NCBI GenBank assembly: GCA_049510055.1
Contig: JBEKZI010000017.1
Span: 1-32,226 of the forward strand
Reading direction: 5' to 3'
DNA: 32,226 nt
Source of the DNA: Phycisphaerae bacterium
GTDB taxonomy: Bacteria > Planctomycetota > Phycisphaerae > SM23-33
In this document: positions 1 through 32,226 of the stretch, in pieces
Position numbering within the stretch: the first letter of the stretch is position 1
How the letters are laid out: the number at the start of each line of letters is the position of its first letter
The notes under the pieces: generated by a model
What the model was told of the DNA's origin: nothing
Seen by the model: the letters and a program-made list of their open reading frames with translations, nothing else
The model's database searches: none
Position numbers and translations under genes: made by a program

Positions 1-146
1 TTGTTGGTGACGTAGCGGTCGTCGTCCCAGATGAAGCCGTTGTGGAGGTCCGGCAGGTAGGCCAGGACGGTGGCGGCCAGGATGAGGGCGGCCCCCAGCA
101 GGCCCGTCAGCGGGAAGGTATGCTTGGTTGTCAACTCTTGTGCCAT
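1..146 (-). CDS. N-terminal fragment (49 aa in window) of a membrane-anchored, probably TPR-type protein. Minus-strand translation: MAQELTTKHTFPLTGLLGAALILAATVLAYLPDLHNGFIWDDDRYVTNN.
   Basis: ATG at 146..144 is followed by a hydrophobic segment and the FIWDDDxYVxxN motif typical of N-termini of bacterial TPR membrane proteins. The ORF runs off the window edge. It is below the ORF-track length cutoff. Confidence 0.4.
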   Translation of the reverse strand, partial: MAQELTTKHTFPLTGLLGAALILAATVLAYLPDLHNGFIWDDDRYVTN

Positions 147-207
147 AGGGGCGATCCGCGGCATTCCAAGCCTAGACCTCCTTTGTAGCATCGCCGGCCG
201 GCCAAAT

Positions 208-242
208 AAAGCAGGCTTGCGCCTTCGCGCAAGCCTGCTTTA
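208..242. terminator. Perfect 15-bp inverted repeat (AAAGCAGGCTTGCGC-cttc-GCGCAAGCCTGCTTT), a likely intrinsic terminator downstream of argJ
   Basis: Seen directly in the sequence. On the minus-strand transcript the stem is followed by AUUUGG. It lies between the argJ stop (510) and the start of the next minus-strand gene (146). Confidence 0.6.
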
Positions 243-509
243 TGCCACGTGCCTTCCGGCTCGTATGCGGAGATCAGCACATCGCTGCAAAGCTGAGGAC
301 GATCAGCAGCACGACCCGCAGCTTTCGCTCGAACAAATGCCTGAACATCGCGATTACCTCCAAAGGCAATCTAGTGAAACCCGGTCAAACCATTTTATCG
401 CGCCGCCGCTGTTCGTAAAGAGGGAAAGTGGCTTTGGCGCGGGGTTTTCTCGGCAATGCCCTGAAAGTTAATCCGGGCAAGCTTTGCCGCCTGTAACGTT
501 TGCCGTCGG

Positions 510-1709
510 TTACGTGTGGTAGTCGGCGTTGATATGGATGTACTGGGCGGACAGGTCGCAAGTCCAGGTGGTGTAGCGGCCCTTGCCTAGATGGAGGTCG
601 CAGTCCACCGCGACGGTCTTGCCCATCAGTTTTCGTCGTAGTGCCGCGACGTTGCAGGGGGTCGGCACGCCGCGGCGGAAGACCACGATGCCGCCGATGC
701 GGATGGCCAATCGGGCGGGGTCCACCTTGGCGGCCGACTTGCCCAGCGCGGTGGCGATGCGGCCCCAGTTGGGGTCGCCGCCGTGCACGGCGCACTTGAA
801 CAGCGGCGAGTTGGCGACCGCCTTGGCGGCGATCTCCGCCTCCCCGGCCGACCGCGCACCGGCGACCGTGACGGCGATGAGCTTGGTGGCGCCTTCGCCG
901 TCGGCGGCGACGGCGCGGGCCAGCCGGCCGCAGACATCCGACAGGGCGGTCAGGAACTTGCGGTAGCCGGCCGAGCCGGCCGCCACCGGCCGATTGCCTG
1001 CCTGTCCGCTGGCCAGAAGGAACAGCGTGTCGGAGGTGGAGGTGTCGCTGTCCACCGTGACGGCGTTGAAGCTGCCCTCGGCGGCCGCCACGAGTGCCTT
1101 GTGCAGCGCCGCCGGCGCGATGGCCAGGTCGGTCGTCAGCACGGCGATCATCGTTGCCAGCGAGGGGGCGATCATGCCCGAGCCCTTGACCATGCCGGCC
1201 ACGGTGACGGTCTTGCCGCCGATGACGGTTCGGGCGACGGCGTATTTTTCGTGCAGGTCGGTGGTCATGATGGCCTGGAGTGCGGCGGAGTCGTGGCCGC
1301 GGCCAAGGCTGCCCACCGCGGCGGTGATGCCCGCGTGGATCTTGGCCATCGGCAGGCGGTGGCCGATGACGCCCGTGGAGGCCACCAGCACCTTGTTCGC
1401 CGTCGTGCCCAAGAGGCGCGCCGCCTGATGAGCCATCGTGGCGGCGTCGCGGTAGCCGGCCCGGCCCGTGCAGGCGTTGGCGCAGCCGGCGTTGATGACG
1501 ACGGCGCGGCAGCGGCCGAAACCGCCGGGCAGCACGCGGCGGCAGTAGCGCACCGGCTCGCCGAACACTTGGTTTCGCGTGGTCAGGATCGCCGCGGCCG
1601 CGTCGCGTGTGCAGGCGACGACGGCCAGGTCCTTTCGGCCGCTCTGTTTGATCCCGCAAGCCACCCCTGCGGAGCGGAAGCCTTTTGGCTTTGTGATATG
1701 TTGAGTCAT
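510..1709 (-). CDS. argJ: Bifunctional glutamate N-acetyltransferase / amino-acid acetyltransferase ArgJ (ornithine acetyltransferase)
   Basis: This is the C-terminal 400 aa of the 604-aa track ORF, starting at MTQHITKPKGFRSAGVACGIK. It contains the ArgJ motifs (ATMIAVLTTD self-cleavage region, GDPNWGR). The upstream part of that ORF is a high-GC read-through artefact. Confidence 0.9.
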   Translation of the reverse strand: MTQHITKPKGFRSAGVACGIKQSGRKDLAVVACTRDAAAAILTTRNQVFGEPVRYCRRVLPGGFGRCRAVVINAGCANACTGRAGYRDAATMAHQAARLLGTTANKVLVASTGVIGHRLPMAKIHAGITAAVGSLGRGHDSAALQAIMTTDLHEKYAVARTVIGGKTVTVAGMVKGSGMIAPSLATMIAVLTTDLAIAPAALHKALVAAAEGSFNAVTVDSDTSTSDTLFLLASGQAGNRPVAAGSAGYRKFLTALSDVCGRLARAVAADGEGATKLIAVTVAGARSAGEAEIAAKAVANSPLFKCAVHGGDPNWGRIATALGKSAAKVDPARLAIRIGGIVVFRRGVPTPCNVAALRRKLMGKTVAVDCDLHLGKGRYTTWTCDLSAQYIHINADYHT

Positions 1710-1765
1710 CTGTTGACTTTCGTTTTTGCTGATAGATTTTTCTTCACGGTATTCCGGTCCTCCGG

Positions 1766-2797
1766 TCAATAAAGTCCTGCCGTTTCCGCCAGGCCGAACA
1801 TGAGGTTCATGTTCTGGATGGCCTGGCCGGAGGCGCCCTTGACGAGGTTGTCCAGGGCGCTGAACAGGATCACCTTGCCCTTGGCGACGGCGGCGGAGAC
1901 GTCGCAGAAGTTGGTGTGCACGACGTATTTGGTGGCCGGCAGCACGTCGGTTCGCACGCGGACGAACGGGGCGTCGACGTAGGCCAGCTGGAGCGCGGCG
2001 ACGACGTCCTCGGCCTTGACGGACGGGTCGGCCGGGGCGGCGTAGATGCTGCACAGCATGCCGCGGTCCATCGGGCACAGGTGCGGCTGGAACAGGACGG
2101 CCGCCTTCTGGCCGGTGATCTGGGCGAGGGTCTGCTCGATTTCCGGCATGTGGCGGTGGGTGCCGACGGCGTAGGGCTCGAAGTTTTCGTTGCGCTCCGG
2201 GTAGTGGAAGCGCAGGCTCACGCCGCGCCCGGCGCCGCTGACGCCACTGATGGCGTTGACGGCGATGCCTTCCGGCTGGATCAGTCCGGCCCGCAGCACC
2301 GGCGCGATGGCCAGCACGCTGCACGTCGGATAGCAGCCGGGATTGGCCACCAGGTTGGCGGATTTAATCTGCGGGGCGAAGTATTCCGGCAGGCCGTAGA
2401 CCGCTTCGGCCAGGCCGGCCGGGTCGGTGTGCGGGCTGTACCATTTTTCGTACACCGCCGCGTCGGCGATGCGATAGTCGGCCGACCAATCGATCACCCG
2501 CAGACTCGCCTGGCGGAGCGCCGGGACGTAGCTCATGGCCACCTTGTGCGGCACGCAAAGCATGGCCAAGTCGGCGCCGGTAGCGGCGACCTTTTTGGCG
2601 TCGAACAGTTCCTGGGACAGCGTGACGTACTTGCTCAGCAGCGGGAAGAACCCCGCCATCGGGCCCAGCTCCGACGGCGGTCCGAACACGCCCACCAGTT
2701 GAGCGTGGGGGTGGCGCATGAGCCAGCGGATGGCCTCGAAGCCGGCGTAGCCGCTCCCGCCGACCAGCACGACGCGAATCTTTGAACTTTTTGGCAT
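1766..2797 (-). CDS. argC: N-acetyl-gamma-glutamyl-phosphate reductase ArgC
   Basis: The N-terminus is MPKSSKIRVVLVGGSGYAGFE (Rossmann fold). An active-site Cys lies in the PGCYPT context. A GGAGAG Shine-Dalgarno sits before the ATG at 2797. The gene lies immediately upstream of argJ on the same strand. Confidence 0.9.
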   Translation of the reverse strand: MPKSSKIRVVLVGGSGYAGFEAIRWLMRHPHAQLVGVFGPPSELGPMAGFFPLLSKYVTLSQELFDAKKVAATGADLAMLCVPHKVAMSYVPALRQASLRVIDWSADYRIADAAVYEKWYSPHTDPAGLAEAVYGLPEYFAPQIKSANLVANPGCYPTCSVLAIAPVLRAGLIQPEGIAVNAISGVSGAGRGVSLRFHYPERNENFEPYAVGTHRHMPEIEQTLAQITGQKAAVLFQPHLCPMDRGMLCSIYAAPADPSVKAEDVVAALQLAYVDAPFVRVRTDVLPATKYVVHTNFCDVSAAVAKGKVILFSALDNLVKGASGQAIQNMNLMFGLAETAGLY

Positions 2798-2900
2798 GTG
2801 TCTCTCCATGGGAATCTGTCGCAGCCGCAACGCCGGGCCGTGAGCTTCCCGGGACGTCCTTGCCGTGTAGTCTCTAGTTCTTGGTTTGTGGTCTCAAGTA

Positions 2901-2935
2901 AAAACCCCGGCACCGAAGGGCGCCGGGGTTGGGTT
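2901..2935. terminator. GC-rich hairpin (CCCCGGCaCC-gaag-GGcGCCGGGG) flanked by A/T runs, a likely terminator of the rplM-rpsI operon
   Basis: The minus-strand RNA reads CCCCGGCGCCCUUCGGUGCCGGGG followed by UUUUUAC. It lies between the rpsI stop (2955) and the argC start (2797). Confidence 0.6.
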
Positions 2936-2954
2936 TGTCGTGGGATAAGGCAGC

Positions 2955-3479
2955 TTAGCGTTTGGAGTACTGGAACCTCTTTCGGGCGCCCTTTTGGCCG
3001 TACTTTTTTCTTTCCTTCATCCTGGCGTCTCGGGTGAGCAGGCCGCGGTCGCGGAGCGCGGCTTCCGCCTCCGGGGCGGCCTTAACGATGGCGCGGGCCA
3101 GGCCGAGCAGGATCGCCCCGGCTTGGCCGCTGCGTCCGCCGCCGGCGACCTTTGCCCAGATGTCCCAGGCACCGACCATGTTCACCGCCGTCAGGGGGGC
3201 CGAGACGGCGTTGCGGTCCTTGATCTCGGTGAAGAATTTCTCCACGGCTCGATCGTTGACGAGAATTTTGCCGCTGCCGGGCCGAATCCGGACGCGGGCG
3301 ACGGCCTTTTTCCGCCGGCCCGTGCCCCAGATGTATTGCACGCCCGCCGGCAGGGGCGGGGCCGTGCGACCAGCGGCCTGCGGCGCCGGTGGTGCGGCCG
3401 GTGCCACCGCAGCGACCGGTGCCACCGGAGCGGCCGGTGCGGCGGTCGGAGTCTCAGCGTTTGTCTGTTCGTCAGCCAT
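2955..3479 (-). CDS. rpsI: 30S ribosomal protein S9 with a ~45-aa Ala/Pro-rich N-terminal extension
   Basis: The C-terminal 125 aa match S9, including QYIWGTGRRKKAVARVRIRPG and the C-terminal RKRFQYSKR. The N-terminus is a low-complexity PAAPVAPVAAVAPAAPPAP segment. Confidence 0.9.
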   Translation of the reverse strand: MADEQTNAETPTAAPAAPVAPVAAVAPAAPPAPQAAGRTAPPLPAGVQYIWGTGRRKKAVARVRIRPGSGKILVNDRAVEKFFTEIKDRNAVSAPLTAVNMVGAWDIWAKVAGGGRSGQAGAILLGLARAIVKAAPEAEAALRDRGLLTRDARMKERKKYGQKGARKRFQYSKR

Positions 3480-3506
3480 GGTCGATTGTTCCTGCGTTTC
3501 TGAAGA

Positions 3507-3938
3507 CTACAATTCCAGCGCCGCCGGCTGCTGAGCCTGGTGCTGATGCTCGCCGCCTGCGTACACCTTCAGCCGGCTGAACATCACTGTCCCCAGCTTG
3601 CTCTTGGGCAACATGCGGCGGACGGCCTCGGAGACGACGCGCTCGGGATGCTTGGCGAGCATCTCCTTCAGCGGGACGGTTCTCTGCCCGCCGGGATAGC
3701 CGCTGTAGGTCTGGTATTCGCGCTTGGCGAGCTTGGTGGAGCCGGTCACCTTCACCTTGGCGGCGTTGATGACGACCACAAAGTCGCCCATGGCCACGTG
3801 GGGCGTGTACTCCACGCGGTGCTTGCCCATCAGAATCCGGGCGATCTTGACAGCCATGCGGCCCACCACCTTGTCGGTGGCGTCCACCAGGTACCATCGG
3901 GCGGCGATCTCGCCGGTCTTGGCCATGTACGTCTTCAT
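3507..3938 (-). CDS. rplM: 50S ribosomal protein L13
   Basis: The N-terminus MKTYMAKTGEIAARWYLVDATDKVVGRMA is an L13 N-terminus. The gene is directly upstream of rpsI in the conserved rplM-rpsI order. Confidence 0.9.
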   Translation of the reverse strand: MKTYMAKTGEIAARWYLVDATDKVVGRMAVKIARILMGKHRVEYTPHVAMGDFVVVINAAKVKVTGSTKLAKREYQTYSGYPGGQRTVPLKEMLAKHPERVVSEAVRRMLPKSKLGTVMFSRLKVYAGGEHQHQAQQPAALEL

Positions 3939-4133
3939 TGTTTCATCCCAAGGCTGTCTGGGCAGCCTAAGCTAAAGAGTCGCGTATTATGGCGTTTACC
4001 GCGGATAAGTCAACGGCATTTCGCCCGGAAACGCAGAAACCGCCGCGTCCTTGCGTGGCTCGCCGGGAGGGCTTAGGCTGGCAAGGGCCGGGATGGCTGC
4101 GAAGGCGCCGTCCGGGCGGAAGGAGGTCGCACG

Positions 4134-4583
4134 ATGGAATACCAGGTTGGGCGAATCGGCCGCGTGATCGTGGCCAGGGCGTTCGAGGGCGAGGACCTCT
4201 ACGGCCAGGTCCAGGCCATCGCCGCCAAGGAGAATCTCCGCAGCGCGGCCGTCCTGGCCGTCGGCGGCCTGCGGCGGGCCAAGGTCGTGGTCGGCCCCAA
4301 GGACCCCCACGGCCCGATTGAGCCGCAATTTCGCCAATTCGACGACGCGCGCGAGATCGTCGGCGTCGGGACGATCTTCCCCGACGAGACCGGGCCCGTG
4401 CTGCACTTCCACGCCGGCATCGGTCGCGGCGCCGAGGCCATCGTGGGCTGCCCGCGCGGCGGGGCGAGCGTCTTCTGCGTGCTTGAGCTGATCCTCATCG
4501 AGATCGAGGGCATCGACGCGCGGCGGCTGCTGGACGAGCAATTGGGCCTCAAGCTGCTGCGTGTGGGTCCGGCGGCCCGGTAG
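4134..4583 (+). CDS. PPC-domain (DUF296 / COG1661, PD1-like) protein
   Basis: A 149-aa ORF with a strong GGAGGT Shine-Dalgarno. Fold-family recognition (VGGLRRAKVVVGP ... HFHAGIG ... ELILIEI) is by pattern memory. It is divergent from rplM. Confidence 0.65.
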   Translation: MEYQVGRIGRVIVARAFEGEDLYGQVQAIAAKENLRSAAVLAVGGLRRAKVVVGPKDPHGPIEPQFRQFDDAREIVGVGTIFPDETGPVLHFHAGIGRGAEAIVGCPRGGASVFCVLELILIEIEGIDARRLLDEQLGLKLLRVGPAAR

Positions 4584-4586
4584 GAG

Positions 4587-5687
4587 CTAGCGCCGGGGTT
4601 TTTTGCCCTTGGCTAAGGCTTTGAAGTATTTGATCCGCGTGCGGAGGGGCAGGCGCTGCGTGCATCGCTTTTCGCAAGCTCCGCAGAGGGTGCAAACTAA
4701 GGTGGCGGCGGGCGTCAGGTCCCAGTGCCATAGCAGCCGCCGCTTGACCCGCTCGTGGTCGCCGCCCAGCAGGCGGAAGTTGTAGGCGTCCATCAGCTTG
4801 GGCACCTCCACGCCGACCGGGCAGGGCAGGCAATAGCTGCAACCGGTGCACAGGTCGTTGAACACCGTCGGCATTTTCTTGCGCAGGACGGCCCTGTGGC
4901 TGGCAGGATAAGGGCGGAAGTTTTCCGCCACCGCCACGGCCTGGTCGATTTGCTTAGTGGTCTTGAAGCCCACCAGGGCCGACGTGACCGCCGGCTGGGA
5001 GAGGTTGAACCGCAAGGCCGCGTCCACGACGGAATCGTCGTCCTTGGCCCGCAGGAAGTCGAACCGCTTGGCGTGCTGGGGAATCAGGCCGCCGGCCAGC
5101 GGGTTCATCGTGACCACGCCCAGGTGCATCTTGGCGGCGGCGTCCAGGGCCTTCTGGCGGTAGGGGAAGTTCAGCGCGCAGTAGCCCAGCGTAACGCCCT
5201 CAAAGACCCCTTCGGCCAGCAGCTTGCCGAGGTCCTTGCCCGGCAGGTGCGAGGAGACGGCCAGGTGGCGGATGAGTCCTTCGTCCTTGGCCTTCATCGC
5301 GGCGGCCACGGCGCCGCCTTTCTTGCGCTGCTTCCACTGGTCGGGATTCACGATGCACCAGATGTGGAAGAAGTCGATGTAGGACGTGTTCAGCCGCTTG
5401 AGGGATTTCTCCAGGCTTTTGCGCAGCTTGGCGCCGTCGGCCTCCATGCACTTGGTGGACAGGTACACGCGTTTGCGATTCATCCGCCGCACGGCCGCCC
5501 CGATGATGTCCTCGCTTTTGTCCTTGCAGTAGAACGGGGCGGTGTCGAAGTAGTTGATGCCCCGCCGGTAGGCGTGCAGCACCAGCGAGGCGTTGGCATC
5601 GATGTCGCGGGGATCGGGAAAGCGCATGCCGCCGAAGCCGATGACGGAAATCTTCTCGCCCGTCTTGCCGTATTCCCTAGTGAGCAT
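4587..5687 (-). CDS. Aldo/keto reductase with a C-terminal Cys-rich 4Fe-4S-like domain (COG1453 family)
   Basis: The N-terminal half is an AKR TIM barrel (GFGGMRFP, YFDTA). The C-terminus carries two Cys clusters (CTGCSYCLPCP ... CTLCGACEKRC). Confidence 0.8.
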   Translation of the reverse strand: MLTREYGKTGEKISVIGFGGMRFPDPRDIDANASLVLHAYRRGINYFDTAPFYCKDKSEDIIGAAVRRMNRKRVYLSTKCMEADGAKLRKSLEKSLKRLNTSYIDFFHIWCIVNPDQWKQRKKGGAVAAAMKAKDEGLIRHLAVSSHLPGKDLGKLLAEGVFEGVTLGYCALNFPYRQKALDAAAKMHLGVVTMNPLAGGLIPQHAKRFDFLRAKDDDSVVDAALRFNLSQPAVTSALVGFKTTKQIDQAVAVAENFRPYPASHRAVLRKKMPTVFNDLCTGCSYCLPCPVGVEVPKLMDAYNFRLLGGDHERVKRRLLWHWDLTPAATLVCTLCGACEKRCTQRLPLRTRIKYFKALAKGKKPRR

Positions 5688-6861
5688 GCGGGGCGTCCTT
5701 CGGCGCGGGGCTGGGGGTCAGCGTCTTGTCCGCCAGGGCCTCGTGCAGCTCCTGGAGCTGCTTGCGGACGGGCAGGTTCTGGGGGCACTTGGTCTCGCAG
5801 GCGCCGCAGTCGCTACAGGCGTCGGCGGCCGCGCTGCGCTTTTTGGGGATCGGCCCTCGCTGGATGCTCCGGTAGGCCTTGCGGGCGTGGTCCCACAGGC
5901 CGTAGATCTTCGCGTGATTGTAGATTCGAAACAGGTGGGGAATGTTGATCTCTTTGGGGCAGGGCAGGCAGTACCCGCAGCCGGTGCAGTAAAGGTCCGC
6001 CAGCTTCGCCAGCCGCGCCAAGTGCTCGTCGATGGCTTTTTTGTCCTCCTCCGACAGGGGCGTGGCGTCCTCGGCCGTGGCGAGGTTTTCTTCCACCTGC
6101 TGCATCGTGCTCATGCCGCTCAGCGCCATCGAGACGTTCTGGTTGGACAGCACGAACCGTAACGCCAGCTCCGGCACGCGCTGGATGCCCGGAACGAGCT
6201 GCGCCAGCGTTTCGCTATCGGCGCCCAGCCGCCCGCCGCCCACCGGCCCCATGACCACCACGCCGATGCCCCGCTGGTGCGCGTAGGCAATGCCGTCCTC
6301 AAGCGAGCGGTCCAGCAGGTTGTACTGGAGCGTGATGGACTCGACATAGCCGGTGTCCACCACCTTCCGCAGGGCGTCGGGTGAGTCGTGGAACGAGCAG
6401 CAGATGTGCTTGATCAGCCCCTGGTCCTTGGCCTTGAGCATCCAGCGGCTCATCACCGGGGCGACGAACTCTTCGTACTTTGCCCAGCGGACGCCGTGGT
6501 GATTGTAGATGTCGATGCAGTCCACTTGCAGGCGTTCCAGGCTGTCGGTGAGGTTCTTCCACCATTCCTTCTCGTCGGTGCCGTAGTAGGGGTTCTTGGT
6601 GGAGACGATGACTTTTTCGCGCCCTCGCCCTCGCCAGCCCTTCAGGGCGTCGCCGACGGCGCGCTGGCTGTCGGCCTTGCAGTATCCCACGGCCGTGTCG
6701 ATGTAGTTCACCCCGGCCGCGAAGGCCCGGTGGATCATCGGGATCGCCAGCTCGCGGTTGACCCGCGCGGCGTCGCCCTCGCCGACCATGGGCAGGCGCA
6801 TCGCGCCGAACCCCAGTTGCGAGACGGCCAGCCCGGTCCTCCCCAAGGGACGGTGCAGCAT
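5677..6861 (-). CDS. Second aldo/keto reductase-Fe/S paralogue (COG1453 family)
   Basis: Same architecture as the downstream gene (GFGAMRLP, YIDTA, CTGCGYCLPCP ... CSDCGACETKCP). The start at 6861 is chosen for the AAAGGA Shine-Dalgarno; the track ORF extends further upstream. It overlaps the 5' end of the downstream paralogue by 11 nt. Confidence 0.75.
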   Translation of the reverse strand: MLHRPLGRTGLAVSQLGFGAMRLPMVGEGDAARVNRELAIPMIHRAFAAGVNYIDTAVGYCKADSQRAVGDALKGWRGRGREKVIVSTKNPYYGTDEKEWWKNLTDSLERLQVDCIDIYNHHGVRWAKYEEFVAPVMSRWMLKAKDQGLIKHICCSFHDSPDALRKVVDTGYVESITLQYNLLDRSLEDGIAYAHQRGIGVVVMGPVGGGRLGADSETLAQLVPGIQRVPELALRFVLSNQNVSMALSGMSTMQQVEENLATAEDATPLSEEDKKAIDEHLARLAKLADLYCTGCGYCLPCPKEINIPHLFRIYNHAKIYGLWDHARKAYRSIQRGPIPKKRSAAADACSDCGACETKCPQNLPVRKQLQELHEALADKTLTPSPAPKDAPHAH

Positions 6862-7020
6862 GGGAAGTCCTTTCTTGGCGAGGGGCGCTGGTGGATGCGG
6901 CGGCGCGCCCTCGCATGAACTTCCCAGTATAACCGCCGACGGCGTCCGGACCAAGGGCGTAGACAGGCAGGTGTGCCCGCGGGCCGAGCGAAGGAGTGAA
7001 GAAAGCCCCGAAAAGCCAGG

Positions 7021-7311
7021 TCAGGACTGTGCCGGTGCTGGCGGTGGCGGCTGGCCTTTGGGCGGCTCGTTCTTGGGCGGCTCCGGCGGCTTGCGCTTGG
7101 CGAGGGATTCGACCGGCCCGGCCGGCCCGCCGCCGGCGGCGGCCAGCTTCTCGCGCTTGATGGCCTCGTACACTTCCTTGCGGTGGACCGGGATGTGCGC
7201 CGGGGCGCTGATGCCCAGGCGCACCTTCTCCCCTCGGACGTCGACGATGGTAATCTCCACGTCGTCGCCGATCATGATGGATTCGTCGCGTTGTCTGGAC
7301 AGAACAAGCAT
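7021..7311 (-). CDS. csrA: Carbon storage regulator CsrA homologue with a Pro-rich C-terminal tail
   Basis: [49 protein letters not shown] is the CsrA fold consensus. There is a strong AAGGAAGGAG Shine-Dalgarno. About 35 extra C-terminal residues are rich in Pro, Gly and Lys. Confidence 0.8.
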
Positions 7312-7491
7312 CCGGCGGCTCCTTCCTTGGAATAGCCGGTTTTTCCTGTCGCCCCCTTATGCCACAAACGCGGCGGGAGCGATAACTGATGTATATATCG
7401 TCAAATACATCGGGGGCCGTGAATAAGAAGTTTGGATGCCGATATGGCCGGAACCCTTGCCGCCGCGGGGGCTTTTGGCTACGGTGGGGGC

Positions 7492-8556
<1,065 letters not shown>

Positions 8557-8568
8557 ACGGCGGCACCC

Positions 8569-8610
8569 GGCATTAGGCAATGGGCACTAGGCATTAGGCA
8601 CCAGGCACTC
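8569..8610. repeat. Six tandem heptamers GGCAnnn (GGCATTA GGCAATG GGCACTA GGCATTA GGCACCA GGCACTC)
   Basis: Read directly from the sequence. It lies between the mtnA stop and the ssrA promoter region (TATAAT at about 8665). Confidence 0.5.
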
Positions 8611-8714
8611 GTGCAGGGGTTAGTCGCAGATGGACTTGGTCCTTCGGCCGGCCGATGGTGTATAATAAGGATGACACCAGAGGTCTGCCGACCAACAGGC
8701 AGGTCAACTCTTTC

Positions 8715-9066
8715 GGGGGCGAACTGGCTTCGACCGGACGAGTTGCGGTGTCGGTGGCGTGCCCAGGTTCCAAGGAGGCCTGGTAAAACACCTTGGACTA
8801 ACTTCAGATGCCAATCCCGAATTGGCACTGGCTGCCTAATTAGGTAGCCCGTCCGGTGGGTCTTGCCCGCGAGGCCCGCCAGGACGCAAGCAGCGGGCTT
8901 ACCGGCTGGGAGTGGCCCGGTTACCCAGTCGGGACATTATGGGCGGGCTCGCCTTCGCCGGACCGTGTCGCCGCGGGCCGGCGAGGGGAGACCAAAACAG
9001 CGACTACGCACGTAGAGGCCGGCACTGAAACGTCACGGGACCCGGGTTCGATTCCCGGCGCCTCCA
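8715..9066 (+). ncRNA. ssrA: tmRNA (SsrA), one-piece, ~352 nt
   Basis: The 5' end GGGGGCGAACUGGCUUCGACC matches the tmRNA consensus (GGGGnnGA..UUCGAC). The 3' end GGACCCGGGUUCGAUUCCCGGCGCCUCCA has a T-arm plus an acceptor strand that pairs with the 5' GGGGGCG (6 Watson-Crick pairs and 1 G-U pair). An in-frame tag ORF GCC AAU CCC GAA UUG GCA CUG GCU GCC UAA lies at 8810..8839, about 95 nt from the 5' end; the E. coli resume codon is at about 90 nt. An E. coli-like GCACGUAGA element precedes the T-arm. Confidence 0.8.
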
Positions 9067-9147
9067 TCCTGCTTCGCTCCGGCCTGAGGGGCCGGAGCTT
9101 CGCAGGACTTTGTCCTGCGAAGTAAGCGAAGCGAACTAAAAGCAGGT

Positions 9148-9192
9148 TGCCCTGCGTAGTCTCGGCGCGCCGGGACGAAGCAGGGCATTTTT
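9148..9192 (+). terminator. Intrinsic terminator after ssrA (stem TGCCCTGC ... GCAGGGCA with a nested GC hairpin, then TTTTT)
   Basis: The hairpin plus a T5 tract is read from the sequence. It is preceded by two further perfect hairpins at 9077..9097 and 9101..9119. Confidence 0.65.
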
Positions 9193-9473
9193 ACGTCATC
9201 AGCTCACCTGCGGCTTGCCCGGCTCGCCTCGCCACAGCGAGTCGCCGTGGCGACTTGGCAAGCCGCTGCCAGAAACTGTTTCGACCCCGGGAACACGTGC
9301 TCCATTCTACTTCGCTTCCCGCACGTCAGCCGGAAGCCATTCGCCAGTGCCCTCGTCTGTGGCCGACGTTCACGGTGCCAGAGCATGTTGCCGCTTACGG
9401 CGTGCGGCGCTTTGACGTAATATGACCGGCGGCGGCAACAGGCGCCTTTTGGGACTTTCCAGACGGGAAACGC

Positions 9474-11615
9474 ATGCGGGATTTCACCCGATCTTTGAAG
9501 TACCTCTGGCCTTACCGGCTGCGGATAGGTCTGGCCCTGCTCTGCACGCTGGGTATCAGCGTGCTGTGGGCCGGCGGACTGGCTGCGATCCTGCCGGCGG
9601 CCAAGGTGCTGATGTCTTCCGAGGGCCTGCACGGCTGGGTGTACAGGCTGGCGGCCTCGGACCGCCTGGGCGTGGACCTGGTCTCGTACTTGCCCCCCGA
9701 GCGCACCCAACTCCAGGGCCAGCAGCTCTCTTGGGTGGTGGCGGTGGGGCAGCCCCATCGTTCGCACCGCAACGCCGGCGCCCTGCTGCCGGGCCAGTGG
9801 GTGGTGGGTCTGGAGGATGGCGACGTCGCTCACCGGTTTCTGCGGGCGGATGCACTGCTGCGGCTGCTGGCGATGCAGCAGCCGGATCGGCGGATCACGC
9901 TTCGCGTATGCCGGTCGGACAGCGACCAGATTACGCTGTTGCCTGTGGTGACAAGCACGTTGACCCTGTCGACCCAAGCGATGCTTTGGCTGACCCGGCG
10001 CTTTCCCGAGCCGCGGACCTTCGCGGACCGCTTCCCGATCCTGTTGACGCTGCTGGTCTTCGGGATCGTCATCAGCATCCTGCGCGACGCCCTGCGGATT
10101 CTTCAGGAATTCCTGTCCAGCTCGGCGGTGTGGTACGCGGTGAATGACATCCGCAACGACAACTACAACGTGGCCCTGCGTCTGCCGGTGGGCTATTACG
10201 CCAAGCACGGGACCGCCGACGCGATCAGCCGTTTCACCTATGACGTGGGTATGCTGGCCCGGGGGCTCATCACGTTGCTGAGCAAGACGCTGGTGGAGCC
10301 CGCCAAGGCGTTGGCGACGCTGGCCCTGGCGCTCATCCTGTCCTGGAAGCTGACCCTGATCGCCCTGATCGCCGGTCCGCCGGCATTCCTGGCCATTCGC
10401 CGGCTGGGGCGGGCGATGCGACGCGTTTCGCGCCAGGCGATGCTGAGCATGTCCCAAATGCTGGAGGTGCTGGAGGAGACGCTCGGCGGCATCCGAGTGG
10501 TCAAGGCCTACACCATGGAGAATCGCGAGCGCCGGCGGTTCCTGCGGGTCAACCACCAGTTGCTCCGCCAGAACCTCAAGGTGTTCTTTGTGGAAGCGTT
10601 GACGGCCCCGATCGTGGAGGCGCTGGGGATCACCGCGGCCATGGCCGCCGTAGCCGTGGCGGGATACTGGGTGCTCCACAATCAGCACGACTTGGACGCC
10701 GAGAAGTTCCTGGCGTTGATGGCGTGCCTGGTGGCGATGTTCGACCCGATTCGCAAGCTCTCGTCCGTTTCGACCGTCTTTCACGCCTCGGACGCCGCCG
10801 CGGCGCGGATCAGGGAACTGCACGATGCGCCGCAGGAAGTCACGTCGCCCGGGGCGCCCAGTCTGCCGCGCCACCGGCGCAGCATCGAGTTCCGCCACGT
10901 CAGTTTCCGCTACGACGGGACGAGCGATGACGCCCTTCGCGACGTCAACCTGACTATCCGGGCCGGCGAGAACGTAGCCATCGTCGGGCCCAACGGTTCG
11001 GGCAAGACCACGCTGGTGTCGATGCTCCCGCGATTGTTGGACCCCACGACCGGCCAGGTGCTCATTGATGGGACGGACATCGCGCGGTGCTCTTTGCGGT
11101 CGTTGCGGCGGCAGATCGGGCTGGTGACGCAGGACGCCGTACTTTTCCACGCCACGATCGAGGAGAACATCTCCTACGGTCTGCACCGTTCGCAGCCCGA
11201 CAAGACCCGCCGCGCGGCCGAGCGGGCCTACGTGGACGAATTCATCCGGAAACTGCCCGAAGGATACGGCACCCTTGTGGGCCCCCATGGAGCGACGCTC
11301 TCGGGCGGGGAGAAGCAGCGGATCAGTATCGCTCGTGCCATCCTGCGCGACCCGGCTATCCTCATCTTTGACGAGGCGATGAGCCAGATCGACTCCGATT
11401 CGGAGCACCGGATTCAGCAAGCGATGCAGGAGTTCTCACGTGGCCGGACGACGCTGATCGTCGCGCACCGCTTTGCGACGGTGCTGGCCGCCGGCCGCAT
11501 TGTGGTGATGCAGGCGGGGCGGATTCAGGACAGCGGCACGCACGACGAGTTGATGAGCCGCTGTGAACTCTATCGACACCTCTACGCCACTCAGTTCATC
11601 GCCACGGGCGGCTAG
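9474..11615 (+). CDS. ABC exporter (fused transmembrane and ATPase domains, MsbA/McjD-like) with a ~150-aa extracytoplasmic insertion between TM1 and TM2
   Basis: It has Walker A GPNGSGKTT, ABC signature LSGGEKQR, Walker B ILIFDEAMS and an H-loop IVAHR. Six hydrophobic helices are present, plus a long hydrophilic loop (residues ~48-190) after TM1. It is convergent with the RiPP operon. The 738-aa minus-strand ORF over it is an antisense artefact. Confidence 0.9.
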   Translation: MRDFTRSLKYLWPYRLRIGLALLCTLGISVLWAGGLAAILPAAKVLMSSEGLHGWVYRLAASDRLGVDLVSYLPPERTQLQGQQLSWVVAVGQPHRSHRNAGALLPGQWVVGLEDGDVAHRFLRADALLRLLAMQQPDRRITLRVCRSDSDQITLLPVVTSTLTLSTQAMLWLTRRFPEPRTFADRFPILLTLLVFGIVISILRDALRILQEFLSSSAVWYAVNDIRNDNYNVALRLPVGYYAKHGTADAISRFTYDVGMLARGLITLLSKTLVEPAKALATLALALILSWKLTLIALIAGPPAFLAIRRLGRAMRRVSRQAMLSMSQMLEVLEETLGGIRVVKAYTMENRERRRFLRVNHQLLRQNLKVFFVEALTAPIVEALGITAAMAAVAVAGYWVLHNQHDLDAEKFLALMACLVAMFDPIRKLSSVSTVFHASDAAAARIRELHDAPQEVTSPGAPSLPRHRRSIEFRHVSFRYDGTSDDALRDVNLTIRAGENVAIVGPNGSGKTTLVSMLPRLLDPTTGQVLIDGTDIARCSLRSLRRQIGLVTQDAVLFHATIEENISYGLHRSQPDKTRRAAERAYVDEFIRKLPEGYGTLVGPHGATLSGGEKQRISIARAILRDPAILIFDEAMSQIDSDSEHRIQQAMQEFSRGRTTLIVAHRFATVLAAGRIVVMQAGRIQDSGTHDELMSRCELYRHLYATQFIATGG

Positions 11616-11715
11616 TGACCTTCGCCTTGCCCATGCCATCCGCCGGCGGCCAATGGCCCTGTGTTTCCGGACTGATGCCCCCGGTCTCTCGGAATGCCGA
11701 TGGGGAACCCCCCCC

Positions 11716-13179
11716 CTACCAGGGCACGCGCAGGGCCCGGAGGGGATGCCGCAGGACGAACCGGGCCAGCTTGCGGCGCATCGCCCGCCGGACGGCGAGA
11801 TCCCCTGACGGGGTATCGCGAAGGTAGGCCCACCGCATCTGCGGTTTGACGGTGTACTTCAGGAACCTCCGGTAGGCGCGGTTGAGCTCCTCATCCGACA
11901 TGGCCGTGAGGTTCACCGACGGGCCCGGCACTTCGAAGTAGGAAAGGCTTCCCCAGGTCAGAGTGCTCCGCTCTTGTGGACTGAGGTCCTGGTAGATCGG
12001 CGTGCCGGGCAGCGGGAAAAGCCGGCCGGCGGCGATGATCTCGGGTCTGGCCTGGCGCAGGAACTTGACGGTCTGGTTCAAATCCCATGCCGTTTCGCCG
12101 GGCAGACCTACCATGATGTCGGCGAAGATGCGCAGGCCCGCCTGGCGGGTCAGCAAGACGGCCCGGCGGTTGAGCTCGGCGGTGGCGTTCTTGCCCAGCC
12201 GGCGCAGCGCGTCGCTTGAACCGCTCTCAAAGCCGTACTCCACCTGGATGCACCCGGCCGATTTCATCTGATTCAGCAGCTCGCTGTCCGCTTGGTCCAC
12301 ACGCAGGCAGGCGTCCCATTGGAGCTGTTGGTGCAGGCCGGCGCGTCGGATCTGCTCGCAGAGCTCCAGCAGCCGCGAACGGTCGGCCCCCAGCGTGTCA
12401 TCCTCAAAGTGGATGGCCTCGACGCCGAACCGCCGGCGAGCAACCTGCATCTGCTCGATGACGTACGGAATGGAATGGAACCGCACGCCGACGCCGGAAA
12501 TCAAGTGCCCGGCGCAGAAGCGGCAGCGATTCGTGCAGCCGCGACTGGTGCGAATGTTGATCGCGGCGAGCTTGAGCCAGCGGATCAGGAATCGCCCTGG
12601 CGAGGTGTAGTAATCCATGCCGAATAGGTCGTAGGCGGGCGGTCCCAGGGTGTCCAGGTCCGTTACCGGCGGGCGGTCGGGCGTGCGGACGATGCCGCCG
12701 GCGGTGCGGAAGGCGATTCCCCGCACCGCTGGGCCGGGCCCGCCCTCGGCCAGCTCTCGCAGGGTGATTTCGCCCTCCCCGATGACGGCGACGTCGATCT
12801 GGGGACACTCCTGGAGCAGATGCTCGGGCAGGGCGGTGGGGTGCGGGCCGCCGGCCACTACCAGCGTCGCCGGGCCGCAGATCGTCTTGGCGTCCTGGGC
12901 CGCGAGTTGCCCTTCGGGCACACCCGGGGTTACCAGGGACAGTCCGACTATTTGCGGCTGGAACTCCTGCATCAATGTCTGCAGACTCGCCCGAGCGGCC
13001 GGCCAGTCAAAGCCGTTGCGCACCAACTGTTCCTCGGCGACGTACACCTTGACCTCATGGCCGCTGCGTCTCAGGACGGTCGCGATGCAGGCGATGCCAG
13101 TGGGCACCCATTGGGATCGAAAGATCCCTCGGGGCCAATCGGAGCGAGGAGGCGCGGGATAGACCAGCAGGATTTTCAT
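11716..13179 (-). CDS. B12-binding (class B) radical SAM enzyme
   Basis: An N-terminal cobalamin-binding Rossmann-like domain (MKILLVYPAPP ...) is followed by a radical SAM CxxxCxxC motif (CTNRCRFC). The start at 13179 forms an ATGA overlap with the upstream stop codon. The track ORF extends to 13281, which is unlikely to be the real start. Confidence 0.8.
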   Translation of the reverse strand: MKILLVYPAPPRSDWPRGIFRSQWVPTGIACIATVLRRSGHEVKVYVAEEQLVRNGFDWPAARASLQTLMQEFQPQIVGLSLVTPGVPEGQLAAQDAKTICGPATLVVAGGPHPTALPEHLLQECPQIDVAVIGEGEITLRELAEGGPGPAVRGIAFRTAGGIVRTPDRPPVTDLDTLGPPAYDLFGMDYYTSPGRFLIRWLKLAAINIRTSRGCTNRCRFCAGHLISGVGVRFHSIPYVIEQMQVARRRFGVEAIHFEDDTLGADRSRLLELCEQIRRAGLHQQLQWDACLRVDQADSELLNQMKSAGCIQVEYGFESGSSDALRRLGKNATAELNRRAVLLTRQAGLRIFADIMVGLPGETAWDLNQTVKFLRQARPEIIAAGRLFPLPGTPIYQDLSPQERSTLTWGSLSYFEVPGPSVNLTAMSDEELNRAYRRFLKYTVKPQMRWAYLRDTPSGDLAVRRAMRRKLARFVLRHPLRALRVPW

Positions 13180-14090
13180 CTGGATTTCAACGTACTCCGG
13201 AACCATTGCCGGCGGAATGAGTCGCGCCGAGCGTGTCCGCGCAGGACGACGCCGCGGCTCAGTGCCAGGCGGCTTAACCAAGGGGGCCGGGACAGGCCCA
13301 GACGCCGCGCTAACTCGCGGCAGCGGCTCTCGCCCAGCAGCTTATAGGCCAGCCACAGGCCCATCGCAACCGCCTTGGCCGCCCCGGTGCGGGCCAGGGC
13401 GTCCTTCAGCCAGGCCTCGTCCAGTCCACCGGCCGCTTGACGAACCGCCAGCGTGAGGTCCACCAGCGGTTGCAGGCGATCGAAACTGTGGCTGGCGGCG
13501 CCGTGGACCGCCGCGATCAGGATCGTCCCGGCCGGGCTGGGATGGGGCAGAGGATCGGCTGGAGTCAGTTGCAGGTCCTCGAAGCTCACCGACACGCCGC
13601 GCCGCAAGGTGGGAGAGTTCACCAGGTTGGTGTGCACCTCCACGTGGCCGGCTGATCGCTGGGGCCGATGCCAGACCTCCTCCCCGTAACCCAGGGGGTG
13701 CTTCATGGCGACGACGACCGGCCGGTATCCCAGGTGCTCCATCCGGGGGCGTGTCGCGGCCAGCGCCGACTGCGGGATCAGCAGGTCCACGTCGGTGAAA
13801 GACCTCAGCGACGGGTGAGGATAGAGGCGATCGGCGAAATCGTAACCCTTCAGGACGATCACCGGCAAAGCAGCTTGGCGGAAGTCCTGGGTGATCTCGT
13901 GAGCCTGCTGCCGCAGCGCCAGGCACAGGCCTGTTCGTTGAAGGATCATGCCTGGGACGGATTCCCACAACGCCTGCGCCTTATCATCCCCGTTCCACAA
14001 CACCTGGCCGCGATCCGCCAGGCGGTGGATGTTGGACGCGACCGCCGGCAACACGCCGTGACGATCCGCCAGATCCAGCAGGAGTTTCAT
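13176..14090 (-). CDS. Nucleotidyltransferase-family protein (PF14907-like uncharacterised nucleotidyltransferase)
   Basis: The motif LKGYDFADRLYPHPSLRSFTDVDLLIP matches the family signature (hG-x-aromatic ... R-x-x-DiDlli). The start is taken at ATG 14090 (MKLLLDL); the track ORF begins at an upstream TTG. Family assignment is from memory of the motif and is moderately certain. Confidence 0.65.
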   Translation of the reverse strand: MKLLLDLADRHGVLPAVASNIHRLADRGQVLWNGDDKAQALWESVPGMILQRTGLCLALRQQAHEITQDFRQAALPVIVLKGYDFADRLYPHPSLRSFTDVDLLIPQSALAATRPRMEHLGYRPVVVAMKHPLGYGEEVWHRPQRSAGHVEVHTNLVNSPTLRRGVSVSFEDLQLTPADPLPHPSPAGTILIAAVHGAASHSFDRLQPLVDLTLAVRQAAGGLDEAWLKDALARTGAAKAVAMGLWLAYKLLGESRCRELARRLGLSRPPWLSRLALSRGVVLRGHARRDSFRRQWFRSTLKSR

Positions 14091-14184
14091 CTGTTCCCCC
14101 CGCAAGGGAGCGACCGTGACCGGTATGTCGCGCCCGAGGGGATCGGCCAGTGCCGCCAGAATGGAATAGATCGGCTTCAGAGGT

Positions 14185-15168
14185 TCACCTCAGCAGCGAC
14201 GTGACCAGCGCCCCAAGCTCTTGGAGGCGAGGGCCAAGGCTCACCTCGTACGTGTCGCTCGTGCGAACCAGCTCAGCCATGGCCGCGAACGCCCGCCCGT
14301 CGCTGCCCTCGCGGTGCTTCTCGTACGCACGCACGTTCTCGTTGACCAATCGGACCAGAGCGCGGGTTTTGTCCAGGGGATGCACCTGATGCTGCCAGGG
14401 ATTGTGGGGATTGAGGAAAAGGATCAGCCCCGCCGAGGCGGCCACGCGGGTGGTCGGCGCCGCGGCCGGCCGCACATCCACCAGCACCTCATCGTTTCCG
14501 ATGTGGCCCCTGTGAGGCAGTCCTGCCAGCCACGGCAGCATCTGAATCGTTTGGCGGTGGACCTTGCAGGGGAAGCGAAGGCCCCAGAGCTGCGCATCGT
14601 GGTGCGGCGTGGCCGGGCTGAAGAACGTGATGTCGTCGGCCAGCAGGCTGAAGCCTTCGCCGGCCAGGCCCAGGGCCGTGGTGGTCTTTCCCCTCCCGCT
14701 GAGGCCGGAGATGAGCACGGCCCGTCGCTGCGGCGGACGATCCAGGAACAGGCTGGCGGCGTGGATGACGTAGTGCCCCTGGTCGTTGAGGATGTCGCAG
14801 AGCCACGGCAGGACGCACGCCTCCAGCAGGCACCTTTCGGCCCCGGGCCGGACGACGAACTCCGCCCGCCCCGCCGACAAGTCCACGTCGGCCGTGGCTT
14901 GGTCGATCACCTCGGTTTGGCGTCTTCGCGGATTGCAGCGGAAGATGATTCGACTTCCGTTAGGCAGCGAACCCCGCCAGAATTCCGGCAGGTCCGTCAG
15001 GGCAGGCAAGTGCTGCGCGTAGCGAATGCGGAGGCAAAACGCCCCGTCGCCCGGCTGGGCGGCATAGGCGCCAATGGCGGCCTGCACGGGGGCGAGCAGC
15101 GCCGGGTCGTCCGCCTCGACGGCGATGCGTTCGCCATGAACGTCGAAATGGGCTTGGACGGAACACAT
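14185..15168 (-). CDS. HPr kinase/phosphorylase C-terminal-domain-like P-loop kinase (HprK-related kinase)
   Basis: P-loop LISGLSGRGKTTTALGLAGEGFSLLADD is typical of the HprK-like kinases found in RiPP and lasso clusters. There is no HPr-binding N-terminal domain. Only one in-frame ATG is available. Confidence 0.75.
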   Translation of the reverse strand: MCSVQAHFDVHGERIAVEADDPALLAPVQAAIGAYAAQPGDGAFCLRIRYAQHLPALTDLPEFWRGSLPNGSRIIFRCNPRRRQTEVIDQATADVDLSAGRAEFVVRPGAERCLLEACVLPWLCDILNDQGHYVIHAASLFLDRPPQRRAVLISGLSGRGKTTTALGLAGEGFSLLADDITFFSPATPHHDAQLWGLRFPCKVHRQTIQMLPWLAGLPHRGHIGNDEVLVDVRPAAAPTTRVAASAGLILFLNPHNPWQHQVHPLDKTRALVRLVNENVRAYEKHREGSDGRAFAAMAELVRTSDTYEVSLGPRLQELGALVTSLLR

Positions 15169-15177
15169 AACGTGGAT

Positions 15178-15216
15178 ACTAAAAGCAAGGAGCAGAATAC
15201 ACTGCCCCTTGCTTTC
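15178..15216 (-). promoter_or_regulatory. Stem-loop plus U-tract between the precursor array and the kinase gene; a possible attenuator or partial terminator
   Basis: The minus-strand RNA reads AAAGCAAGG-GGCAG-uguauu-CUGCU-CCUUGCUUUU. The kinase ATG follows 13 nt later. The structure was read directly from the sequence. Confidence 0.45.
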
Positions 15217-15299
15217 GCCGCCATACGGATTTTTGTGTCAAATGGGTTTAGACCGGTACGCTCCCGTCCGCGGCCGAGCCGGTTGCGACGCCTGAAACG

Positions 15300-15410
15300 C
15301 CCCCCCGTTACATCCGAAAGCTGCTCACGCTTCTGAAACGTTGGCTGAGAAGAGGGCTTCTGGGGCGTTTCTACGCTTTCCCTAACCCGATACCGTGGCG
15401 AAGCCGCACT
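15300..15410 (-). pseudogene. Decayed ninth copy of a type-1 precursor-peptide unit (start codon and Shine-Dalgarno lost)
   Basis: It aligns base-for-base with the functional units (for example CATCCGAAAGCTGCTCACGCTTCTGAAACGTTGGCTGAGAAGAGGGCTTCTGGGGCGTTTCTACGC against TATCCGAGAGCTTTTCACGCTTCTGGAGCGTAGGCGGAGAATAGGGTTTCTTCGTTTGCATGC). TCTACGC replaces TGCATGC at the start, and the SD CTCCTTC is mutated to TTTCCCT. Confidence 0.5.
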
Positions 15411-15416
15411 GTCTAT

Positions 15417-15518
15417 TTAAAAGGGCCCCCCTGAGCCGCGGACCGGGCTTTGAGTCGTATCCGAGAGCTTTTCGCGCTTCTGGAGCGTTGGCGGAGAATA
15501 GGGTTTCTTCGTTTTCAT
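15417..15518 (-). CDS. Precursor peptide A, type 1 (33 aa): MKTKKPYSPPTLQKREKLSDTTQ | SPVRGSGGPF
   Basis: AAGGAGAT Shine-Dalgarno 8 nt before the ATG. The leader carries Y-17, P-14, L-12 and T-2. It is not in the ORF track (under 60 aa). It is one of 8 tandem paralogues. Confidence 0.7.
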   Translation of the reverse strand: MKTKKPYSPPTLQKREKLSDTTQSPVRGSGGPF

Positions 15519-15562
15519 GCGATCTCCTTCAACCGGCACTGTGGCGACGCCGCACTGCCCGC

Positions 15563-15667
15563 TTAACGCCTAGCGCCCGAGGTGATGGAGGGACCGCCTT
15601 GAGTCATATCTGAGAGCTTGTCCCGCTTTTGGAGCGTCGGCGGAGAATAGGGCTTCTTCGTTTTCAT
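15563..15667 (-). CDS. Precursor peptide B, type 1 (34 aa): MKTKKPYSPPTLQKRDKLSDMTQ | GGPSITSGARR
   Basis: Hand-translated from the minus strand. AAAGAGCT Shine-Dalgarno-like sequence. Same leader as peptide A; the core differs. Confidence 0.7.
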   Translation of the reverse strand: MKTKKPYSPPTLQKRDKLSDMTQGGPSITSGARR

Positions 15668-15712
15668 GCGAGCTCTTTCAGCCGGCATCGTGGCGACGCC
15701 GCAGAAGCCTAC

Positions 15713-15826
15713 TTAACCCGTACCATCCCTAGCGCCTGAGGTGATGGGGGGACTACCTTGAGTCATATCTGAGAGCTTGTCCCGCTTCTGGAGCGTAGGC
15801 GGAGAATAGGGCTTCTTCGTTTTCAT
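15713..15826 (-). CDS. Precursor peptide C, type 1 (37 aa): MKTKKPYSPPTLQKRDKLSDMTQ | GSPPITSGARDGTG
   Basis: Hand-translated from the minus strand. Leader identical to peptide B. Core carries the ITSG motif. Confidence 0.7.
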   Translation of the reverse strand: MKTKKPYSPPTLQKRDKLSDMTQGSPPITSGARDGTG

Positions 15827-15871
15827 GCGAGCTCTTTCAGCCGGCACCGTGGCGACGCCGCAGAAGCCTGC

Positions 15872-15985
15872 TTAAGCATTACCATCCCTAGCGCCTGAGG
15901 TGATGGGGGGGTCGCCTTGAGTCATATCTGAAAGCTTGTCCCGCTTCTGGAGCGTAGGTGGAGAATAGGGTTTCTTCGTTTTCAT
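15872..15985 (-). CDS. Precursor peptide D, type 1 (37 aa): MKTKKPYSPPTLQKRDKLSDMTQ | GDPPITSGARDGNA
   Basis: Hand-translated from the minus strand. AAAGGAGAT Shine-Dalgarno. Leader identical to peptides B and C. Confidence 0.7.
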   Translation of the reverse strand: MKTKKPYSPPTLQKRDKLSDMTQGDPPITSGARDGNA

Positions 15986-16030
15986 GCGATCTCCTTTAGC
16001 CAGCACCGTGGCGACGCCGCAGAAGCCTAC

Positions 16031-16141
16031 TTAATCATTAGCATCAACGCCCGAGGTGATGGAGGCCCCGCCTTGAGTCGTATCCGAGAGCTTTTCACGC
16101 TTCTGGAGCGTAGGCGGAGAATAGGGTTTCTTCGTTTGCAT
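16031..16141 (-). CDS. Precursor peptide E, type 1 (36 aa): MQTKKPYSPPTLQKREKLSDTTQ | GGASITSGVDAND
   Basis: It is the internal Met of track ORF 16031..16240. AAGGAGAT Shine-Dalgarno before this ATG. Confidence 0.75.
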   Translation of the reverse strand: MQTKKPYSPPTLQKREKLSDTTQGGASITSGVDAND

Positions 16142-16181
16142 GCAATCTCCTTCAACCGGCACCGTGGCGACGCCGCGTTGG

Positions 16182-16292
16182 TCACGGGGGTGTAGGTGTA
16201 ACCCCGCTGACGCCGTCGGGCACAGCGGTGATGTCGGCAAGCCGCTCCAGCTTCTTCAACACGGGTTTGACATAGGGCTTCTTGGCGTTCAT
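16182..16292 (-). CDS. Precursor peptide F, type 2 (36 aa): MNAKKPYVKPVLKKLERLADITA | VPDGVSGVTPTPP
   Basis: It is the internal Met of track ORF 16182..16364. AAGGAAT Shine-Dalgarno. The type-2 leader carries the same Y-17, P-14, L-12 and T-2 positions. Confidence 0.75.
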   Translation of the reverse strand: MNAKKPYVKPVLKKLERLADITAVPDGVSGVTPTPP

Positions 16293-16305
16293 GCGTATTC
16301 CTTGG

Positions 16306-16416
16306 TCACTCGGGTGTAACCCCGCTGACGACGCCGGGCGTACCCTGAGCGGTGATGTCGGCAAGCCGCTCCAGCTTCTTCAACACGGGTTTGGCATAGG
16401 ACTTCTTGGTGTCCAT
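16306..16416 (-). CDS. Precursor peptide G, type 2 (36 aa): MDTKKSYAKPVLKKLERLADITA | QGTPGVVSGVTPE
   Basis: It is the internal Met of track ORF 16306..16488. AAAGGAAT Shine-Dalgarno. Confidence 0.75.
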   Translation of the reverse strand: MDTKKSYAKPVLKKLERLADITAQGTPGVVSGVTPE

Positions 16417-16429
16417 GCGTATTCCTTTT

Positions 16430-16540
16430 TCAACCGGGTGTAGCCCCACTGACGACGCCGGGCGTGCCCTGAGCGGTGATGTCGGCAAGCCGCTCCAGCT
16501 TCTTCAACACGGGTTTGGCATAAGGCTTCTTGGCGTTCAT
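16430..16540 (-). CDS. Precursor peptide H, type 2 (36 aa): MNAKKPYAKPVLKKLERLADITA | QGTPGVVSGATPG
   Basis: It is the internal Met of track ORF 16430..16663. AAAGGAAT Shine-Dalgarno. It is the first gene of the array after B2. Confidence 0.75.
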   Translation of the reverse strand: MNAKKPYAKPVLKKLERLADITAQGTPGVVSGATPG

Positions 16541-16646
16541 GCGTATTCCTTTCGCGTGCGGTCTGCCAAGCACGGAAATACGACCCGTATGAATGAGCGT
16601 CCACCACGTGTGACTTCGGACGAAGCTGGGCGGAAACTTAACACAG

Positions 16647-17117
16647 TTATGGGGCTTGTGCAAGGTCCTCTTTGACGGAATTTTCTTGCGCCGCGGCCCC
16701 GTGGACCAGCACCACCGCCGCCGGGCCGTCCGGGGGCGACGTTAAGGCTATATCATTGAGCGTCACCCAGCCGTGGGCTTGGGTTCGCGGGGCCTCCGGG
16801 TTTTGCGGATACACGCCGATTCGCAAAACGGCCGGGTAGCCTGCCAGGCGCAGGAAGTGAAACAGGGTTAGGGACTGTCGCAGGCAGGGGCGACGGCGCA
16901 TGTTGCGAGGGTTTTTCAGACGTTGCGCTACCCGCTCCACGATATCCTGCCAGGCAATGCCCCGGTAGGGGACCACGGAAGTCGGGGGCGTCAGCACGCG
17001 TAACACTCGCTTGAGCGACAAGACCTTGTCCAGCAGGGGAATGAACGTCGCCACCAGCCAGATGTGCGCCCGTAACAACGGCAATCGCAGCGACATGGGG
17101 CCGCTAGTGTTGCTCAA
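16647..17117 (-). CDS. Lasso-B2-like leader peptidase (transglutaminase-like Cys protease, PF13471-type)
   Basis: The protein has McjB-type catalytic residues: Cys in the RRRPCLRQSLTLFHFL context and His/Asp in QAHGWVTLNDIALTSPPDG. It is ~156 aa, the size of a stand-alone B2 domain. It overlaps the B1 stop by 14 nt; an alternative start lies at 17096. Confidence 0.75.
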   Translation of the reverse strand: MSNTSGPMSLRLPLLRAHIWLVATFIPLLDKVLSLKRVLRVLTPPTSVVPYRGIAWQDIVERVAQRLKNPRNMRRRPCLRQSLTLFHFLRLAGYPAVLRIGVYPQNPEAPRTQAHGWVTLNDIALTSPPDGPAAVVLVHGAAAQENSVKEDLAQAP

Positions 17118-17397
17118 CCAGCAATTTCTCCTGAAGAAGCTTGCCCGCCAAGGCGGTCATGTCCCGGGTAAGCTCCTCTCGCGAGACTTCGTACTGTTCC
17201 CAAAGGGTTTCAATGGCCTCCCCGAGCGTCCGCCGGCCGTCCAGTGCCTGCAGGAAGGCGGCAGTGGTCTCATTGCACGTGTACAGGTACCCGGAGTTGA
17301 GCGAGAACACGACCGTGTCCGATCCGGGGCCCAACGACTGGTAGGTCACGTCGTCGGCCAGCTTCAATCGCAGGTTCAGTAGCGGTATGGCAGTCAT
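17104..17397 (-). CDS. PqqD-family RiPP recognition element (lasso B1-like)
   Basis: Residues 26-122 of the track ORF (MTAIPLLNLRLKLADDVTYQSLGPGSDTVVFSLNSGYLYTCNETTAAFLQALDGRRTLGEAIETLW...) show the PqqD fold pattern. The start at 17397 is chosen to exclude the non-conserved 25-aa extension. Confidence 0.75.
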   Translation of the reverse strand: MTAIPLLNLRLKLADDVTYQSLGPGSDTVVFSLNSGYLYTCNETTAAFLQALDGRRTLGEAIETLWEQYEVSREELTRDMTALAGKLLQEKLLVEQH

Positions 17398-17474
17398 AGA
17401 AAGCTCACCTGAAGGTTTTCGTACCGCCGAATTCGACGGCCGCATTGTATAGTCACCGCCGACTTTCCACAACC

Positions 17475-17518
17475 TGCGGCGAACCTACCCTGGCAAGCCG
17501 GAATCGCGATTTCACACC
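17475..17518 (+). promoter_or_regulatory. Conserved ~45-nt element, copy 1 (TGCGGCGAACCTACCCTGGCAAGCCGGAATCGCGATTTCACACC), containing the perfect palindrome AATCGCGATT
   Basis: It matches 25584..25627 in the same orientation with a few substitutions. The perfect palindrome AATCGCGATT is at 17502..17511. It sits in the divergent region between the B1 gene and the secreted-protein gene. Confidence 0.55.
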
Positions 17519-17678
17519 ATGCCCGCCGATTCTGCGTGTCGCAGAAATGCGAAAAATATAGAGGGTCGGTAACACGTTGGTGACAATTGCCCTCTATCAT
17601 GCCGAGAGTAAATGAGCCGAATTGAGATCTTCGGCACGGGCCTAAACCAATGACTTCGGCAAGATAAAGGGACCAATC

Positions 17679-20165
17679 ATGAGACCACGGTTGATAGTGA
17701 TGGCAGTGGCCGCGACCTTGGCTGCAGTGGCATGCCTGGCGCAGGCCGAAAAAGCCTCCGTCCTTCTGGACAAGGGCATCTACACCGAAGAAACGCTTGG
17801 GAACCCCTCCGCGGCCATCGGCATCTACAGCCAGGTGGTCGCCAGCGGCGAGGCCGACCGCCAGTATGCCGCCCAGGCCCAGTATCGCATCGCGATGTGC
17901 CACCTGAAGCTCAAGCACGACAACGAGGCCCGCGAGGCGCTGAAGACATTCCTGAGCAAGTACAGCGATCAGGAAGAGCTGGCGTCCAAGGCCCGGACCG
18001 CGCTGGAGGACCTGCTGGAGTTCGACCCGGCGGCGCTCATGCCTCCCACCATCGTGGCCTACGTCGAGGTGGGCAGCCCCGGCAAACAGCTCGAGACGGT
18101 CCTGAAGATGCTGAAGGGCACGCCTTTGGCCAATCCGCTGGAGATGATGAATCCAACATCCGCGCCGTCGGATGCCTCCGCGCCGTCGGCGACCTCCGCG
18201 CCGGCGACTTCCTACGGCCGCCCCGCCAGTCCCGCCCAGGTCTTCTCGGCGTTGCTGAATCCCAGCATGCTGAAAGAGTTCAAGAAGCTTCGCAGCATGG
18301 CCGTGGGCGTCTCCGAGATCAAAGGCCGCGGCCAGAGCCCCTTCGTGGCCGTCTTGAGGCCCGGCGACAGCGACGCGCTCCGCGGGATCCTCACGGCCGG
18401 CGTGCTTGCCTCCGGCCAGCCCACCGCCCCGATCGAAGGCATGCAGACGGTGCAACTCAGCCCGGAGATGGCCTGCGCGTTCGACGACAGCGTGTTCCTC
18501 TTTGCCTCCCCGGTGTCTCAACTTGCCTGGAGCGTCCATCAGTATAAGTCCGGCGCGCCCGAACCCAGCCTGCTGACCGCCAACGAGTCGTTTTCGCGGC
18601 TGGCCCCTGCCGCCGATCGCAAAAATGACGCGCTGACGGTCTGGGCGAACCCTTCTCGGCTGCTCCAAAACAAAGCGTACATCCCGCCGGAAGCCCTGGA
18701 GAAAATGATGATCGCAAACGCCTTCGCCGACTTCGAAAACATGGAGGGCGCCGTCGTCCGGTTGCGCCTCAAGGAGACCAGCCTCAGCCTGGAGGCCACC
18801 GTCGCCTACCGCGAGGGGCGCAAAGCGTTTGGGTATGACCTGATCCGCACGTGTCCACTGGACCAGGCCGGTTTTGCCGCCGTTCCTCCGCAGGCGGTGG
18901 GCATCGTGGCCCTGGCCCTGTTGGAGCACACCGCCTCAACAGAACCTCCCGTCGCCGACGTTCGGCAGGAGACCGTCCGCCGTATCACCGGGCTGGACCT
19001 GGGGAGAGAGCTGTTCAGTAATATCGAGCAACTCTCGCTGTTCTTGATGCCGTCCAGCGAGGCGGCGACGGCCCATCCGTTGAGCCGTCTGTCTGTGGTG
19101 GCCCCGTCGCTGGGCCTGGCCATTACGTCGCGCAACCCCGCGCAGACCCTGGCCGTGCTGGACAGGATGTTGACGGTCCAAGGCCTGATGTCGGCAGGTT
19201 CCACCAGCGCCCCGGCGGCGGACGAGCAAGGCATGCGGACGTACGTAATCGGCGCCAGCAACCAGAAGCCGATATCCCTGTGCGTGGCGCAGAAAGGCAA
19301 GACCACGGTGCTGGCGTTCCTTCCGGAAGTGGTCCAGACGTCTCTGACGGCCCTGGGCACGGGCAAGAACGTCACGACCGACGGGCCGATGGCACAGGCC
19401 CTCGGCCAGGTCAGCGACAAGAACAAGGTGGTGCTGGTCAACGCCGGCGGACTGTTCCGCTTGTATGACGCCAGCGTCGCGCCGCCCGCGGCAAAACGCG
19501 ACGCGGCGTCGCAGCCGGCGACGGACAGCCAGGCCGTGGCCGATCAGATCGCCTCGGCCCTGGACGACACGGTAATCCGGCTGGAGACCTCCGAACTGCC
19601 GAACACCATGACGGTCCGCGCCGAGCTATTGGGCATTCCGCCGCTGGCGAAGCTGTTTCCTCTGGTCATGCAGTATCAGCAGCAGCGCATGGCCTTCCAG
19701 AAGGCCAGGAAATCGCAAGCACAACCTTCCCAAGAGCGCAACAAGCTCATGAAGCAGGTCGGAACAGATTTCCTCAAGGCCCTCCAGGCAAATGACGAGG
19801 CGGCGATTGGGAAATTGATCGTCCCGCACTCCTCCGTGGAGGCCAAGATCAAGGACCTACTTGCAGTCCCGGGTCTGGCGGCGTTTCGGTTCCAGGATAG
19901 CGGCAGGGCGCTAAATCTCGGTTGGGTCCTGGTGTACGGGCCCGACAAGACGGATTCCTCGGCGCCCGCGATACTGATCCATCTGCTCAAGCAGGCCAAG
20001 TCCCCGCCGCCGTGGCTCGTCTCGGACGTGGAAATCCTTCCGATCCCGGATGCCATACACCAATTGAAGCAGTACGATTCCAGGGCCACCGGCGGCCCGA
20101 TGCCGGCGCCTGCGCCGGCGCCCGCGCCTGCGGGTGATGATGCGGCGCCCGCCGAGAACAACTGA
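17679..20165 (+). CDS. Secreted 828-aa hypothetical protein (Sec signal peptide, TPR-like N-terminal region, Ala/Pro/Ser-rich linker, C-terminal PAPAPAPA)
   Basis: Signal peptide MRPRLIVMAVAATLAAVACLAQA. The amino-acid composition is coherent. AAAGGGA Shine-Dalgarno. The overlapping 511-aa minus-strand ORF is an artefact. Confidence 0.7.
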   Translation: MRPRLIVMAVAATLAAVACLAQAEKASVLLDKGIYTEETLGNPSAAIGIYSQVVASGEADRQYAAQAQYRIAMCHLKLKHDNEAREALKTFLSKYSDQEELASKARTALEDLLEFDPAALMPPTIVAYVEVGSPGKQLETVLKMLKGTPLANPLEMMNPTSAPSDASAPSATSAPATSYGRPASPAQVFSALLNPSMLKEFKKLRSMAVGVSEIKGRGQSPFVAVLRPGDSDALRGILTAGVLASGQPTAPIEGMQTVQLSPEMACAFDDSVFLFASPVSQLAWSVHQYKSGAPEPSLLTANESFSRLAPAADRKNDALTVWANPSRLLQNKAYIPPEALEKMMIANAFADFENMEGAVVRLRLKETSLSLEATVAYREGRKAFGYDLIRTCPLDQAGFAAVPPQAVGIVALALLEHTASTEPPVADVRQETVRRITGLDLGRELFSNIEQLSLFLMPSSEAATAHPLSRLSVVAPSLGLAITSRNPAQTLAVLDRMLTVQGLMSAGSTSAPAADEQGMRTYVIGASNQKPISLCVAQKGKTTVLAFLPEVVQTSLTALGTGKNVTTDGPMAQALGQVSDKNKVVLVNAGGLFRLYDASVAPPAAKRDAASQPATDSQAVADQIASALDDTVIRLETSELPNTMTVRAELLGIPPLAKLFPLVMQYQQQRMAFQKARKSQAQPSQERNKLMKQVGTDFLKALQANDEAAIGKLIVPHSSVEAKIKDLLAVPGLAAFRFQDSGRALNLGWVLVYGPDKTDSSAPAILIHLLKQAKSPPPWLVSDVEILPIPDAIHQLKQYDSRATGGPMPAPAPAPAPAGDDAAPAENN

Positions 20166-20175
20166 TGATGAACCG

Positions 20176-22155
20176 ATGAACGCGGTTTCCATTGGCAGGG
20201 GTGAAGGCACAGGCCGCAGCCACGTGTTGCGGCCTGTGCTGGTCGTTTTGCTGGCGACGGTCCTGGTGCCGTCGGCCTGCACGTTGTGGTTCATGTATGC
20301 CGCCGTGCAGGAAGTGTCGCTGGCTTCCCGCCAGCGCCTGGCGGATGCCTACGACGGCGCGGTCCGAGGGGCCGCGGCCAGGCTTCAGGACTATTGCTCA
20401 GCCCGGATCGCCTCGCTGTCGGCCGGCGGCGATCCGTCGCCGACGAAGGCCTTCGACCGGCTGGTCTTGGCCCGCGCCGCCGATGCCGTGATCGTCCGCG
20501 ACGGCGCCGGCCGTCTGCTCTACCCCTCCCCCCAGGTTCCCTCCGGGCAGGCCAGAGCGATGTCGCAAGCGTGGCAGTCGGCGGAAGACTTGGAGCACGC
20601 GCAGGCGGACGGCCTGGCTGCCGCAGCCGCCTATGCCCGGATCGCCGACACCGCCCCCAATGCCGACCTGCGGGCTCAGGCGATGCTGGCCCAGGCGCGA
20701 TGCCTGGCCAAGGCGGGGCAGAAGGATCAGGCTGTCGCCATCCTGCGGGCCCTGGCCGAGAATCCCGACTTGCAAGCCGCCAGGGGCGCCCAAGGGCGGC
20801 TGGTGACGCCCAATGCCGTCCTGTTCGCCCTGCAACTGATCAACCGGCCGGAGGATGAGCAGTTCCGCAAGCTGGCGGCGGGCCTGGTGAAACGGCTCAA
20901 CGATTACGAGGAACCGGCGATGCCGCCCAGCCAGCGGCGGTTCCTCATGGCCGCGCTGTGGGAGATGGACAACTCCCTTCCGCCTTTCGCAACGCTTGCG
21001 GCCGAGAACCTGGCGGCTGAGTATCTCAGTCGCCCGCAGCCGGCGCCACAGCCGTCGCAACTAACGCCGACGTCCCTGCCCGGCGTTTGGCAGGCGGCCG
21101 GGCCCGGCGGCACCGTGACGGGTCTGTTCCGGCAGGACCTTCTGCTGGCGAACATGCACTTGGCCATCCAGGCGGACGCCCCCCGGGGAGTGAGCCTGTT
21201 CATAAGGCCGCCGACCGGCGAACCGACGACGCGGCAGCGGGCCTTCGTGACTTTGCCGGCCGGGGCCGCCTTGCCCGGCTGGACGGTGGAGGTCCTGCTG
21301 ACCGGCGACGATCCCTTCGCCGTGGCGGCCCGGCAGCGCAAGGCCGCCATTCTGTGGACGGCCGCCGTCGGCATCATGATGATCCTGGCGCTGGCGGCGG
21401 TGTTGAGCTACTACCTCAGCCGCCAGGTGCGGCTGACGCGGCTGAAAAACGATCTGATCGCCACCGTGTCGCACGAGCTGAAGACCCCCCTGGCCTCCAT
21501 GCGCCTGCTGATCGACACGCTTCTGGAACGGCGCTATGGCGCCCAGGAGCAGGCCGAGGAATATTTAGCGATGATCGCCAAGGAAAATGAGCGCCTCAGC
21601 CGGCTCATCGATAACTTTTTGAATTTCTCGCGGATGGAGCGCCGCAAGACGGCGTTCGTGTTCGCGGCGCTGCCGGCCGATGAGCTGGTCGCCGCGGTCA
21701 TGCGGGCGGCGCCGGATCGGGTGACCCAGCCGCCGTGCCGTTTTGAATTGGACGTGGCGAAAGACTGCCCCGCCGTCCGCGGCGACCGCGACGCGCTGGT
21801 GACCGTCGTGCTGAACCTGCTGGACAATGCCTACAAATACTCCCACGACCCCCGGCGCATTGCGCTTCGCGTCTTCGGACAGGAAGGCCGCCTGCACCTG
21901 GAGGTCCGCGACAATGGCATCGGCCTGTCGCGCCGTTCAGTCCGTCGGGTGTTCCGACGCTTCTACCAGGTGGACCGCAGCCTTTCGCGCTCGGTGGGTG
22001 GTTGCGGTCTGGGGCTGAGCATTGTTAAATTTATCGTCGATGCCCACGGCGGCACCGTGGACGTCTCCAGCCGGCTCGGCCAAGGGAGCACGTTCACCGT
22101 CACGCTGCCGGGCCTGGAAGACGGCGCGGGACACGCAGGCCATGATGAAAGCTGA
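20176..22155 (+). CDS. Sensor histidine kinase (TM helix, large periplasmic domain, second TM helix, HisKA, HATPase)
   Basis: H-box SHELKTPLASMRLLIDTLLE. N box LLDNAYKYS. G boxes DNGIGL and GLGLSIVKFIVDAHGG. The start is taken at ATG 20176; the track ORF begins at GTG 20134. Confidence 0.85.
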   Translation: MNAVSIGRGEGTGRSHVLRPVLVVLLATVLVPSACTLWFMYAAVQEVSLASRQRLADAYDGAVRGAAARLQDYCSARIASLSAGGDPSPTKAFDRLVLARAADAVIVRDGAGRLLYPSPQVPSGQARAMSQAWQSAEDLEHAQADGLAAAAAYARIADTAPNADLRAQAMLAQARCLAKAGQKDQAVAILRALAENPDLQAARGAQGRLVTPNAVLFALQLINRPEDEQFRKLAAGLVKRLNDYEEPAMPPSQRRFLMAALWEMDNSLPPFATLAAENLAAEYLSRPQPAPQPSQLTPTSLPGVWQAAGPGGTVTGLFRQDLLLANMHLAIQADAPRGVSLFIRPPTGEPTTRQRAFVTLPAGAALPGWTVEVLLTGDDPFAVAARQRKAAILWTAAVGIMMILALAAVLSYYLSRQVRLTRLKNDLIATVSHELKTPLASMRLLIDTLLERRYGAQEQAEEYLAMIAKENERLSRLIDNFLNFSRMERRKTAFVFAALPADELVAAVMRAAPDRVTQPPCRFELDVAKDCPAVRGDRDALVTVVLNLLDNAYKYSHDPRRIALRVFGQEGRLHLEVRDNGIGLSRRSVRRVFRRFYQVDRSLSRSVGGCGLGLSIVKFIVDAHGGTVDVSSRLGQGSTFTVTLPGLEDGAGHAGHDES

Positions 22156-22843
22156 TCCGACTACCGACGAAACAATCCTCATCGTCGAGGACGAGCCCGC
22201 CATGCTGCGGGGCCTGAAGGACAATTTTCAGTTCGAGGGCTACCGCGTCCTGACGGCCGCCGACGGCGAGAAAGGGCTGGAGCTCGCCTGCGACGCCAAA
22301 CCGGACCTGATCCTCCTGGACATCATGCTGCCCAAGGTGAACGGCTATGAGATATGCCGGCTCCTGCGAAGCGAGGGGCTGGACATGCCGATCATCATGC
22401 TGACGGCCAAGGGGCAGGAGAGCGACATCATCCTGGGGCTGAACCTCGGCGCCGACGATTACGTCACCAAGCCTTTCAGCATCAAGGAGCTGCTGGCCCG
22501 CGTGCGGACGATGCTCCGTCGCCGCCGCCAGAAACAGCAACCGGTGATGCGAGCCGGCGACCTGGAACTGGACCTCGCCAGCCACCGGTTGCGGCGGGGG
22601 GGCAAGGAAGTGCCGCTCACGGCCAAGGAATTCGCCTTGCTTGAGCTGTTCTTCCGCCGGGCGGGCAAGGCCCTGACGCGGGATGAGATCCTGCGGACGG
22701 TGTGGGGCTACAACGTGTTCGTCACCTCCCGCAGCGTGGACCGATTCATCAACACGTTGCGGGCCAAGATCGAGGACGACCCCGCCAAACCCATCTGGAT
22801 CAAGACCGTCCGCCAGATAGGCTATCGCTTCGAACTTCCGTGA
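22142..22843 (+). CDS. OmpR-family response regulator (receiver plus winged-helix domain)
   Basis: Receiver domain ILIVEDEP ... LILLDIMLP ... MLTAKG. The C-terminal end IGYRFELP is typical of OmpR/PhoB. The start overlaps the kinase stop by 14 nt. Confidence 0.9.
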   Translation: MMKADPTTDETILIVEDEPAMLRGLKDNFQFEGYRVLTAADGEKGLELACDAKPDLILLDIMLPKVNGYEICRLLRSEGLDMPIIMLTAKGQESDIILGLNLGADDYVTKPFSIKELLARVRTMLRRRRQKQQPVMRAGDLELDLASHRLRRGGKEVPLTAKEFALLELFFRRAGKALTRDEILRTVWGYNVFVTSRSVDRFINTLRAKIEDDPAKPIWIKTVRQIGYRFELP

Positions 22844-23134
22844 CGCCGCCCGTCCGGGGACGACGAGCTTGGCCCGTGGGCCGCTTCGTTATCGCTTGCG
22901 TCAGCCCCGGACGACCTGATATACTCTCGGGTTCCTCATGCGACGACTTTGCACCATCGGCTTAGCCCTGTTCGCCCGGCTCTTTGCGAGCCGGCTTCGA
23001 ACGCTGCGCGCCGTGAACTGGCCTTGGCCGACGGCGTAGTCGCCTGCCGTCACGTTCCTGTCCTGCCGGCCGCGGCTTCAATCGCCTCCCTCCTTGAGAA
23101 AAATCGTCCTCCGCCGAGACGCCCGGAGTATCCA

Positions 23135-24982
23135 GTGCACCGAAAAGACATTCGCAACGTAGCCATCATCGCCCACGTGGACCACGGAAAGACCACGCTG
23201 GTAGACCAGTTGCTTCGCCAGAGCGGCCAGTTCGGCCACGGCGAGCTGACCGGCGAGTGCATCCTCGACTCCAATCCGCTGGAGCGGGAACGCGGAATCA
23301 CCATCCTGTCGAAGAACTGCGCGATCGATTACACCGACCGCCGCGGCCGGCGCTACCACATCAACATCGTCGACACGCCCGGGCACGCGGACTTCTCCGG
23401 CGAGGTCGAGCGGGTGCTGAAGATGGCCGACGGCGTCCTGCTGCTGGTCGACGCCTTCGAAGGCGTCATGCCCCAGACCCGCTACGTCCTGTCCAAGGCC
23501 CTGGCGGCCGGGCTGGCGCCGCTGGTGGTCATCAACAAGATGGACCGTCCCGGCGCGCGCCCCCACGAAGTGCACGAGGAGGTCTTCAGCCTGCTCATCG
23601 ATTTGGGCGCGGAAGACTGCGCCATGGACTTCCCGGTCCTGTACGCCTCGGGCAAGGAAGGCTGGGCCACCGCCGACCTGCACGCGGCCGAGGCCCGCTC
23701 GGTCGGCGACATCCACGAGCTGTTCGACGCGATCATCACCCACGTGCCCGTCCCGGATCTGGACGGCGGGGCGCCGCTCCAGGCGCTGATCACGACCTTC
23801 GACTACAACGATTACGTCGGGCGGATCGGGATCGGACGCGTGTTCGCCGGAACGTTGGAGGCGGGCAAGAACGTGGCCGTCATCGACCGGCGGGGCGGCC
23901 AGACCATCCAGCGGCTCGGCCAACTGTTCCGCTTCCAGGGGCTGGGGCGCGTCGAGGTGGACCGGGTGGACGTGGGCGATCTCTTCGCGGCCGTCGGGCT
24001 GGAGAAGGTCGACATCGGCGACACGCTGGCCGACCCCGACCACCCTGTGGCCCTGCCGACGGTCGCCATCGACGAGCCGACCCTTCGCCTCACGCTCCAC
24101 ATCAACGACTCGCCCTTCGCGGGGCGGGAGGGCAAGTACGTCACGAGCCGCCAACTCCGCGAGCGGCTCCACAAAGAGCTTCAAACCAACGTCGCCCTGA
24201 GCGTCGAGGAACATCGAGACGAGTTCATCGTCTCCGGACGCGGTCTGCTGCACTTGGGCATCCTGCTGGAGAACATGCGCCGCGAAGGGTATGAGCTGGC
24301 CGTCGGCAAGCCGGAGGTGGTCTATCGCACCGACGAGCAGGGCCGGCGGCTCGAACCGATCGAGCGCCTCGTGATCGACGTGCCCACCGACGTCGTCGGG
24401 TCCGTCATGCAGCTCGTCGGCGACCGCCGGGCGGAGATGGTCCACATGCACAGGGCCGCCGTCCGAACCCAACTGGAATTCACCATTCCCGCGCGCGGGC
24501 TGATCGGCTTGCACAGCCGCGTGCTGACCGCGACGGCGGGCGAGGTGGTCATGAATCACCGCTTTGCGTCGTACGAGCCTTATCGCGGCCCGATCGGCGG
24601 CCGCGCCAACGGCGTGATGATCGCCACGGAGTCCGGCGAGGTCACCGCCTACGCGCTGGACCAGCTGGCGGACCGCGGCGTCATGTTCGTCGAGCCCGGC
24701 GAAAAGGTCTACGAAGGGCAGATCATCGGCGAACACGGCAAGGAAAACGACATTCCCGTGAACGTCGTGCGGCGGAAGAACCTCACGAACGTCCGCTCCT
24801 CGACGAAGGACACCACCGTGGTCCTGAAGGCCTCCCGGCAAATCACGCTGGAGGGTGCACTGGAGTACATCGAGCCCGACGAGCGGGTCGAGGTGACCCC
24901 CGAACACGTCCGCCTGCGGAAGGTGCATCTGAAGGAAAACGACCGCCGGCGCGCCGCCCGTCGCACCGTGAAGCAGACGTGA
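23135..24982 (+). CDS. typA: Translational GTPase TypA/BipA
   Basis: [19 protein letters not shown] (G1), [12 protein letters not shown]. Length ~615 aa. A GTG start is taken with GGAG 7 nt upstream. The in-frame upstream 62 codons of the track ORF have an atypical composition. Confidence 0.88.
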
Positions 24983-25330
24983 TCGCCGGCGGCCCCGCGC
25001 CTCGCTGCGGTCCGGCGGACAGGATATCATACAGTGCCGGGAGTAGAATGCATTGTGCGGTGCGAAGCCATAAGGACGGAGAATGAGATGAAGAAGAAAA
25101 AAGGCAAGACACGTGGGAATCAGCGTGGGGGGCTTTCCAGGCAGCAAGCCGATACCACGCATTCCCGCAAGAGAGGGACATCAGCCTTTTCGGAGATGTC
25201 GCGGTGGCAAAAGATTCGAGGCCGGCATGGGCGTAATCGTTAGTCGCAGATCGGTGACGCCGAAGCCCGAAGGATTGACGCCGGCCGTACGCCGTTTTGT
25301 GCAGCGATGCTCGAATGAACGGAGAACACC

Positions 25331-25537
25331 ATGAGATCGCCCAGCGTCGGCAGGATCGTGATCGACAGGGTGCCGCACTTCCACAAGGGACGGGTCAAGT
25401 TCCTCGGCAGAATCGTGGACCAGGACGGCCACGAGCTGTTCCACGGGAGAACGTACGACTCCCGACTGGAGGCCCGCAAGTACTGCGAGAACGCTGCCCA
25501 GGCCCAGGGCATTCGCCTTTCACGCGAGAAGAGATGA
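25331..25537 (+). CDS. Small hypothetical protein (68 aa) in the leader region of the flotillin gene
   Basis: GGAGAAcaccATG Shine-Dalgarno. Third-position GC is very high, like real genes in this window. No family recognised. Confidence 0.4.
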   Translation: MRSPSVGRIVIDRVPHFHKGRVKFLGRIVDQDGHELFHGRTYDSRLEARKYCENAAQAQGIRLSREKR

Positions 25538-25583
25538 CGGCTGCATGCCTCTAAGAGTGCCCGCGAAGACGGGCTTCTTGTCC

Positions 25584-25627
25584 CTCTACCCATCGCGGCG
25601 AGCCTCCCTTGGCAAGTCGGAATCGCG
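25584..25627 (+). promoter_or_regulatory. Conserved ~45-nt element, copy 2 (TCGCGGCGAGCCTCCCTTGGCAAGTCGGAATCGCGATTTCACACC)
   Basis: Same orientation as copy 1 at 17475..17518. Palindrome AATCGCGATT at 25611..25620. It lies ~210 nt upstream of the flotillin ATG. Confidence 0.55.
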
Positions 25628-25841
25628 ATTTCACACCGCCACGTCGGAACTCCAGGGCGGGGGCACCAAAACCGGGGCGGAAAAATGTTGCACAACAGGG
25701 GCCGTCAGAGACAATCAAGGGTCCCGGACCTGCCACCGTCGTGGGGCACGGTCTCGGGAAGGCATTTCCGATGGGGAGTCGGTTTGGGACGACAAGTCCG
25801 ACCCAACCTCCGCTAAGGAAGCAAGCAAAAAGGAGCTTGGC

Positions 25842-27839
25842 ATGACGGCGGCAATGATTGCGTACCTCCTGGGCGCGGTGGTGGTGATCTTGGTTCTGCC
25901 CTCCATTCGCATGATCGGGCCGACGCAGATCGGCCTGGTGCTGAAGCGTTTTTCGTTCAAGAAGCTTTCCGAAGACAACCCCATCGCCTTCCAGGGCGAG
26001 CCCGGTTATCAGGCGGAGTTGCTGATGCCCGGCTTTCGCTTCAAGTTCTGGATTCTGTACAAGGTGGAGAAGCACTCCTGGGTGCAGATACCGGCCGGGC
26101 AGATCGGCGTGGTCATCAGCCAGATCGGCGCGGCCTTGCCCGTCGGCGCCAAATCCGCCGTCTACAAGCCGGAATTCGGCAACTTCACGCATTTGAAGAC
26201 CTTTGTCGAGCAGGGCGGCCAGAAGGGCGTTCAGCGGCCGGTGCTTCCCCCTGGAACGTTGGCGCCGATTCATCCGGTGGGCTTCTTGGTCATCACCCAG
26301 ACCCGCGCCTATGGGATACCGGTTTCCACGGAGTTGAAACGATACGCCACCGAACACGGGGGCACGCTGGACCCGGCCGTCTTCGGCCTGGCCCCCGAGC
26401 AACTGTCGGTCACCCGCATTGAGCCGTTCCAGGGAGTGCAGGACGCCAAGGGGAAAATGCTCGACACGATCGGCATCGTCACCGTCTTTGAAGGCGACCC
26501 TCTGCCCGCCGGCGACATTGCCAGCCGGATAGGCGGATTCAAGGACATCGAGGACCTGGAGAAATCCGGCGGGGGCGGTCCGATGGCGATCGAGAAAATC
26601 CTGGGCATGAAAAACGAAATTCACAACAACTACCAGGATTTCCAAAAGTTCCTCGACGCCGGCGGAAAGATCGGCCTCCAGCACGATCCGCTGCTGTACG
26701 GCGCCTACAACCTCAATCCGTTCCTGGTGGGCGTGGAGACCGTGCCCATGCTGGTGGTCCAGCAGGGCGAGGTAGCGGTCATCAAGGCCTATGTCGGACT
26801 GCCCAGCGAGGATGTTTCCGGGCTGGAGTTCAAGTTCGGCACGCTGGTGAAGCCCGGCCATCGCGGCATCTGGGAAGAACCCCTGCGGACGGGCAAGTAT
26901 CCGATCAACCCGCGGTGCTATCAGGCGGAGATCGTTCCGACGTTCATCCTGACGCTCAGTTGGGCGGATGCGACGAGCCGCGCCCATCAGCTCGACGCGG
27001 AACTGAAGCCCATCGACGCCAAGAGCCGAGAAGGCTTCATCTTCCATATCGACCTCCAGGTGCAGATCCACGTGCCGGACACCAAGGCCCCGCGGGTCAT
27101 CTCCATCGTCGGCACCATGCAGAATCTGGTCAGCGAGGTCCTTCAGGCGGCCGTGGGCAACCACTTCCGCGACAAGTTGCAGAGCCTGCCGGCGGTCCGG
27201 TTCATCGAGACCCGCCAGGAAGTCCAGCGCGAGGCCTTCGAGCACATCAAGAGCCAGTTGAACCAGTACGAGGTGGAGACCAAGGGCGTCTACATTCAGG
27301 ACGTCGTCCTGCCGGCGCAATTGGTGGAGGTCCTGACGCAGCGGGAAATCGCCAACCAGCGGATCGAGACGCTCAAGAAGCAGCAGCAGGCGGAAGGCCA
27401 GCGCATTTCGATGGAAAAGACCAAGGGCCAGGCGGACATGCAGGCCCAGTTGGCCAGTTCCGAAGTGCAAATTTCCATCAAGGAGAACAACGCCAAGGCC
27501 CGCAAGGCCGAGGCGGACGGCGAGGCGGCGTACATCCAGCAGACGGGAACCGCCAAGGGCGCCGAGGTGCGGGCCGTCGGCCTGGCCCGCGCCGAGGGCT
27601 ACCGGGCGCAGGTGGAGGCCCTGGGCTCCGTGCCCACGGCGGTGGTCAACGCCGTCACGGCGCTGTCGGACAAGAACCTCAAATTCGTGCCGGAGATCCT
27701 CGTGACCGGCGGCAGCGGCGCCGGCGCCGTCGAGGGGTTGGCGGCCGCGTTGATGCGGTACCTCAACCCCGGCAAGGCGCCGGCGGATTCCAAAGAAGAA
27801 AAGGCCGCTCTACCTGCCGGCAAGGCCGAGAAGAAATAA
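25842..27839 (+). CDS. Flotillin / SPFH (band-7) family membrane protein
   Basis: N-terminal TM helix MTAAMIAYLLGAVVVILVLP. SPFH domain followed by a long flotillin-type coiled-coil with an EA/Q-rich region. AAAAGGAG Shine-Dalgarno. The track ORF begins 99 codons upstream in non-coding leader. Confidence 0.8.
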   Translation: MTAAMIAYLLGAVVVILVLPSIRMIGPTQIGLVLKRFSFKKLSEDNPIAFQGEPGYQAELLMPGFRFKFWILYKVEKHSWVQIPAGQIGVVISQIGAALPVGAKSAVYKPEFGNFTHLKTFVEQGGQKGVQRPVLPPGTLAPIHPVGFLVITQTRAYGIPVSTELKRYATEHGGTLDPAVFGLAPEQLSVTRIEPFQGVQDAKGKMLDTIGIVTVFEGDPLPAGDIASRIGGFKDIEDLEKSGGGGPMAIEKILGMKNEIHNNYQDFQKFLDAGGKIGLQHDPLLYGAYNLNPFLVGVETVPMLVVQQGEVAVIKAYVGLPSEDVSGLEFKFGTLVKPGHRGIWEEPLRTGKYPINPRCYQAEIVPTFILTLSWADATSRAHQLDAELKPIDAKSREGFIFHIDLQVQIHVPDTKAPRVISIVGTMQNLVSEVLQAAVGNHFRDKLQSLPAVRFIETRQEVQREAFEHIKSQLNQYEVETKGVYIQDVVLPAQLVEVLTQREIANQRIETLKKQQQAEGQRISMEKTKGQADMQAQLASSEVQISIKENNAKARKAEADGEAAYIQQTGTAKGAEVRAVGLARAEGYRAQVEALGSVPTAVVNAVTALSDKNLKFVPEILVTGGSGAGAVEGLAAALMRYLNPGKAPADSKEEKAALPAGKAEKK

Positions 27840-27879
27840 GGCCGCCGGTGCAGGCTTGATGGGGCGGTTTAACCGCTAG

Positions 27880-27912
27880 GGCACGCAGTTCCGTTTATCG
27901 GAACTGCGTGCC
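27880..27912. terminator. Perfect 14-bp hairpin (GGCACGCAGTTCCG-tttat-CGGAACTGCGTGCC) between the convergent flotillin and lipoprotein genes
   Basis: The inverted repeat was read from the sequence. The U-tract is weak on both strands. Confidence 0.5.
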
Positions 27913-27926
27913 CCCCGAAGCGGATG

Positions 27927-28328
27927 CTAAGGAGCGACGACTTTCACGTTGAATTCCGTCGAGGTCTCCTCGCCGGTTTCCGGCGTTCCCTTCACGTAGA
28001 TCTTATATTCACCGAGGTTGGCGTTCTTGCCCGCCGTAATCCGCAGAGGCACACGTGGCGTTTCGCTCGCTTTGACCAGAACTTCGGTCGGCGACACGCT
28101 GATGCCTTCGGAGGCTTTAATGTGCAGCTTCACGTCCTGCTTGAAATACTCGCCTCGATGAAGCGAAATGGTGACATCTTTGGTTTCACCCTGTTTAAGC
28201 TCCTCGCCGAAGGTCGGAACGGCGATTTTGAATCCCTCCTCTTTGGCCATGCCCCCACCCCGGGGGCTCGTGCAGCCGTAGGCGACTGTTAAAGCCAGCA
28301 CCATCCCAATCACGATTCCGATTCTCAT
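27927..28328 (-). CDS. Lipoprotein, hypothetical (133 aa)
   Basis: Signal peptide plus lipobox MRIGIVIGMVLALTVAYGC. The mature part is beta-strand-rich and Lys/Glu/Thr-rich. Confidence 0.6.
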   Translation of the reverse strand: MRIGIVIGMVLALTVAYGCTSPRGGGMAKEEGFKIAVPTFGEELKQGETKDVTISLHRGEYFKQDVKLHIKASEGISVSPTEVLVKASETPRVPLRITAGKNANLGEYKIYVKGTPETGEETSTEFNVKVVAP

Positions 28329-28572
28329 AGCCGTTTCCTTTCGTAAAAATGGACCGTGTTCCTAAAGCCGCCGTATCAATATCTGTTCCTCTAAACGCTG
28401 CTTGCATCCAAATTGTAGGCACGCAGGAAACGAAACGAGGAAATTGCGGACCCTCCCTGTTTCCTGTCTGATATGAATGTTCCCGCAGTACCCCCCGGCT
28501 GGGCAGTTGAGAGACGGGGTATCGGGTGGCTACCATGGGGAAGCACCGAATTCTCATAAGGAGGTATCATAA

Positions 28573-29556
28573 ATGCAGACGCGCAAACTGGGCAAGGACC
28601 TTGTCGTCTCCGCCATGGGCTTAGGCTGCATGGGCATGAGCGAGTTCTACGGGGCCTCCGACGAGGCGGAGTCCATTGCCGTCATCCACCGGGCGTTGGA
28701 CGCCGGGGTGACGCTGCTGGACACGGCCGACATGTACGGCCCCTTCACCAACGAACGCCTGGTGGGCAAGGCCCTGCGGGGGCGGCGGGCCGGGGTGGTG
28801 CTGGCGACCAAGTTCGGCAACGTCCGCGGGCCCAAGGGCGAATTCCTGAAGGTCGACGGGCGGCCCGAATACGTCCGCCAGGCCTGCGAGGCGAGCCTGA
28901 AGCGCCTCAACGTCGAAACCATCGACCTGTACTACCAGCACCGGGTCGATCCGGACACGCCCATCGAGGACACCGTCGGCGCGATGGCGGAGCTGGTGCG
29001 GGCGGGCAAGGTCCGCTATCTGGGCCTTTCCGAGGCCGCCCCCGCCACGCTGCGCCGCGCCTGCGCCGTCCACCCCATCGCAGCGTTGCAGACCGAGTAC
29101 TCGCTGTGGACCCGCGATCCGGAGGGCCCGGTCCTGGATACCTGCCGCGAGTTGGGGGTGGGTTTCGTCGCCTACAGCCCGCTGGGGCGGGGCTTCCTCA
29201 CCGCCCGGTTCAAGAAACCGCAGGATTTTTCGGACAGCGACTTCCGCCACACGCATCCGCGATTCCAGGGTGAGAACCTCCAGCGCAACCTGCGCCTGGC
29301 CGAGGCCGTGGAACGCATGGCCCGCGAGAAAGGCTGCACGCCGGCCCAGCTGGCCCTGGCCTGGGTGCTGGGGCGGGGCGAGGATATCGTCCCCATTCCG
29401 GGGACCAAGCATCTTCGCTACCTGGAGGAGAATCTGGCGGCACTAGAGATTCGCCTGACGGCCGAGGAACTTGGCCGCCTGGATGAAGCCTTTCCGCCCG
29501 GTGCGGCCGCCGGCGATCGCTACCATCCCCACGGCATGCGGGCCATCAACCGCTGA
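28573..29556 (+). CDS. Aldo/keto reductase (Tas/YajO-like NADP-dependent oxidoreductase)
   Basis: [27 protein letters not shown] ... [13 protein letters not shown] ... [11 protein letters not shown]. Strong AAGGAGGT Shine-Dalgarno. Confidence 0.88.
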
Positions 29557-29678
29557 GGCCTGCCTGCCTGCCGGCAGGCAGGGCGGATTGCGGTGACAAG
29601 CGCCGTGCGGCGCGGCACAATGAAAAAGCCGGTCGGCATCGGCCACCGGCCGTCGAAAAAATAACCCGGGAGGTTGTC

Positions 29679-30962
29679 ATGTCTCCGACGGATCTTGATT
29701 CGGAATTGAGCCGGCGCGTCCGCGATCTGGTGCGCCAGGATTTTGCGCCGCGGTTCGGGGAGCTCCAAGGCCAATGGGCGTCGCATCCGCTGTGGGATCA
29801 GCTCCGGCGGCTCGGCACGGAGCTATGGATCGACACCGGCGACATGGACGCGGCCGCGAAAATCTGGACGCGGGAATTTTCCGCCCTGACCACCAACAAC
29901 ACGCTCCTGAACAAGGAGATTCAAAAGGGCGCCTACGACGGCCTGATGGTTGAGGCCGCCAAGCTGCTGAAGGACTTCCCCCGCCTGACCGAGCGCGATC
30001 GGCGACTGGAGATGGCCTTCATTCTGAACGCCCGGCACGGCCTGCGGCTGGTGGAGCGGTTCGACGCGTACGTCTCCGTCGAGGAGCACACCGACCTGGC
30101 CATGGACGTCGAGGCGGCCGTGGCATACGCCCGGCGGTACTATGCGATATGTCCCCAGCGCTTCATCGTGAAGATTCCCTTCACGGCGGCCGGCCTGCTG
30201 GCCACGCGAAAACTGGCGGCCGAGGGAATTCCCGTCAACCACACGCTGGGTTTCTCGGCCCGCCAGAATTACGTGATTACCCTCATCGGCCGCCCGCAGT
30301 ACGTCAACGTGTTCCTGGGCCGGCTGAACAGCTTCGTCGCCGACAACAAGCTGGGCGACGGCCTATACGTCGGCGAGAAGGCGACGCTGGCCTCCCAGGC
30401 CGCGGTCCGCCGGCTTCGAAAGGCCAAGGGAACACCGACGCGCCAGATTGCCGCCAGCTTTCGCCAGGGCCGGCAGGTGGGGGACTTGGCCGGCGTGGAC
30501 GTGATGACCATCCCGCCCAATGTCGCCGCGGAGTTTCGCGACGCGGCCGGCGATCCCCAAAAAGTTCAGGATTGCACGGGACGCCAGTACGCCCCGAAGT
30601 TCGCTCCCCAGGCCGCCACGGCGGGATTGAACACGCTGTGGGACGTGGAGGACAAGCTCGTCGCCGCCGCCGAGGCGCTCCAGCAGGAGGACCTGGAGCA
30701 CTTCACGCCCCAGGAGCTGATTCAGTTCTTTGCTCACCATGGCTGCGGGGATTTCCTGGTCGATTGGACGACGCAGCAGCGGGCGACCAGCGCCAAGGAA
30801 GGCAAGATCCCCCGCCTGGAGAATTGGAAGGACCTCCTGGCCGGCGGGCGCATCGGCCTAGACGCCCTGATCAATCTGGGCGGCCTGAGCAGCTTCACCG
30901 CCGACCAAAATGATATGGACCGCCGCGTCGCGGATGTCCTGAAAACGAGAAAATCGTCCTAG
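29679..30962 (+). CDS. Transaldolase-family protein (long form)
   Basis: ELWIDTGD aspartate motif. The VKIPFTAAG Schiff-base lysine motif follows. GGAGG Shine-Dalgarno. 427 aa. Confidence 0.75.
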   Translation: MSPTDLDSELSRRVRDLVRQDFAPRFGELQGQWASHPLWDQLRRLGTELWIDTGDMDAAAKIWTREFSALTTNNTLLNKEIQKGAYDGLMVEAAKLLKDFPRLTERDRRLEMAFILNARHGLRLVERFDAYVSVEEHTDLAMDVEAAVAYARRYYAICPQRFIVKIPFTAAGLLATRKLAAEGIPVNHTLGFSARQNYVITLIGRPQYVNVFLGRLNSFVADNKLGDGLYVGEKATLASQAAVRRLRKAKGTPTRQIAASFRQGRQVGDLAGVDVMTIPPNVAAEFRDAAGDPQKVQDCTGRQYAPKFAPQAATAGLNTLWDVEDKLVAAAEALQQEDLEHFTPQELIQFFAHHGCGDFLVDWTTQQRATSAKEGKIPRLENWKDLLAGGRIGLDALINLGGLSSFTADQNDMDRRVADVLKTRKSS

Positions 30963-30971
30963 CCGTCGCGG

Positions 30972-31367
30972 TCACGCCACGTGCATTGGCCGGGGCACTG
31001 CCGCGTAGGCCGACAGGATCGCCTGGGCCAGCGGCAGCTTGGCCAGCAGGATAAGGATGTCCGGCAGCATGGACTTCAGCAGCACGGCGTCCCACGTGAC
31101 CGGCCCTTGCCACTGCTGGATTGAAAACCAACCCATGCCCACCACGCCCACCAGCACCAAAGCGGCGTTGAGCAAGTACGCCGCCAAGGCTGTCCGCCGC
31201 CAGAAAAATAGCAGCGGCACCACCACAACGCTCAACGCACAGGAAACCGCCGGTACCGTGTTGAGCGCCTTGGCGGCGGGCGGATGAATCCGAAGGTGCA
31301 GTAGCAGCCCGCCGAGAGAGACCAGGAACATCACCAGGATCAGCATGCGAATTTCTTTTCGGGACAT
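30972..31367 (-). CDS. Small integral membrane protein (131 aa, 4 predicted TM helices)
   Basis: This is the C-terminal portion of the 343-aa track ORF, starting at MSRKEIRMLILVMFLVSLGG with GGGAG upstream. The remaining 5' part of that ORF is low-complexity and overlaps the polyprenyl synthetase gene on the other strand. Confidence 0.5.
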   Translation of the reverse strand: MSRKEIRMLILVMFLVSLGGLLLHLRIHPPAAKALNTVPAVSCALSVVVVPLLFFWRRTALAAYLLNAALVLVGVVGMGWFSIQQWQGPVTWDAVLLKSMLPDILILLAKLPLAQAILSAYAAVPRPMHVA

Positions 31368-31584
31368 GAGGTGACTCCCATAGTTGGAGAAATGACGGGT
31401 TCTTTGCGGCCCATTATAGCACCCGTCCTTGCGGATAGTGGACCCAGCGGCGGGGGCGTTGTCAACCGGCCTAGAATGACACGCGAGGTTTGTGCGGCGG
31501 GCCGGATCTTGCGACGCCTCTTGCGGACGTTCGGCTGAAGGTTTAAGGTGAGTGCGAAACAGGCCCGTCAAGGAGCCCTGCGTC

Positions 31585-32226
31585 ATGGCAAAAAGCGCCG
31601 GCCGCGTCAAGGTTTCCTGGCCTTGGGTTTCCCGGGTGCGGGGATTGATCGTGGAGCAATTCGCGGCGGACGTTTTCCCGATCCTGGAGCCTTCGCAACT
31701 GGAGGCGCTGCTGCCCGGCAAGATGCTGCGGACTCGCCTGGCCGGCCGGTGGATGGAGGCGGGGCTGCCGGCCGATCGGCGGACGGTGGAGGCCTGCTGT
31801 GCGGCCGTCGAGCTGGCGCACACCGGCAGCCTGTGCCACGACGACGTCATCGACGCCGGCCTGATCCGCCGGGCCGCCCCCACGCTGTGGCGGCAGACGG
31901 GCTGCTCGGCGGCCGTGCTGATCGGCGACGTCCTGGTCTGCCGGGCCATCGAACTGGTCCTGTCGGTCGAGGGCGGCCGACACGTGGCCTGCTTCCTGGC
32001 CAAGGTCCGCCAGACGGTGGCCGCCGAGGCCGAGCAGGAGTTGCTCCTTCGGAATCATTCCATCGACGAACCGACCTACCTCCGCCTGGCGCGGGGAAAG
32101 ACCGGGGCGCTGTTTTCATTCGCGGCCAAGGTGTGCGGCGGGGCGGATGAGGCCCTGGCGGCCGCGCTGGAAGAAGCCGGCTACCGCATCGGCACGGCGT
32201 ACCAATTGGCCGACGACCTGCTGGAC
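31585..32226 (+). CDS. Polyprenyl (isoprenyl diphosphate) synthetase, 5' portion (runs off the window)
   Basis: Hand-translated: MAKSAGRVKVSW ... ELAHTGSLCHDDVIDAGLIRR (first DDxxD) ... GKTGALFSFAAK ... YQLADDLLD (second DDxxD). AGGAG Shine-Dalgarno 10 nt upstream. It is not in the ORF track because it is open at the window edge. Confidence 0.8.
   Translation, partial: MAKSAGRVKVSWPWVSRVRGLIVEQFAADVFPILEPSQLEALLPGKMLRTRLAGRWMEAGLPADRRTVEACCAAVELAHTGSLCHDDVIDAGLIRRAAPTLWRQTGCSAAVLIGDVLVCRAIELVLSVEGGRHVACFLAKVRQTVAAEAEQELLLRNHSIDEPTYLRLARGKTGALFSFAAKVCGGADEALAAALEEAGYRIGTAYQLADDLLD

Follow-up and report, generated by a model that had tools for sequence, protein, structure and literature searches.

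A 13.6-kb two-module block beside the tmRNA gene of an uncultured Phycisphaerae bacterium, probably inserted from the lineage's native gene pool

A 13.6-kb block made of two gene modules lies shortly downstream of a real tmRNA gene (ssrA), in a flank that is a recombination hot spot, and was probably inserted there in the lineage under study from a native pool of genes. This is the best overall explanation for the 32,226-nt stretch of DNA analysed here (the window), which belongs to an uncultured member of the Phycisphaerae (Planctomycetota). Phages and islands have long been known to land at tmRNA genes, and Williams reportedly described such integration in general in 2002/2003. The main result is therefore confirmatory, and it extends to the little-studied Phycisphaerae. 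The locus is a new example of a known phenomenon, for which we infer the mechanism of insertion.

The tmRNA gene and its neighbourhood

ARAGORN identified a tmRNA at positions 8715-9066 of the forward strand with the tag ANPELALAA*. Rfam model RF00023 matched 8715-9069 over its whole length (model 1-374 of 374), with 153.1 bits against a gathering score of 47 and an E value of 1.4e-60. A first-pass annotation had called a tmRNA with the tag (A)ANPELALAA at 8715-9066; both ARAGORN and the covariance model supported the call, and the exact coordinates and tag were returned by ARAGORN. The gene and its signals are listed below.

8659-8666, forward strand: likely -10 element of the ssrA promoter (TG + TATAAT), from conservation and consensus
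8715-9066, forward strand: ssrA, one-piece type (ARAGORN and Rfam RF00023)
8810-8839, forward strand: tag reading frame GCC AAT CCC GAA TTG GCA CTG GCT GCC TAA, that is ANPELALAA*, at gene positions 96-125 (ARAGORN)
9070-9192, forward strand: three-way hairpin (9070-9133), then the present ssrA terminator (GC-rich stem 9148-9187, T-run 9188-9192); fold of -76.9 kcal/mol, z -5.8 versus shuffles

The 3′ end of ssrA is the discriminator base A; CCA is not encoded, and the next bases are TCC. A tRNA-Ala-like domain could be read from the sequence, with the acceptor GGGGGCG/CGCCUCC containing G3:U70 and the T-arm CCGGG-UUCGAUU-CCCGG. The gene resembles the standard one-piece bacterial tmRNA (RF00023) in its full covariance-model architecture, its tRNA-Ala-like acceptor, its T-arm, a tag ORF ending in ALAA and a terminator of its own. 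It was 80-87% identical to the ssrA genes of four related loci (L013, L014, L186, and L187), and differed from those of relatives by a 20-nt hairpin insert in the 5′ leader. The tags found in relatives were ANSNLALAA, ANSNLAMAA, and ASDTLCMAA. No smpB was found in the window. Overall, 8715-9066 is a predicted functional, single-copy tmRNA gene with nothing unusual about it.

An 18-nt block around the TATAAT box (GGCCGATGGTGTATAATA) was identical in the alignment of the window, L013, and L014, and this box is the likely promoter of ssrA. It was not among the output of a simple promoter scan. The terminator, which had been claimed on inspection and proved to be real, is homologous to the L013 sequence 'GCCCTG...AGGGCATCTTTT'. 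The ssrA gene is thus likely to have both a promoter and a terminator of its own.

Upstream of ssrA, the gene order is argJ, argC, rpsI, rplM, a PCC-domain gene, two aldo-keto-reductase/ferredoxin genes, csrA, and mtnA (GC3 and Pfam). Downstream of it lie RiPP genes, then sensor genes, and then typA with other housekeeping genes (Pfam). The ATG of the exporter gene (9474) is 408 nt past the 3′ end of ssrA and about 280 nt past the T-run, in agreement with the earlier statement that the tailoring and exporter genes start within 400 nt of the terminator. No integrase was found in the window, as had been noted before, nor in about 5 kb to its left and about 8 kb to its right (Pfam and gene tables; Phage_integrase, Resolvase, and Recombinase domains were all absent). 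Proteins identical to those of the window were found on peat and soil metagenome contigs, one of which, 190 kb in length, spans the window; ERZ27250073 and JGI 3300018024 are examples of samples containing the species. The best MtnA matches came from Phycisphaerae MAGs, with about 81% identity. ARAGORN also reported a tRNA-Leu at 18137-18229, which was rejected as a false positive.

The downstream flank of ssrA in related genomes

Loci of mtnA were taken from species-representative genomes, and 40 of the 80 best-matching ones (L013-L092) were scanned. Among these 40, ssrA adjoined mtnA in L013 and L014 only, which are the two closest. Two further mtnA-ssrA loci, L186 and L187, were added via a protein database. 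The nine genes argJ-argC-rpsI-rplM-AKR-AKR-csrA-mtnA-ssrA were collinear in L014, L186, and L187, with about 80% nucleotide identity to the window, and the 4-kb contig of L013 holds part of this run (csrA-mtnA-ssrA). In all four relatives, nucleotide homology ended with the final ssrA base (9066 in the window), and the DNA 3′ of ssrA was different in each of the five genomes. This collinearity up to the last ssrA base, followed by different DNA in every genome, indicates that the ssrA 3′ flank is a recombination hot spot. Planctomycete genomes are generally poorly syntenic, and ordinary rearrangement could therefore account for some of the downstream variation.

In L014 and L186, a hairpin ('GTGAGCGT...GCGAAACGCTCTCTG') and a terminator directly follow ssrA, and unrelated genes come after them. 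L013 has ssrA, a 156-nt insert, the same hairpin and terminator, the typA promoter, and typA, with about 220 nt from ssrA to the conserved typA promoter region. Because the hairpin-terminator directly after ssrA is also present in the more distant metagenomic loci L162, L166, and L167, it is regarded as ancestral. The window is the genome without the ancestral hairpin.

Comparison of the window with L013 by blastn and Smith-Waterman alignment placed the breakpoints at 9304/3370 and 22878/3430. Homology with L013 restarts at 3430 (22878 in the window) with 85-88% identity and covers the tail end of the old terminator as well as the typA promoter. In place of the 13.6-kb block, L013 has 59 nt of ancestral post-ssrA spacer, made up of the hairpin and the beginning of the old terminator. 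The block and the features to its right are as follows.

9305-22877, no strand assigned: 13.6-kb block, present at this site in the window's species alone (blastn/Smith-Waterman breakpoints; absent after ssrA in L014, L186, and L187)
22878-22893, forward strand: tail of the ancestral ssrA terminator (GGGCCGCTTCGTTATC), matching L014 11646-11661 at 15/16, a score reached by 2/500 shuffles
22896-24982, forward strand: typA unit, with a promoter-like TTGCGT-18-TATACT (22896-22925), a conserved upstream ORF of 33 aa (22938-23039), and typA/bipA (23135-24982) (Pfam, gene call, L013 alignment)

No RiPP genes were found at the ssrA site in L013, L014, L186, or L187, the closest relatives with upstream synteny. 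By parsimony with two outgroups, the 13.6-kb block appears to have been inserted in the window's lineage and not lost elsewhere; this polarity comes from four relatives at about 80% identity, no closer block-free genome having been found. A comparison of mtnA-ssrA-typA synteny had been proposed earlier to examine an island starting right after the ssrA terminator. The block is indeed missing in all four relatives, and ssrA stands next to typA in L013. The position of the left edge was not upheld, since it lies 238 nt downstream of ssrA, at the end of a relic shared with L013.

The idea that ssrA 3′ ends serve as integration sites, on which the first-pass annotation had drawn, applies in this clade. 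The island of L187 is bounded by a true direct repeat of ssrA of 96 nt, 89/96 identical and perfect over the last 36 nt. A 28-nt tmRNA signature retrieved 43 metagenomic loci, and none of them carries the window's genes, so these loci inform on the hot spot only. Among distant relatives, a tyrosine integrase gene was found 106 nt after ssrA in L152 (Phage_integrase, E 7e-25), and large serine recombinase genes were found directly downstream of ssrA in L144 and L162. Genes for an Eco57I-type methylase (L149), a Type ISP restriction enzyme (L137), and Cas1/Cas2 (L176) were also directly downstream of ssrA. Of 41 IMG/VR stretches with the 23-nt ssrA end, about 18 lacked a full tmRNA; one provirus had two copies. 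Five full contigs end 3-31 nt after ssrA and five others inside ssrA, an observation that was given little weight.

A second copy of the 23-nt ssrA 3′ end was found neither in the window (up to 3 mismatches) nor in 46 kb of the species (-5.4 to +40.6 kb; up to 5 mismatches). Searches of the window and the 46 kb with 23-, 18-, 15-, and 12-mers of the ssrA end, mismatches allowed, gave chance-level matches, the best of which was inverted and inside the ABC gene. The reported lack of a directly repeated ssrA 3′ end therefore holds for the window and for the 46 kb.

The ssrA-specific islands of Dehalococcoides consist of tandem segments with repeat junctions and low GC, and some of the segments bounded by ssrA repeats have no integrase and are possibly 'cis-mobilizable elements' fixed in the chromosome (McMurdie et al., 2011; PMC3146451). 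The locus studied here is similar to these islands (PMC3146451) in that variable DNA lies directly 3′ of a single-copy ssrA with a syntenic upstream region, and in that a true repeat and recombinases are present in relatives. Unlike them, the window has no 20-bp ssrA repeat, no integration module, and a native composition, and its cargo is a RiPP cluster with a two-component module. Its junction also differs, being a diverged 35-nt surrogate in which identity extends past the ssrA end and not into the T-loop. Considered as an integrative island, the 13.6-kb block has the synteny of one, whereas an ssrA repeat, an integrase, and a deviating composition are all lacking.

Content and origin of the 13.6-kb block

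The block contains the following genes, which fall into a RiPP module and a TPR-HisK-RR module.

9373-17475, no strand assigned: RiPP module, 8.1 kb (edges from homology to L177 and L182; Pfam, NCBIfam)
9474-11615, forward strand: ABC exporter (Pfam/NCBIfam)
11716-13281, reverse strand: B12-radical SAM protein (Pfam/NCBIfam)
13176-14105, reverse strand: NTP_transf_5 nucleotidyltransferase (Pfam/NCBIfam)
14185-15168, reverse strand: HprK-related kinase (Pfam/NCBIfam)
about 15307-16663, reverse strand: 8-9 tandem precursor genes of the RiPP module (nine repeat copies)
16647-17117, reverse strand: lasso-B2-like protease (NCBIfam lasso_biosyn_B2, 46 bits versus a cut-off of 33)
17104-17472, reverse strand: PqqD/B1 (PF05402, E 1.6e-12)
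17679-22843, forward strand: TPR-HisK-RR module, with a secreted TPR protein (17679-20165), a histidine kinase (20176-22155), and an OmpR-type response regulator (22142-22843) (Pfam, gene calls)

The RiPP module was also found at L177, L179, L181, L182, and L183, the five loci inspected, each time in a different neighbourhood and with 76-88% amino-acid identity to the window. Nucleotide homology of the relatives' modules to the window runs from 9373 to 17475 and then stops, indicating that the RiPP module is a discrete 8.1-kb unit. L177 and L182 have the full set (PqqD-B2-precursors-kinase-nucleotidyltransferase-radical SAM and a convergent ABC gene). L181 has the set through the radical SAM gene, followed by an unannotated gene of 518 aa, and in L179 and L183 the contig runs out inside the radical SAM gene. 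Homologues of the HprK-related kinase grade from 77% to about 35% identity.

The leaders of the precursors show YxxPxL...Tx spacing with Thr at -2, and the cores are short and rich in Gly, Ser, and Pro (for example GSPPITSGARDGTG and GGPSITSGARR). Asp or Glu was absent from core positions 7-9. A lasso cyclase (asparagine-synthetase-like C) was found neither in the window nor in L177, L179, L181, L182, or L183. Lasso clusters with HPr-kinase-like (K) and nucleotidyltransferase (N) tailoring genes have been described, for example those of paeninodin and pseudomycoidin (PMC8498205). The module is like clusters of this type (PMC8498205) in its split B1 (PqqD) and B2 (transglutaminase-like), its kinase homologue, nucleotidyltransferase and ABC exporter, and the leader spacing. 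It is unlike them in that the cyclase is lacking and a B12-radical SAM gene is present instead, the cores have no acidic residue at positions 7-9, and there are 8-9 tandem precursors. Because the defining cyclase and suitable cores are missing, the module should not be filed as a lasso cluster; on its predicted gene content, it is a lasso-like but cyclase-less cluster. With its lasso B1/B2, kinase and nucleotidyltransferase and no cyclase, it is probably more interesting than the ssrA locus itself.

No homology was found between the module-flanking spacers of the window and those of L177. Two repeats near the RiPP module were considered and rejected: a 27-nt inverted repeat (9211-9237 / 17474-17500), which was borderline, with 3/300 shuffles reaching it, and a 10-nt direct repeat (TGGCAAGCCG). 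Both are missing around the L177 and L182 copies and were for that reason taken as chance.

The three-gene TPR-HisK-RR unit was also present in L184 and L185, without adjoining RiPP genes, ssrA, or typA. Since each module is conserved separately at other loci, the 13.6-kb block is a composite of two independent modules, and the single 'RiPP island' of the first-pass annotation has to be divided into these two.

The GC content of the precursor array was 0.57-0.61, versus 0.64-0.70 in the surroundings, which confirms the earlier remark that the array is less GC-rich. This is not a foreign sign, since tetranucleotide usage in the enzyme and exporter genes matches that of the host. The tetranucleotide correlation (r) with the host was 0.95-0.97 for 8.6-15.6 kb and 16.6-22.6 kb, and deviation was confined to windows of the tandem precursor array (z down to -4.2). 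Such deviation is to be expected where tiny genes with much spacer are repeated in tandem. The divergence of the module was also compared with that of core genes. The mean amino-acid identity was 82.1% for the module (window versus L177) and 82.5% for the core (window versus L186), L177 and L186 being from the same sample and not necessarily from one genome. The module has thus diverged as much as core genes, indicating that it belongs to the lineage's own gene pool. We infer that the donor of the block was the same genome or a close relative and not a distant organism. Of the earlier hypothesis of an acquired island, a lineage-specific block beside ssrA has stood; the native composition, the core-like divergence, and the lack of an integrase and of an ssrA repeat speak against the rest. 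Low GC together with ssrA adjacency is insufficient to call horizontal acquisition, and the locus may serve as a worked example of a biosynthetic gene cluster that moved into an ssrA hot spot from the lineage's own pool and not from afar.

The left junction and the route of entry

Two features occupy the DNA between ssrA and the block.

9067-9304, forward strand: putative 238-nt relic of an earlier insertion, common to L013 (3215-3370), starting with 'TCCnnCTTCGCTCC' and ending with the surrogate-end motif
9270-9304, forward strand: 35-nt surrogate ssrA-3′-end motif CAGAAACTGTTTCGACCCCGGGAACACGTGCTCCA, an attR-like junction marker (nhmmer, in-register junctions)

The first 93 nt of the relic were 76% identical to the DNA directly after ssrA in L169. 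Beyond the terminator, 9256-9304 is the sole part of the post-ssrA spacer that can be aligned between the window and L013 (3321-3370; Smith-Waterman score 46, shuffle maximum 35), and it ends exactly at the breakpoint. The core of the motif, CAGAGACTGTTTCGACCACAGGAACACTTGCTCCA, was recovered by blastn and by an nhmmer profile. In an nhmmer search of 2.1 Mb of collected loci, copies were found only in the window's species, L013, L166, L187, and L177, the last with three copies. The first-pass annotation had taken the 23-mer of the ssrA end as the relevant repeat; the relevant one is instead this diverged surrogate motif at 9270-9304.

In L013, L166, and copy 2 of L177, the sequence immediately after the terminal CTCCA of the motif is, in exact register, one that comes after true ssrA ends in other genomes. 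The sequence downstream of the L013 motif matched the after-ssrA sequences of L014 and L166 at 19/20, that of the L166 motif matched its own and the L014 after-ssrA sequences at 20/20, and that of L177 copy 2 matched L143 at 19/20 and L168 at 18/20. In total 36 comparisons were made, and these in-register matches had per-comparison p values of about 1e-9 to 1e-12. Moreover, L166 has a 770-nt insert with one ORF, which is flanked by a 44-nt direct repeat starting at the junction and has the motif at its distal end. The in-register junctions and the L166 insert together suggest that the motif stands in place of the ssrA 3′ end on the distal, attR-like side of insertions.

On the other hand, the motif was not significantly similar to the ssrA 3′ end, with which it has only TTCGA and the terminal CTCCA in common. 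Smith-Waterman alignment of the final 80 nt of ssrA to the downstream spacer, in both the window and L013, was also not significant, so the sequence does not justify calling the motif a decayed copy of ssrA. An Rfam search of 9060-9480 at a permissive threshold returned sub-threshold noise only, and the motif gave zero matches in IMG/VR viral contigs with either a strict or a relaxed pattern.

Sequences of the TCCnnCTTCGCTCC family follow ssrA in the window, L169, and L187, in the last of which they open the island bounded by the true direct repeat. They follow the motif in L177 copy 1 (13-14/20), and the window motif weakly (12/20, p about 0.05 after correction). The family may be read as an element-side arm. 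On this reading, 9067-9304 would be the relic of one element, and the 13.6-kb block would start at the junction after it.

The mechanism that we prefer, tentatively and at a little short of an even chance, is site-specific entry at the surrogate junction and later loss of the distal one. An earlier element would have inserted after ssrA and left the 238-nt relic with the surrogate motif; the block would then have entered at the surrogate att junction through site-specific recombination catalysed in trans; and the distal junction (the motif and about 60 nt of ancestral spacer) would later have been deleted, so that the block became fixed. Entry at the surrogate junction is suggested by the coincidence of the breakpoint with the motif's last base and by L177, where direct copies of the motif, separated by 7.7 kb, stand on both sides of the RiPP module and leave no space for an integrase. 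The bracketed module of L177 resembles the integrase-less units of Dehalococcoides bounded by ssrA repeats (PMC3146451). The right junction of the window (22844-22877) matched nothing and has no att-like sequence, which makes the deletion of the distal junction an ad hoc step. Neither the window nor 46 kb of the species yielded a second motif copy bounding the block, and the motif was absent near 4/5 of the other module copies. The orientation of the RiPP module relative to the motif is opposite in the window and L177, which a single fixed attP-attB reaction does not predict.

The main alternative to site-specific entry is a relocation driven by recombination that merely used a permissive site. 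Ordinary illegitimate or homologous recombination could have put the modules by ssrA through coincidence, with the motif an unrelated local element such as a terminator or the end of a small RNA. The lack of a recombinase or flanking repeats around the block would fit this, as would the differing module orientation in the window and L177, the four module copies without a motif, and the fact that the mtnA-ssrA adjacency itself was seen only in L013, L014, L186, and L187. However, nine upstream genes are collinear while the DNA downstream differs in all genomes from the last ssrA base on, the breakpoint between the window and L013 coincides with the final base of the motif, and in three genomes post-ssrA sequences adjoin the motif in register, which the reading as a terminator or small RNA does not explain. 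Coincidental adjacency is accordingly considered unlikely. A site-specific event could also have been that of a classical foreign island, in which an element with an integrase, coming from a distant donor, inserted itself in the ssrA 3′ end and carried in the RiPP cluster. The block does lie beside ssrA and is missing from syntenic relatives, ssrA is an att site for elements in relatives and for viruses with the same 23-mer, and the array has a lower GC. Nevertheless, such an origin is very unlikely, given that the window and its flanks contain no integrase and the 46 kb no direct ssrA repeat, that the left breakpoint is 238 nt beyond ssrA, that composition does not set the enzyme genes apart from the host, that the modules of sister genomes have diverged as much as core genes, and that the block is a composite of two modules.

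Ancestral residence, with the RiPP and TPR-HisK-RR genes already between ssrA and typA in the common ancestor and deleted in the relatives, would require at least three independent scar-free deletions. In L014 and L186 the ssrA-hairpin-terminator order is uninterrupted, in L013 relic, hairpin, terminator and typA are collinear, the window itself is without the ancestral hairpin, and the modules stand in unrelated contexts elsewhere. Although the RiPP module is old in the lineage, with homologues from 77% down to 35% identity, and a homologue of a 131-aa gene of the window (30972-31367) lies about 4 kb from the RiPP module of L181, hinting at remnant linkage, we regard this explanation as distinctly improbable.

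Beyond the preferred site-specific entry of this one block, the surrogate motif could be the attachment site of an undescribed family of cassettes in Phycisphaerae that have no integrase and are mobilised in trans, which we think rather unlikely. If true, such cassettes would carry whole modules, for example the cyclase-less RiPP cluster, to and from the ssrA flank and from one close relative to another. They would also pile up in tandem and become fixed once the distal junction is deleted. The surrogate-end motif provides a concrete marker for mapping island boundaries and cassette traffic in Phycisphaerae genomes.

RiPP module between ssrA and typA

The module, its precursor array and the repeat around it are listed here (window coordinates).

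9373-17475: RiPP module with lasso-type parts and a B12-radical SAM enzyme, without a lasso cyclase
15307-16663, reverse strand: 8-9 precursor genes arranged in tandem and falling into two sub-families
9211-9237 and 17474-17500: imperfect 27-nt inverted repeat (21/27) bracketing the module

The module was compared with lasso clusters. The split B1/B2, the HprK-related kinase, the NTP_transf_5 nucleotidyltransferase and the ABC exporter are common to both, and the precursor leaders show YxxPxL...Tx spacing with Thr at -2. However, no lasso cyclase is present in the window module (9373-17475), and the B12-radical SAM enzyme takes its place. The cores are short and Gly/Ser/Pro-rich, and none of those in the window carries Asp/Glu at core positions 7-9. 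The same gene set was found again at five related loci (L177, L179, L181, L182 and L183, of which the L179 and L183 contigs end within the radical SAM gene), and the lasso cyclase was absent from it at all five. This cyclase-less module may represent an undescribed RiPP class.

The precursor array is built from repeat units of 159 nt and 124 nt. Two JGI contigs of more than 1 Mb, from the same species as the window, terminate within or directly beside it, suggesting that the array breaks assemblies. The score of the inverted repeat was attained by 3 of 300 shuffles. The repeat is probably due to chance, because it was not found around the module copies of L177 or L182.

Downstream of the module, ARAGORN called a 93-nt tRNA-Leu(gag) within the TPR-protein ORF (18137-18229, reverse strand). 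The call overlies an 18-nt tandem repeat encoding an Ala/Pro/Ser-rich linker, and Rfam called no tRNA there. This tRNA call is almost certainly spurious.

Insertions on both sides of ssrA in related genomes

An ssrA island remnant of the textbook type was found in a sister genome (L187, 10988-17335). Its 2.2-kb insert (GC 0.59) has ssrA on one side and, on the other, a 96-nt direct repeat of that gene's 3′ end, and encodes one 454-aa polytopic membrane protein but no integrase. A copy of the 35-nt surrogate ssrA-3′-end motif lies 3.8 kb beyond this insert. Mini-insertions with a single ORF directly 3′ of ssrA were also observed in three more distant metagenomic loci. In L166 (oriented, 785-1608), a 210-aa ORF with no Pfam match lies between copies of a 44-nt direct repeat. 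L160 and L161 carry a 110-aa ORF whose N-terminus reads as GIY-YIG-like (FFVYILVCADGAYYVGST).

The upstream side of ssrA is likewise not entirely stable, because two relatives carry inserted methyltransferase genes in the interval from mtnA to ssrA (L187, 8960-10319, from precomputed Pfam matches; L013, 1780-2650, a putative gene from reading of the sequence) and the window has none there. The window ssrA 5′ leader (8680-8714) contains a hairpin-forming insert of roughly 20 nt (GGTCTGCCGACCAACAGGCAGG), which was missing from L013 and L014 when the leaders were aligned. The tmRNA of a close relative, L186 (11216-11566), has an unusual predicted tag, ASDTLCMAA, in which Cys-Met precedes the terminal AA.

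The typA leader

22938-23039: 33-aa upstream ORF ahead of typA (MRRLCTIGLALFARLFASRLRTLRAVNWPWPTA)

The typA leader (22896-23135) shares 85-88% identity with L013, above the conservation of the coding genes, and contains a promoter-like TTGCGT-18-TATACT. In the upstream ORF, the window and L013 differ by five synonymous and two non-synonymous substitutions, suggesting that the ORF encodes a translated leader peptide.

Follow-up and report, generated by a model that had tools for sequence, protein, structure and literature searches.

The question raised by this locus is what an operon that carries the leader-handling proteins of lasso peptide biosynthesis may be making when the lasso cyclase is missing from it. 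The window analysed here, meaning the whole stretch of DNA, comprises 32,226 nucleotides from a Phycisphaerae bacterium, and the earlier note on it, made from the sequence alone, had described between positions 9474 and 17397 a minus-strand operon in the order B1, B2, precursors, HPr-kinase-like kinase, PF14907 nucleotidyltransferase and B12 radical SAM enzyme (rSAM), with a convergent ABC exporter at the far end and ssrA as a neighbour. Profile matches from Pfam and NCBIfam, together with fold, recovered all six functions where the note had placed them and in the same order, the minus-strand set consisting of B1, B2, eight intact precursors and one relic, the kinase, the nucleotidyltransferase and the rSAM. 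The exporter and the tmRNA gene were likewise found, and the features other than the precursors are as follows.

8715 to 9069, plus strand: ssrA (tmRNA), by ARAGORN (tag ANPELALAA) and Rfam (RF00023, 153 bits)
9474 to 11615, plus strand: ABC exporter resembling MsbA, 713 aa, with permease and ATPase fused (PF00664, 8.4e-33; PF00005, 8.4e-35)
11716 to 13179, minus strand: radical SAM enzyme of class B, with a cobalamin-binding domain; 487 aa when read from the ATG coupled through ATGA (PF02310, PF04055)
13176 to 14090, minus strand: PF14907 nucleotidyltransferase, 304 aa (PF14907, 3.8e-33)
14185 to 15168, minus strand: P-loop kinase of HprK/PEPCK fold, 327 aa (TIGR04352, PF07475, AF2 fold)
16647 to 17117, minus strand: B2, lasso-type transglutaminase-fold Cys protease, 156 aa (NF033537, PF13471)
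17104 to 17397, minus strand: B1, discrete PqqD-like RiPP recognition element (RRE), 97 aa (PF05402, 1.6e-12)

We favour, with reasonable though far from full confidence, the reading that this is an operon for short, probably linear, phosphate-decorated peptides, derived from split-B lasso machinery without the cyclase.

The ssrA gene is the left neighbour of the island and lies outside the pathway; at the island's far boundary a search for a repeated tmRNA 3' end found none. The ATGA overlap claimed at 13176-13179, in which the stop of the nucleotidyltransferase gene overlaps the start of the rSAM gene, is seen directly in the sequence, and gene coordinates give the same 4-nt overlap in related loci (L007, L009, L011, L026 and L028-L031). 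An alternative rSAM start is the ATG at 13206, and the B1 and B2 genes overlap by 14 nt. The best NCBIfam match of the MsbA-like ABC protein is MsbA itself (TIGR02203, 444 bits, below the cut-off), and in L026, where the genomic surroundings are unrelated, an orthologue (1023 bits) is likewise convergent with the operon. Its gene is seen in the window and in L026 and is missing from most other loci; the protein probably exports the product.

At least 19 distinct loci, spread over several phyla, contain this gene set, and on the comparison of sequences we regard the recurrence as more than chance. The arrangement of B1, B2, several precursors, kinase, nucleotidyltransferase and rSAM is found in L001 (a metagenome contig identical to the window), L007, L011, L013 and L026-L032, that of kinase, nucleotidyltransferase and rSAM without B1/B2 in L009, and partial versions in L012, L019, L021 and L022, all with no PF00733 within about 10 kb. 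The two Mesorhizobium loci among these (L012, L022) are more distant; they have no rSAM but retain a phi-Ser-Gly core motif along with B1, B2, the kinase and the nucleotidyltransferase. The claim that the lasso C protein, an Asn-synthetase-like cyclase (PF00733), is absent was upheld: no match was found in window ORFs of at least 200 aa, among the precomputed Pfam hits of L001, or, in 17 independent neighbourhoods homologous to this one, within about 10 kb to either side of the locus; these neighbourhoods belong to Phycisphaerae, Sedimentisphaerales, Verrucomicrobiota, a deltaproteobacterial MAG and Mesorhizobium, and across them the set without a cyclase co-occurs. Because the island is fully filled by its genes, a cyclase, at 500 aa or more, would find no space in it.

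Leader handling, in turn, is of lasso type. The best PDB matches of B1 are the lasso B1 protein TfuB1 (0.004) and 9x90, a 'lasso peptide biosynthesis PqqD family chaperone', and the lasso PqqD models NF033530 and NF033536 match it below their cut-offs; by profile, B1 belongs to the lasso RRE fold family. Profile searches gave PF13471 for B2 (1.1e-10) and a match above the cut-off of NF033537 (46 bits, cut-off 33), its NCBI name is 'lasso peptide biosynthesis B2 protein', and its Cys-Leu-Arg and His-x-Trp motifs are invariant across 15 homologues, the catalytic Cys and His being kept. Peptidase_S24/S26 was sought among the called genes of L001 and the other loci and none was found, B2 filling that role. 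Loci L009 and L010 have no B1/B2 nearby, and leader handling therefore varies across the family.

The count of eight precursors stands for the intact ORFs, which encode 33-37 aa and lie within 15417-16540 on the minus strand, and has to be extended by a degenerate ninth copy, in whose translation KPSSQPTFQKREQLSDVT the Tyr anchor is replaced by Ser and which lacks a start codon and a stop codon after the core. In the lines below a slash marks the cleavage after Thr(-2)-x that the core numbering assumes.

about 15312 to 15400, minus strand: degenerate ninth precursor copy, a pseudogene relic (ninth member of D2, a family of 50-nt leader repeats)
15417 to 15518, minus strand: precursor 1, MKTKKPYSPPTLQKREKLSDTTQ / SPVRGSGGPF (ORF; precursor HMM E = 4.3e-17)
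15563 to 15667, minus strand: precursor 2, ...LSDMTQ / GGPSITSGARR (ORF and precursor HMM)
15713 to 15826, minus strand: precursor 3, ...LSDMTQ / GSPPITSGARDGTG (ORF and precursor HMM)
15872 to 15985, minus strand: precursor 4, ...LSDMTQ / GDPPITSGARDGNA (ORF and precursor HMM)
16031 to 16141, minus strand: precursor 5, MQTKKPYSPPTLQKREKLSDTTQ / GGASITSGVDAND (ORF and precursor HMM)
16182 to 16292, minus strand: precursor 6, MNAKKPYVKPVLKKLERLADITA / VPDGVSGVTPTPP (ORF and precursor HMM; also a 36-aa gene call on the identical contig L001)
16306 to 16416, minus strand: precursor 7, MDTKKSYAKPVLKKLERLADITA / QGTPGVVSGVTPE (ORF and precursor HMM)
16430 to 16540, minus strand: precursor 8, MNAKKPYAKPVLKKLERLADITA / QGTPGVVSGATPG (ORF and precursor HMM)

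In all eight window precursors the leader reads Y-x-x-P-x-L and has Thr at Y+15 with a single residue behind it. The family as a whole gave 65 unique precursors, from 19 loci and with cores of 7-21 aa, in which position -2 is Thr in 42 and Ala in 18, core position 1 is Gly in 35 and core position 6 is Val, Ile or Leu in 43. Ser/Thr occupies core position 7 in 44 of the 65 precursors, against 5 to 16 at any other position, and positions 6-8 in 59; it is the one residue that the family conserves in its cores of 10-14 residues, with Val/Ile before it and usually Gly after it (phi-phi-[ST]-G). Asp/Glu at core positions 7-9, said by the earlier note to be lacking, was sought in the window precursors and found in none of the eight, and in the family it occurs in 8/65, always at position 8 beside the conserved Thr and never at position 7. 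A C-terminal Ser, which characterised lasso kinases of the paeninodin type phosphorylate, is present in one of the 65 precursors and in none of those in the window.

The HPr-kinase-like call draws on fold together with weak profile scores, and no Pfam match lies above threshold. The kinase matches PF07475 at 3.8e-4, under the gathering score, and TIGR04352 (HprK_rel_A) at 8.8e-10 over residues 130-312, with 38 bits against a curated cut-off of 200 bits; its homologues in L011, L012 and L022 score 24-43 bits, and by these profile scores the window kinase and the three homologues are related to TIGR04352 and are not members of it. The fold of the AF2 model (pLDDT 91) is PEPCK/HprK, with PEPCK as the top Foldseek matches, and a profile of 35 homologues has HPr kinase as its best PDB match (2.6e-4). 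Throughout these 35 the P-loop GxSGxGKTT is invariant, as are G158, G160, K161, T162, T163, D178 and D179, and the family holds 290 representatives at 50% identity (E<=1e-30). The PF14907 enzyme keeps the DxD motif, and residues K81, G82, D100, D102, E151, H153 and H196 are invariant in 42 homologues; the structures closest to its AF2 model (pLDDT 92.6) are MenT1, ANT(2'')-Ia and LnuA.

The rSAM matches PF02310 (6.8e-18) and PF04055 (1e-17) and has CxxxCxxC as C-T-N-R-C-R-F-C; with a B12-binding domain and a radical SAM core it is of class B by domain content, and cobalamin binding is predicted. Its best curated relatives, all far under their cut-offs, are HpnJ (158 bits), BchE (143), ApyD (131) and the PhpK family (114), and its PDB matches are AprD4 (3e-19), which is not known to use cobalamin, followed by TokK and OxsB. 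More than 120 clusters of relatives (at 90% identity) were found at 53-87% identity in Phycisphaerae, Planctomycetota, Verrucomicrobiota and Brocadiia. No characterised enzyme is closely related to it, and any substrate named for it is therefore conjectural. We doubt, while granting it some chance, that this enzyme makes the defining change, for example a polytheonamide-type C-methylation of Val, Ile or Thr, phosphorylation and nucleotidylation then being transient or auxiliary, as in self-immunity or a removable export handle. The rSAM gene is indeed the most conserved of the set (53-67% identity across the family vs 35-50% for the kinase), beta-branched residues are conserved at core positions 5-6, and RiPP C-methyltransferases are among the NCBIfam relatives (ApyD, and TIGR03975 at 72 bits). 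However, the Mesorhizobium loci keep the rest of the set and phi-Ser-Gly without an rSAM, which makes the rSAM an add-on to a kinase/nucleotidyltransferase core, and the conserved coupling of the rSAM and nucleotidyltransferase genes points to a shared intermediate.

The conserved Ser/Thr lies at core position 7 (range 6-8), which is where in lasso peptides the Asp/Glu that forms the ring is found. This coincidence invites a reading that we consider improbable, namely a lasso-like macrocycle with a non-amide bond, in which Ser/Thr7, once activated through phosphorylation or nucleotidylation, would be joined to the N-terminal amine, for example by way of elimination to Dha/Dhb and an aza-Michael addition. 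The function of the ATP-dependent cyclase would then be taken over by the kinase and nucleotidyltransferase, perhaps together with the rSAM. Core residue 1 is mostly Gly, like that of lasso peptides, B2 would expose a free N-terminus, and the three tailoring genes form the family's invariant core, also in the absence of B1/B2. Yet a lyase or cyclase-like domain is absent, the reaction is without precedent, the nearest characterised systems (linear polyphosphorylated peptides or LPP, paeninodin and pseudomycoidin) simply retain the phosphate, and the coincidence at position 7 could be inherited lasso-type precursor architecture. Slightly less probable again is the fuller proposal that Ser/Thr7 and Gly1 mark a new lasso-sized ring closure, an amine-linked 'pseudo-lasso' macrocycle with no amide at the closure, made without the Asn-synthetase-type cyclase when the N-terminal amine attacks a kinase/nucleotidyltransferase-activated hydroxyl, and further altered by the B12-rSAM. 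Very unlikely, finally, is an ordinary tailored lasso cluster with its cyclase elsewhere in the genome, in which the kinase, nucleotidyltransferase and rSAM would have an accessory tailoring role like that seen for paeninodin and pseudomycoidin: the leader motif, B1 and B2 are all of lasso type, as is the NCBI name of B2, the inspection covered about 10 kb per side of each locus, and members from L009 and L014 carry Asp/Glu at core position 8, but PF00733 is absent from 17 independent neighbourhoods of several phyla, an acidic residue at positions 7-9 is not conserved, the C-terminal Ser on which characterised lasso kinases act is all but missing here, and cyclase-less relatives are already documented (PMC13381572).

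For the reading that we prefer, that of linear phosphate-decorated peptides, the closest known system is LPP, first described in 2026 from Bacillota, to which they were stated to be restricted (Popov et al., Nat Commun 2026, PMC13381572). Alongside an RRE and MsbA, LPP clusters carry an HprK kinase and an NTP-transferase and have no cyclase, their core Ser3 is polyphosphorylated, and efficient leader cleavage comes after phosphorylation (PMC13381572). The cyclase-less logic is therefore not unprecedented, and the view of the earlier note that HprK-like kinases and PF14907 enzymes always accompany a C protein is out of date; unprecedented are the layout with B2 and B12-rSAM and the PVC distribution. 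Both systems have a stand-alone RRE, a kinase resembling HprK, a PF14907-type NTP transferase, an MsbA-like exporter (here in the window and L026) and no cyclase, as well as a YxxP leader with Thr at Y+15, a conserved hydroxyl residue near the core start and, often, multiple precursors per cluster. In LPP a signal peptidase I of archaeal type (the SipW-like LppS) cuts directly after Thr, whereas here a B2 Cys-protease would cut one residue after it, and LPP clusters have no radical SAM, in contrast to the B12-rSAM found here in translational coupling with the nucleotidyltransferase. The LPP motif is YxxPxVLxHQxIxFETxxS, with the site at Ser3 in FETxxS; only YxxP and Thr at Y+15 are common to the family described here, where Ser/Thr7 stands in phi-phi-[ST]-G. 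LPP cores are also longer (35-200 aa vs 7-21 aa), and Bacillota are replaced here by Planctomycetota and Verrucomicrobiota, with some proteobacterial members.

Lasso peptide systems with phosphorylation or phosphoglycosylation, of the paeninodin, pseudomycoidin and SyanA type, share with the window a split B1/B2, an HprK-family kinase acting on the linear precursor and an ABC exporter, and the pseudomycoidin type also has the PF14907-type PsmN, with an ANT(2'')-like fold and catalytic DxD; they have, however, a macrolactam synthetase C, an Asp/Glu ring acceptor and a C-terminal Ser as kinase target, whereas here the C protein is absent, no acidic residue is conserved and the C-terminal Ser is all but missing. 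Similarly, canonical split-B lasso clusters (fusilassin/TfuB1-B2-C type) share the leader YxxPxLx(9)Tx, the B1 RRE and a B2 with Cys and His, but their class-defining cyclase and ring acceptor residue are absent here. A precedent for a coupled nucleotidyltransferase and B12-rSAM is the fosfomycin pathway, in which the cytidylyltransferase Fom1 reportedly makes a nucleotide-linked phospho intermediate that the B12-rSAM Fom3 recognises and methylates, although that substrate is a small-molecule phosphonate and not a peptide, and sequence kinship here lies at the level of the class-B rSAM superfamily. PsmN, whose model was built on ANT(2''), attaches 162-Da units to phospho-Ser (PMC6993621), and ANT(2'') is also among the top structural matches of the PF14907 enzyme of the window.

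Under the preferred reading the most likely product would be a linear peptide, (poly)phosphorylated and further capped. B1 would bind the YxxP leader and present the precursor, and the HprK-like kinase would phosphorylate Ser/Thr7, perhaps more than once, in the way that LppK, PsmK and PadeK each phosphorylate their own Ser. By analogy, the PF14907 enzyme may cap the phosphate or hydroxyl with a nucleotide- or sugar-derived group, in the manner of PsmN, and the B12-rSAM coupled to it may modify the appended group or C-methylate the adjacent conserved Val/Ile; both are steps that we infer and propose. B2 together with B1 would remove the leader after Thr(-2)-x, the MsbA-like ABC protein would export the product, and no macrolactam from the N-terminus to Asp/Glu would be formed. 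Comparison of related loci, in which Ser/Thr7 and not an acidic residue is conserved, supports the earlier proposal that lasso-type recognition and B2 cleavage deliver linear cores to tailoring enzymes without a macrolactam. Against this explanation stand several observations: LppK rejects Thr substituted for Ser (PMC13381572), yet Thr7 is common in the family of the window; deletion of LppN had no visible effect in the characterised system (PMC13381572); the HprK call of the kinase comes from sub-threshold HMM scores; and L009 and L010 are without nearby B1/B2.

The family probably arose from split-B lasso machinery whose cyclase was lost or never present, and the cluster in this Phycisphaerae window would most likely be a Gram-negative cousin of LPP.

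The operon genes named in the earlier note were all recovered by Pfam and NCBIfam searches on the minus strand and in the order claimed for them, with eight precursor genes present, B2 matching its family above the cut-off and B1 matching PF05402 (the proteins of the window correspond to NCBI records MGA2265519-32). The ATGA overlap between the stop codon of the PF14907 nucleotidyltransferase (NTase) gene and the start codon of the radical SAM (rSAM) gene was likewise confirmed at 13176-13179, and coordinates indicate the same overlap at most of the other loci.

Features of the island and its flank
17104-17397, minus strand: PqqD-like recognition protein B1 (PF05402, 1.6e-12)
16647-17117, minus strand: transglutaminase-fold cysteine protease B2 (NCBIfam 'lasso peptide biosynthesis B2', 46 bits, cut-off 33)
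between 15417 and 16540, minus strand: eight precursor ORFs of 33-37 aa
14185-15168, minus strand: P-loop kinase (PF07475, 3.8e-4; TIGR04352, 8.8e-10, below cut-off)
13176-14090, minus strand: PF14907 nucleotidyltransferase (3.8e-33)
11716-13179, minus strand: B12-binding-domain radical SAM enzyme (PF02310 and PF04055, each about 1e-17)
9474-11615, plus strand: MsbA-like ABC exporter, convergent with the operon
8715-9069: tmRNA gene (ssrA)

Examination of the encoded enzymes indicated that their catalytic residues are kept. The Cys-Leu-Arg and His-x-Trp motifs of B2 are invariant, and the NTase retains K81/G82, D100/D102 and E151/H153, among others; its AF2 model (pLDDT 92.6) lies nearest to MenT1 and to the small pol-beta-fold O-nucleotidyltransferases ANT(2'')-Ia and LnuA. 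The homologous PsmN of the pseudomycoidin lasso system was modelled on the ANT(2'') template family, and its D134/D136, the equivalents of the NTase DxD, are essential (PMC6993621). The weakest assignment among the island genes is that of the kinase, whose HprK-like nature stands on fold and profile while its PF07475 match reached only 3.8e-4 and TIGR04352 stayed below cut-off: a profile of 35 sequences has an HPr kinase as best PDB match, the homologues keep the Walker-A motif and two Asp residues without exception, and the AF2 model (pLDDT 91) shows the PEPCK/HprK fold. With scores of 24-43 bits, where the cut-off is 200, assignment to Haft's HprK-related kinase A/B systems was rejected. The rSAM, which shows the highest conservation of all genes in the set, carries a CxxxCxxC motif and is close to no characterised enzyme: its top curated matches (HpnJ, BchE, ApyD and PhpK-type P-methyltransferases) are all far below cut-offs, and its best PDB matches are AprD4, TokK and OxsB. 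The exporter presents an insert of about 130 residues (residues ~50-190) that follows the first transmembrane helix and precedes the Pfam ABC_membrane match; its length is kept in the 711-aa orthologue of the metagenomic locus L026.

Longer contigs from metagenomes, the largest reaching 1.18 Mb, carry the same locus, which is flanked by housekeeping genes (argJ, argC, two aldo-keto-reductase/ferredoxin genes, mtnA-like IF-2B, ssrA, a TPR protein, a two-component system and bipA). Integration targeted to ssrA was rejected, as no direct repeat copying the 3' end of the tmRNA was found at the distal edge of the island and homologous clusters occupy unrelated contexts, on which account the adjacency to ssrA looks incidental. 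Promoter and terminator scans between 9 and 17.8 kb gave no signal exceeding the shuffled expectation. The G+C content is 0.59-0.61 at 15001-18000 (precursor array, B2, B1 and upstream intergenic region) versus 0.65-0.69 elsewhere in the window. ARAGORN called a 93-nt tRNA-Leu(gag) at 18137-18229 on the minus strand, inside the conserved 828-aa TPR-protein ORF (17679-20165, plus strand), which we rejected as a probable false positive, Rfam having no tRNA there at its gathering threshold.

Searches with the kinase, NTase and rSAM showed that the arrangement of B1, B2, one to about ten precursors, kinase, PF14907 and B12-rSAM recurs in many independent contexts. The homologous loci include metagenomic contigs (L007, L026, L027, L028, L029, L031), Verrucomicrobiota MAGs (L011, L030), a deltaproteobacterial MAG (L013), a member of the Planctomycetota (L014) and one of the Sedimentisphaerales (L032); an orthologous convergent ABC exporter also occurs in L026. 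Kinase-profile scans of genomes and metagenomes gave at least 7 and at least 8 loci, and family size was taken from the profile, NTase and rSAM searches: the kinase family holds at least 290 representatives (50% identity clusters, E<=1e-30), and more than 120 rSAM clusters (90% identity) share 53-87% identity with the rSAM of the window, belonging, where named, to Phycisphaerae, Planctomycetota, Brocadiia and Verrucomicrobiota, as do the named NTase homologues.

Variants of the arrangement were also found. The L009/L010 cluster (8500-13564) presents 6-8 precursors with the three tailoring genes and no B1/B2 within 10 kb; upstream lies a 914-aa membrane protein without Pfam matches, and its cores contain V-T-D-G, which places Asp at position 8. 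More distant loci in a complete Mesorhizobium genome (L012) and in L022 encode B1, B2, kinase, NTase and similar precursors without the rSAM. The former (Mesorhizobium sp. ANAO-SY3R2, NZ_CP159955.1, 9173-13300) has the order B1-B2-kinase-NTase and then two precursors, one of them MKRAYIKPVLVKSLLKLQAVTAGTISGPGEPTLPE, together with a duplicated NTase fragment; since both rSAM and cyclase are absent from it, it suggests that the kinase/NTase core predates the acquisition of the rSAM. The NTase and rSAM genes of L027 (11001-13507) appear truncated or split, with an IS200-type Y1 transposase 2 kb away, and this cluster is possibly decaying. In the verrucomicrobial L030 (GCA_049517655.1, 7904-8371) one family precursor, standing among five ordinary short ones, carries a Peptidase_S74 (intramolecular chaperone/autoprotease) domain as a C-terminal fusion.

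With the precursors of the window as seed, an HMM retrieved 65 unique precursor peptides from 19 loci, all sharing the leader K-K-x-Y-x-x-P-x-L-x-[KR]-R-[ED]-x-L-x-x-[VI]-[TA]-[EQA]. Judged from sequence, its spacing of 15 residues from Tyr to Thr, with one further residue before the predicted core, is the lasso leader architecture, and the cleavage site, and with it the core numbering, is predicted by analogy. The predicted cores span 7-21 residues, begin with Gly in 35/65 and have phi-phi-[Ser/Thr]-[Gly/Asp/...] as their sole conserved feature. Ser/Thr occupies core position 7 in 44 of the 65 peptides (5-16 at any other position) and positions 6-8 in 59, the exceptions carrying the same motif 1-3 residues later, whereas Asp/Glu never occurs at position 7 (0/65). 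The claim that the cores lack Asp/Glu at positions 7-9 holds for the window (0/8) and largely for the family (present in only 8/65). These counts therefore indicate that the selected residue is a hydroxyl and not a ring-forming carboxylate. Within the window, the array comprises two sub-families, of five copies (period ~156 nt) and three copies (period 124 nt). A ninth, decayed copy lies at ~15312-15400 (minus strand) between precursor 1 and the kinase, with the leader relic KPSSQPTFQKREQLSDVT, in which Ser stands in place of the anchoring Tyr, and with neither start nor stop codon, showing that copies in the tandem array arise by duplication and are lost by decay. Radical-SAM crosslinking of the sactipeptide, ranthipeptide, triceptide or darobactin type was rejected, the cores having no Cys and almost no aromatics.

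Sequence and comparison thus present lasso-type parts for leader recognition and cleavage, an intact kinase, NTase and rSAM, a conserved Ser/Thr7 and no cyclase. We consider it probable that the leader is handled as in lasso systems and that the core stays linear, is (poly)phosphorylated on Ser/Thr7 and is capped; the individual NTase and rSAM steps are proposed with much lower confidence. In such a scenario B1 would present the precursor, the kinase would (poly)phosphorylate Ser/Thr7 while the leader is still attached, and the PF14907 enzyme might place a cap derived from a nucleotide or a sugar on the phosphate. The coupled rSAM might then act on the capped intermediate, much as the cobalamin rSAM Fom3 recognises the phospho-substrate cytidylylated by Fom1, or methylate the neighbouring Val/Ile. 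B2 with B1 would finally remove the leader and the ABC protein export the product. Peptide methylation centred on the rSAM, with phosphorylation only auxiliary, would be an improbable alternative; the relatives without an rSAM, whose cores show the same motif, count against it.

At the core position occupied here by the conserved Ser/Thr, lasso peptides have their ring acceptor, and the pairing of this Ser/Thr with Gly1 could mean a ring closed through the activated Ser/Thr7 hydroxyl, a reading that we regard as quite unlikely beside phosphorylation of a linear core. The absence of a lasso cyclase asserted in the earlier note extends to the entire window, where no Asn-synthetase domain was found, and the island is so gene-dense that no unassigned space could hold one. 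Nor did precomputed Pfam matches and scans of all long ORFs detect a PF00733 protein within ~10 kb in any of 17 homologous neighbourhoods (10 kb on each side of each locus; the alignment-wide Pfam scan listed 25 families, and direct scans of every long ORF served to look for a weak PF00733 match). An ordinary lasso cluster with its cyclase elsewhere in the genome is very unlikely given these 17 cyclase-free neighbourhoods and precursors without a conserved acidic acceptor.

The closest described system is the family of linear polyphosphorylated peptides (LPP; Popov et al., Nat Commun 2026, PMC13381572), stated to be restricted to Bacillota, whose clusters encode a discrete RRE, the HprK-like kinase LppK, the NTP transferase LppN and the MsbA-like LppD, lack a cyclase in about two-thirds of cases, and have YxxPxVLxHQxIxFETxxS leaders and a polyphosphorylated core Ser3. 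Both families share a common logic. The present one differs in using a B2 Cys-protease instead of a SipW-like peptidase, in its core motif and modification site, in its additional B12-rSAM and in its occurrence in other phyla. From lasso peptides it is set apart by missing two defining features, cyclase and acidic acceptor; moreover, characterised lasso kinases use a C-terminal Ser, whereas only 1/65 precursors here ends in Ser. Because three LPP-defining and two lasso-defining features are thus wanting, the family is best filed as a separate variant among lasso-derived, kinase/NTase-based linear RiPPs, neither a lasso cluster nor an LPP in the strict sense. A literature search on HprK-related kinase, on PF14907 with lasso, and on PqqD with HPr kinase and radical SAM returned no paper with such a layout.

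Descendants of the lasso machinery without a cyclase had been reported, first in 2026, in Bacillota alone, and our results extend their range to the PVC superphylum, where they form a large family, and to some Proteobacteria. These clusters, which annotation pipelines label as lasso clusters because of B2, have adopted a different solution, a B2 protease with an added B12 radical-SAM enzyme, and in their very short, multi-copy precursors one conserved residue stands out as the likely target. Popov et al. (PMC13381572) leave the role of LppN unresolved and postulate an unidentified partner, for which the translationally coupled rSAM is a candidate. Being self-contained with only six enzymes, the operon is therefore a good test system for PF14907 chemistry, suited to asking what PsmN/LppN enzymes attach to phosphoserine and which partner they need.

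Follow-up and report, generated by a model that had tools for sequence, protein, structure and literature searches.

A minus-strand operon in the 32,226-nt stretch of DNA analysed here (the window) comprises, as one unit, B1, B2, eight precursor genes and one decayed copy, a kinase (K), a nucleotidyltransferase (NTase, N) and a B12-radical SAM enzyme (rSAM). We consider it reasonably probable (roughly 60%) that this is a RiPP operon built from lasso-peptide machinery without the macrolactam cyclase, and that its products are linear, phosphate-decorated peptides. The operon is an uncharacterised relative of the linear polyphosphorylated peptides (LPP), a family that entered the literature in 2026. 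Its features, and the neighbouring exporter gene, are as follows:

17104-17397, minus strand: B1, discrete PqqD-type RiPP recognition element (RRE), 97 aa; PF05402, E = 1.6e-12
16647-17117, minus strand: B2, lasso-type transglutaminase-like Cys protease, presumed leader peptidase; NF033537, PF13471
16430-16540, minus strand: precursor A1, MNAKKPYAKPVLKKLERLADITAQ/GTPGVVSGATPG; YxxPxL leader, Shine-Dalgarno-like AAGGAA upstream
16306-16416, minus strand: precursor A2, core GTPGVVSGVTPE
16182-16292, minus strand: precursor A3, core VPDGVSGVTPTPP
16031-16141, minus strand: precursor A4, core GGASITSGVDAND
15872-15985, minus strand: precursor A5, core GDPPITSGARDGNA
15713-15826, minus strand: precursor A6, core GSPPITSGARDGTG
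15563-15667, minus strand: precursor A7, core GGPSITSGARR
15417-15518, minus strand: precursor A8, core SPVRGSGGPF
15290-15400, minus strand: decayed ninth precursor unit, leader-like VETPQKPSSQPTFQKREQLSDVT...
14185-15168, minus strand: HprK-like P-loop kinase, predicted to act on the peptides, 327 aa; beta domain at the N-terminus, followed by an HprK/PEPCK-type nucleotide-binding domain
13176-14090, minus strand: PF14907 (NTP_transf_5) nucleotidyltransferase-fold enzyme, 304 aa
11716-13206, minus strand: B12-binding radical SAM enzyme, 496 aa; PF02310, PF04055
9474-11615, plus strand: MsbA-like ABC transporter, probable exporter, convergent with the operon; PF00664, PF00005

The B1 open reading frame (ORF) reaches 17472, the 97-aa start being that placed by gene callers, and its stop overlaps the B2 start. 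The NTase ORF spans 13176-14105 on the minus strand, with 14090 the most likely start, and its stop is overlapped by the rSAM start by 31 nt. Scanning the operon for promoters and terminators gave counts that did not differ from those of shuffled sequences. A preliminary description of this DNA had placed an HprK-like kinase and a PF14907 nucleotidyltransferase beside candidate peptide substrates; the two ORFs, with the motif quoted for each, were confirmed at the positions given (the kinase sequence includes ...VLISGLSGRGKTTTALGLAGEGFSLLADDITFF...), and all eight precursors were found directly upstream of the pair.

Recurrence of the operon

The order B1-B2-A(n)-K-N-rSAM, where A(n) is the precursor array, was found on at least 11 independent contigs, chiefly from Planctomycetota and Verrucomicrobiota MAGs. 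Synteny is full in the window (locus L001) and in L007, L011, L013, L015, L021, L022, L023, L033, L034 and L035, and partial copies of the operon occur in L016 and L025-L028. Since the arrangement is repeated in many unrelated contigs, it exceeds what chance would produce. Hosts of the operon family are Planctomycetota, Verrucomicrobiota and some Proteobacteria. Pattern scans of genome and of metagenome contigs each gave at least eight true loci among the matches listed, the other matches being unrelated P-loop sequences. The best-conserved gene is that for the rSAM (48-67% identity), and B1 is collinear in the other loci and 36-70% identical. That K and N remain collinear with B1, B2 and the arrays across phyla supports the earlier proposal that the pair is a peptide-tailoring module for adjacent precursors.

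Seven precursors with K, N and rSAM were found in L009/L010, where B1 and B2 are absent from the 10-kb flanks of the kinase gene; dependence on an RRE may thus not be universal. A search for precursors beside the operons of L022 and L023 gave nothing convincing. In full-text literature that was largely open-access, we found no account of an operon that combines B1, B2, kinase, NTase and B12-rSAM but lacks a cyclase.

Precursor genes and the absence of a lasso cyclase

Each of the eight precursors is preceded by a Shine-Dalgarno-like sequence. The leaders follow the pattern Y(-17)xxPxL ... (T/A)(-2); YxxPxL and Thr(-2) are present in 8/8 window precursors, and Ala is often found at -2 in other loci. 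Cores are 10-14 residues long in the window and 10-21 across the family, in arrays of 1-8 genes. Pairwise counts of leader codon differences among A4-A8 gave 38 synonymous vs 16 non-synonymous changes, and in the cores non-synonymous changes are in the majority. A ninth 50-nt leader repeat, at 15312-15361, is 78-82% identical to those of A4-A8 and 66% to those of A1-A3; this decayed unit has GTA for ATG, Ser for the motif Tyr and no in-frame start.

Both an RRE and a B2 protein, as expected of lasso clusters, are encoded in the window. B2 scored 46 bits against NF033537 (lasso_biosyn_B2; cut-off, 33) and E = 1.1e-10 against PF13471, and its C78, H115 and W117 are invariant among nine orthologues. 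The lasso type of B1, B2 and the leader motif, the predominance of Gly as the first core residue (27/47) and the existence of ring-capable cores (7/47, all outside the window) would fit an ordinary phosphorylated lasso cluster, with its cyclase elsewhere in the genome and with K and N in an accessory tailoring role of the kind known from paeninodin and pseudomycoidin. We nevertheless regard this as extremely unlikely. PF00733 (Asn_synthase) matched no predicted gene of the 32-kb window and was not found in the annotated or scanned flanks (±8-10 kb) of L007, L009, L011, L013-L015, L021-L024 and L033-L035; altogether, no Asn_synthase-type gene was found in the window or in ~14 other neighbourhoods. 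Lasso-ring capacity (G/A/S/C at position 1 with D/E at 7-9) was found in 0/8 window cores; an acidic residue at 7-9 occurs in none of these eight and is lacking in 40/47 overall. Cores of 10-14 residues would leave 3-7 residues beyond a notional ring, and none of the 47 ends in Ser. A gene beside L023 that was considered as a cyclase candidate has a GATase_7 domain without an Asn_synthase domain, and was rejected as more likely a PurF-type glutamine amidotransferase. Because the macrolactam cyclase is absent, the products would stay linear. The framing of the pair as lasso-tailoring enzymes is not supported: it had missed both the lack of a lasso cyclase and the B12-radical SAM gene, the fixed third tailoring gene.

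A conserved Ser/Thr in the cores

The only conserved core feature in the 47 cores (13 loci) is a Ser/Thr at position 6-7, which was observed in 40 of them; 5000 shuffles averaged 13.7 and never exceeded 25. It lies at a fixed distance, ~23-24 residues, from the leader Tyr. In each of twelve further cores, from L033-L035, either position 6 or position 7 is occupied by Thr (or Ser). These counts strengthen the suggestion that the Ser/Thr of (I/V)(T/V)SG is the candidate modification site. Relatives without the rSAM gene keep the motif (GTISG... in L014 and ...HVSG... in L024), indicating that it tracks K and N, not rSAM. The lack of Ser-ending cores means that C-terminal-Ser specificity cannot be general, as had been argued for paeninodin-type specificity from the eight precursors, which share no C-terminal Ser. 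Phosphorylation of an internal Ser has a precedent in LppK, which acts on Ser3 (PMC13381572).

The conserved Ser/Thr lies near the positions of the lasso ring-closing Asp/Glu (7-9), Gly1 is favoured, and the peptidase that frees the N-terminus is kept. These features would also suit a transient phosphorylation, in which phospho- or nucleotidyl-phospho-Ser/Thr either undergoes elimination to dehydroalanine/dehydrobutyrine or reacts with the N-terminal amine exposed by B2 to form a 6-7-residue ring in place of the lasso isopeptide; the NTase could conceivably adenylylate the phosphate in a ligase-like manner. We think this unlikely, because the operon has no lyase or cyclase homologue, the products of PsmK and LppK retain their phosphates (PMC6993621, PMC13381572), and 20/47 cores lack Gly at position 1. 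It is likewise highly improbable that K and the NTase replace the cyclase, with the phosphate at position 6-7 being adenylylated and the amine freed by B2 attacking it to give a phosphoramidate-bridged (after elimination, amine-bridged) 6-7-residue macrocycle; a less radical version would yield peptide-nucleotide conjugates. If true, replacement of the cyclase would introduce a new way of closing the ring and, with it, a new class of RiPPs.

The kinase and the nucleotidyltransferase

The C-terminal half of the kinase has the HprK/P fold, and for this domain the similarity is at the fold level only: PF07475 (Hpr_kinase_C) matched only residues 151-183, at 20.5 bits, short of its gathering score of 33.3. 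Scores were also low for HprK/P proper (TIGR00679; 20.5, cut-off 240) and for HprK-related kinases A and B (TIGR04352, 38 bits; TIGR04355, 18.6 bits; cut-off, 200 bits), and relatives of the kinase in L013, L014, L024 and L029 scored 23-43 bits against the latter two. Haft's HprK_rel_A/B systems were rejected on this basis, every kinase tested being far under the cut-offs. Since the protein falls under every curated family threshold, it was assigned by its fold and motifs. The Walker A residues G158, G160, K161, T162 and T163 and the pair D178-D179 are invariant in 20 homologues (26-78% identity); the equivalent pair in PsmK, D158/D159, is essential (PMC6993621). The kinase family, with ~270 representatives after clustering at 50% identity, has no curated family name. 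The preliminary description was correct as to HprK homology, and its statement that only the HprK C-terminal domain is retained overlooked an extra N-terminal beta domain of ~125 residues.

The NTase belongs to PF14907, as had been read from its signature (115.5 bits, E = 3.8e-33; gathering score, 31.2; hG[GS] and DxD motifs). All 27 homologues keep K81-G82, D100/D102 and E151/H153, and the counterparts of D100/D102 in PsmN, D134/D136, are essential (PMC6993621). A PDB sequence search gave no match, and the fold search alone was informative: the enzyme resembles the O-nucleotidylyltransferases ANT(2'') and LnuA, with the tRNA-nucleotidyltransferase toxin MenT1 as the best structural match.

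The MenT1 match, and the location of LPP and paeninodin clusters inside polysaccharide loci (PMC13381572), would be in keeping with K and N acting on something other than the peptides, such as a protein, a small molecule or a glycan of the envelope, or forming a linked toxin-like NTase module. This is very unlikely. K and N always lie between the array and rSAM, as overlapping or nearly abutting ORFs, across phyla and in unrelated contexts, and the Ser/Thr motif follows them even where rSAM is missing. A defence or toxin-antitoxin module, considered because of the MenT1 match, was rejected, K and N giving no meaningful PADLOC defence-family hits.

Alternatively, the two enzymes might modify different atoms, the NTase directly AMPylating or UMPylating a Ser/Thr hydroxyl and the kinase phosphorylating a neighbour (in ITSG, for instance, T and S). 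In fold, the NTase comes nearest to enzymes that transfer nucleotidyl groups to free hydroxyls (ANT(2''), LnuA and MenT), and neighbouring hydroxyls occur in several cores (ITSG, GVTT). However, this arrangement seems improbable, given that most cores offer just one hydroxyl at the conserved site (VVSG, FVTG, IITG) and that PsmN required prior phosphorylation (PMC6993621). The latter enzyme provides the only experimental result for such proteins, a +162/+324 Da addition of hexose on the phosphate (PMC6993621); LppN gave no activity on heterologous expression (PMC13381572). The PsmN result and the silent LppN make the predicted +329/+345 Da one option among several. The earlier statement that these kinase-NTase pairs have no identified substrate is outdated, because PsmK/PsmN act on pseudomycoidin (PMC6993621) and LppK on LppA (PMC13381572).

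Proposed pathway

For linear, phosphate-decorated products, a pathway can be proposed in which the kinase target, the order of steps and the NTase and rSAM chemistry are modelled on PsmK/PsmN and LppK. B1, the discrete PqqD-type RRE, would bind the lasso-type leader common to the eight precursors, and the kinase would use ATP to phosphorylate the single conserved Ser/Thr, possibly more than once. The NTase-fold enzyme might then elaborate the phosphate or hydroxyl with a nucleotide-derived group, either a hexose or hexose-phosphate, as for PsmN, or an NMP; this step is the weakest link of the pathway. Modification by the B12-radical SAM enzyme, most likely C-methylation near the Val/Ile-rich site, would follow. 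Finally, the leader would be removed by the B2 cysteine protease and the 10-14-residue products exported by the MsbA-like ABC pump.

Relation to known systems

Among known systems, LPP comes closest (lppA-K-B-S-D-N of Paenibacillus alginolyticus; Popov et al., Nat Commun 2026; PMC13381572). Its internal Ser3 bears 1-4 phosphates; the comparison made here is with its published description. [quoted passage not shown] In both, the kinase acts (here, is predicted to act) on an internal residue at a fixed place past the leader, which is core Ser3 in LPP whereas the conserved hydroxyl here is at core position 6-7. [quoted passage not shown] LPP clusters have 1-3 precursors of 35-200 aa, as against arrays of 1-8 genes with 10-21-residue cores. 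The LPP motif YxxPxVLxHQxIxFETxxS is absent here, only YxxPx(L/V) being common to both. LPP is reported as restricted to Bacillota, whereas the present operon occurs in Planctomycetota, Verrucomicrobiota and some Proteobacteria. The cyclase-less kinase, NTase and RRE logic therefore extends beyond Bacillota, and in Planctomycetota and Verrucomicrobiota it is joined to another leader peptidase and a B12-radical SAM enzyme. To our knowledge, almost no characterised RiPPs come from these two phyla.

Paeninodin- and pseudomycoidin-type systems (PadeK, ThcoK, PsmK and PsmN; PMC6993621, PMC8498205) share B1, B2, a kinase with the DD pair and an NTase with DxD, and in them modification of the precursor precedes leader removal. 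Their clusters have a cyclase and a C-terminal-Ser target; here there is neither, and the conserved hydroxyl is internal. Compared with HprK/P (PF07475; PEP carboxykinase fold), the kinase lacks the HprK/P N-terminal domain, and nothing in its genomic context relates to carbon catabolite control or the PTS. Phospeptin (Paoli et al. 2022) was set aside, being cited with the structure of a LanM-type enzyme and not of an HprK-like kinase. Because the 10-14-residue cores are easy to synthesise and have a single conserved hydroxyl each, this family offers a clean test bed for PF14907 chemistry in lasso and LPP clusters.

The radical SAM enzyme and the exporter

The rSAM contains PF02310 (65.1 bits, E = 6.8e-18) and PF04055 (65.2 bits, E = 1e-17) domains and has the features of class B (B12-binding) enzymes, including CxxxCxxC (CTNRCRFC). 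It resembles B12-radical SAM peptide C-methyltransferases (PoyC/EreB, bottromycin RMTs and ApyD) in the combination of B12 and rSAM domains within a RiPP operon. An ApyD-type profile matched at E = 3.5e-38, under its cut-off, and the best profiles were HpnJ and BchE, which are not peptide methylases; all scores were far under the cut-offs, those of specific subfamilies included. The best NCBIfam match of the exporter was MsbA_lipidA (444 bits, under the cut-off of 602). The ABC pump adjoins the operon only in the window and L021, and is missing beside most other loci; the copy in L021 is 66% identical and at the same position.

Gene content of the operon

The preliminary description had placed an HprK-like P-loop kinase and a PF14907 nucleotidyltransferase (NTase) beside candidate precursor peptides, and both ORFs, together with the motifs quoted from them, were recovered in place. 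It had overlooked a missing lasso cyclase and a conserved B12-binding radical SAM enzyme (rSAM). The genes of the cluster are as follows.

9474–11615, plus strand: MsbA-like ABC exporter, convergent to the operon
11716–13206, minus strand: rSAM (PF02310 and PF04055; CTNRCRFC)
13176–14090, minus strand: NTase, 304 aa (ORF 13176–14105; gene callers' start, 14090), carrying LKGYDFADRLYPHPSLRSFTDVDLLIP
14185–15168, minus strand: kinase, 327 aa, the ORF carrying GLSGRGKTTTALGLAGEGFSLLADD
~15290–15400, minus strand: relic or pseudogene of a ninth precursor-like unit (ATG changed to GTA, motif Tyr changed to Ser, no in-frame start)
15417–16540, minus strand: eight precursor genes (A1–A8)
16647–17117, minus strand: B2, lasso-type Cys protease (NF033537, over the cut-off)
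17104–17397, minus strand: B1, discrete PqqD-type RRE

The NTase is a clear member of PF14907 (115.5 bits, E = 3.8e-33). Among the genes predicted and scanned in the 32-kb window, none had an Asn-synthetase domain, the mark of a lasso cyclase. The exporter begins with an extension of about 190 residues (9474–10060, plus strand) ahead of the recognised transmembrane domain, in which neither a Pfam match nor a C39 peptidase domain was found. The flanks are of housekeeping character, comprising a tmRNA, an MtnA-like gene, a histidine kinase/response regulator pair, BipA, an SPFH protein, aldo-keto reductases and a transaldolase. Some 400 nt separate the tmRNA gene (8715–9069, plus strand; RF00023, 153 bits) from the exporter end of the cluster, and islands often integrate at ssrA. 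Neither an integrase nor a direct repeat of the tmRNA 3′ end flanking the region was seen. The G+C content of the precursor region was lower (0.59–0.61) than that of the window (~66%).

The kinase is an HprK-like protein

Curated profiles detected the kinase only marginally: PF07475 scored 20.5 bits over residues 151–183, under its gathering score, and TIGR04352 gave 38 bits where 200 are required. Every kinase tested fell short of the TIGR04352 and TIGR04355 cut-offs. When a profile of 20 homologues was used, the best solved relative was HprK/P (E = 3.7e-4), matched over the P-loop/ADD segment only. An AlphaFold2 model (pLDDT 90.7) settles the fold and shows that the HprK-like part is accompanied by a further beta domain, some 125 residues long, at the N-terminus. 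Among homologues at 26–78% identity, the Walker A residues G158, G160, K161, T162 and T163 and the pair D178–D179 were invariant. The pseudomycoidin kinase PsmK cannot function without the corresponding DD pair (PMC6993621). A search of 1.84 billion 50%-identity cluster representatives with the kinase profile returned 270 representatives at E ≤ 1e-30.

The operon recurs in unrelated genomic contexts

Related loci were gathered by looking up exact sequences, by running tblastn on fetched loci and by look-ups guided by the NTase. The recurring order was PqqD, B2, 1–8 small peptides, kinase, PF14907 and B12-rSAM, and it was present in L001 (the window's own contig, 190 kb), L007, L011/12, L013, L015, L021, L022, L023, L033, L034 and L035. 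The host of L013 belongs to Verrucomicrobiota and that of L015 is a delta-proteobacterial MAG. Partial copies were present on the short contigs L016 and L025–L028. The genomic contexts of these loci were mutually unrelated, the rSAM was the most conserved gene of the operon (48–67% identity), and no Asn_synthase domain occurred in the annotated or scanned neighbourhoods. More distant relatives (L014, from Mesorhizobium sp. ANAO-SY3R2, L024 and L029) carried B1, B2, kinase and NTase without the rSAM. L009/L010 carried seven precursors with kinase, NTase and rSAM, and neither B1 nor B2 was found within 10 kb on either side of the kinase gene; as L009 has no nearby B1, the RRE may be dispensable. 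We regard the operon as representing a genuine RiPP family that is conserved and so far uncharacterised.

Several loci showed individual features. In L009/L010 (5777–8521 and 8599–9854), a 914-aa protein with no Pfam match is encoded immediately upstream of the array. Rubrerythrin-like and encapsulin (Linocin_M18) genes lie directly upstream of the PqqD gene in two independent loci, L034 (6396–7607) and L035 (6338–7576). L013 has a second, shorter radical SAM gene lacking the B12 domain (15960–17039), about 2.6 kb downstream of the operon, and ABC-2 transporter genes upstream. In L022 (11001–13507) the NTase and rSAM frames are each broken in two, reflecting either an assembly error or a decaying copy, and no precursors could be located next to the L022 operon.

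Most precursor cores carry a hydroxyl residue at position 6–7

Each of the eight precursors of the window, such as A5 (MKTKKPYSPPTLQKRDKLSDMTQGDPPITSGARDGNA), combines an SD-like sequence with the leader motif of lasso peptides, Tyr(-17)xxPro(-14)xLeu(-12) ... Thr(-2). Pairwise codon differences among the A4–A8 leaders were 38 synonymous versus 16 non-synonymous, whereas in the cores non-synonymous changes outnumbered synonymous ones; leaders are conserved and cores diversify, the pattern expected of genuine precursor genes. The array seems to be in turnover, with copies both gained and lost.

The preliminary description had pointed to Ser/Thr residues of the cores as targets and had argued against the C-terminal-Ser specificity of paeninodin-type kinases. 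Both proposals are supported. The window cores, of 10–14 residues, have neither a C-terminal Ser nor an Asp/Glu at positions 7–9 (0/8 each). When 47 cores from 13 loci were aligned by anchoring on the leader Tyr, 40 had Ser/Thr at core position 6–7, compared with a mean of 13.7 and a maximum of 25 for shuffled cores (5000 shuffles). In most cases Val or Ile stands just before this residue, and the next position holds Gly or one of Asp, Glu, Gln and His (e.g., VVSG, ITSG, VTDG, IITG, FVTG and PISQ). The pattern was also matched by 12 further cores (L033–L035). Since rSAM-less relatives retain it (GTISG in L014, HVSG in L024), the motif goes with the kinase/NTase pair and not with the rSAM.

A lasso ring is possible in principle for only 7/47 cores. 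Some cores of the L009, L016 and L035 arrays, such as GDRIRVTDGLIET and GNGVRITDRPLPPP, combine Gly1 with Asp/Glu8 directly after the conserved Thr7 and are ring-compatible by sequence, yet no cyclase is nearby, and sibling cores in these arrays lack the acidic residue.

Proposed pathway and relation to known systems

The gene identities, folds, catalytic residues, synteny, lack of a cyclase and conserved hydroxyl come from the analysis itself; which enzyme acts on which substrate, and by what chemistry, is inferred. In the most likely mechanism, B1 would bind the leader and the kinase would phosphorylate the position-6/7 Ser/Thr, the constant spacing of which from the leader Tyr suggests that this distance positions the kinase. 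The NTase would then elaborate the phosphate, the rSAM would modify the core, probably by C-methylation, B2 would cut off the leader, and the ABC pump would export the product. The nucleotidylation expected in the preliminary description is one candidate among several for the NTase step.

The pair had been described as lacking a known substrate, a view now outdated by publications on PsmK/PsmN and LppK (PMC6993621, PMC13381572). In paeninodin-type lasso precursors, HprK-like kinases phosphorylate the C-terminal Ser, and in pseudomycoidin the addition of hexose to the phosphate (+162/+324 Da) depends, directly or indirectly, on PsmN, an uncharacterised NTase (PMC6993621, PMC8498205). The core in L028 (6548–6712) is just GAVPVVS, with the conserved position-7 Ser as its C-terminus, and may represent a link to the C-terminal-Ser specificity of paeninodin-type kinases.

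A full-text literature search of incomplete coverage returned no paper describing the present architecture, which is weak evidence of novelty. Popov et al. (May 2026) described linear polyphosphorylated peptides (LPPs) in Bacillota, whose clusters encode an RRE, the HprK-like kinase LppK, the NTP transferase LppN, an MsbA-like pump and a signal-peptidase-type leader peptidase, but no cyclase (PMC13381572). LppK adds 1–4 phosphates to the internal Ser3, and LppN was without activity in the heterologous host (PMC13381572). According to the authors, LPPs and paeninodins are confined to Bacillota, and their paper is silent on radical SAM enzymes and Planctomycetes (PMC13381572). The two systems share a common logic built from different parts: unlike LPP clusters, the window cluster keeps the lasso B2 protease, adds a B12-rSAM and encodes very short cores in arrays, within bacteria of the PVC group.

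Follow-up and report, generated by a model that had tools for sequence, protein, structure and literature searches.

What chemistry does a cobalamin-type radical SAM enzyme perform in an operon whose neighbouring genes recall those of lasso peptide biosynthesis, and does such an operon make a lasso peptide at all? The question is raised by a stretch of 32,226 nucleotides, hereafter the window, from a Phycisphaerae bacterium (contig JBEKZI010000017.1), which carries the following gene:

11716..13179, minus strand: cobalamin-type (class B) radical SAM enzyme (rSAM), 487 aa, assigned from its Pfam domains, cluster motif and fold

Residues 22-143 of this protein match the B12-binding domain PF02310 in Pfam (65.3 bits for a cut-off of 32.1, E 5.8e-18) and residues 210-374 the Radical_SAM domain PF04055 (65.4 bits, cut-off 29.5, E 9.1e-18). 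The cluster motif CTNRCRFC corresponds to C215-T-N-R-C219-R-F-C222, the canonical CX3CX2C arrangement for a [4Fe-4S] cluster, and the three cysteines C215, C219 and C222 are invariant among 61 orthologues. The AF2 model (pLDDT 93.5) finds its best Foldseek matches in TsrM, AprD4, MgmA, OxsB, TokK and CysS, and a sequence search of the PDB places AprD4 first and MgmA second. The AprD4 structure is labelled a 1,2-diol dehydratase in the Foldseek match list; AprD4 possesses the same N-terminal domain, yet is not known to be a methylase. Pfam and the motif agree with the earlier note, which had read an N-terminal B12-binding domain and a CTNRCRFC radical SAM cluster in this gene, and its assignment to the class B type is borne out by the order of the Pfam domains and the class B fold match. 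By architecture, motif and predicted fold, the rSAM is a genuine cobalamin-type (class B) enzyme.

No curated NCBIfam model reaches its cut-off with this protein. The top score is that of HpnJ (158.3 bits, cut-off 577.6), next to BchE (143.4 bits, cut-off 481.35), and almost level with both stands the ApyD family NF050148 (131.8 bits over residues 28-400, cut-off 750), the best-scoring curated family specific to RiPPs. The P-methyltransferase models PhpK (115 bits, cut-off 600) and Sden_1168 (108 bits, cut-off 575) and TIGR03975, the RiPP maturation radical SAM C-methyltransferase model (71.8 bits, cut-off 281.85), score lower. A clade of BchE/HpnP-like lipid methylases had been named beforehand as the placement that would speak against a RiPP role. 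The HpnJ and BchE matches amount to only about 27-30% of the curated cut-offs, ApyD scores similarly, and membership of a lipid or pigment clade was rejected. Neither the window nor the related loci contain hopanoid or bacteriochlorophyll genes.

The rSAM gene is accompanied by the genes listed below:

13176..14090, minus strand: PF14907 (NTP_transf_5) nucleotidyltransferase, 304 aa from its ATG (Pfam 115.5 bits, cut-off 31.2)
14185..15168, minus strand: HPr-kinase-like P-loop kinase, 327 aa (weak matches below cut-off, and a Walker A motif)
16647..17117, minus strand: lasso-type B2 leader peptidase, a transglutaminase-like Cys protease, 156 aa (NF033537, Transglut_core3)
17104..17397, minus strand: PqqD-family RiPP recognition element, lasso B1-like, 97 aa from its ATG (Pfam PqqD)
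9474..11615, plus strand: convergent MsbA-like ABC transporter, 713 aa, a possible exporter by prediction

Positions 13176-13179 of the plus strand read TCAT, hence ATGA on the coding strand, where the rSAM ATG (13179-13177) overlaps the TGA (13178-13176) of the upstream nucleotidyltransferase gene, exactly as first described. The translational coupling proposed on this basis gains support from comparison, since 20 of 24 orthologous loci retain the 4-nt ATGA overlap; of the remaining four, three have a 16-19 nt overlap and one a 4-nt gap. Public gene calls begin the rSAM at an ATG located 27 nt further upstream, which yields 496 aa (P0001). The 487-aa start of the earlier note is favoured because the orthologues begin with MK, MN or MR followed by x-LL and are 486-488 aa long; with either candidate start the gene overlaps its upstream neighbour. 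Rfam was searched for cobalamin riboswitches and further RNAs around the operon and matched only a tmRNA, and sigma-70 promoters and terminators did not exceed shuffled expectation.

Kinase, nucleotidyltransferase and B2 carry conserved catalytic signatures. In the nucleotidyltransferase, whose reading frame could be extended upstream to a TTG at 14105, residues G87, D105, D107, E156 and H158 recur in 90% or more of the 26 orthologues compared. The kinase matches Hpr_kinase_C (20.5 bits) and TIGR04352 HprK_rel_A (38 bits, cut-off 200), both below cut-off; its Walker A residues G158-x-G160-K161-T-T163 and the pair D178/D179 are conserved in 25 orthologues. A homologue search with the kinase returned cassette members and two sequences at 27% identity, and gave no link to characterised lasso kinases. 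The B2 protein reaches 46 bits with NCBIfam NF033537 lasso_biosyn_B2 (cut-off 33) and also matches Pfam Transglut_core3, its C78 and H115 being conserved in 21 orthologues; its gene and the end of B1 share 14 nt. B1 itself scores 48 bits with Pfam PqqD (cut-off 23.4), matches the lasso PqqD models of NCBIfam below cut-off and could be extended upstream to a TTG at 17472.

Between B2 and the kinase lies a series of short precursor genes, recognised from the list of open reading frames, from sequence reading and from their tandem repetition:

16430..16540, minus strand: precursor A1, leader ending LADITA, core QGTPGVVSGATPG
16306..16416, minus strand: precursor A2, leader ending LADITA, core QGTPGVVSGVTPE
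16182..16292, minus strand: precursor A3, leader MNAKKPYVKPVLKKLERLADITA, core VPDGVSGVTPTPP, part of a 124-bp tandem array
16031..16141, minus strand: precursor B1, leader ending SDTTQ, core GGASITSGVDAND
15872..15985, minus strand: precursor B2, leader ending SDMTQ, core GDPPITSGARDGNA
15713..15826, minus strand: precursor B3, leader ending SDMTQ, core GSPPITSGARDGTG
15563..15667, minus strand: precursor B4, leader ending SDMTQ, core GGPSITSGARR
15417..15518, minus strand: precursor B5, leader MKTKKPYSPPTLQKREKLSDTTQ, core SPVRGSGGPF, part of a 159-bp tandem array
15300..15374, minus strand: decayed ninth precursor copy

Precursor B5 has AAGGAG 8 nt 5' of its ATG, and in the ninth copy the ATG has become GTA and Tyr-17 a Ser, leaving no in-frame start codon. 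The leaders display Tyr-17, Pro-14, Leu-12 and Thr-2, the canonical lasso motif, in a strict spacing that holds for all eight precursors of the window and for most precursors of 21 further loci; a few have Ala or Ser at -2 instead of Thr. Neither Pfam nor NCBIfam has a curated family for them. Precursors fused to Peptidase_S74 also occur. The cores had been described as rich in Pro, Val, Ile and Thr, which is roughly right: in the eight window cores Pro (15%), Thr (11%) and Val (10%) are indeed frequent, next to Ser (12%), but Ile accounts for only 4% and the leading residue is Gly (25%). Across the whole family Val (20%), Gly (19%), Pro (14%) and Thr (13%) dominate. The cores have a median length of 12 residues and a minimum of 7, and they are regular at three positions, with Val at position 6 (40 of 58), Ser or Thr at position 7 (51 of 58) and Gly at position 8 (30 of 56). 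No Cys, Trp, Tyr or Lys is conserved among them that could act as a second reactive partner. At their C-termini the window cores carry G, E, P, D, A, G, R and F, and never Ser.

This gene arrangement is widely conserved. Its order runs from the PqqD/B1 gene through the B2 peptidase, one to nine short precursors, the HPr-kinase-like kinase and the nucleotidyltransferase to the rSAM. Orthologues of the rSAM, 48-84% identical, are spread over Planctomycetota, Verrucomicrobiota and Syntrophobacteraceae. Of the 23 orthologous GTDB loci that have enough flanking sequence to be counted, 20 contain B1, B2, kinase, nucleotidyltransferase and rSAM together, and these five are the sole gene families conserved across loci. 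The MsbA-like exporter is kept solely in the closely related Phycisphaerae loci L001, L008 and L009, and no conserved exporter or other accessory gene was found across the orthologous loci. Housekeeping genes surround the cassette. Large contigs on which it is found include CAWGGE010000001.1 (6.2 Mb) and the 1.18-Mb contig of P0001. A thermodesulfobacteriotal locus (L057) whose rSAM is only 30% identical retains the same five genes and precursors, with cores of 5-7 residues (GISPE, GDSNPPE) in which the Ser/Thr is the only feature common with the main family. The cassette is missing from the remaining 48 loci, whose B12-rSAMs are more distant. Among the orthologues, one rSAM stands solo beside IMPDH (L027), and in L015 the nucleotidyltransferase-rSAM pair is found alone, the rest of the cassette being absent; an apparent loss of the nucleotidyltransferase in L020 proved to be an assembly gap of Ns. 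The rSAM is a core component of the cassette and not an added tailoring enzyme, and its gene is the signature of a predicted peptide-modifying operon conserved in three bacterial phyla. The B1 and B2 profile matches and the lasso-type leaders confirm the earlier suggestion of a RiPP-like operon with lasso-type recognition. Its companion statement, that a B12-rSAM had not been characterised alongside such recognition, also stands: full-text literature searches and curated families returned no paper or family describing a lasso-type B1/B2 cassette with a B12-rSAM. A mention of PF14907 in a phosphonate survey was unrelated to the cassette.

Does the operon then encode a lasso pathway? A Pfam search of all long open reading frames in the 32-kb window found no lasso cyclase (PF00733, Asn-synthetase-like). 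A scan of 32 loci for the PP-loop SGG[LIVMFA]DS, together with phmmer using E. coli AsnB, revealed none within the 10-kb flanks of the 30 orthologous GTDB loci besides one housekeeping AsnB. The latter, in L015, has full GATase domains, lies beside ParB and was rejected as a lasso cyclase. Asp or Glu is found at core positions 7-9 in only 7 of 58 cores and in none of the eight window cores, also when these are aligned in strict Thr(-2) register. Because the cyclase is absent from the window and these loci and the cores lack an Asp/Glu acceptor, the locus is something other than a lasso pathway that has gained one more tailoring enzyme. Judged on gene content, the cassette is a cyclase-less lasso-like RiPP family rather than a lasso cluster: the operon appears to reuse the lasso leader-recognition and leader-cutting proteins and, as encoded, cannot make a normal lasso peptide.

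From homology and conservation we infer every step of the following pathway. B1 would bind the lasso-type leader via Tyr-17, Pro-14 and Leu/Ile-12. The kinase would phosphorylate the conserved Ser/Thr at about core position 7, and the nucleotidyltransferase would decorate the Ser/Thr7 phosphate or hydroxyl in a manner comparable to PsmN acting on pseudomycoidin. Through the ATGA coupling, rSAM and nucleotidyltransferase may be produced in fixed stoichiometry. Using a 5'-deoxyadenosyl radical and methylcobalamin chemistry, the rSAM would place at least one methyl onto unactivated sp3 carbons of the core, most likely on the conserved Val/Ile/Thr at positions 5-6 adjoining Ser/Thr7. B2 would then cut after Thr(-2)-x, giving a short peptide of about 12 residues expected to be linear, methylated and phospho-decorated, not a lasso.

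The rSAM is thus read as the cobalamin-type enzyme of a self-contained RiPP cassette, and C-methylation of the core is our best guess at its reaction, one we consider about equally apt to prove right or wrong. It draws on the confidently modelled class B fold, the domain architecture and the CX3CX2C motif; on the five-gene synteny, the conserved ATGA coupling and the persistence of the cassette in the L057 variant; on the strictly lasso-spaced leaders and the regularity of the cores at positions 6, 7 and 8; and on the conserved catalytic signatures of kinase, nucleotidyltransferase and B2. Precedents point the same way. B12-rSAMs of RiPP operons methylate the C-beta of Val, Ile, Thr, Pro and Tyr, as in polytheonamide, bottromycin, clavusporin and the ApyD system, PsmK and PsmN offer a model for Ser decoration, and MgmA, a protein Gln C-methylase, is both the second-best PDB sequence match and a top fold match. 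Against it, the best curated matches are HpnJ (ring contraction) and BchE (a cyclase) and the best PDB match is the dehydratase AprD4, so that with OxsB the nearest families and structures include several non-methylating enzymes. Known RiPP beta-methyltransferases carry Cx7Cx2C, and TIGR03975 gives only 72 bits against 282. B12-rSAMs have also been described that form C-S, C-P and C-C bonds, some orthologues lie off-cassette (L027 solo, the L015 pair), and there is no conserved exporter.

The same distant relatives invite a different proposal, unlikely in our view, in which the rSAM would perform non-methylating radical chemistry on the peptide, such as cross-linking or cyclisation, dehydration, or elimination at phosphorylated Ser/Thr7, as the class-defining step replacing the missing lasso cyclase. 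Neither the nearest curated families, HpnJ and BchE, nor the solved relatives AprD4 and OxsB are methylases, C-C cyclisation and ring contraction are both reported for B12-rSAMs, the rSAM is always present where the cyclase is everywhere absent, and the spacing between the Ser/Thr and the cleavage site is constant, as it would be for a lasso ring acceptor. However, the cores offer no conserved second partner for a cross-link, the non-methylase family matches all fall far below cut-off, and the characterised B12-rSAMs acting on ribosomal peptides that were found in the literature are all methyltransferases.

Rather improbable is a scheme in which the rSAM acts not on a side chain but on a phospho-nucleotide or phospho-sugar built on Ser/Thr7 by kinase and nucleotidyltransferase, the nucleotide serving as a handle. 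In fosfomycin biosynthesis, Fom3 acts on cytidylylated hydroxyethylphosphonate, the nucleotide being the enzyme's handle. The link between nucleotidyltransferase and rSAM is the tightest of the cassette (ATGA overlap in 20 of 24 loci) and persists without the rest of it in L015, the nucleotidyltransferase has kept its catalytic DxD, the Ser/Thr is the sole core feature common with L057 (GISPE, GDSNPPE), and PhpK and Sden_1168 give moderate matches. These matches nevertheless remain far below cut-off (115 against 600 and 108 against 575), the product of PF14907 proteins is disputed even for PsmN (hexose or nucleotide), and the strongly conserved Val6 is left without explanation.

It is very unlikely that the rSAM simply tailors a genuine lasso peptide whose cyclase is encoded elsewhere in the genome. 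Phosphorylated lasso clusters typically contain B1, B2, this leader motif, a kinase and a nucleotidyltransferase, but within 10 kb neither the window nor the 30 loci have an Asn-synthetase-like gene (the housekeeping AsnB of L015 excepted), only 7 of 58 cores carry Asp/Glu at positions 7-9, and many cores are not long enough to form both a ring and a threaded tail (median 12, minimum 7, and 5-7 in L057). An equally long shot is a new type of ring, in which kinase and nucleotidyltransferase would stand in for the lasso cyclase and the B12-rSAM would finish or lock the product. Phosphorylation of Ser/Thr7 followed by nucleotidylation would yield an activated phosphoanhydride; once freed by B2, the alpha-amine of residue 1 would attack it to close a 7-residue macrocycle linked by a phosphoramidate, or by a secondary amine via a dehydro-amino acid. 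The sole basis for this idea is the hydroxyl at the usual lasso acceptor distance, the absent cyclase and the constant presence of kinase and nucleotidyltransferase. Finally, a non-peptide role (lipid, pigment or cofactor, HpnJ/BchE-like) in an incidental peptide-gene neighbourhood, to which the top NCBIfam scores, the solo orthologue beside IMPDH and the housekeeping surroundings could point, is barely credible given the synteny and 4-nt overlap across three phyla, the synteny of the 30%-identical variant, the lack of nearby hopanoid or bacteriochlorophyll genes and scores at 27-30% of the family cut-offs.

With C-methylation retained as the preferred reading, the cassette represents an uncharacterised RiPP family from uncultured lineages of anaerobic, peat and sediment origin (Phycisphaerae, Brocadiia, Verrucomicrobiota, Syntrophobacteraceae). 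Here the module for lasso leader recognition and cleavage appears uncoupled from lasso formation, with kinase, nucleotidyltransferase and cobalamin rSAM as its partners instead. B1/B2 would thus be reusable outside lasso peptides, and genome-mining tools that count lasso RREs would mis-file such clusters. The cassette also provides a test case for the function of PF14907 proteins and a new class B rSAM subfamily with obvious, short, predicted natural peptide substrates suited to mechanistic work; its interest would be greater still if the chemistry were not plain methylation.

How does the cassette compare with known systems? With PoyB/PoyC (polytheonamide), the bottromycin methyltransferases and MpcB/MpcC (clavusporin) it shares a cobalamin-domain rSAM in a RiPP operon, cores rich in Val, Thr and Pro and, here by prediction, leader-dependent action. 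MpcB requires its co-encoded partner MpcC, which the coupled nucleotidyltransferase may parallel. The beta-C-methyltransferases PoyC, bottromycin and MpcB, however, have the family feature Cx7Cx2C where the present rSAM has CX3CX2C, and those systems use other leader recognition and another protease, with neither kinase nor nucleotidyltransferase. ApyD, the Tyr C-beta methyltransferase of aminopyruvatide, likewise acts on a ribosomal peptide from overlapping genes, but it is 645 aa long with a fused RRE, compared to 487 aa and a separate B1 here, and its substrate motif differs; ApyD was expressed in E. coli carrying the btu plasmid for cobalamin uptake, with cobalamin supplied. TvgB (cyclopropylglycine synthase) was dropped as an analogue, being described as an RS-SPASM enzyme. 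MgmA (the methyl-coenzyme M reductase Gln C-methylase, PDB 9ccb), TsrM, TokK and CysS have the class B architecture in common with the rSAM (Foldseek E 1e-17 to 1e-24, TM about 0.62-0.67, identity 15-22%); MgmA places its methyl on an sp3 carbon within a protein residue, and the substrates and genomic contexts of all four are unrelated to those of the rSAM. HpnJ and BchE carry out ring contraction or cyclisation on lipids or tetrapyrroles, a context foreign to this locus.

The closest resemblance is to the phosphorylated or glycosylated lasso clusters of paeninodin (PadeK) and pseudomycoidin (PsmK/PsmN). In the latter, PsmK phosphorylates and PsmN decorates a Ser, the nature of the PsmN product being debated between hexose and nucleotide. 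PqqD-type B1, transglutaminase-like B2, HPr-kinase-like kinase, PsmN-like nucleotidyltransferase-family protein and the leader residues Tyr-17, Pro-14, Leu-12 and Thr-2 are common to both. In contrast with those clusters, the present cassette is without a lasso cyclase, and its cores do not offer Asp/Glu as an acceptor at positions 7-9. Its conserved hydroxyl residue is internal, at about position 7, whereas the phosphate acceptor of paeninodin- and pseudomycoidin-type lasso peptides is a C-terminal Ser, and the B12-rSAM is its added constant component.

One minus-strand operon holds the cobalamin-type (class B) radical SAM gene together with genes for the leader-binding protein B1, the leader peptidase B2, short precursors, a kinase and a nucleotidyltransferase:

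8715-9069, plus strand: tmRNA, tag peptide ANPELALAA (ARAGORN and Rfam, 153 bits)
9474-11615, convergent to the operon: MsbA-like ABC transporter
11716-13179, minus strand: radical SAM ORF, 487 aa
13176-14090, minus strand: PF14907 nucleotidyltransferase
14185-15168, minus strand: HPr-kinase-like P-loop kinase
about 15300-15374, minus strand: decayed ninth precursor copy, flanked by the kinase gene and the last intact precursor
15417-16540, minus strand: eight intact precursor genes, forming two tandem arrays (periods of 124 and 159 bp)
16647-17117, minus strand: B2, transglutaminase-like peptidase, passing the NCBIfam lasso B2 model (46 bits, cut-off 33)
17104-17397, minus strand: B1, PqqD-family RRE
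17679-22843, plus strand, divergent from B1: TPR protein (828 aa) and sensor histidine kinase
18137-18229, minus strand: tRNA-Leu(GAG) call (ARAGORN), inside the TPR-protein ORF

The tRNA call is probably a false positive since it lacks Rfam support at the gathering threshold. The remaining genes of the window are housekeeping (ArgJ, ArgC, MtnA, tmRNA, TypA/BipA, an SPFH protein, transaldolase and two Fe-S aldo-keto reductases). According to the gene calls in the compared locus L001, a response regulator also belongs to the divergent group, whose members might regulate the operon in this lineage; all three are absent beside the cassette in the Verrucomicrobiota contigs, and no further loci have their neighbours annotated.

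In Pfam, residues 22-143 of the radical SAM protein match the B12-binding domain (E 5.8e-18) and residues 210-374 the Radical_SAM domain (E 9.1e-18), each well over the gathering score. The three cysteines of its cluster motif, C215-TNR-C219-RF-C222, are invariant in 61 orthologues. Domain and motif agree with the B12-binding domain and CTNRCRFC cluster of the earlier note. The overlap of its start with the nucleotidyltransferase stop, proposed in the same note, is also present: bases 13176-13179 read TCAT on the plus strand and thus form, on the coding strand, an ATGA common to the radical SAM ATG and the upstream TGA. Public gene calls place the start nine codons earlier (496 aa); orthologues measure 486-488 aa and start at the Met of the 487-aa version, and the upstream gene is overlapped with either start. 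Four more cysteines lie outside CX3CX2C (residues 125, 274, 291 and 310), of which C310 is invariant, C125 and C274 are conserved to at least 90%, and C291 likewise in a 15-sequence alignment. The extreme C-terminus (residues 478-487, RHP-x-RA-x-R-x-PW) is also conserved. Candidate roles for these elements include such functions as a second cluster or an active-site tail.

A GGA-rich, Shine-Dalgarno-like stretch precedes every precursor ATG in the window; the decayed copy has GTA for ATG, Ser for Tyr-17 and no in-frame start codon. The leaders keep the exact canonical lasso register (Tyr-17, Pro-14, Leu/Ile-12, Thr-2, counted back from the cleavage site). Cores have a median length of 12 (n = 58), with Gly at residue 1 (44/58), Pro at residue 4 (28/58), Val at residue 6 (40/58), Ser or Thr at residue 7 (51/58) and Gly at residue 8 (30/56). 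Arrays in Verrucomicrobiota and in one Phycisphaerales MAG each include one precursor whose core runs directly into a fused Peptidase_S74 domain (L004, 6921-7388; L012, 6683-7150; L014, 7135-7599; L022, 316-708), the Pfam match beginning exactly at a Ser-x4-Lys motif (SDRNAKKNF or SDAKLKENI). In phage tail spikes Peptidase_S74 serves as a self-cleaving intramolecular chaperone, and a RiPP precursor with a putative self-removing follower domain is unusual.

Database relatives of the radical SAM protein number more than 1500; each of the best 120 clusters is full-length with at least 53% identity, and the named ones among them are Phycisphaerae, Planctomycetota, Brocadiia or Verrucomicrobiota. 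When the library is clustered at 50% identity, no more than three full-length representatives reach 473-532 bits and the next match falls to 322 bits, a drop that sets the orthologues apart as a discrete clade amid more than 31,000 B12-radical SAM relatives. Three metagenome contigs carry identical copies in unchanged gene order, and the same cassette occurs in a peat Verrucomicrobiota population, flanked by unrelated housekeeping genes. A GTDB scan returned 79 loci, 30 with a protein 48-84% identical to the query and 49 at 29-39%. Among the 23 orthologous loci with enough flank for comparison, 20 contain B1, B2, kinase, nucleotidyltransferase and radical SAM genes, mostly in that order, short precursors separating B2 from the kinase; in L021, B1 and B2 lie downstream of the radical SAM gene, and in L045 about 7.5 kb separates it from the other four, which are on the opposite strand. 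The exceptions are a nucleotidyltransferase-radical SAM pair (L015), a solo gene adjoining IMPDH (L027) and a 5'-truncated copy (L035). The ATGA overlap recurs in 20 of 24 loci, with overlaps of 16-19 nt in three more. Clustering of all ORFs recovered only the five cassette genes as conserved families, with no recurring exporter or other enzyme. Of the 49 distant loci a single one, L057 from a Thermodesulfobacteriota MAG (30% identity), has the cassette, complete but rearranged (9968-15172): the radical SAM gene is followed by three precursors with cores of just 5-7 residues (GISPE, GDSNPPE, MSTET), and nucleotidyltransferase, kinase, B2 and B1 are convergent. A DUF362 gene lies immediately upstream of the radical SAM gene. 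Linkage kept at such depth argues that the enzyme works with the cassette genes.

In L004 and L019, from an abundant peat Verrucomicrobiota population, codon 431 of the radical SAM gene is an in-frame TAA (11291-11293); a relative has CAG (Gln) there, and the 56 codons beyond stay in frame and conserved through the shared C-terminal RHPLKAMRVPW. A length of 430 aa is also seen in two separate 90% clusters, P0080 and P0087. The stop could mean readthrough, a gene split in two or a nonsense mutation of recent origin. A further cyclase-less set, in L088 (2522-5863) and L089, has a kinase 27% identical and then PqqD, preceded by a 524-aa protein without Pfam match, and contains no radical SAM gene; L089 adds a B2 peptidase, and L088 has a PF14907 gene on the other strand.

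No NCBIfam model reaches its cut-off for the radical SAM protein. The best are HpnJ (158 vs 578), BchE (143 vs 481), ApyD (132 vs 750) and the BzaD, PhpK and MgmA-type models; TIGR03975, which models RiPP C-methyltransferases, gives 72 against 282. Among solved structures, AprD4, MgmA (9ccb) and TokK are nearest in sequence; for a confident AlphaFold model built with the 61 orthologues (pLDDT 93.5, pTM 0.91), Foldseek puts TsrM, AprD4, MgmA, OxsB, TokK and CysS first, at TM about 0.62-0.67. The RiPP beta-C-methyltransferases PoyC, the bottromycin enzymes and MpcB bear a Cx7Cx2C cluster motif, whereas this protein does not. It thus represents a new class B subfamily outside all named families.

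Architecture, linkage, core motif and catalytic signatures are the observed part of the mechanism, the signatures being Cys78/His115 in B2, Walker A with Asp178/Asp179 in the kinase, and Gly87, Asp105 and Asp107 in the nucleotidyltransferase, all conserved. B1 would present the leader, the kinase would phosphorylate Ser/Thr7 and the nucleotidyltransferase would decorate the phosphorylated residue, as PsmN decorates phospho-Ser in pseudomycoidin. By the precedent of PoyC, the bottromycin enzymes, MpcBC and ApyD, the radical SAM enzyme would methylate sp3 carbons, most plausibly of Val, Ile or Thr adjoining Ser/Thr7, and B2 would cleave after Thr(-2)-x. We give C-methylation of the core about an even chance. 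Non-methylating radical chemistry is a distinctly weaker candidate; action on a phospho-nucleotide or phospho-sugar appendage, which the adjoining kinase and nucleotidyltransferase could supply, is somewhat less probable still.

A true lasso peptide whose cyclase is encoded elsewhere in the genome would suit the leader register and is improbable: no asparagine-synthetase-like cyclase occurs anywhere in the 32-kb window, and neither a PP-loop motif scan nor phmmer with E. coli AsnB found a homologue in the window or the orthologous loci. A single AsnB-type match was rejected: it adjoins ParB, its glutamine-amidotransferase domains are strong, and it is a genuine AsnB. Asp or Glu occupies core positions 7-9 in only 7 of 58 cores. 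Least credible of all, given the conserved linkage, is a non-peptide role.

The earlier note held that a lasso-type recognition system coupled to a B12-radical SAM enzyme was uncharacterised, and the literature searched offers no description of the cassette. Radical SAM goes unmentioned in a 2026 review on interlocked peptides; in a 2022 review on lasso modifications it comes up only for non-lasso RiPP epimerases. RRE-Finder handled about 300 lasso-type RREs co-occurring with radical SAM enzymes as false positives, some of which may belong to this family. Known lasso kinases use a C-terminal Ser as acceptor, a residue that ends none of the cores in the window. The cassette shares leader, B1 and B2 features with lasso clusters but lacks the two defining features tested, and is not a lasso pathway; it represents a RiPP family of known parts in a new combination.

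What the first reader, a model, noticed from the sequence alone, without database searches (positions are those of the whole stretch)
15417..16540. Eight tandem precursor-peptide genes; five are absent from the ORF track. They have perfectly conserved lasso-type leaders and hypervariable cores
Hand translation of the minus strand shows eight small genes of 33-37 codons. Each has its own Shine-Dalgarno (mostly AAGGAGAT / AAGGAAT) and ATG, repeated with periods of ~158 nt (five type-1 units) and 124 nt (three type-2 units).

- Type-1 leader: MKTKKPYSPPTLQKR(E/D)KLSD(T/M)TQ.
- Type-2 leader: M(N/D)(A/T)KK(P/S)Y(A/V)KPVLKKLERLADITA.

Counting back from the conserved Thr at -2, both types place Tyr at -17, Pro at -14 and Leu at -12. 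This is the exact spacing of the residues that B1 recognition elements contact in lasso leaders. The Gly usually found at about -8 is replaced by Glu in all copies.

The predicted cores are SPVRGSGGPF, GGPSITSGARR, GSPPITSGARDGTG, GDPPITSGARDGNA, GGASITSGVDAND, VPDGVSGVTPTPP, QGTPGVVSGVTPE and QGTPGVVSGATPG. They are rich in Gly, Ser, Thr and Pro, contain no Cys, and share an (I/V)(T/V)SG motif. They diverge far faster than the leaders, which is the signature of a diversifying RiPP precursor family.
Basis: seen in the sequence. Interest (0 to 1): 0.88.

Follow-up and report, generated by a model that had tools for sequence, protein, structure and literature searches.

The report
Cyclase-less lasso-like peptide gene array
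Eight real, tandem small genes in a Phycisphaerae (Planctomycetota) genome encode precursor peptides with lasso-type leaders, but their conserved gene cluster has no lasso cyclase, so it most likely makes short, chemically decorated linear peptides of a kind not yet characterised.

Summary
Eight small minus-strand genes (15417..16540) form two tandem sets, three with a 124-nt period and five with about 150-159 nt. Each has an SD and an ATG. A ninth copy has decayed.

They are coding. Type-1 leader dN/dS is 0.10 at pS 0.25, against 0.93 for the core. The peptide family recurs in Planctomycetota, Verrucomicrobiota and a delta-proteobacterial MAG.

The genes lie inside one operon-like cluster:
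- PqqD RRE (B1)
- transglutaminase-like peptidase (B2)
- A1-A8
- HprK-like kinase
- NTP_transf_5 nucleotidyltransferase
- B12-radical-SAM enzyme
- a convergent MsbA-like ABC exporter

This gene order recurs in 12 other loci found with three independent anchors. Neither these nor the three other related loci examined have a lasso cyclase.

The cores are 8-21 aa (median 11). Only 18/106 have Asp/Glu at positions 7-9, and none of the eight here does. They are not uniformly hypervariable: the family consensus is G1-x-x-P4-h-h-(T/S)7-G8.

Best reading: a lasso-derived, cyclase-less RiPP pathway that gives short linear peptides. These are probably phosphorylated at Ser/Thr6-7, further decorated, possibly methylated, then cleaved by B1/B2 and exported.

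The closest known system is the Bacillota "linear polyphosphorylated peptides" (2026). That system uses a different peptidase and has no rSAM. I rate this a new variant of a known kind.

The parts
16430..16540 (-). Precursor A1 (type 2): MNAKKPYAKPVLKKLERLADITA|QGTPGVVSGATPG
   Evidence: ORF, SD and ATG. Precursor-HMM iE 1e-15. Called as a hypothetical protein in JGI/ENA.
16306..16416 (-). Precursor A2 (type 2): MDTKKSYAKPVLKKLERLADITA|QGTPGVVSGVTPE
16182..16292 (-). Precursor A3 (type 2): MNAKKPYVKPVLKKLERLADITA|VPDGVSGVTPTPP
16031..16141 (-). Precursor A4 (type 1): MQTKKPYSPPTLQKREKLSDTTQ|GGASITSGVDAND
   Evidence: This ATG-start form is not on record as a called gene in the public collections searched.
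15872..15985 (-). Precursor A5 (type 1): MKTKKPYSPPTLQKRDKLSDMTQ|GDPPITSGARDGNA
15713..15826 (-). Precursor A6 (type 1): MKTKKPYSPPTLQKRDKLSDMTQ|GSPPITSGARDGTG
15563..15667 (-). Precursor A7 (type 1): MKTKKPYSPPTLQKRDKLSDMTQ|GGPSITSGARR
15417..15518 (-). Precursor A8 (type 1, aberrant core): MKTKKPYSPPTLQKREKLSDTTQ|SPVRGSGGPF
   Evidence: It is the only window core without the hydrophobic-Ser/Thr motif at position 6-7.
15306..15374 (-). Decayed ninth leader copy (VETPQKPSSQPTFQKREQLSDVT). It has no start codon, Tyr and Pro-17/-14 are lost, and there is no nearby stop.
   Evidence: Translation. Weak precursor-HMM hit, iE 4.5e-5.
17104..17397 (-). B1: discrete PqqD-type RiPP recognition element, 97 aa from the ATG at 17397. 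The longest ORF starts at a TTG at 17472.
   Evidence: Pfam PqqD 48 bits against a cut-off of 23.4. Best PDB match is TfuB1, 6jx3. Start placed by alignment to the called L001 gene.
16647..17117 (-). B2: transglutaminase-like Cys leader peptidase, 156 aa from a TTG. An ATG at 17096 gives 149 aa.
   Evidence: Pfam Transglut_core3 41.9 bits against a cut-off of 26. NCBIfam lasso_biosyn_B2 46 bits against a cut-off of 33. Cys in R-x-CLR and His in aH-x-WV are invariant in 11 orthologues.
14185..15168 (-). HprK-like P-loop peptide kinase, 327 aa (NCBI MGA2265522.1, annotated as hypothetical).
   Evidence: NCBIfam HprK_rel_A E 8.8e-10, below its cut-off. Invariant H136, K161, D178, D179 and GxSGxGKTT. 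AF2 model pLDDT 90.5. Foldseek top hits are PEP carboxykinases, E about 1e-8.
13176..14105 (-). NTP_transf_5 nucleotidyltransferase. The start is uncertain and may lie up to about 14162.
   Evidence: Pfam PF14907 115.5 bits. Invariant D-x-D in FTDVDLLIP. AF2 model pLDDT 91. Best PDB folds are LnuA and ANT(2'')-Ia, 4xje/5cfs.
11716..13281 (-). B12-binding radical SAM enzyme. The start is uncertain; a GTG at 13107 gives 463 aa.
   Evidence: Pfam B12-binding plus Radical_SAM. CxxxCxxC at C269/C273/C276 is invariant. The nearest NCBIfam models (HpnJ, BchE, ApyD, PhpK) all score far below their cut-offs.
9474..11615 (+). MsbA-like ABC exporter, convergent with the operon.
   Evidence: Pfam ABC_membrane plus ABC_tran. 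NCBIfam MsbA_lipidA 444 bits, below its cut-off. An orthologue sits at the same position in L001 and L002.
16001..16019 (-). Example of the conserved 8-bp hairpin (CGGCGUCG-CCA-CGGUGCCG) found in each type-1 spacer just 5' of the SD. It also occurs at about 16157-16175, 15842-15860, 15683-15701 and 15534-15552.
   Evidence: RNAalifold on five spacers gives 8 pairs and no compensatory changes. Its function is unknown.

Best explanation
The eight ORFs are functional precursor peptides (A1-A8) of a lasso-derived but cyclase-less RiPP gene cluster. The cluster is B1 (PqqD RRE) - B2 (Cys peptidase) - A1..A8 - HprK-like kinase - NTP_transf_5 - B12-radical-SAM, with a convergent MsbA-like exporter.

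Proposed pathway:
1. B1 binds the YxxPxL leader motif and presents each precursor to the tailoring enzymes.
2. The kinase phosphorylates the conserved Ser/Thr at core position 6-7. In the window this is ITSG or V(V)SG.
3. The nucleotidyltransferase adds a further group to that phosphate or hydroxyl.
4. The B12-rSAM modifies a neighbouring residue, possibly by methylating an aliphatic or Pro residue.
5. B2 cuts after the T/A(-2)-x(-1) junction.
6. The ABC transporter exports a set of short (10-14 aa) linear, decorated peptides.

The tandem array supplies a small library of variants around one fixed modification site.

Shown:
- The ORFs are under protein-level selection.
- The leader has the lasso register.
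- The gene set and order are conserved across phyla.
- All enzymes keep their catalytic motifs.
- No cyclase is present in any locus examined.
- The cores lack the lasso acceptor.

Inferred by homology to PadeK, PsmK, LppK and PsmN:
- phosphorylation
- the follow-on decoration
- the order of steps

Inferred from family membership only:
- the rSAM's chemistry

Unknown:
- the biological activity
For: Coding:
- Type-1 leader dN/dS is 0.10 with pS 0.25.
- Nucleotide identity is 92% in the leader, 84% in the spacer and 58% in the core.
- Rfam gives no match.

Lasso-type recognition and cleavage machinery:
- PqqD and Transglut_core3 both pass their Pfam cut-offs, and NCBIfam's lasso_biosyn_B2 model is passed.
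- The best PDB match for B1 is TfuB1.
- The B2 Cys and His are invariant.
- The [Y/W]xxPx[L/V/I/F/A] motif and Thr-2 are the established lasso recognition elements (PMC13381572; PMC10368454 abstract).

Conserved cluster:
- B1-B2-[A]n-K-N-rSAM occurs in L001-L004, L008 and L010 (kinase-anchored). L005 and L011 show it as far as their contigs reach. L004's rSAM lacks the B12 domain and no precursor was found there.
- It occurs in L015 and L016 (precursor-anchored).
- It occurs in L017 and L018 (NTase-anchored).
- These loci have unrelated flanks and come from Planctomycetota, Verrucomicrobiota and a delta-proteobacterial MAG.

No cyclase:
- No PF00733 appears in any listed neighbourhood.
- It is also absent from the unassigned large ORFs of the window and of L006-L010.

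Cores (106 unique):
- Ser/Thr at position 6 or 7 in 95.
- Asp/Glu at 7-9 in 18, and in none of the eight window cores.
- Median length 11 aa.
- C-terminal Ser in 2.

Enzymes:
- The kinase has invariant H136, K161, D178 and D179. This is the His-Lys-Asp-Asp motif of lasso-tailoring kinases (PMC9266682).
- The kinase has a PEPCK/HprK-type fold.
- The NTase has an invariant DxD. Its model matches ANT(2'')-Ia 4xje/5cfs. These are the structures reported as resembling PsmN, whose DxD mutant is inactive (PMC6993621).

Precedent: cyclase-less linear polyphosphorylated peptides made by RRE + HprK-like kinase + NTP transferase + MsbA-like pump (PMC13381572).
Against: - No expression or mass-spectrometry data exist for this family, so every chemical step is inferred.
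- LppK did not accept Thr in place of Ser. Thr is the commoner residue at position 7 in this family.
- The kinase matches HprK-family models only below their curated cut-offs.
- LppN showed no activity in its heterologous host. What PsmN-type enzymes transfer directly is unsettled.
- B12-rSAM enzymes also catalyse reactions other than methylation. The top model hits here, HpnJ and BchE, are not methylases.
- L006 has the array plus K-N-rSAM but no B1/B2 within 10 kb.
- A cyclase elsewhere in the genome cannot be excluded for a MAG.
- A8 lacks the motif and may be non-functional.
Confidence: 0.7

Rival explanations
1. The peptides are genuine lasso peptides. Their Asn-synthetase-like cyclase is encoded elsewhere in the genome and acts in trans.
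For: - The leaders, B1 and B2 are lasso-type.
- 18 of 106 family cores have Asp/Glu at positions 7-9. In the 47 hand-curated precursors the 11 such cores are mostly G1...T7-D/E8, which is the geometry of an 8-membered lasso ring.
- The source is an incomplete MAG.
Against: - None of the eight window cores, and 88 of 106 family cores, has an acidic residue at 7-9. That residue is required for the isopeptide bond (PMC9266682).
- Median core length is 11 aa, which leaves 2-4 residues of tail. By my own knowledge that is too short to thread.
- No cyclase lies within +-10 kb in any of 15 loci from several phyla, although every other gene is tightly syntenic.
Confidence: 0.06
2. The pathway does form a ring, but by new chemistry that replaces the lasso cyclase. 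The kinase and/or nucleotidyltransferase would activate Ser/Thr7, or Asp/Glu8 in the TD/TE variants. The freed N-terminal amine or the C-terminus would then attack. Possible routes are phosphate elimination to Dha/Dhb followed by amine addition, or an acyl-/O-adenylate intermediate.
For: - The conserved Ser/Thr sits at core position 6-7, with Gly at position 1 in 55 of 106 cores. This is the register where lasso peptides place their ring-closing acid.
- Some paralogues in the same arrays carry T7-D/E8.
- The NTase fold matches O-adenylyltransferases that act on hydroxyl groups, LnuA and ANT(2'').
- The lasso cyclase itself works through an AMP ester.
Against: - There is no precedent for this chemistry.
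- The homologous kinase/NTase pairs that have been characterised only decorate Ser and leave the backbone linear or unchanged.
- Position 1 is Gln, Ala or another residue in about half of the cores.
Confidence: 0.12
3. The repeats are non-coding, for example a repeat-associated RNA or regulatory array. Leader conservation would then reflect constraint at the nucleotide level.
For: The type-1 spacers carry a conserved small hairpin. Five of the ORFs are missing from public gene calls.
Against: - Leader differences are mainly synonymous: 38 synonymous against 16 non-synonymous, dN/dS 0.10.
- The peptide family is conserved at protein level across phyla and with different codons.
- All eight copies keep a start codon, an SD, the reading frame and a stop.
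- Rfam gives no match.
Confidence: 0.01
4. The cluster is a decaying remnant of a former lasso cluster that lost its cyclase. The small ORFs would be non-functional relics.
For: - A decayed ninth copy exists, and A8 lacks the core motif.
- L001 has a frameshifted copy.
- L016 has an IS element inserted in the rSAM gene.
Against: - The leaders are under strong purifying selection.
- Catalytic motifs are intact in all five enzymes across orthologues.
- The same gene order persists across Planctomycetota, Verrucomicrobiota and a delta-proteobacterial MAG.
- About 260 kinase clusters (50% identity) match at E<=1e-30.
Confidence: 0.03

Closest known systems
Linear polyphosphorylated peptides (LPP; Popov et al., Nat Commun 2026, PMC13381572)
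   Same: - It is a cyclase-less offshoot of lasso biosynthesis.
[quoted passage not shown]
- It has one to three precursor genes, and the product is linear.
   Different: [quoted passage not shown] This cluster uses the lasso B2 Cys peptidase.
- LPP has no B12-rSAM.
- The LPP leader consensus is YxxPxVLxHQxIxFETxxS, and the phospho-acceptor is Ser3.
- LPP precursors are 35-200 aa. The characterised LPP core is 45 aa, against 8-21 aa here.
- LPP is reported as restricted to Bacillota. This family is found in Planctomycetota, Verrucomicrobiota and a delta-proteobacterial MAG.
- Arrays here reach 8-11 copies.
Paeninodin/pseudomycoidin-type phosphorylated lasso peptides (PadeK, ThcoK, SyanK, PsmK, PsmN)
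   Same: - Split B1/B2 and an ABC exporter.
- An HprK-like kinase with the His-Lys-Asp-Asp motif that acts on the leader-bearing precursor.
- A PsmN-like NTase with a DxD site.
   Different: - Those clusters contain the macrolactam synthetase C and give lasso or branched-cyclic products.
- Their acceptor is a strictly conserved C-terminal Ser. Only 2 of 106 cores here end in Ser.
- They have no rSAM.
Canonical lasso peptides (A/B or B1+B2/C)
   Same: The leader register is the same (Tyr-17, Pro-14, Leu-12, Thr-2). The B1 RRE and the B2 peptidase are shared.
   Different: There is no cyclase. Most cores have no Asp/Glu7-9 acceptor, and the cores are too short to thread.
B12-dependent radical-SAM C-methylated RiPPs (for example polytheonamide PoyB/PoyC; recalled from my own knowledge, not tested here)
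   Same: A class-B (cobalamin-binding) rSAM is encoded next to precursor genes whose cores are rich in Val, Ile, Thr and Pro.
   Different: Sequence similarity does not reach any curated family cut-off. Whether this enzyme methylates has not been shown.

Membership tests
Lasso peptides | Leader with the [Y/W]xxPx[L/V/I/F/A] RRE-binding motif and Thr at -2 | tested here: met
   All 8 window precursors have Tyr-17, Pro-14, Leu-12 and Thr-2. Across the family, -2 is Thr or Ala in about 95% of precursors.
Lasso peptides | RRE (B1) plus transglutaminase-like Cys peptidase (B2) | tested here: met
   Both Pfam cut-offs and the NCBIfam lasso_biosyn_B2 cut-off are passed. TfuB1 is the best PDB match for B1. 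The Cys and His of B2 are invariant.
Lasso peptides | ATP-dependent macrolactam synthetase (Asn-synthetase-like, PF00733) in the cluster | tested here: not met
   It is absent from the whole 32-kb window. It is also absent from 15 related loci within +-10 kb or to the contig end. The rest of the genome could not be searched.
Lasso peptides | Core with Asp/Glu at position 7-9 to close the ring onto the residue-1 amine, plus a tail long enough to thread | tested here: not met
   0 of 8 window cores and 18 of 106 family cores have Asp/Glu at 7-9. Median core length is 11 aa. The requirement is stated in PMC9266682.
Linear polyphosphorylated peptides (LPP) | Discrete RRE + HprK-like kinase + NTP transferase + MsbA-like exporter, without a cyclase | tested here: met
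   All four are present in the window. The exporter is also present in L001 and L002 but not in every locus.
Linear polyphosphorylated peptides (LPP) | SpI-like (SipW-type) signal peptidase as the leader peptidase | tested here: not met
   No signal-peptidase domain appears in the window or in any related locus. A lasso B2 peptidase takes that place.
Linear polyphosphorylated peptides (LPP) | Leader consensus YxxPxVLxHQxIxFETxxS, with the phospho-acceptor Ser near the core N-terminus | tested here: not met
   Only the YxxPx[L/V] part is shared. The family leader continues xKRE(K/Q)L(A/S)xV(T/A)(E/Q), and the conserved Ser/Thr is at core position 6-7.
Linear polyphosphorylated peptides (LPP) | (Poly)phosphorylated linear product | not testable with these tools
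   This needs expression and mass spectrometry.
Paeninodin-type phosphorylated lasso peptides | Kinase with the catalytic His-Lys-Asp-Asp motif | tested here: met
   H136, K161, D178 and D179 are invariant in 28 family kinases. The motif is given in PMC9266682.
Paeninodin-type phosphorylated lasso peptides | Conserved C-terminal Ser as the phospho-acceptor | tested here: not met
   The window cores end in G, E, P, D, A, G, R and F. Only 2 of 106 family cores end in Ser.
HprK-related kinase A system (NCBIfam TIGR04352) | Score above the curated cut-off (200 bits) | tested here: not met
   38.1 bits, E 8.8e-10. It is a distant relative only.

The most novel reading that the evidence does not exclude
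This PVC-superphylum family is a distinct, uncharacterised RiPP class. In it the lasso leader-recognition and peptidase module has been re-coupled to a kinase, nucleotidyltransferase and B12-rSAM trio. The invariant Ser/Thr at core position 6-7 lies in the register of the lasso ring-closing acid. It would be activated by phosphorylation or nucleotidylylation to form a new, cyclase-independent ring or an unprecedented phospho-linked, methylated side-chain adduct. The 8-11-copy arrays would act as natural combinatorial libraries around that site.
Probability: 0.15. Interest if true: 0.85.

Novelty: new variant of a known kind. Interest (0 to 1): 0.62.

Why it matters
This family would show that the lasso leader/B1/B2 module is a portable processing cassette. 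It has been reused, outside the Bacillota, to make non-lasso products.

It would define a conserved and apparently unstudied RiPP cluster type in Planctomycetota and Verrucomicrobiota. As far as I know, few natural products from these phyla have been characterised.

RRE-Finder found that about half of its discrete lasso-type RRE hits lack a peptidase plus cyclase, and called those possible false positives (PMC7470986). Part of that set may be explained by clusters like this one.

The fixed Ser/Thr6-7 site, the very short cores and the multi-copy arrays make a compact, testable system. It could be used to study three things:
- how HprK-like kinases and PsmN-type transferases choose their sites;
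- what a B12-rSAM does on such peptides;
- how precursor arrays diversify.

Genome-mining rules that require PF00733 will miss these clusters.

Tried and rejected
I compensated with neighbourhood look-ups anchored on the precursor and on the NTase.
- The exact look-up of the window NTase failed, probably because of a different start codon.
I re-ran it with a 44-aa first row.
- A PDB sequence search with B2 gave only spurious beta-lactamase hits with E>0.1. PDB sequence searches with the kinase and the NTase gave nothing significant, so I used fold searches instead.
- The promoter/terminator scan found no more sites than in shuffled sequence.
- Rfam gave only two chance-level hits, both outside the array.
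- NCBIfam has no model that recognises the precursors.
- The literature search for PF14907 was uninformative. The 2016 JBC paeninodin paper is not held.
- I considered whether the divergent TPR, histidine-kinase and response-regulator genes belong to the cluster. I rejected this because they are not conserved in the other loci.
- Type-2 leader dN/dS is uninterpretable, because there are only 10 differences.
Full report
**Observation**

Reading the minus strand of 15300..16700 and listing ORFs confirms eight small genes at the stated coordinates. Each has an ATG 6-8 nt downstream of an SD-like element and ends in a stop codon.

Tandem Repeats Finder reports two arrays, with period 159 (score 1010) and period 124 (score 574).

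Three details need correcting:
- The leaders are 92-95% identical at nucleotide level within a type, not perfectly conserved.
- Position -8 is Asp in A5-A7.
- A decayed ninth leader copy with no start codon lies at about 15306..15374.

Only the three type-2 peptides are on record as called genes in public collections.

**Coding or not**

Among the five type-1 paralogues the leader shows 38 synonymous and 16 non-synonymous differences. This gives pS 0.25, pN 0.03 and dN/dS 0.10. The first ten core codons give dN/dS 0.93.

Nucleotide identity is 92% in the leader, 84% in the non-coding spacer and 58% in the core. The cores therefore diverge faster than the spacers.

Rfam finds nothing in the array. 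The non-coding-repeat alternative is rejected.

**Context**

The window is a 32,226-bp contig of a Phycisphaerae (Planctomycetota) MAG. I called genes by GC3 and scanned them with Pfam and NCBIfam.

| Coordinates | Strand | Gene |
|---|---|---|
| 17104..17397 | - | PqqD RRE (B1) |
| 16647..17117 | - | Transglut_core3 peptidase (B2); passes NCBIfam lasso_biosyn_B2 |
| 15417..16540 | - | A1-A8 |
| 14185..15168 | - | HprK-like kinase |
| 13176..14105 | - | NTP_transf_5 nucleotidyltransferase |
| 11716..13281 | - | B12-binding radical SAM enzyme |
| 9474..11615 | + | MsbA-like ABC transporter, convergent |

Housekeeping genes flank the cluster: argJ, argC, rpsI, rplM, csrA, an IF-2B-family gene (probably mtnA) and bipA. 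The window contains no Asn-synthetase-like lasso cyclase.

**Is the architecture conserved?**

I used three independent anchors.

1. *Kinase.* Kinase homologues number only 52 by word-indexed search. Their neighbourhoods L001-L004 show PqqD - Transglut_core3 - small ORFs - kinase - NTP_transf_5 - radical SAM in unrelated flanks. The rSAM is B12-binding except in L004, where no precursor was found either. L005 shows the same order until its contig ends after NTP_transf_5. L006 has the array plus kinase - NTP_transf_5 - B12-rSAM but no B1/B2. A phmmer map adds L008 (Verrucomicrobiota MAG), L010 (delta-proteobacterial MAG) and L011 (Planctomycetota MAG).
2. *Precursor.* A precursor profile retrieved 77 peptides. 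Two precursor-anchored loci, L015 and L016, have the same order.
3. *NTase.* Two NTase-anchored loci, L017 and L018 (Sedimentisphaerales), also have it.

No locus lists PF00733. The unassigned large ORFs of L006-L010 are not cyclases either.

A full HMMER scan with the kinase profile finds 260 clusters (50% identity) at E<=1e-30. Named relatives of the NTase come from Phycisphaerae, Sedimentisphaerales and Verrucomicrobiota.

**The precursor family**

A precursor HMM finds arrays in most loci.

| Locus | Precursor-like ORFs |
|---|---|
| window | 8, plus 1 relic |
| L001 | 4 hits (one copy split by a frameshift) |
| L002 | 3 |
| L005 | 11 |
| L006 | 8 |
| L010 | 3 |
| L011 | 10 |
| L015 | 6 |
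| L017 | 3 |

Many copies use GTG or TTG starts.

I placed the cleavage site by the leader register and then analysed 106 unique cores:
- The consensus is G1-x-x-P4-(V/I)5-(V/I/T)6-(T/S)7-G8.
- Ser/Thr is at position 6 or 7 in 95 of 106.
- Asp/Glu is at 7-9 in 18 of 106, and in none of the eight window cores.
- Median length is 11 aa, with a range of 8-21.
- Only 2 cores end in Ser.
- No core contains Cys.

The cores are variable only around it.

Both leader types of the window also occur in L001, so the paralogy is old.

**Enzymes look active**

- *B2.* It keeps an invariant Cys (R-x-CLR) and His (aH-x-WV) in 11 orthologues. The third triad residue is not clearly conserved.
- *B1.* Its best PDB match is TfuB1.
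- *Kinase.* The family has invariant H136, K161, D178 and D179 plus a Walker A motif. This is the His-Lys-Asp-Asp motif shown to be essential in lasso-tailoring kinases (PMC9266682). Its AlphaFold model has pLDDT 90.5 and matches PEP carboxykinases. By my own knowledge that is the fold superfamily of HPr kinase.
- *NTase.* It has an invariant DxD. Its model has pLDDT 91 and best matches LnuA and ANT(2'')-Ia, 4xje and 5cfs. These are the structures reported to resemble PsmN, whose D134A/D136A mutant is inactive (PMC6993621).
- *rSAM.* It keeps CxxxCxxC. It reaches no curated family cut-off, and its nearest models are HpnJ, BchE, ApyD and PhpK-type.

**Mechanism**

By homology, the kinase should phosphorylate a core Ser/Thr on the leader-bearing precursor, as PadeK, ThcoK, SyanK, PsmK and LppK do. 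The only universally conserved hydroxyl is Ser/Thr6-7.

PsmN adds hexose(s) to the phosphate. The NTase here may do likewise, or it may nucleotidylylate.

The class-B rSAM is possibly a methyltransferase acting on the adjacent aliphatic or Pro residues. This is inference from family membership only.

B1/B2 then remove the leader at the T/A(-2)-x(-1) junction, and the ABC pump exports the product.

With no cyclase and no acceptor acid, the products should be linear.

One unexplained regularity remains. The conserved Ser/Thr occupies the register where lasso peptides carry their ring-closing acid. Some paralogues have G1...T7-D/E8. This may be a relic of lasso ancestry or a hint of different ring chemistry.

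**Comparison with known systems**

The closest described system is the LPP family (PMC13381572). [quoted passage not shown] LPPs differ in several ways:
- They use an SpI-type signal peptidase, not B2.
- They lack an rSAM.
- They have a different extended leader motif.
- The characterised LPP core is much longer (45 aa).
- They are described as restricted to Bacillota.

Canonical lasso membership fails on the cyclase and on the acceptor. Paeninodin-type membership fails on the cyclase and on the C-terminal Ser.

RRE-Finder had noted many lasso-type RREs without a cyclase, about 300 of them next to rSAM enzymes, and treated them as possible false positives (PMC7470986).

My literature searches found no description of this B1-B2-K-N-B12-rSAM architecture. 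The library is incomplete, however.

**Verdict**

The finding is best described as a multi-copy precursor array of a conserved, cyclase-less, lasso-derived RiPP cluster typical of PVC bacteria. It is a new variant of a recently recognised kind. All of the chemistry remains to be shown experimentally.

Noticed in passing
window 15306..15374 (-): A decayed ninth leader copy (VETPQKPSSQPTFQKREQLSDVT) follows A8. It has no start codon, has lost Tyr-17 and Pro-14, and has no nearby stop. This suggests birth-and-death turnover in the array.
   Followed up: partly
window about 16157-16175, 16001-16019, 15842-15860, 15683-15701, 15534-15552 (-): A conserved 8-bp GC-rich hairpin (CGGCGUCG-CCA-CGGUGCCG) sits in every type-1 spacer just upstream of the SD. 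It shows no compensatory changes. It could be an mRNA-stability or processing element, or simply part of the duplicated unit.
   Followed up: partly
L015 9382..9849 (+): One family precursor (leader plus core GSGPAITPVLI) is fused to a C-terminal Peptidase_S74 domain, the intramolecular chaperone of endosialidases (Pfam E 7e-12). The junction LI|SDRNAKK resembles that domain's self-cleavage site, by my recollection. It could therefore release an 11-aa core by autoproteolysis.
   Followed up: partly
L006 8100..10020 (+): Eight precursors, mostly with VTDG/ITDG cores, sit next to kinase-NTase-rSAM. No B1/B2 lies within 10 kb. A 914-aa ORF with no Pfam match lies directly upstream.
   Followed up: partly
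L016 12255..15104: An IS element (DDE_Tnp_1 transposase) is inserted in the B12-rSAM gene. It separates the B12-binding part from the Radical_SAM part.
   Followed up: no
L001 9500..9754 (+): One precursor copy is split by a frameshift (MKTKKLYSSPTFQKRE* / LSEVIQGAVPVVTGSTPPPQ). Both leader types of the window are also present in this locus.
   Followed up: no
L005 8024..9972 and L011 2619..4413 (+): These arrays hold about 10-11 precursors, and most begin with GTG or TTG, not ATG. Gene callers report only a minority of them.
   Followed up: partly
L009 9095..12442 (Mesorhizobium sp. ANAO-SY3R2 chromosome): This is a distant relative of the cluster. It has B1-B2-kinase-NTase followed by a precursor-like ORF (MKRAYIKPVLVKSLLKLQAVTAGTISGPGEPTLPE). 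It has no rSAM, and no cyclase was found among the large neighbouring ORFs tested.
   Followed up: partly
window 17679..22843 (+): An 828-aa TPR protein, a TPR-containing histidine kinase and an OmpR-type response regulator are transcribed divergently from B1. They are not conserved next to the cluster in the other loci, apart from a small TPR ORF upstream of B1 in L005.
   Followed up: partly
window 8557..9473 and 27840..28572: These stretches have no assigned gene. The ORFs 8310..8828(-) and 27924..28292(+) have no Pfam match.
   Followed up: no

Follow-up and report, generated by a model that had tools for sequence, protein, structure and literature searches.

B1 and B2 of this Phycisphaerae DNA are, in our reading, rather probably the leader-processing head of a RiPP cassette that is built from parts of kinase-type lasso clusters, has no cyclase and makes short non-lasso peptides. 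The proteins that handle a lasso leader are kept, the ring-forming enzyme is missing and the cluster recurs in many uncultured Verrucomicrobiota and Planctomycetota; to judge from these sequences, the product of the cassette is therefore most likely a small modified peptide of a new kind and not a lasso peptide. Given that B1/B2 has no cyclase partner, that the full leader code with Thr at -2 is present and that the cores are of a non-lasso type, the pair most plausibly serves as a module for leader recognition and leader removal. The following features are found in the window, by which we mean the whole stretch of DNA analyzed here (32,226 nucleotides).

17104..17397, reverse strand: B1, PqqD-like leader-binding protein (RRE), 97 aa, Pfam PqqD
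16647..17117, reverse strand: B2, transglutaminase-like cysteine peptidase, 156 aa (149 aa from ATG 17096), Transglut_core3
16430..16540, reverse strand: precursor of type 2, leader MNAKKPYAKPVLKKLERLADITA, core QGTPGVVSGATPG; ATG with AAGGAA 6 nt upstream; Tyr-17, Pro-14, Leu-12 and Thr-2; part of the 124-nt tandem array
16306..16416, reverse strand: precursor of type 2, core QGTPGVVSGVTPE, in the tandem array
16182..16292, reverse strand: precursor of type 2, core VPDGVSGVTPTPP, in the tandem array
16031..16141, reverse strand: precursor of type 1, leader MQTKKPYSPPTLQKREKLSDTTQ, core GGASITSGVDAND; ATG with AAGGAG upstream; part of the 159-nt tandem array
15872..15985, reverse strand: precursor of type 1, core GDPPITSGARDGNA, in the tandem array
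15713..15826, reverse strand: precursor of type 1, core GSPPITSGARDGTG, in the tandem array
15563..15667, reverse strand: precursor of type 1, core GGPSITSGARR, in the tandem array
15417..15518, reverse strand: precursor of type 1, core SPVRGSGGPF, in the tandem array
15300..15360, reverse strand: ninth precursor, a degenerate remnant by its translation (KPSSQPTFQKREQLSDVTG...), with no start codon and Tyr-17 changed to Ser
14185..15168, reverse strand: K, putative peptide kinase of the HPr-kinase/PEPCK fold, 327 aa
13176..14105, reverse strand: N, NTP_transf_5 nucleotidyltransferase, 309 aa, Pfam PF14907
11716..13281, reverse strand: B12-binding radical SAM enzyme; likely start at ATG 13179, overlapping the stop codon of N as ATGA
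9474..11615, forward strand: ABC exporter, convergent to the other genes, fused permease and ATPase (ABC_membrane and ABC_tran)

The B1/B2 pair and its cassette

Both open reading frames of the pair match their families. B1 scores 48 bits against the Pfam PqqD model PF05402 (cut-off 23.4), with weak matches to the lasso-specific NCBIfam PqqD models that stay below the cut-off (29 versus 70). B2 matches both Pfam Transglut_core3 PF13471 (E = 1.1e-10, 41.9 bits; cut-off 26) and NCBIfam lasso_biosyn_B2 NF033537 (46 bits; cut-off 33), and a public protein identical to it carries the NCBI name 'lasso peptide biosynthesis B2 protein [Phycisphaerae bacterium]'. The ATG of B1 has a GGTGA 7 nt upstream. 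For B2, a TTG at 17117 (AGGAG 10 nt upstream) yields the 14-nt overlap with B1 that had been described in an earlier note on this DNA, whereas an ATG at 17096 leaves a 7-nt gap and no overlap. In most related loci, a B1 copy with 49–88% identity lies immediately 5' of B2, the two genes overlapping or being separated by at most ~100 nt, mostly by 35 nt or less. As the close spacing holds under both choices of the B2 start and in the relatives, the two genes are tightly coupled, as the same note had proposed, even if the overlap itself depends on the start codon chosen.

By alignment, the Cys/His pair of B2 is firmly present. Cys78 (RRRPCLRQS) and His115 (QAHGW) are shared by all 118 close and all 100 distant homologues, Trp117, Arg76 and Arg80 are likewise invariant across the 118, and B2 has both the catalytic Cys and the catalytic His of the lasso B2 peptidase class (MEROPS C96/Transglut_core3). 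In an alignment that is not significant on its own, the two residues also coincide with the motifs CLQRAL and GHAW of the experimentally studied BsfB2; a comparison of B2 with BsfB2 by BLASTP and by HMMs remained below significance as well. The complete Cys/His/Asp triad with which B2 had been credited is thus borne out for Cys and His, but not for the Asp that had been named, D122 (TLND), which is Asp in just 25 of the 118 homologues (21%) and Gly in 84. D130 is Asp or Glu in 66 of the 118. Twelve residues after the His, at the spacing at which we take the catalytic Asp of McjB to lie (H182, D194), B2 has Ser127, and 18 of 118 family members have Asp or Glu there, in a loop whose alignment is uncertain. 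In distant B2 relatives, this same position is the best-conserved polar one after the His, with E, N or D in 80%. A search for a solved lasso B2 structure that could serve for comparison found none. With the canonical third residue not conserved, peptidase activity of B2 is therefore assumed from the Cys/His pair and from family membership.

B2 had also been called a stand-alone protease, which does not hold: B1/B2 heads a conserved, collinear cassette of six parts, which continues with the precursors, K, N and the radical SAM enzyme. Related loci, 76 in number, were collected from genome and metagenome collections, each seen as a neighbourhood rather than as a whole genome. On every contig of sufficient length, the genes run in the order B1, B2, one to 11 precursors, K, N and the B12 radical SAM enzyme, and shorter contigs keep the same order. 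The complete cassette is found in 29 of 77 sequences, about 20 of them distinct after removal of duplicates, which come from metagenome-assembled genomes of Phycisphaerae/Planctomycetota and Verrucomicrobiota and from metagenomes of peat, soil and sediment. The six cassette genes are intact in the window and in these ~20 distinct loci, and their proteins are 35–88% identical and retain the catalytic motifs. In the related loci L001 and L004, K carries a frameshift. A single metagenome scan gave 61 loci. Relatives of B2 itself numbered 320 in a search of clusters at 90% identity and 998 among 50% representatives, and a tblastn search with B2 against a plasmid collection gave no match. Some B2 homologues stand alone, in housekeeping neighbourhoods, or are paired with B1 only, and B2-type peptidases therefore have at least one further context. 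Rfam gave tmRNA alone, and no cobalamin riboswitch or other RNA element was found in the cluster.

The proposal that the pair has no cyclase partner was confirmed across the window and the 76 related loci by Pfam and by a motif screen. No match to the Asn_synthase family was found by Pfam among the scanned ORFs, which cover most of the 32-kb window; the largest unscanned gap (2830–4587) contains no ORF longer than 190 aa. In the 77 sequences, that is, the window and the 76 loci, a screen run without a positive control found no ORF of more than 150 aa with the SGGxDS PP-loop motif, and Asn_synthase is absent from the precomputed Pfam annotation of L001, L002, L003, L014 and L015. No cyclase lies within ~10 kb of the cassette in the ~20 distinct complete loci, which belong to two phyla. 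The genes that flank the cluster in the window are housekeeping genes, including argJ, an argC-like gene, aldo/keto reductases, an IF-2B-family gene, tmRNA, a two-component system and typA.

Leaders and cores of the precursors

The eight precursor genes that follow B2 form two tandem arrays with periods of 124 and 159 nt, and every precursor ATG is preceded by a Shine-Dalgarno-like site of the AAGGA(G/A) type. All eight leaders contain Tyr-17, Pro-14, Leu-12 and Thr-2, and the predicted leader-core junction falls exactly 17 residues past the Tyr of YxxPxL, a lasso leader motif whose spacing has been defined previously (PMC10368454). Because this lasso leader spacing is found in all eight precursors, the cut is predicted to follow ..TTQ or ..MTQ in precursors of type 1 and ..ITA in those of type 2. 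Thr at -2 in both precursor types and cut sites at these positions had been proposed before; the former is seen in eight of eight window precursors and the latter, as predictions, fit a lasso leader. Thr-2 is the known specificity determinant of B2, and in the leaders of relatives it is kept in 92 of 110 distinct precursors (84%), with Glu-1 in 84 of the 110.

The cores that follow these leaders are not lasso cores, as judged from their sequences: few carry Asp or Glu at positions 7–9 and many are only 7–10 residues long. Across the 110 distinct precursors, core length ranges from 7 to 17 residues with a mode of 11, and 37 cores, a third, have 10 residues or fewer. The shortest known lasso peptides comprise about 13–14 residues, so that cores of 7–10 residues cannot accommodate a ring and a threaded tail. 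An Asp or Glu occurs at positions 7–9 in 20 of the 110 cores (18%; exemplified by the 'VTD' group of locus L002) and at position 7 in 2%, and none of the eight window cores has such an acceptor at positions 7–9. The missing cyclase is thus matched by missing substrate features, that is, the acceptor Asp/Glu and the core length.

A Ser or Thr, on the other hand, is present at core positions 6–8 in 100 of 110 cores (91%), at position 7 in 63 of them, and usually follows Pro at positions 3–4 and Val or Ile at positions 5–6, as in GSPPITSG, GGAPVVTT and GAPPPVTD. The segment that precedes this conserved Ser/Thr has a fixed length, and the tail beyond it is variable, from one to about ten residues. 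The C-terminal residue is Ser in 11 of the 110 cores (10%).

Modifying enzymes, a proposed pathway and alternatives

K is a P-loop protein with an HPrK/PEPCK fold (AlphaFold model, pLDDT 91) that does not reach the curated cut-offs set for Hpr_kinase_C and TIGR04352. In a profile comparison by hhalign, K and BsfK were matched with 94% probability. H136, G158, G160, K161, T162, D178 and D179 are invariant among 36 homologues of K and G155 is nearly so; these residues reproduce the H-G-G-G-K-S-D-D motif of BsfK (H148-G163-G166-G168-K169-S170-D186-D187), which is important by mutagenesis (PMC10368454). Relatives of K also carry a weak precomputed match to Pfam PF27840 (ScmC).

The closest precedent for K is BsfK of the Bsf lasso system, which acts on a precursor that still bears its leader, phosphorylates a single fixed residue inside the core (Ser3), tolerates Thr at this site and works much faster when B1 is present (PMC10368454). 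Based on this acceleration, we suggest that B1 is probably a shared substrate-presenting subunit with a role beyond leader removal. The earlier view that B1/B2 serves only for leader removal is thus plausible as regards the module, but probably too narrow for B1, which would also serve the kinase. The candidate phosphorylation site of K, as read from the alignment of cores, is the Ser/Thr at positions 6–8 that 100 of 110 cores possess. In paeninodin-type kinases the site is the C-terminal Ser; most characterized lasso kinases, with the exception of BsfK, act on this residue, which is found in just 10% of the cores here.

N matches Pfam PF14907 with 115.5 bits (cut-off 31.2), its translation shows the G...DxD signature (KG...TDVDLL), and its gene is invariably located between those of K and the radical SAM enzyme. 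The precedent for N is PsmN, which attaches a hexose to the phosphate group that pseudomycoidin carries (PMC8498205). The radical SAM enzyme combines a B12-binding domain (PF02310, 65.1 bits) with a Radical_SAM domain (PF04055, 65.2 bits), contains the cluster motif CTNRCRFC (CxxxCxxC) and fits class B, in which an N-terminal B12-binding domain precedes the radical SAM core. It is 54–84% identical in all complete loci and falls far below every NCBIfam cut-off, with best matches to HpnJ, BchE and ApyD (131 bits for the last, cut-off 750). HpnJ and BchE are not simple methyltransferases. The ABC exporter is retained in the nearer relatives only (80% identity in L001, 61% in L034) and is not found in the verrucomicrobial loci. 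We considered it as a candidate leader protease and rejected it, as its first 199 residues contain no peptidase domain and it is absent from most loci.

We infer each chemical step, the order of the steps and the site of modification as follows. B1 would bind the YxxPxL...T(-2) leader and present the precursor, and K would phosphorylate the conserved Ser/Thr about seven residues into the core. N might then add a glycosyl or nucleotidyl group to that phosphate or to the same hydroxyl, and the B12 radical SAM enzyme would alter an unactivated carbon, with methylation of the conserved Val/Ile/Pro stretch as the most likely change. B2, via Cys78 and His115, would cleave after Thr(-2)-X(-1) at the junctions given above (..TTQ/..MTQ or ..ITA), and a non-lasso product of 7–17 residues would be exported.

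An ordinary lasso pathway, whose cyclase is encoded elsewhere in the genome and acts in trans, would account for B1, B2 and a leader code that are fully lasso-like and for the 20 of 110 cores with Asp/Glu at positions 7–9, such as the L002 VTD group; 32 kb of the genome are visible. The core features render this pathway very unlikely, as 82% of the cores have no acceptor Asp/Glu at positions 7–9 and conserve a Ser/Thr, and a third are, at 7–10 residues, too short for a ring with a threaded tail; moreover, ~20 distinct complete loci from two phyla have no cyclase within ~10 kb. The degenerate precursor in the window and the frameshifted K genes of L001 and L004 could alternatively be signs of a decaying, non-functional remnant of a lasso cluster that has lost its cyclase. 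Yet six intact genes with preserved catalytic motifs, here and in ~20 distinct loci across two phyla, make such a relic hardly credible, and conserved leaders, hypervariable cores and ribosome-binding sites are typical of active, diversifying RiPP loci. Another alternative is that B2 has ceased to be a leader peptidase and acts as a scaffold or has some other activity, the leader being removed by a different protease or by the exporter. Such a change would be in line with the Ser at His+12, with the lack of a conserved Asp after the His in the B2 family and with solo homologues in housekeeping neighbourhoods. We consider it unlikely: the invariance of Cys78, His115, Trp117, Arg76 and Arg80 in 118 homologues argues for a retained active site, 84% of the leaders keep Thr-2, the cassette contains no second conserved protease, and the exporter is missing from most loci and shows no peptidase domain.

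We also regard as improbable that K and N, or the radical SAM enzyme, replace the cyclase and form a 6–8-membered, non-amide 'pseudo-lasso' ring through the Ser/Thr near position 7. In such a new macrocycle, the Ser/Thr, activated by K with or without N, would form a bond with the N-terminal amine that cleavage by B2 exposes, or the radical SAM enzyme would install a cross-link; activation would consist either of phosphorylation and subsequent nucleotidylation or of an elimination that yields a dehydro residue, with a phosphoramidate or amine link as the outcome. Several observations are compatible with this idea: the hydroxyl at positions 6–8 of 91% of the cores adjoins the lasso acceptor range of 7–9, the segment in front of it is of fixed length and the tail is variable, ATP-using K and N are present where an ATP-using cyclase is missing, and the cyclase BchE is among the best matches of the radical SAM enzyme. 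Against it, the scheme is purely conjectural and its chemistry is without precedent; enzymes comparable to K and N are known for simple phosphorylation and glycosylation, and a kinase that measures from a B1-bound leader, as BsfK does for Ser3, would explain the fixed position equally well. We therefore favour the cyclase-less cassette whose B1/B2 head processes the leaders of short non-lasso peptides.

Origin of the cassette and comparison with known systems

In the searchable literature, which includes few subscription journals, we found no description of a cassette in which cyclase-less B1/B2 is combined with a kinase, a nucleotidyltransferase and a B12 radical SAM enzyme. Re-use of RREs is known in outline; for B2, a re-use alongside K, N and a B12 radical SAM enzyme seems not to have been described. 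Where the earlier note had left a pre-lasso and a post-lasso state side by side, we tend towards the latter, with a kinase-type lasso cluster as the ancestor; C and the acceptor residue would have been lost and the radical SAM enzyme gained. This leaning is based on K and N, which are otherwise lasso accessory enzymes, and on B2-NTP_transf_5 fusions, which an exhaustive profile search revealed among distant relatives of B2 and which have been reported for kinase-type lasso clusters.

These findings suggest that the lasso leader code and the B1/B2 pair that reads and cuts it are a portable module that has been re-used outside lasso peptides. The cassette probably defines a new class of small phospho- and radical-SAM-modified peptides in phyla with almost no characterized natural products. 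Genome mining that calls lasso peptides from B2 alone would mislabel such loci. A natural B1/B2 pair that must act without a cyclase could be a useful leader-removal tool for RiPP engineering, and a Ser/Thr beside the position of the lasso Asp/Glu would make the gain or loss of a RiPP class directly testable.

The closest likeness is to kinase-type lasso clusters, such as those of paeninodin (Pade), pseudomycoidin (Psm), ThcoK/SyanK and Bradymonas bsf. These share with the present cassette a split B1/B2, often an ABC exporter, the YxxPxL motif at -17 to -12 with a small β-branched residue at -2, an HPr-kinase-like precursor kinase with the H/G/G/G/K/S(T)/D/D motif and an NTP_transf_5 protein. 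The present cassette differs from them in having no Asn-synthetase-like cyclase, no conserved Asp/Glu acceptor and cores of 7–17 residues. Furthermore, its conserved hydroxyl lies near position 7 instead of at the C-terminus or at position 3, the cassette invariably includes a B12 radical SAM enzyme, and its precursor genes are multiplied in tandem, with 1–11 per locus. With canonical lasso systems, including microcin J25 (McjABCD) and the split-B systems of actinobacteria, it has in common a transglutaminase-like Cys/His peptidase, a PqqD-like RRE, a recognized leader and cleavage after Thr(-2)-X(-1), the last being predicted here from sequence. Neither the enzyme nor the residue for the class-defining step of those systems, the macrolactam that C makes between residue 1 and an Asp/Glu at positions 7–9, is present. 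A class B radical SAM gene next to short leader-bearing precursors is likewise found in the PoyB/PoyC (polytheonamide) and ApyD systems, which use other leader types and other peptidases. Finally, in contrast to HPr kinase/phosphorylase and PEP carboxykinase, which act on HPr and oxaloacetate, respectively, K would have a ribosomal peptide as its substrate.

Turnover and fusion within the precursor array

The tandem precursor array changes quickly, because a near-identical strain, represented by a metagenome contig (L016) that is 99-100% identical to the window's 14.4-22 kb region, differs from the window in both copy number and cores. Its array comprises nine precursors versus eight in the window, with GGATITSGTKK replacing the window's GGASITSGVDAND and with an additional copy of GGPPITSGARDGNA. 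We also observed a ninth, degenerate precursor-like stretch in the window itself (KPSSQPTFQKREQLSDVTG...; ~15300-15360, minus strand), which has no start codon and bears Ser instead of Tyr-17, the Tyr of the leader YxxPxL motif.

In verrucomicrobial relatives, one precursor per array continues beyond its core into a C-terminal domain of ~110 residues, identified as Peptidase_S74 (46 bits, cut-off 22) and beginning exactly with SDRNAKKNF:

L006 ~10680-11100, precursor-Peptidase_S74 fusion
L008 ~10859-11270, precursor-Peptidase_S74 fusion
L009 ~10879-11290, precursor-Peptidase_S74 fusion
L022, L028, L030, L043 and L056, further loci with the fusion

Peptidase_S74 is the self-cleaving "chaperone of endosialidase" domain familiar from phage tail-spike proteins. 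Self-cleavage ahead of the Ser of SDRNAKKNF would free a core of 11-13 residues from the fused precursor, matching the free-standing cores in length.

Genomic surroundings of the cassette

Two features flank the cassette in the window:

8715-9069, plus strand, tmRNA gene (Rfam RF00023, 153 bits)
17679-22843, plus strand, three genes divergent from B1, encoding a TPR protein, a histidine kinase and an OmpR-type response regulator

The tmRNA gene lies ~400 nt from the ABC exporter gene that ends the cassette, and G+C content is lower in the precursor/B1/B2 region (0.59-0.61, compared with about 0.66). tmRNA genes are common insertion sites of islands, but no integrase was seen. The divergently encoded TPR protein (828 residues) has a hydrophobic N-terminus that looks like a secretion signal. 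Histidine-kinase and response-regulator genes are also found near the cassette of the near relative L001.

B2 without the cassette and in other arrangements

Some homologues of B2, sharing 48-50% identity with the window protein, stand by themselves, with no B1, kinase, nucleotidyltransferase or radical SAM gene beside them; in L063, B1 alone accompanies B2:

L011 10001-10423, B2 homologue outside the cassette
L049 10001-10393, B2 homologue outside the cassette
L012/L013/L054, B2 homologue outside the cassette
L063 9713-10381, B1-B2 pair outside the cassette

L011 and L049 share a neighbourhood of aldehyde dehydrogenase, B2, Amidase_3 and Met-tRNA synthetase genes, of which L012/L013 retain only the Amidase_3 and tRNA-synthetase side. 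The isolated B1-B2 pair of L063 is bordered by ribF/TPR genes on one side and by a sigma-70-like gene and secA on the other.

Gene order also varies within cassettes. The kinase gene directly follows B2 in L065 (5185-5936) and L074 (1154-2835), the latter with its precursors upstream of B1, and in L069 (86-3110) the kinase and radical SAM genes follow B2 in that order, the nucleotidyltransferase gene being absent from between them. In the closest MAG relative (L001/L004, 11081-12060), the kinase gene is broken into three reading-frame pieces, reflecting either assembly frameshift errors or a pseudogene, and the third precursor reads on into it. Among the distant B2 relatives from a search of representative proteins, P0304 (437 aa) and P0312 (549 aa) carry a fused NTP_transf_5 domain, the same B2-NTP_transf_5 fusion that published work describes in kinase-type lasso clusters.

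What the first reader, a model, noticed from the sequence alone, without database searches (positions are those of the whole stretch)
17475..17518. A ~45-nt element with the perfect palindrome AATCGCGATT occurs twice in the same orientation, upstream of the secreted-protein gene and of the flotillin gene
17475..17518 and 25584..25627 share CGCGGCGA(A/G)CCT(A/C)CCC(T)TGGCAAG(C/T)CGGAATCGCGATTTCACACC. In both cases the element sits 160-210 nt upstream of a plus-strand gene for an envelope protein. The first copy is also about 75 nt from the RiPP operon start in the divergent orientation. A 10-bp perfect palindrome inside a conserved block is the hallmark of a dimeric transcription-factor operator. 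Alternatively, it could mark a shared leader RNA structure.
Basis: seen in the sequence. Interest (0 to 1): 0.55.

Follow-up and report, generated by a model that had tools for sequence, protein, structure and literature searches.

The report
Duplicated 44-nt upstream element, Phycisphaerae
A 44-base sequence really does occur twice, upstream of two envelope-related transcription units in an uncultured Phycisphaerae bacterium. It is a young, lineage-specific element, most likely a far-upstream regulator-binding site, it is not the site of the neighbouring response regulator, and its function is not established.

Summary
The repeat is real. Window 17475-17518 and 25594-25637 share 39 of 44 nt, and the last 21 nt are identical. 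Shuffles never reproduce the match. I found no third copy in the ~38 kb of this genome I could read.

Both copies are intergenic and in the same orientation. Each lies 64-77 nt upstream of the weak sigma70-like -10 candidates (7 of 12) of its downstream unit: the TPR-HK-RR operon and the SPFH/flotillin gene. Copy 1 also abuts the -35 of a candidate promoter for the divergent RiPP operon.

I found no Rfam match, no stable or shared RNA fold, no terminal inverted repeats or target duplications, no integrase-like domain in the Pfam hits and no composition break.

The adjacent OmpR/PhoB-type regulator is not the likely ligand. Three orthologous TPR-HK-RR operons carry a pho-box-like direct repeat, GGTRACA-N4-GGTRACA, 9 nt before a TAYCNT -10-like box. 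The window has it at 17568-17585. The block is absent from those operons and from five flotillin-orthologue promoters.

Best guess (~0.4): a site at about -70 to -100 for an unidentified dimeric regulator. A neutral or selfish short repeat is nearly as likely (~0.3). Genome-wide copy number could not be measured. The finding is ordinary and of low interest.

The parts
17475..17518 (+). Copy 1 of the block: TGCGGCGAACCTACCCTGGCAAGCCGGAATCGCGATTTCACACC. It sits in the 281-nt divergent intergenic region between the PqqD-like gene (RiPP operon, minus strand, start 17397) and the TPR protein gene (ATG 17679).
25594..25637 (+). Copy 2 of the block: CGCGGCGAGCCTCCCTTGGCAAGTCGGAATCGCGATTTCACACC. It lies between the terminator-like hairpin of the 68-aa ORF and the SPFH/flotillin gene (ATG 25842).
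17502..17511 (.). Perfect 10-bp palindrome AATCGCGATT within copy 1. It extends to 12 of 14 symmetric positions as GGAATCGCGATTTC.
25621..25630 (.). The same palindrome within copy 2.
17568..17585 (+). Not part of the block but decisive for interpreting it: direct repeat GGTAACA-cgtt-GGTGACA (7-4-7, pho-box-like). This is the candidate operator of the OmpR/PhoB-type regulator. It occurs once only in the window, counting both strands, and is conserved upstream of orthologous TPR-HK-RR operons.
17595..17600 (+). TATCAT, a -10-like hexamer 9 nt after the direct repeat. The equivalent position in the orthologues reads TACCTT, TACCCT, GATCAT and TACCCT.
   Evidence: the promoter function is inferred
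17444..17472 (-). Candidate sigma70-type promoter of the RiPP operon, TTGTGG-17-TACAAT (8 of 12 matches). Its -35 ends 3 nt from the 5' edge of copy 1.
   Evidence: inferred
25688..25715 (+). The only sigma70-like candidate upstream of the flotillin gene, TTGCAC-16-GACAAT (7 of 12 matches, weak). Its -10 starts 73 nt after the end of copy 2.
   Evidence: inferred
25559..25574 (+). Terminator-like hairpin GCCCGCGAAGACGGGC followed by a T-rich tail, after the 68-aa ORF. Copy 2 begins 20 nt later, so it lies in a promoter region and not inside the upstream transcript.

Best explanation
The block is a lineage-specific cis-regulatory DNA site. I propose that a dimeric DNA-binding protein, not identified here, recognises the GGAATCGCGATTTC dyad together with its conserved flanks. 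From about 90-100 bp upstream of the transcription starts it would modulate two weak promoters: that of the TPR-histidine kinase-response regulator operon and that of the SPFH/flotillin gene. At copy 1 the same bound protein would sit at about -70 from the candidate promoter of the divergent RiPP operon. The adjacent OmpR/PhoB-type regulator acts separately, through its own pho-box-like direct repeat at 17568-17585.

What is shown: the repeat itself, its intergenic position and orientation, the absence of RNA or mobile-element signatures, and the separate conserved response-regulator box.

What is inferred: the promoter positions, protein binding to the block, and co-regulation of the genes.
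For: The 39/44 match is far beyond chance: 0 of 100 shuffles reproduce it. Both copies lie in promoter-bearing intergenic DNA, which makes up about 10% of the window. They share one orientation relative to the downstream gene. They also sit at similar distances from the -10 candidates: 64 or 77 nt for copy 1 and 73 nt for copy 2. Copy 2 starts just after a terminator-like hairpin. All five differences between the copies fall in the first 24 nt, and the palindrome plus its 3' flank is invariant (p about 0.04 under a uniform spread). The flotillin core promoter candidate here is weak at 7 of 12 matches. The orthologue in L052 has a 10-of-12 promoter and no block, which fits dependence on an upstream factor. 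The same 18-mer, CGGAATCGCGATTTCACA, occurs in a Tepidisphaeraceae (class Phycisphaerae) MAG. There it is intergenic, in the same orientation, about 150 nt upstream of a secretin/TPR gene, on a contig that is compositionally close to the window (tetranucleotide r = 0.86).
Against: Only two copies are known, and genome-wide copy number could not be measured. The block is absent upstream of five flotillin orthologues (75-82% aa identity) and three TPR-HK-RR orthologues (49-53%), so there is no phylogenetic footprint. The dyad is short, with 12 of 24 positions symmetric. The 25 conserved nt on its 5' side are not explained by a simple dimer site. Perfect 10-bp palindromes are frequent in this window. 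No candidate regulator is encoded nearby: the 68-aa ORF next to copy 2 models as a beta-beta-beta-alpha fold with no significant PDB match (best Foldseek E = 0.05, to the uncharacterised HVO_2922), which does not point to a known DNA binder. The Tepidisphaeraceae hit is one of 13 hits where about 17 were expected by chance (my own estimate from the collection size), and it was picked out after the fact.
Confidence: 0.4

Rival explanations
1. The block is a neutral or selfish short repeat: a recently copied 44-nt patch, or a low-copy dispersed intergenic repeat, with no regulatory role. It would be retained only because it is young.
For: The block is absent from every orthologous promoter examined, so it is evolutionarily recent at both loci. 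It has sharp boundaries and unrelated flanks. Planctomycete relatives do carry short intergenic repeats; for example, one hairpin repeat occurs twice upstream of the flotillin orthologue in L033. Both whole intergenic regions are 100% identical in strains that are 97-98% identical overall, so within-species data show no extra constraint on the block itself.
Against: There are no terminal inverted repeats, no target-site duplication and no stable hairpin. No further copy was found in about 38 kb of this genome, in viral contigs or in plasmids. The same orientation, the similar spacing to promoters, and the clustering of differences away from the palindrome would all be coincidences under this reading.
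Confidence: 0.3
2. The block is itself a promoter for an alternative sigma factor (ECF-type or sigma54-like). Transcription would start just after CACACC and give 5' UTRs of 155-200 nt.
For: Blocks of about 30-45 nt that are conserved and asymmetric are typical of alternative-sigma promoters. TGGCAAG matches 6 of 7 positions of the sigma54 -24 element TGGCACG. YTGGCAAG occurs four times in the window, always intergenic and always on the sense strand of the next gene. In Bacillus subtilis, flotillin genes belong to the sigmaW envelope-stress regulon (my own knowledge).
Against: The sigma54 spacing fails: GG-N10 is followed by TC, not GC, and the nearest GC needs N12 (read directly). No ECF-like AAC/CGT pair is conserved at 16-17 nt spacing, and the one GAAC is GAGC in copy 2. 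A sigma70 reading (TTGGCA-17-CACACC) has no usable -10. In real sigma regulons the spacer is not conserved, yet here it is identical. TGGCAAG is not enriched in intergenic DNA of relatives.
Confidence: 0.1
3. The block acts as RNA, either as a shared 5' leader element or as part of a small RNA.
For: The downstream genes have long untranslated regions if transcription begins upstream of the block.
Against: No Rfam family reaches its threshold. The only hit up to E = 10 is isrQ at 13.8 bits against a gathering score of 50. Minimum-free-energy z-scores are +0.25, -1.4, +0.64 and +0.04 for the two copies on both strands, and the predicted structures differ between copies. The conserved response-regulator box with its -10, and the only flotillin promoter candidate, both lie downstream of the block, so the block is probably not transcribed with these genes.
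Confidence: 0.06
4. The two direct repeats are recombination (att-like) sites that bound an 8.1-kb inserted or translocated segment carrying TPR-HK-RR-BipA-68aa.
For: The two copies are direct repeats in the same orientation, 8119 nt apart, and they enclose a discrete gene set. Synteny around both flanking units differs in relatives.
Against: No integrase, transposase or phage domain appears in the Pfam hits for the segment, which includes the housekeeping GTPase BipA. GC content and skew show no break at either copy. No excised or empty-site variant appears among more than 20 contigs of the species.
Confidence: 0.04

Closest known systems
Pho box and other OmpR/PhoB-family operators (two 7-bp direct repeats with a 4-bp spacer, about 10 bp upstream of the -10)
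   Same: The block lies in the control region of an operon encoding an OmpR/PhoB-family regulator.
   Different: The block has no direct repeat at 10-12 bp periodicity. A true pho-box-like 7-4-7 repeat, GGTAACAcgttGGTGACA, sits 50 nt further downstream, 9 nt before a -10-like TATCAT. That repeat, not the block, is conserved in orthologous operons.
Palindromic operators and upstream activator sites of dimeric helix-turn-helix regulators (for example CRP-type class I sites centred near -70 to -93)
   Same: Both have a dyad-symmetric core and recur upstream of more than one transcription unit. The block's palindrome centre is inferred at about -88 to -100 for the TPR and flotillin promoters, and at about -70 for the divergent RiPP promoter.
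   Different: Symmetry is limited to 10-14 bp, while another 25 nt on one side is conserved. No cognate regulator is known. The block is not conserved in orthologous promoters. The sequence matches none of the operator consensuses I could recall (CRP, FNR, Rex, LacI-family, ArgR, LexA variants, parS, DnaA box); these were comparisons from memory, not database tests.
REP- or MITE-like short intergenic repeats
   Same: Both are short, sharply bounded, intergenic and lineage-specific.
   Different: The block has no hairpin, no terminal inverted repeats and no target duplication. Only two copies were seen.
Bacillus subtilis sigmaW regulon, which includes the flotillin genes floT and floA (my own knowledge)
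   Same: In both cases a flotillin gene shares a cis element with other envelope-related genes.
   Different: No ECF-type -35/-10 pair can be placed in the block. This is a functional analogy only.

Membership tests
OmpR/PhoB-family response-regulator operator | Two similar 6-7-bp half-sites in direct orientation, 10-11 bp centre to centre | tested here: not met
   Self-comparison of both copies at shifts of 10-12 gives at most 3 of 7 matches for any heptamer pair. A scan for GGTRACA-N4-GGTRACA finds only 17568-17585 in the window.
OmpR/PhoB-family response-regulator operator | Conservation upstream of orthologous autoregulated operons | tested here: not met
   The block is absent from L049, L050 and L051 even when up to 8 of 27 mismatches are allowed. 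The direct repeat is present in all three.
Palindromic operator of a dimeric transcription factor | Dyad symmetry across the protected site | tested here: inconclusive
   The perfect palindrome is 10 bp, with 12 of 14 positions symmetric in the extended form, but only 12 of the central 24 nt are symmetric. There are 55 perfect 10-bp palindromes in the window.
Palindromic operator of a dimeric transcription factor | Recurrence in 5' regions of several genes of one genome | tested here: inconclusive
   Both of the two known copies are upstream of genes. The rest of the genome could not be scanned. The species is missing from genome contigs. The metagenome collection missed at least 7 JGI contigs known to carry the 18-mer.
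Palindromic operator of a dimeric transcription factor | A cognate DNA-binding protein | not testable with these tools
   No regulator other than the OmpR-type response regulator is recognisable in the window. The 68-aa neighbour has no significant fold match in the PDB.
MITE / REP-type dispersed repeat | Terminal inverted repeats and target-site duplication (MITE), or a stable hairpin (REP) | tested here: not met
   The ends and flanks, read directly, show no inverted repeats and no duplication. Fold z-scores range from -1.4 to +0.64.
MITE / REP-type dispersed repeat | Many copies per genome | tested here: inconclusive
   Two copies occur in about 38 kb. There are none in viral contigs or plasmids. 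The whole genome was not available.
sigma54 promoter | GG and GC dinucleotides separated by exactly 10 nt (-24/-12) | tested here: not met
   In TGGCAAGCCGGAATCGC, GG-N10 is followed by TC. The nearest GC requires N12 (sequence).
sigma70 promoter | A -35-like and a -10-like hexamer 16-18 nt apart inside the block | tested here: not met
   The standard scan finds none. A laxer scan (at least 7 of 12 matches) places all candidates outside the block.
Known structured RNA (Rfam 15) | A match at or above the family's gathering score | tested here: not met
att sites of an integrated element | An integrase or recombinase gene and a compositional island between the repeats | tested here: not met
   Pfam hits for the genes between the copies show none. 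The composition profile is flat.

The most novel reading that the evidence does not exclude
The block is a recently evolved upstream activating sequence. It would wire three neighbouring units into one regulon under an unidentified dimeric regulator: a RiPP biosynthesis operon, a PVC-wide TPR-sensor/histidine kinase/response regulator module, and a flotillin gene. Its 18-nt core (CGGAATCGCGATTTCACA) would be shared with at least one other Phycisphaerae family. That would be an example of regulon growth by copying a 44-nt cis module.
Probability: 0.2. Interest if true: 0.4.

Novelty: new member of a known kind. Interest (0 to 1): 0.22.

Why it matters
If the block is a genuine operator, it marks a small, recently assembled envelope-related regulon in an uncultured Phycisphaerae lineage, a group whose transcriptional regulation is, to my knowledge, little characterised. 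It would also give a bait sequence for identifying the regulator. The more solid by-product of this work is the pho-box-like direct repeat upstream of the TPR-HK-RR module. It predicts positive autoregulation of a three-gene signalling module that is conserved in relatives of this organism. Neither result changes current understanding. The block itself may yet prove to be a neutral repeat.

Tried and rejected
- **Genome-wide census.** The 18-mer scan of 185,579 species genomes gave 13 hits, none from this species. My own estimate from the collection size was about 17 chance hits.
- **Metagenome scan.** It gave 11 hits, and only L022 belongs to this species (copy 1). The collection evidently lacks at least 7 JGI contigs that carry copy 2, so the negative result says little.
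- **Extending the genome leftwards.** This failed. The first ArgJ look-up used the wrong start codon. After correction, all contigs end about 530 nt beyond argJ.
- **Within-species variation.** It is uninformative. Both intergenic regions are 100% identical even in strains 97-98% identical overall.
- **Small-ORF reading of the block.** Three of the five differences are synonymous in frame +0. However, there is no start codon or ribosome-binding site, and the reading frames continue differently after the block. I rejected this as chance.
- **The 68-aa ORF next to copy 2 as the regulator.** It is a real, conserved small protein (homologues at 69-91% identity). The confident AlphaFold model (pLDDT 86) is beta-beta-beta-alpha, with no significant PDB match (best Foldseek E = 0.05, to the uncharacterised HVO_2922). 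This gives no support for a DNA-binding role.
- **TGGCAAG as a general promoter element.** Four of its five occurrences in the window are intergenic, but it is not enriched in relatives.
- **A degenerate, inverted core-like sequence upstream of the flotillin orthologue in L031** (GGGATCGGGCTTTCAC, 3 mismatches). It belongs to a different local palindrome, so I treated it as chance.
- **Literature search for AATCGCGATT.** Nothing relevant was found.
- **Apparent excess of PVC-phylum hits.** Four of the 13 hits in the genome scan are from PVC phyla. One lies inside a gene with a Pfam-supported domain and another inside a long ORF, so I did not pursue this.

Full report
**Observation**

The two copies are at 17475-17518 and 25594-25637. 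They share 39 of 43 positions, or 39 of 44 with the first T/C position included. All differences lie in the first 24 nt, and the last 21 nt are identical. The 27-nt core with up to 3 mismatches, and the 23-nt 5' half, each occur exactly twice in the window and never in 100 shuffles. No weaker third copy was found in the window. None was found in the extra 5.6 kb to the right that same-species contigs provide.

The perfect palindrome AATCGCGATT is present in both copies. However, the window contains 55 perfect 10-bp palindromes. Only 12 of the 24 nt centred on the dyad are symmetric.

**Context**

The source is an uncultured Phycisphaerae bacterium, according to the name attached to P0001 and P0121.

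Copy 1 lies in a divergent 281-nt spacer.
- To its left, on the minus strand, is a RiPP-type operon: a PqqD-like gene, a transglutaminase-like protease, tandem 36-aa precursor genes, an HPr-kinase-like protein, NTP_transf_5, a B12-radical SAM enzyme and an ABC transporter.
- To its right is a secreted TPR protein followed by a histidine kinase and an OmpR/PhoB-family response regulator.

Copy 2 follows a 68-aa ORF and a terminator-like hairpin. It precedes an SPFH/flotillin gene by 204 nt.

**What the block is not**

- *RNA.* There is no Rfam match at the gathering score. Only a 13.8-bit isrQ hit appears at E = 2.5. Folds are no more stable than shuffles and differ between copies.
- *Mobile element.* The block has no terminal inverted repeats, no flanking duplication and no hairpin. 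Viral and plasmid collections give no match.
- *Island boundary.* No recombinase domain appears in the Pfam hits for the genes between the copies, and GC content and skew show no break.
- *sigma70 or sigma54 promoter.* No hexamer pair fits inside the block. The GG...GC spacing is 12 nt, not 10.
- *Coding sequence.* A synonymous-looking substitution pattern in one frame lacks any start signal.

**The neighbouring response regulator**

The TPR-HK-RR module is conserved. Homologues of the TPR protein at 49-53% identity (P0122, P0124, P0125) are again followed by a kinase and an OmpR-type regulator. One homologue, P0208, is fused to kinase domains.

Upstream of each operon is a 7-4-7 direct repeat, GGTRACA-N4-GGTRACA, followed 9 nt later by TAYCNT. 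Five sites align without gaps. In the window this repeat is GGTAACAcgttGGTGACA at 17568-17585, with TATCAT at 17595-17600. It is the only such repeat on either strand of the window.

This is the geometry of a pho box, which is established knowledge for PhoB. The regulator scores as a generic MtrA/WalR/RpaB/PhoB-like family member. I therefore infer that the regulator autoregulates through this repeat. The block contains no such repeat and is absent from all three orthologous control regions.

**Evolutionary age**

Five flotillin orthologues from distinct lineages were examined: P0008, P0009, P0010, P0002 and P0003, at 75-82% identity. Their upstream regions carry no block and show no synteny. 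L052 has a strong TTGACG-16-TAGAAT promoter about 99 nt before the ATG.

The block is therefore recent at both loci. All contigs of the species itself, down to 97% overall identity, keep both whole intergenic regions unchanged. This gives no site-specific information.

**Geometry (inferred)**

A relaxed scan gives the following candidates.
- Upstream of flotillin, TTGCAC-16-GACAAT (25688-25715) is the only one.
- For the TPR operon there are two: TAGAGG-17-GACAAT (17559-17587) and the comparative RR-box/TATCAT promoter.
- For the RiPP operon on the minus strand, TTGTGG-17-TACAAT (17472 to 17444).

The 3' end of the block is thus 64 or 77 nt (copy 1) and 73 nt (copy 2) from the -10 boxes. This places the dyad centre at about -88 to -100. 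It lies at about -70 from the RiPP start, with the block abutting that promoter's -35.

**Wider searches**

The 18-mer CGGAATCGCGATTTCACA gave 13 hits in the species-genome collection. My own estimate from the collection size was about 17 chance hits. Most hits lie inside long ORFs, at least four of which carry Pfam domains.

One hit is worth noting. It is in a Tepidisphaeraceae (Phycisphaerae) MAG, L010. There the 18-mer is intergenic, in the same orientation, about 150 nt upstream of a secretin/TPR gene that is not homologous to either window gene. The contig is compositionally close to the window (r = 0.86). If this is a true relative, the functional core is the 3' 18-20 nt of the block.

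The metagenome scan recovered only one contig of this species. It missed at least seven JGI contigs known to contain copy 2. Copy number in the genome therefore remains unknown.

**Verdict**

The block is a real, statistically secure, young two-copy element in promoter-upstream DNA.
- The most coherent reading is a far-upstream binding site for an unidentified dimeric regulator shared by the two (possibly three) adjacent units. Confidence is about 0.4.
- A neutral or selfish short repeat is the main rival, at about 0.3.
- The RNA alternative is unsupported.

Noticed in passing
window 17568-17600; L049 283-300; L050 4717-4734 and 5161-5178; L051 7911-7928: A pho-box-like direct repeat, GGTRACA-N4-GGTRACA, is followed 9 nt later by TAYCNT. 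It is conserved upstream of TPR-histidine kinase-OmpR-type regulator operons in four genomes. It is probably the autoregulatory operator and activator-dependent promoter of this module. L050 has a second copy upstream of a 70-aa ORF that follows mscL.
   Followed up: yes
window 17679-22843; proteins P0122-P0240: The secreted TPR protein belongs to a family with 325 database hits. The named ones are mostly Planctomycetota, with a few Verrucomicrobiota. Family members share a core covering about 80% of the query and have variable C-terminal LamG or CBM9 domains. The three closest homologues I fetched are each followed by HK-RR genes, and one homologue (P0208) is fused to HisKA/HATPase domains. 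This suggests the TPR protein is the sensory partner of the kinase.
   Followed up: partly
window 15312-16600 (minus strand): There are nine tandem repeat units, six of about 150-159 nt and three of 124 nt. At least the three 124-nt units correspond to 36-aa precursor genes called on same-species contigs. They sit beside PqqD-like, transglutaminase-like, HPr-kinase-like, NTP_transf_5, B12-radical SAM and ABC-transporter genes. This looks like a lasso-like RiPP cluster, but I saw no recognisable asparagine-synthetase-type cyclase.
   Followed up: no
window 4079, 9256, 17491, 25610: The heptamer TGGCAAG occurs five times in the window. Four occurrences are intergenic, preceded by a pyrimidine, and on the sense strand of the next gene. 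The site at 4078 reads CTGGCAAGGGCCGGGATGGC and loosely resembles the centre of the block. No such enrichment was seen in relatives.
   Followed up: partly
window 17551-17587 and 25680-25715: Downstream of both blocks, an A-tract (GAAAAAT) precedes GACAAT by 31 and 30 nt respectively. This fits an UP-element-like tract at about -43 of a GACAAT -10. In orthologues, GARAATCT occupies the same position, 8 nt before the response-regulator box.
   Followed up: partly
window 17558-17565 / 17590-17597: The inverted repeat ATAGAGGG ... CCCTCTAT brackets the response-regulator direct repeat. Its function is unknown.
   Followed up: no
L007 1056-1285 (Acidobacteria MAG): About ten tandem 21-nt units each contain GGAATCGCGATTTC-like sequence, and two of them carry the exact 18-mer of the block. 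The array lies between ORFs with no Pfam match. It looks like an iteron or operator array, and the resemblance to the block may be coincidental.
   Followed up: partly
L010 2258-2275 (Tepidisphaeraceae MAG): An exact copy of the 18-nt core of the block occurs in a divergent intergenic region. It lies about 30 nt before TTGCCG-17-TATCCT (read by eye) and about 150 nt before a 1301-aa TPR-secretin gene.
   Followed up: partly
window 25331-25538: The 68-aa ORF is a genuine conserved small protein, with homologues at 69-91% identity. The confident beta-beta-beta-alpha model has no significant structural match (best Foldseek E = 0.05, to the uncharacterised HVO_2922). Its relatives come from genomes closer to this one than any I could inspect for the block.
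   Followed up: partly
window 17398-17678 and 25539-25841, compared with L016 and L022: Both intergenic regions are 100% identical in strains whose overall identity to the window is 97-98%. This suggests either strong constraint on the whole control regions or patchy divergence caused by recombination.
   Followed up: partly
L033 about 9400-9650: A roughly 55-nt repeat with a GC-rich hairpin (…CACGGGCGGGACGCCCGTGCCACGATGAC) occurs twice upstream of the flotillin orthologue. It looks like a REP-type element in a related planctomycete.
   Followed up: no
window 1 (left edge); L036-L038: All three retrieved contigs from different assemblies of this species end about 350-530 nt beyond argJ, close to the window's left edge. 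This hints at a repeat or a variable region that breaks assemblies there.
   Followed up: no
window 8715-9069: A tmRNA gene (Rfam RF00023, 153 bits) has an extended -10 promoter (TGTATAAT) upstream.
   Followed up: no
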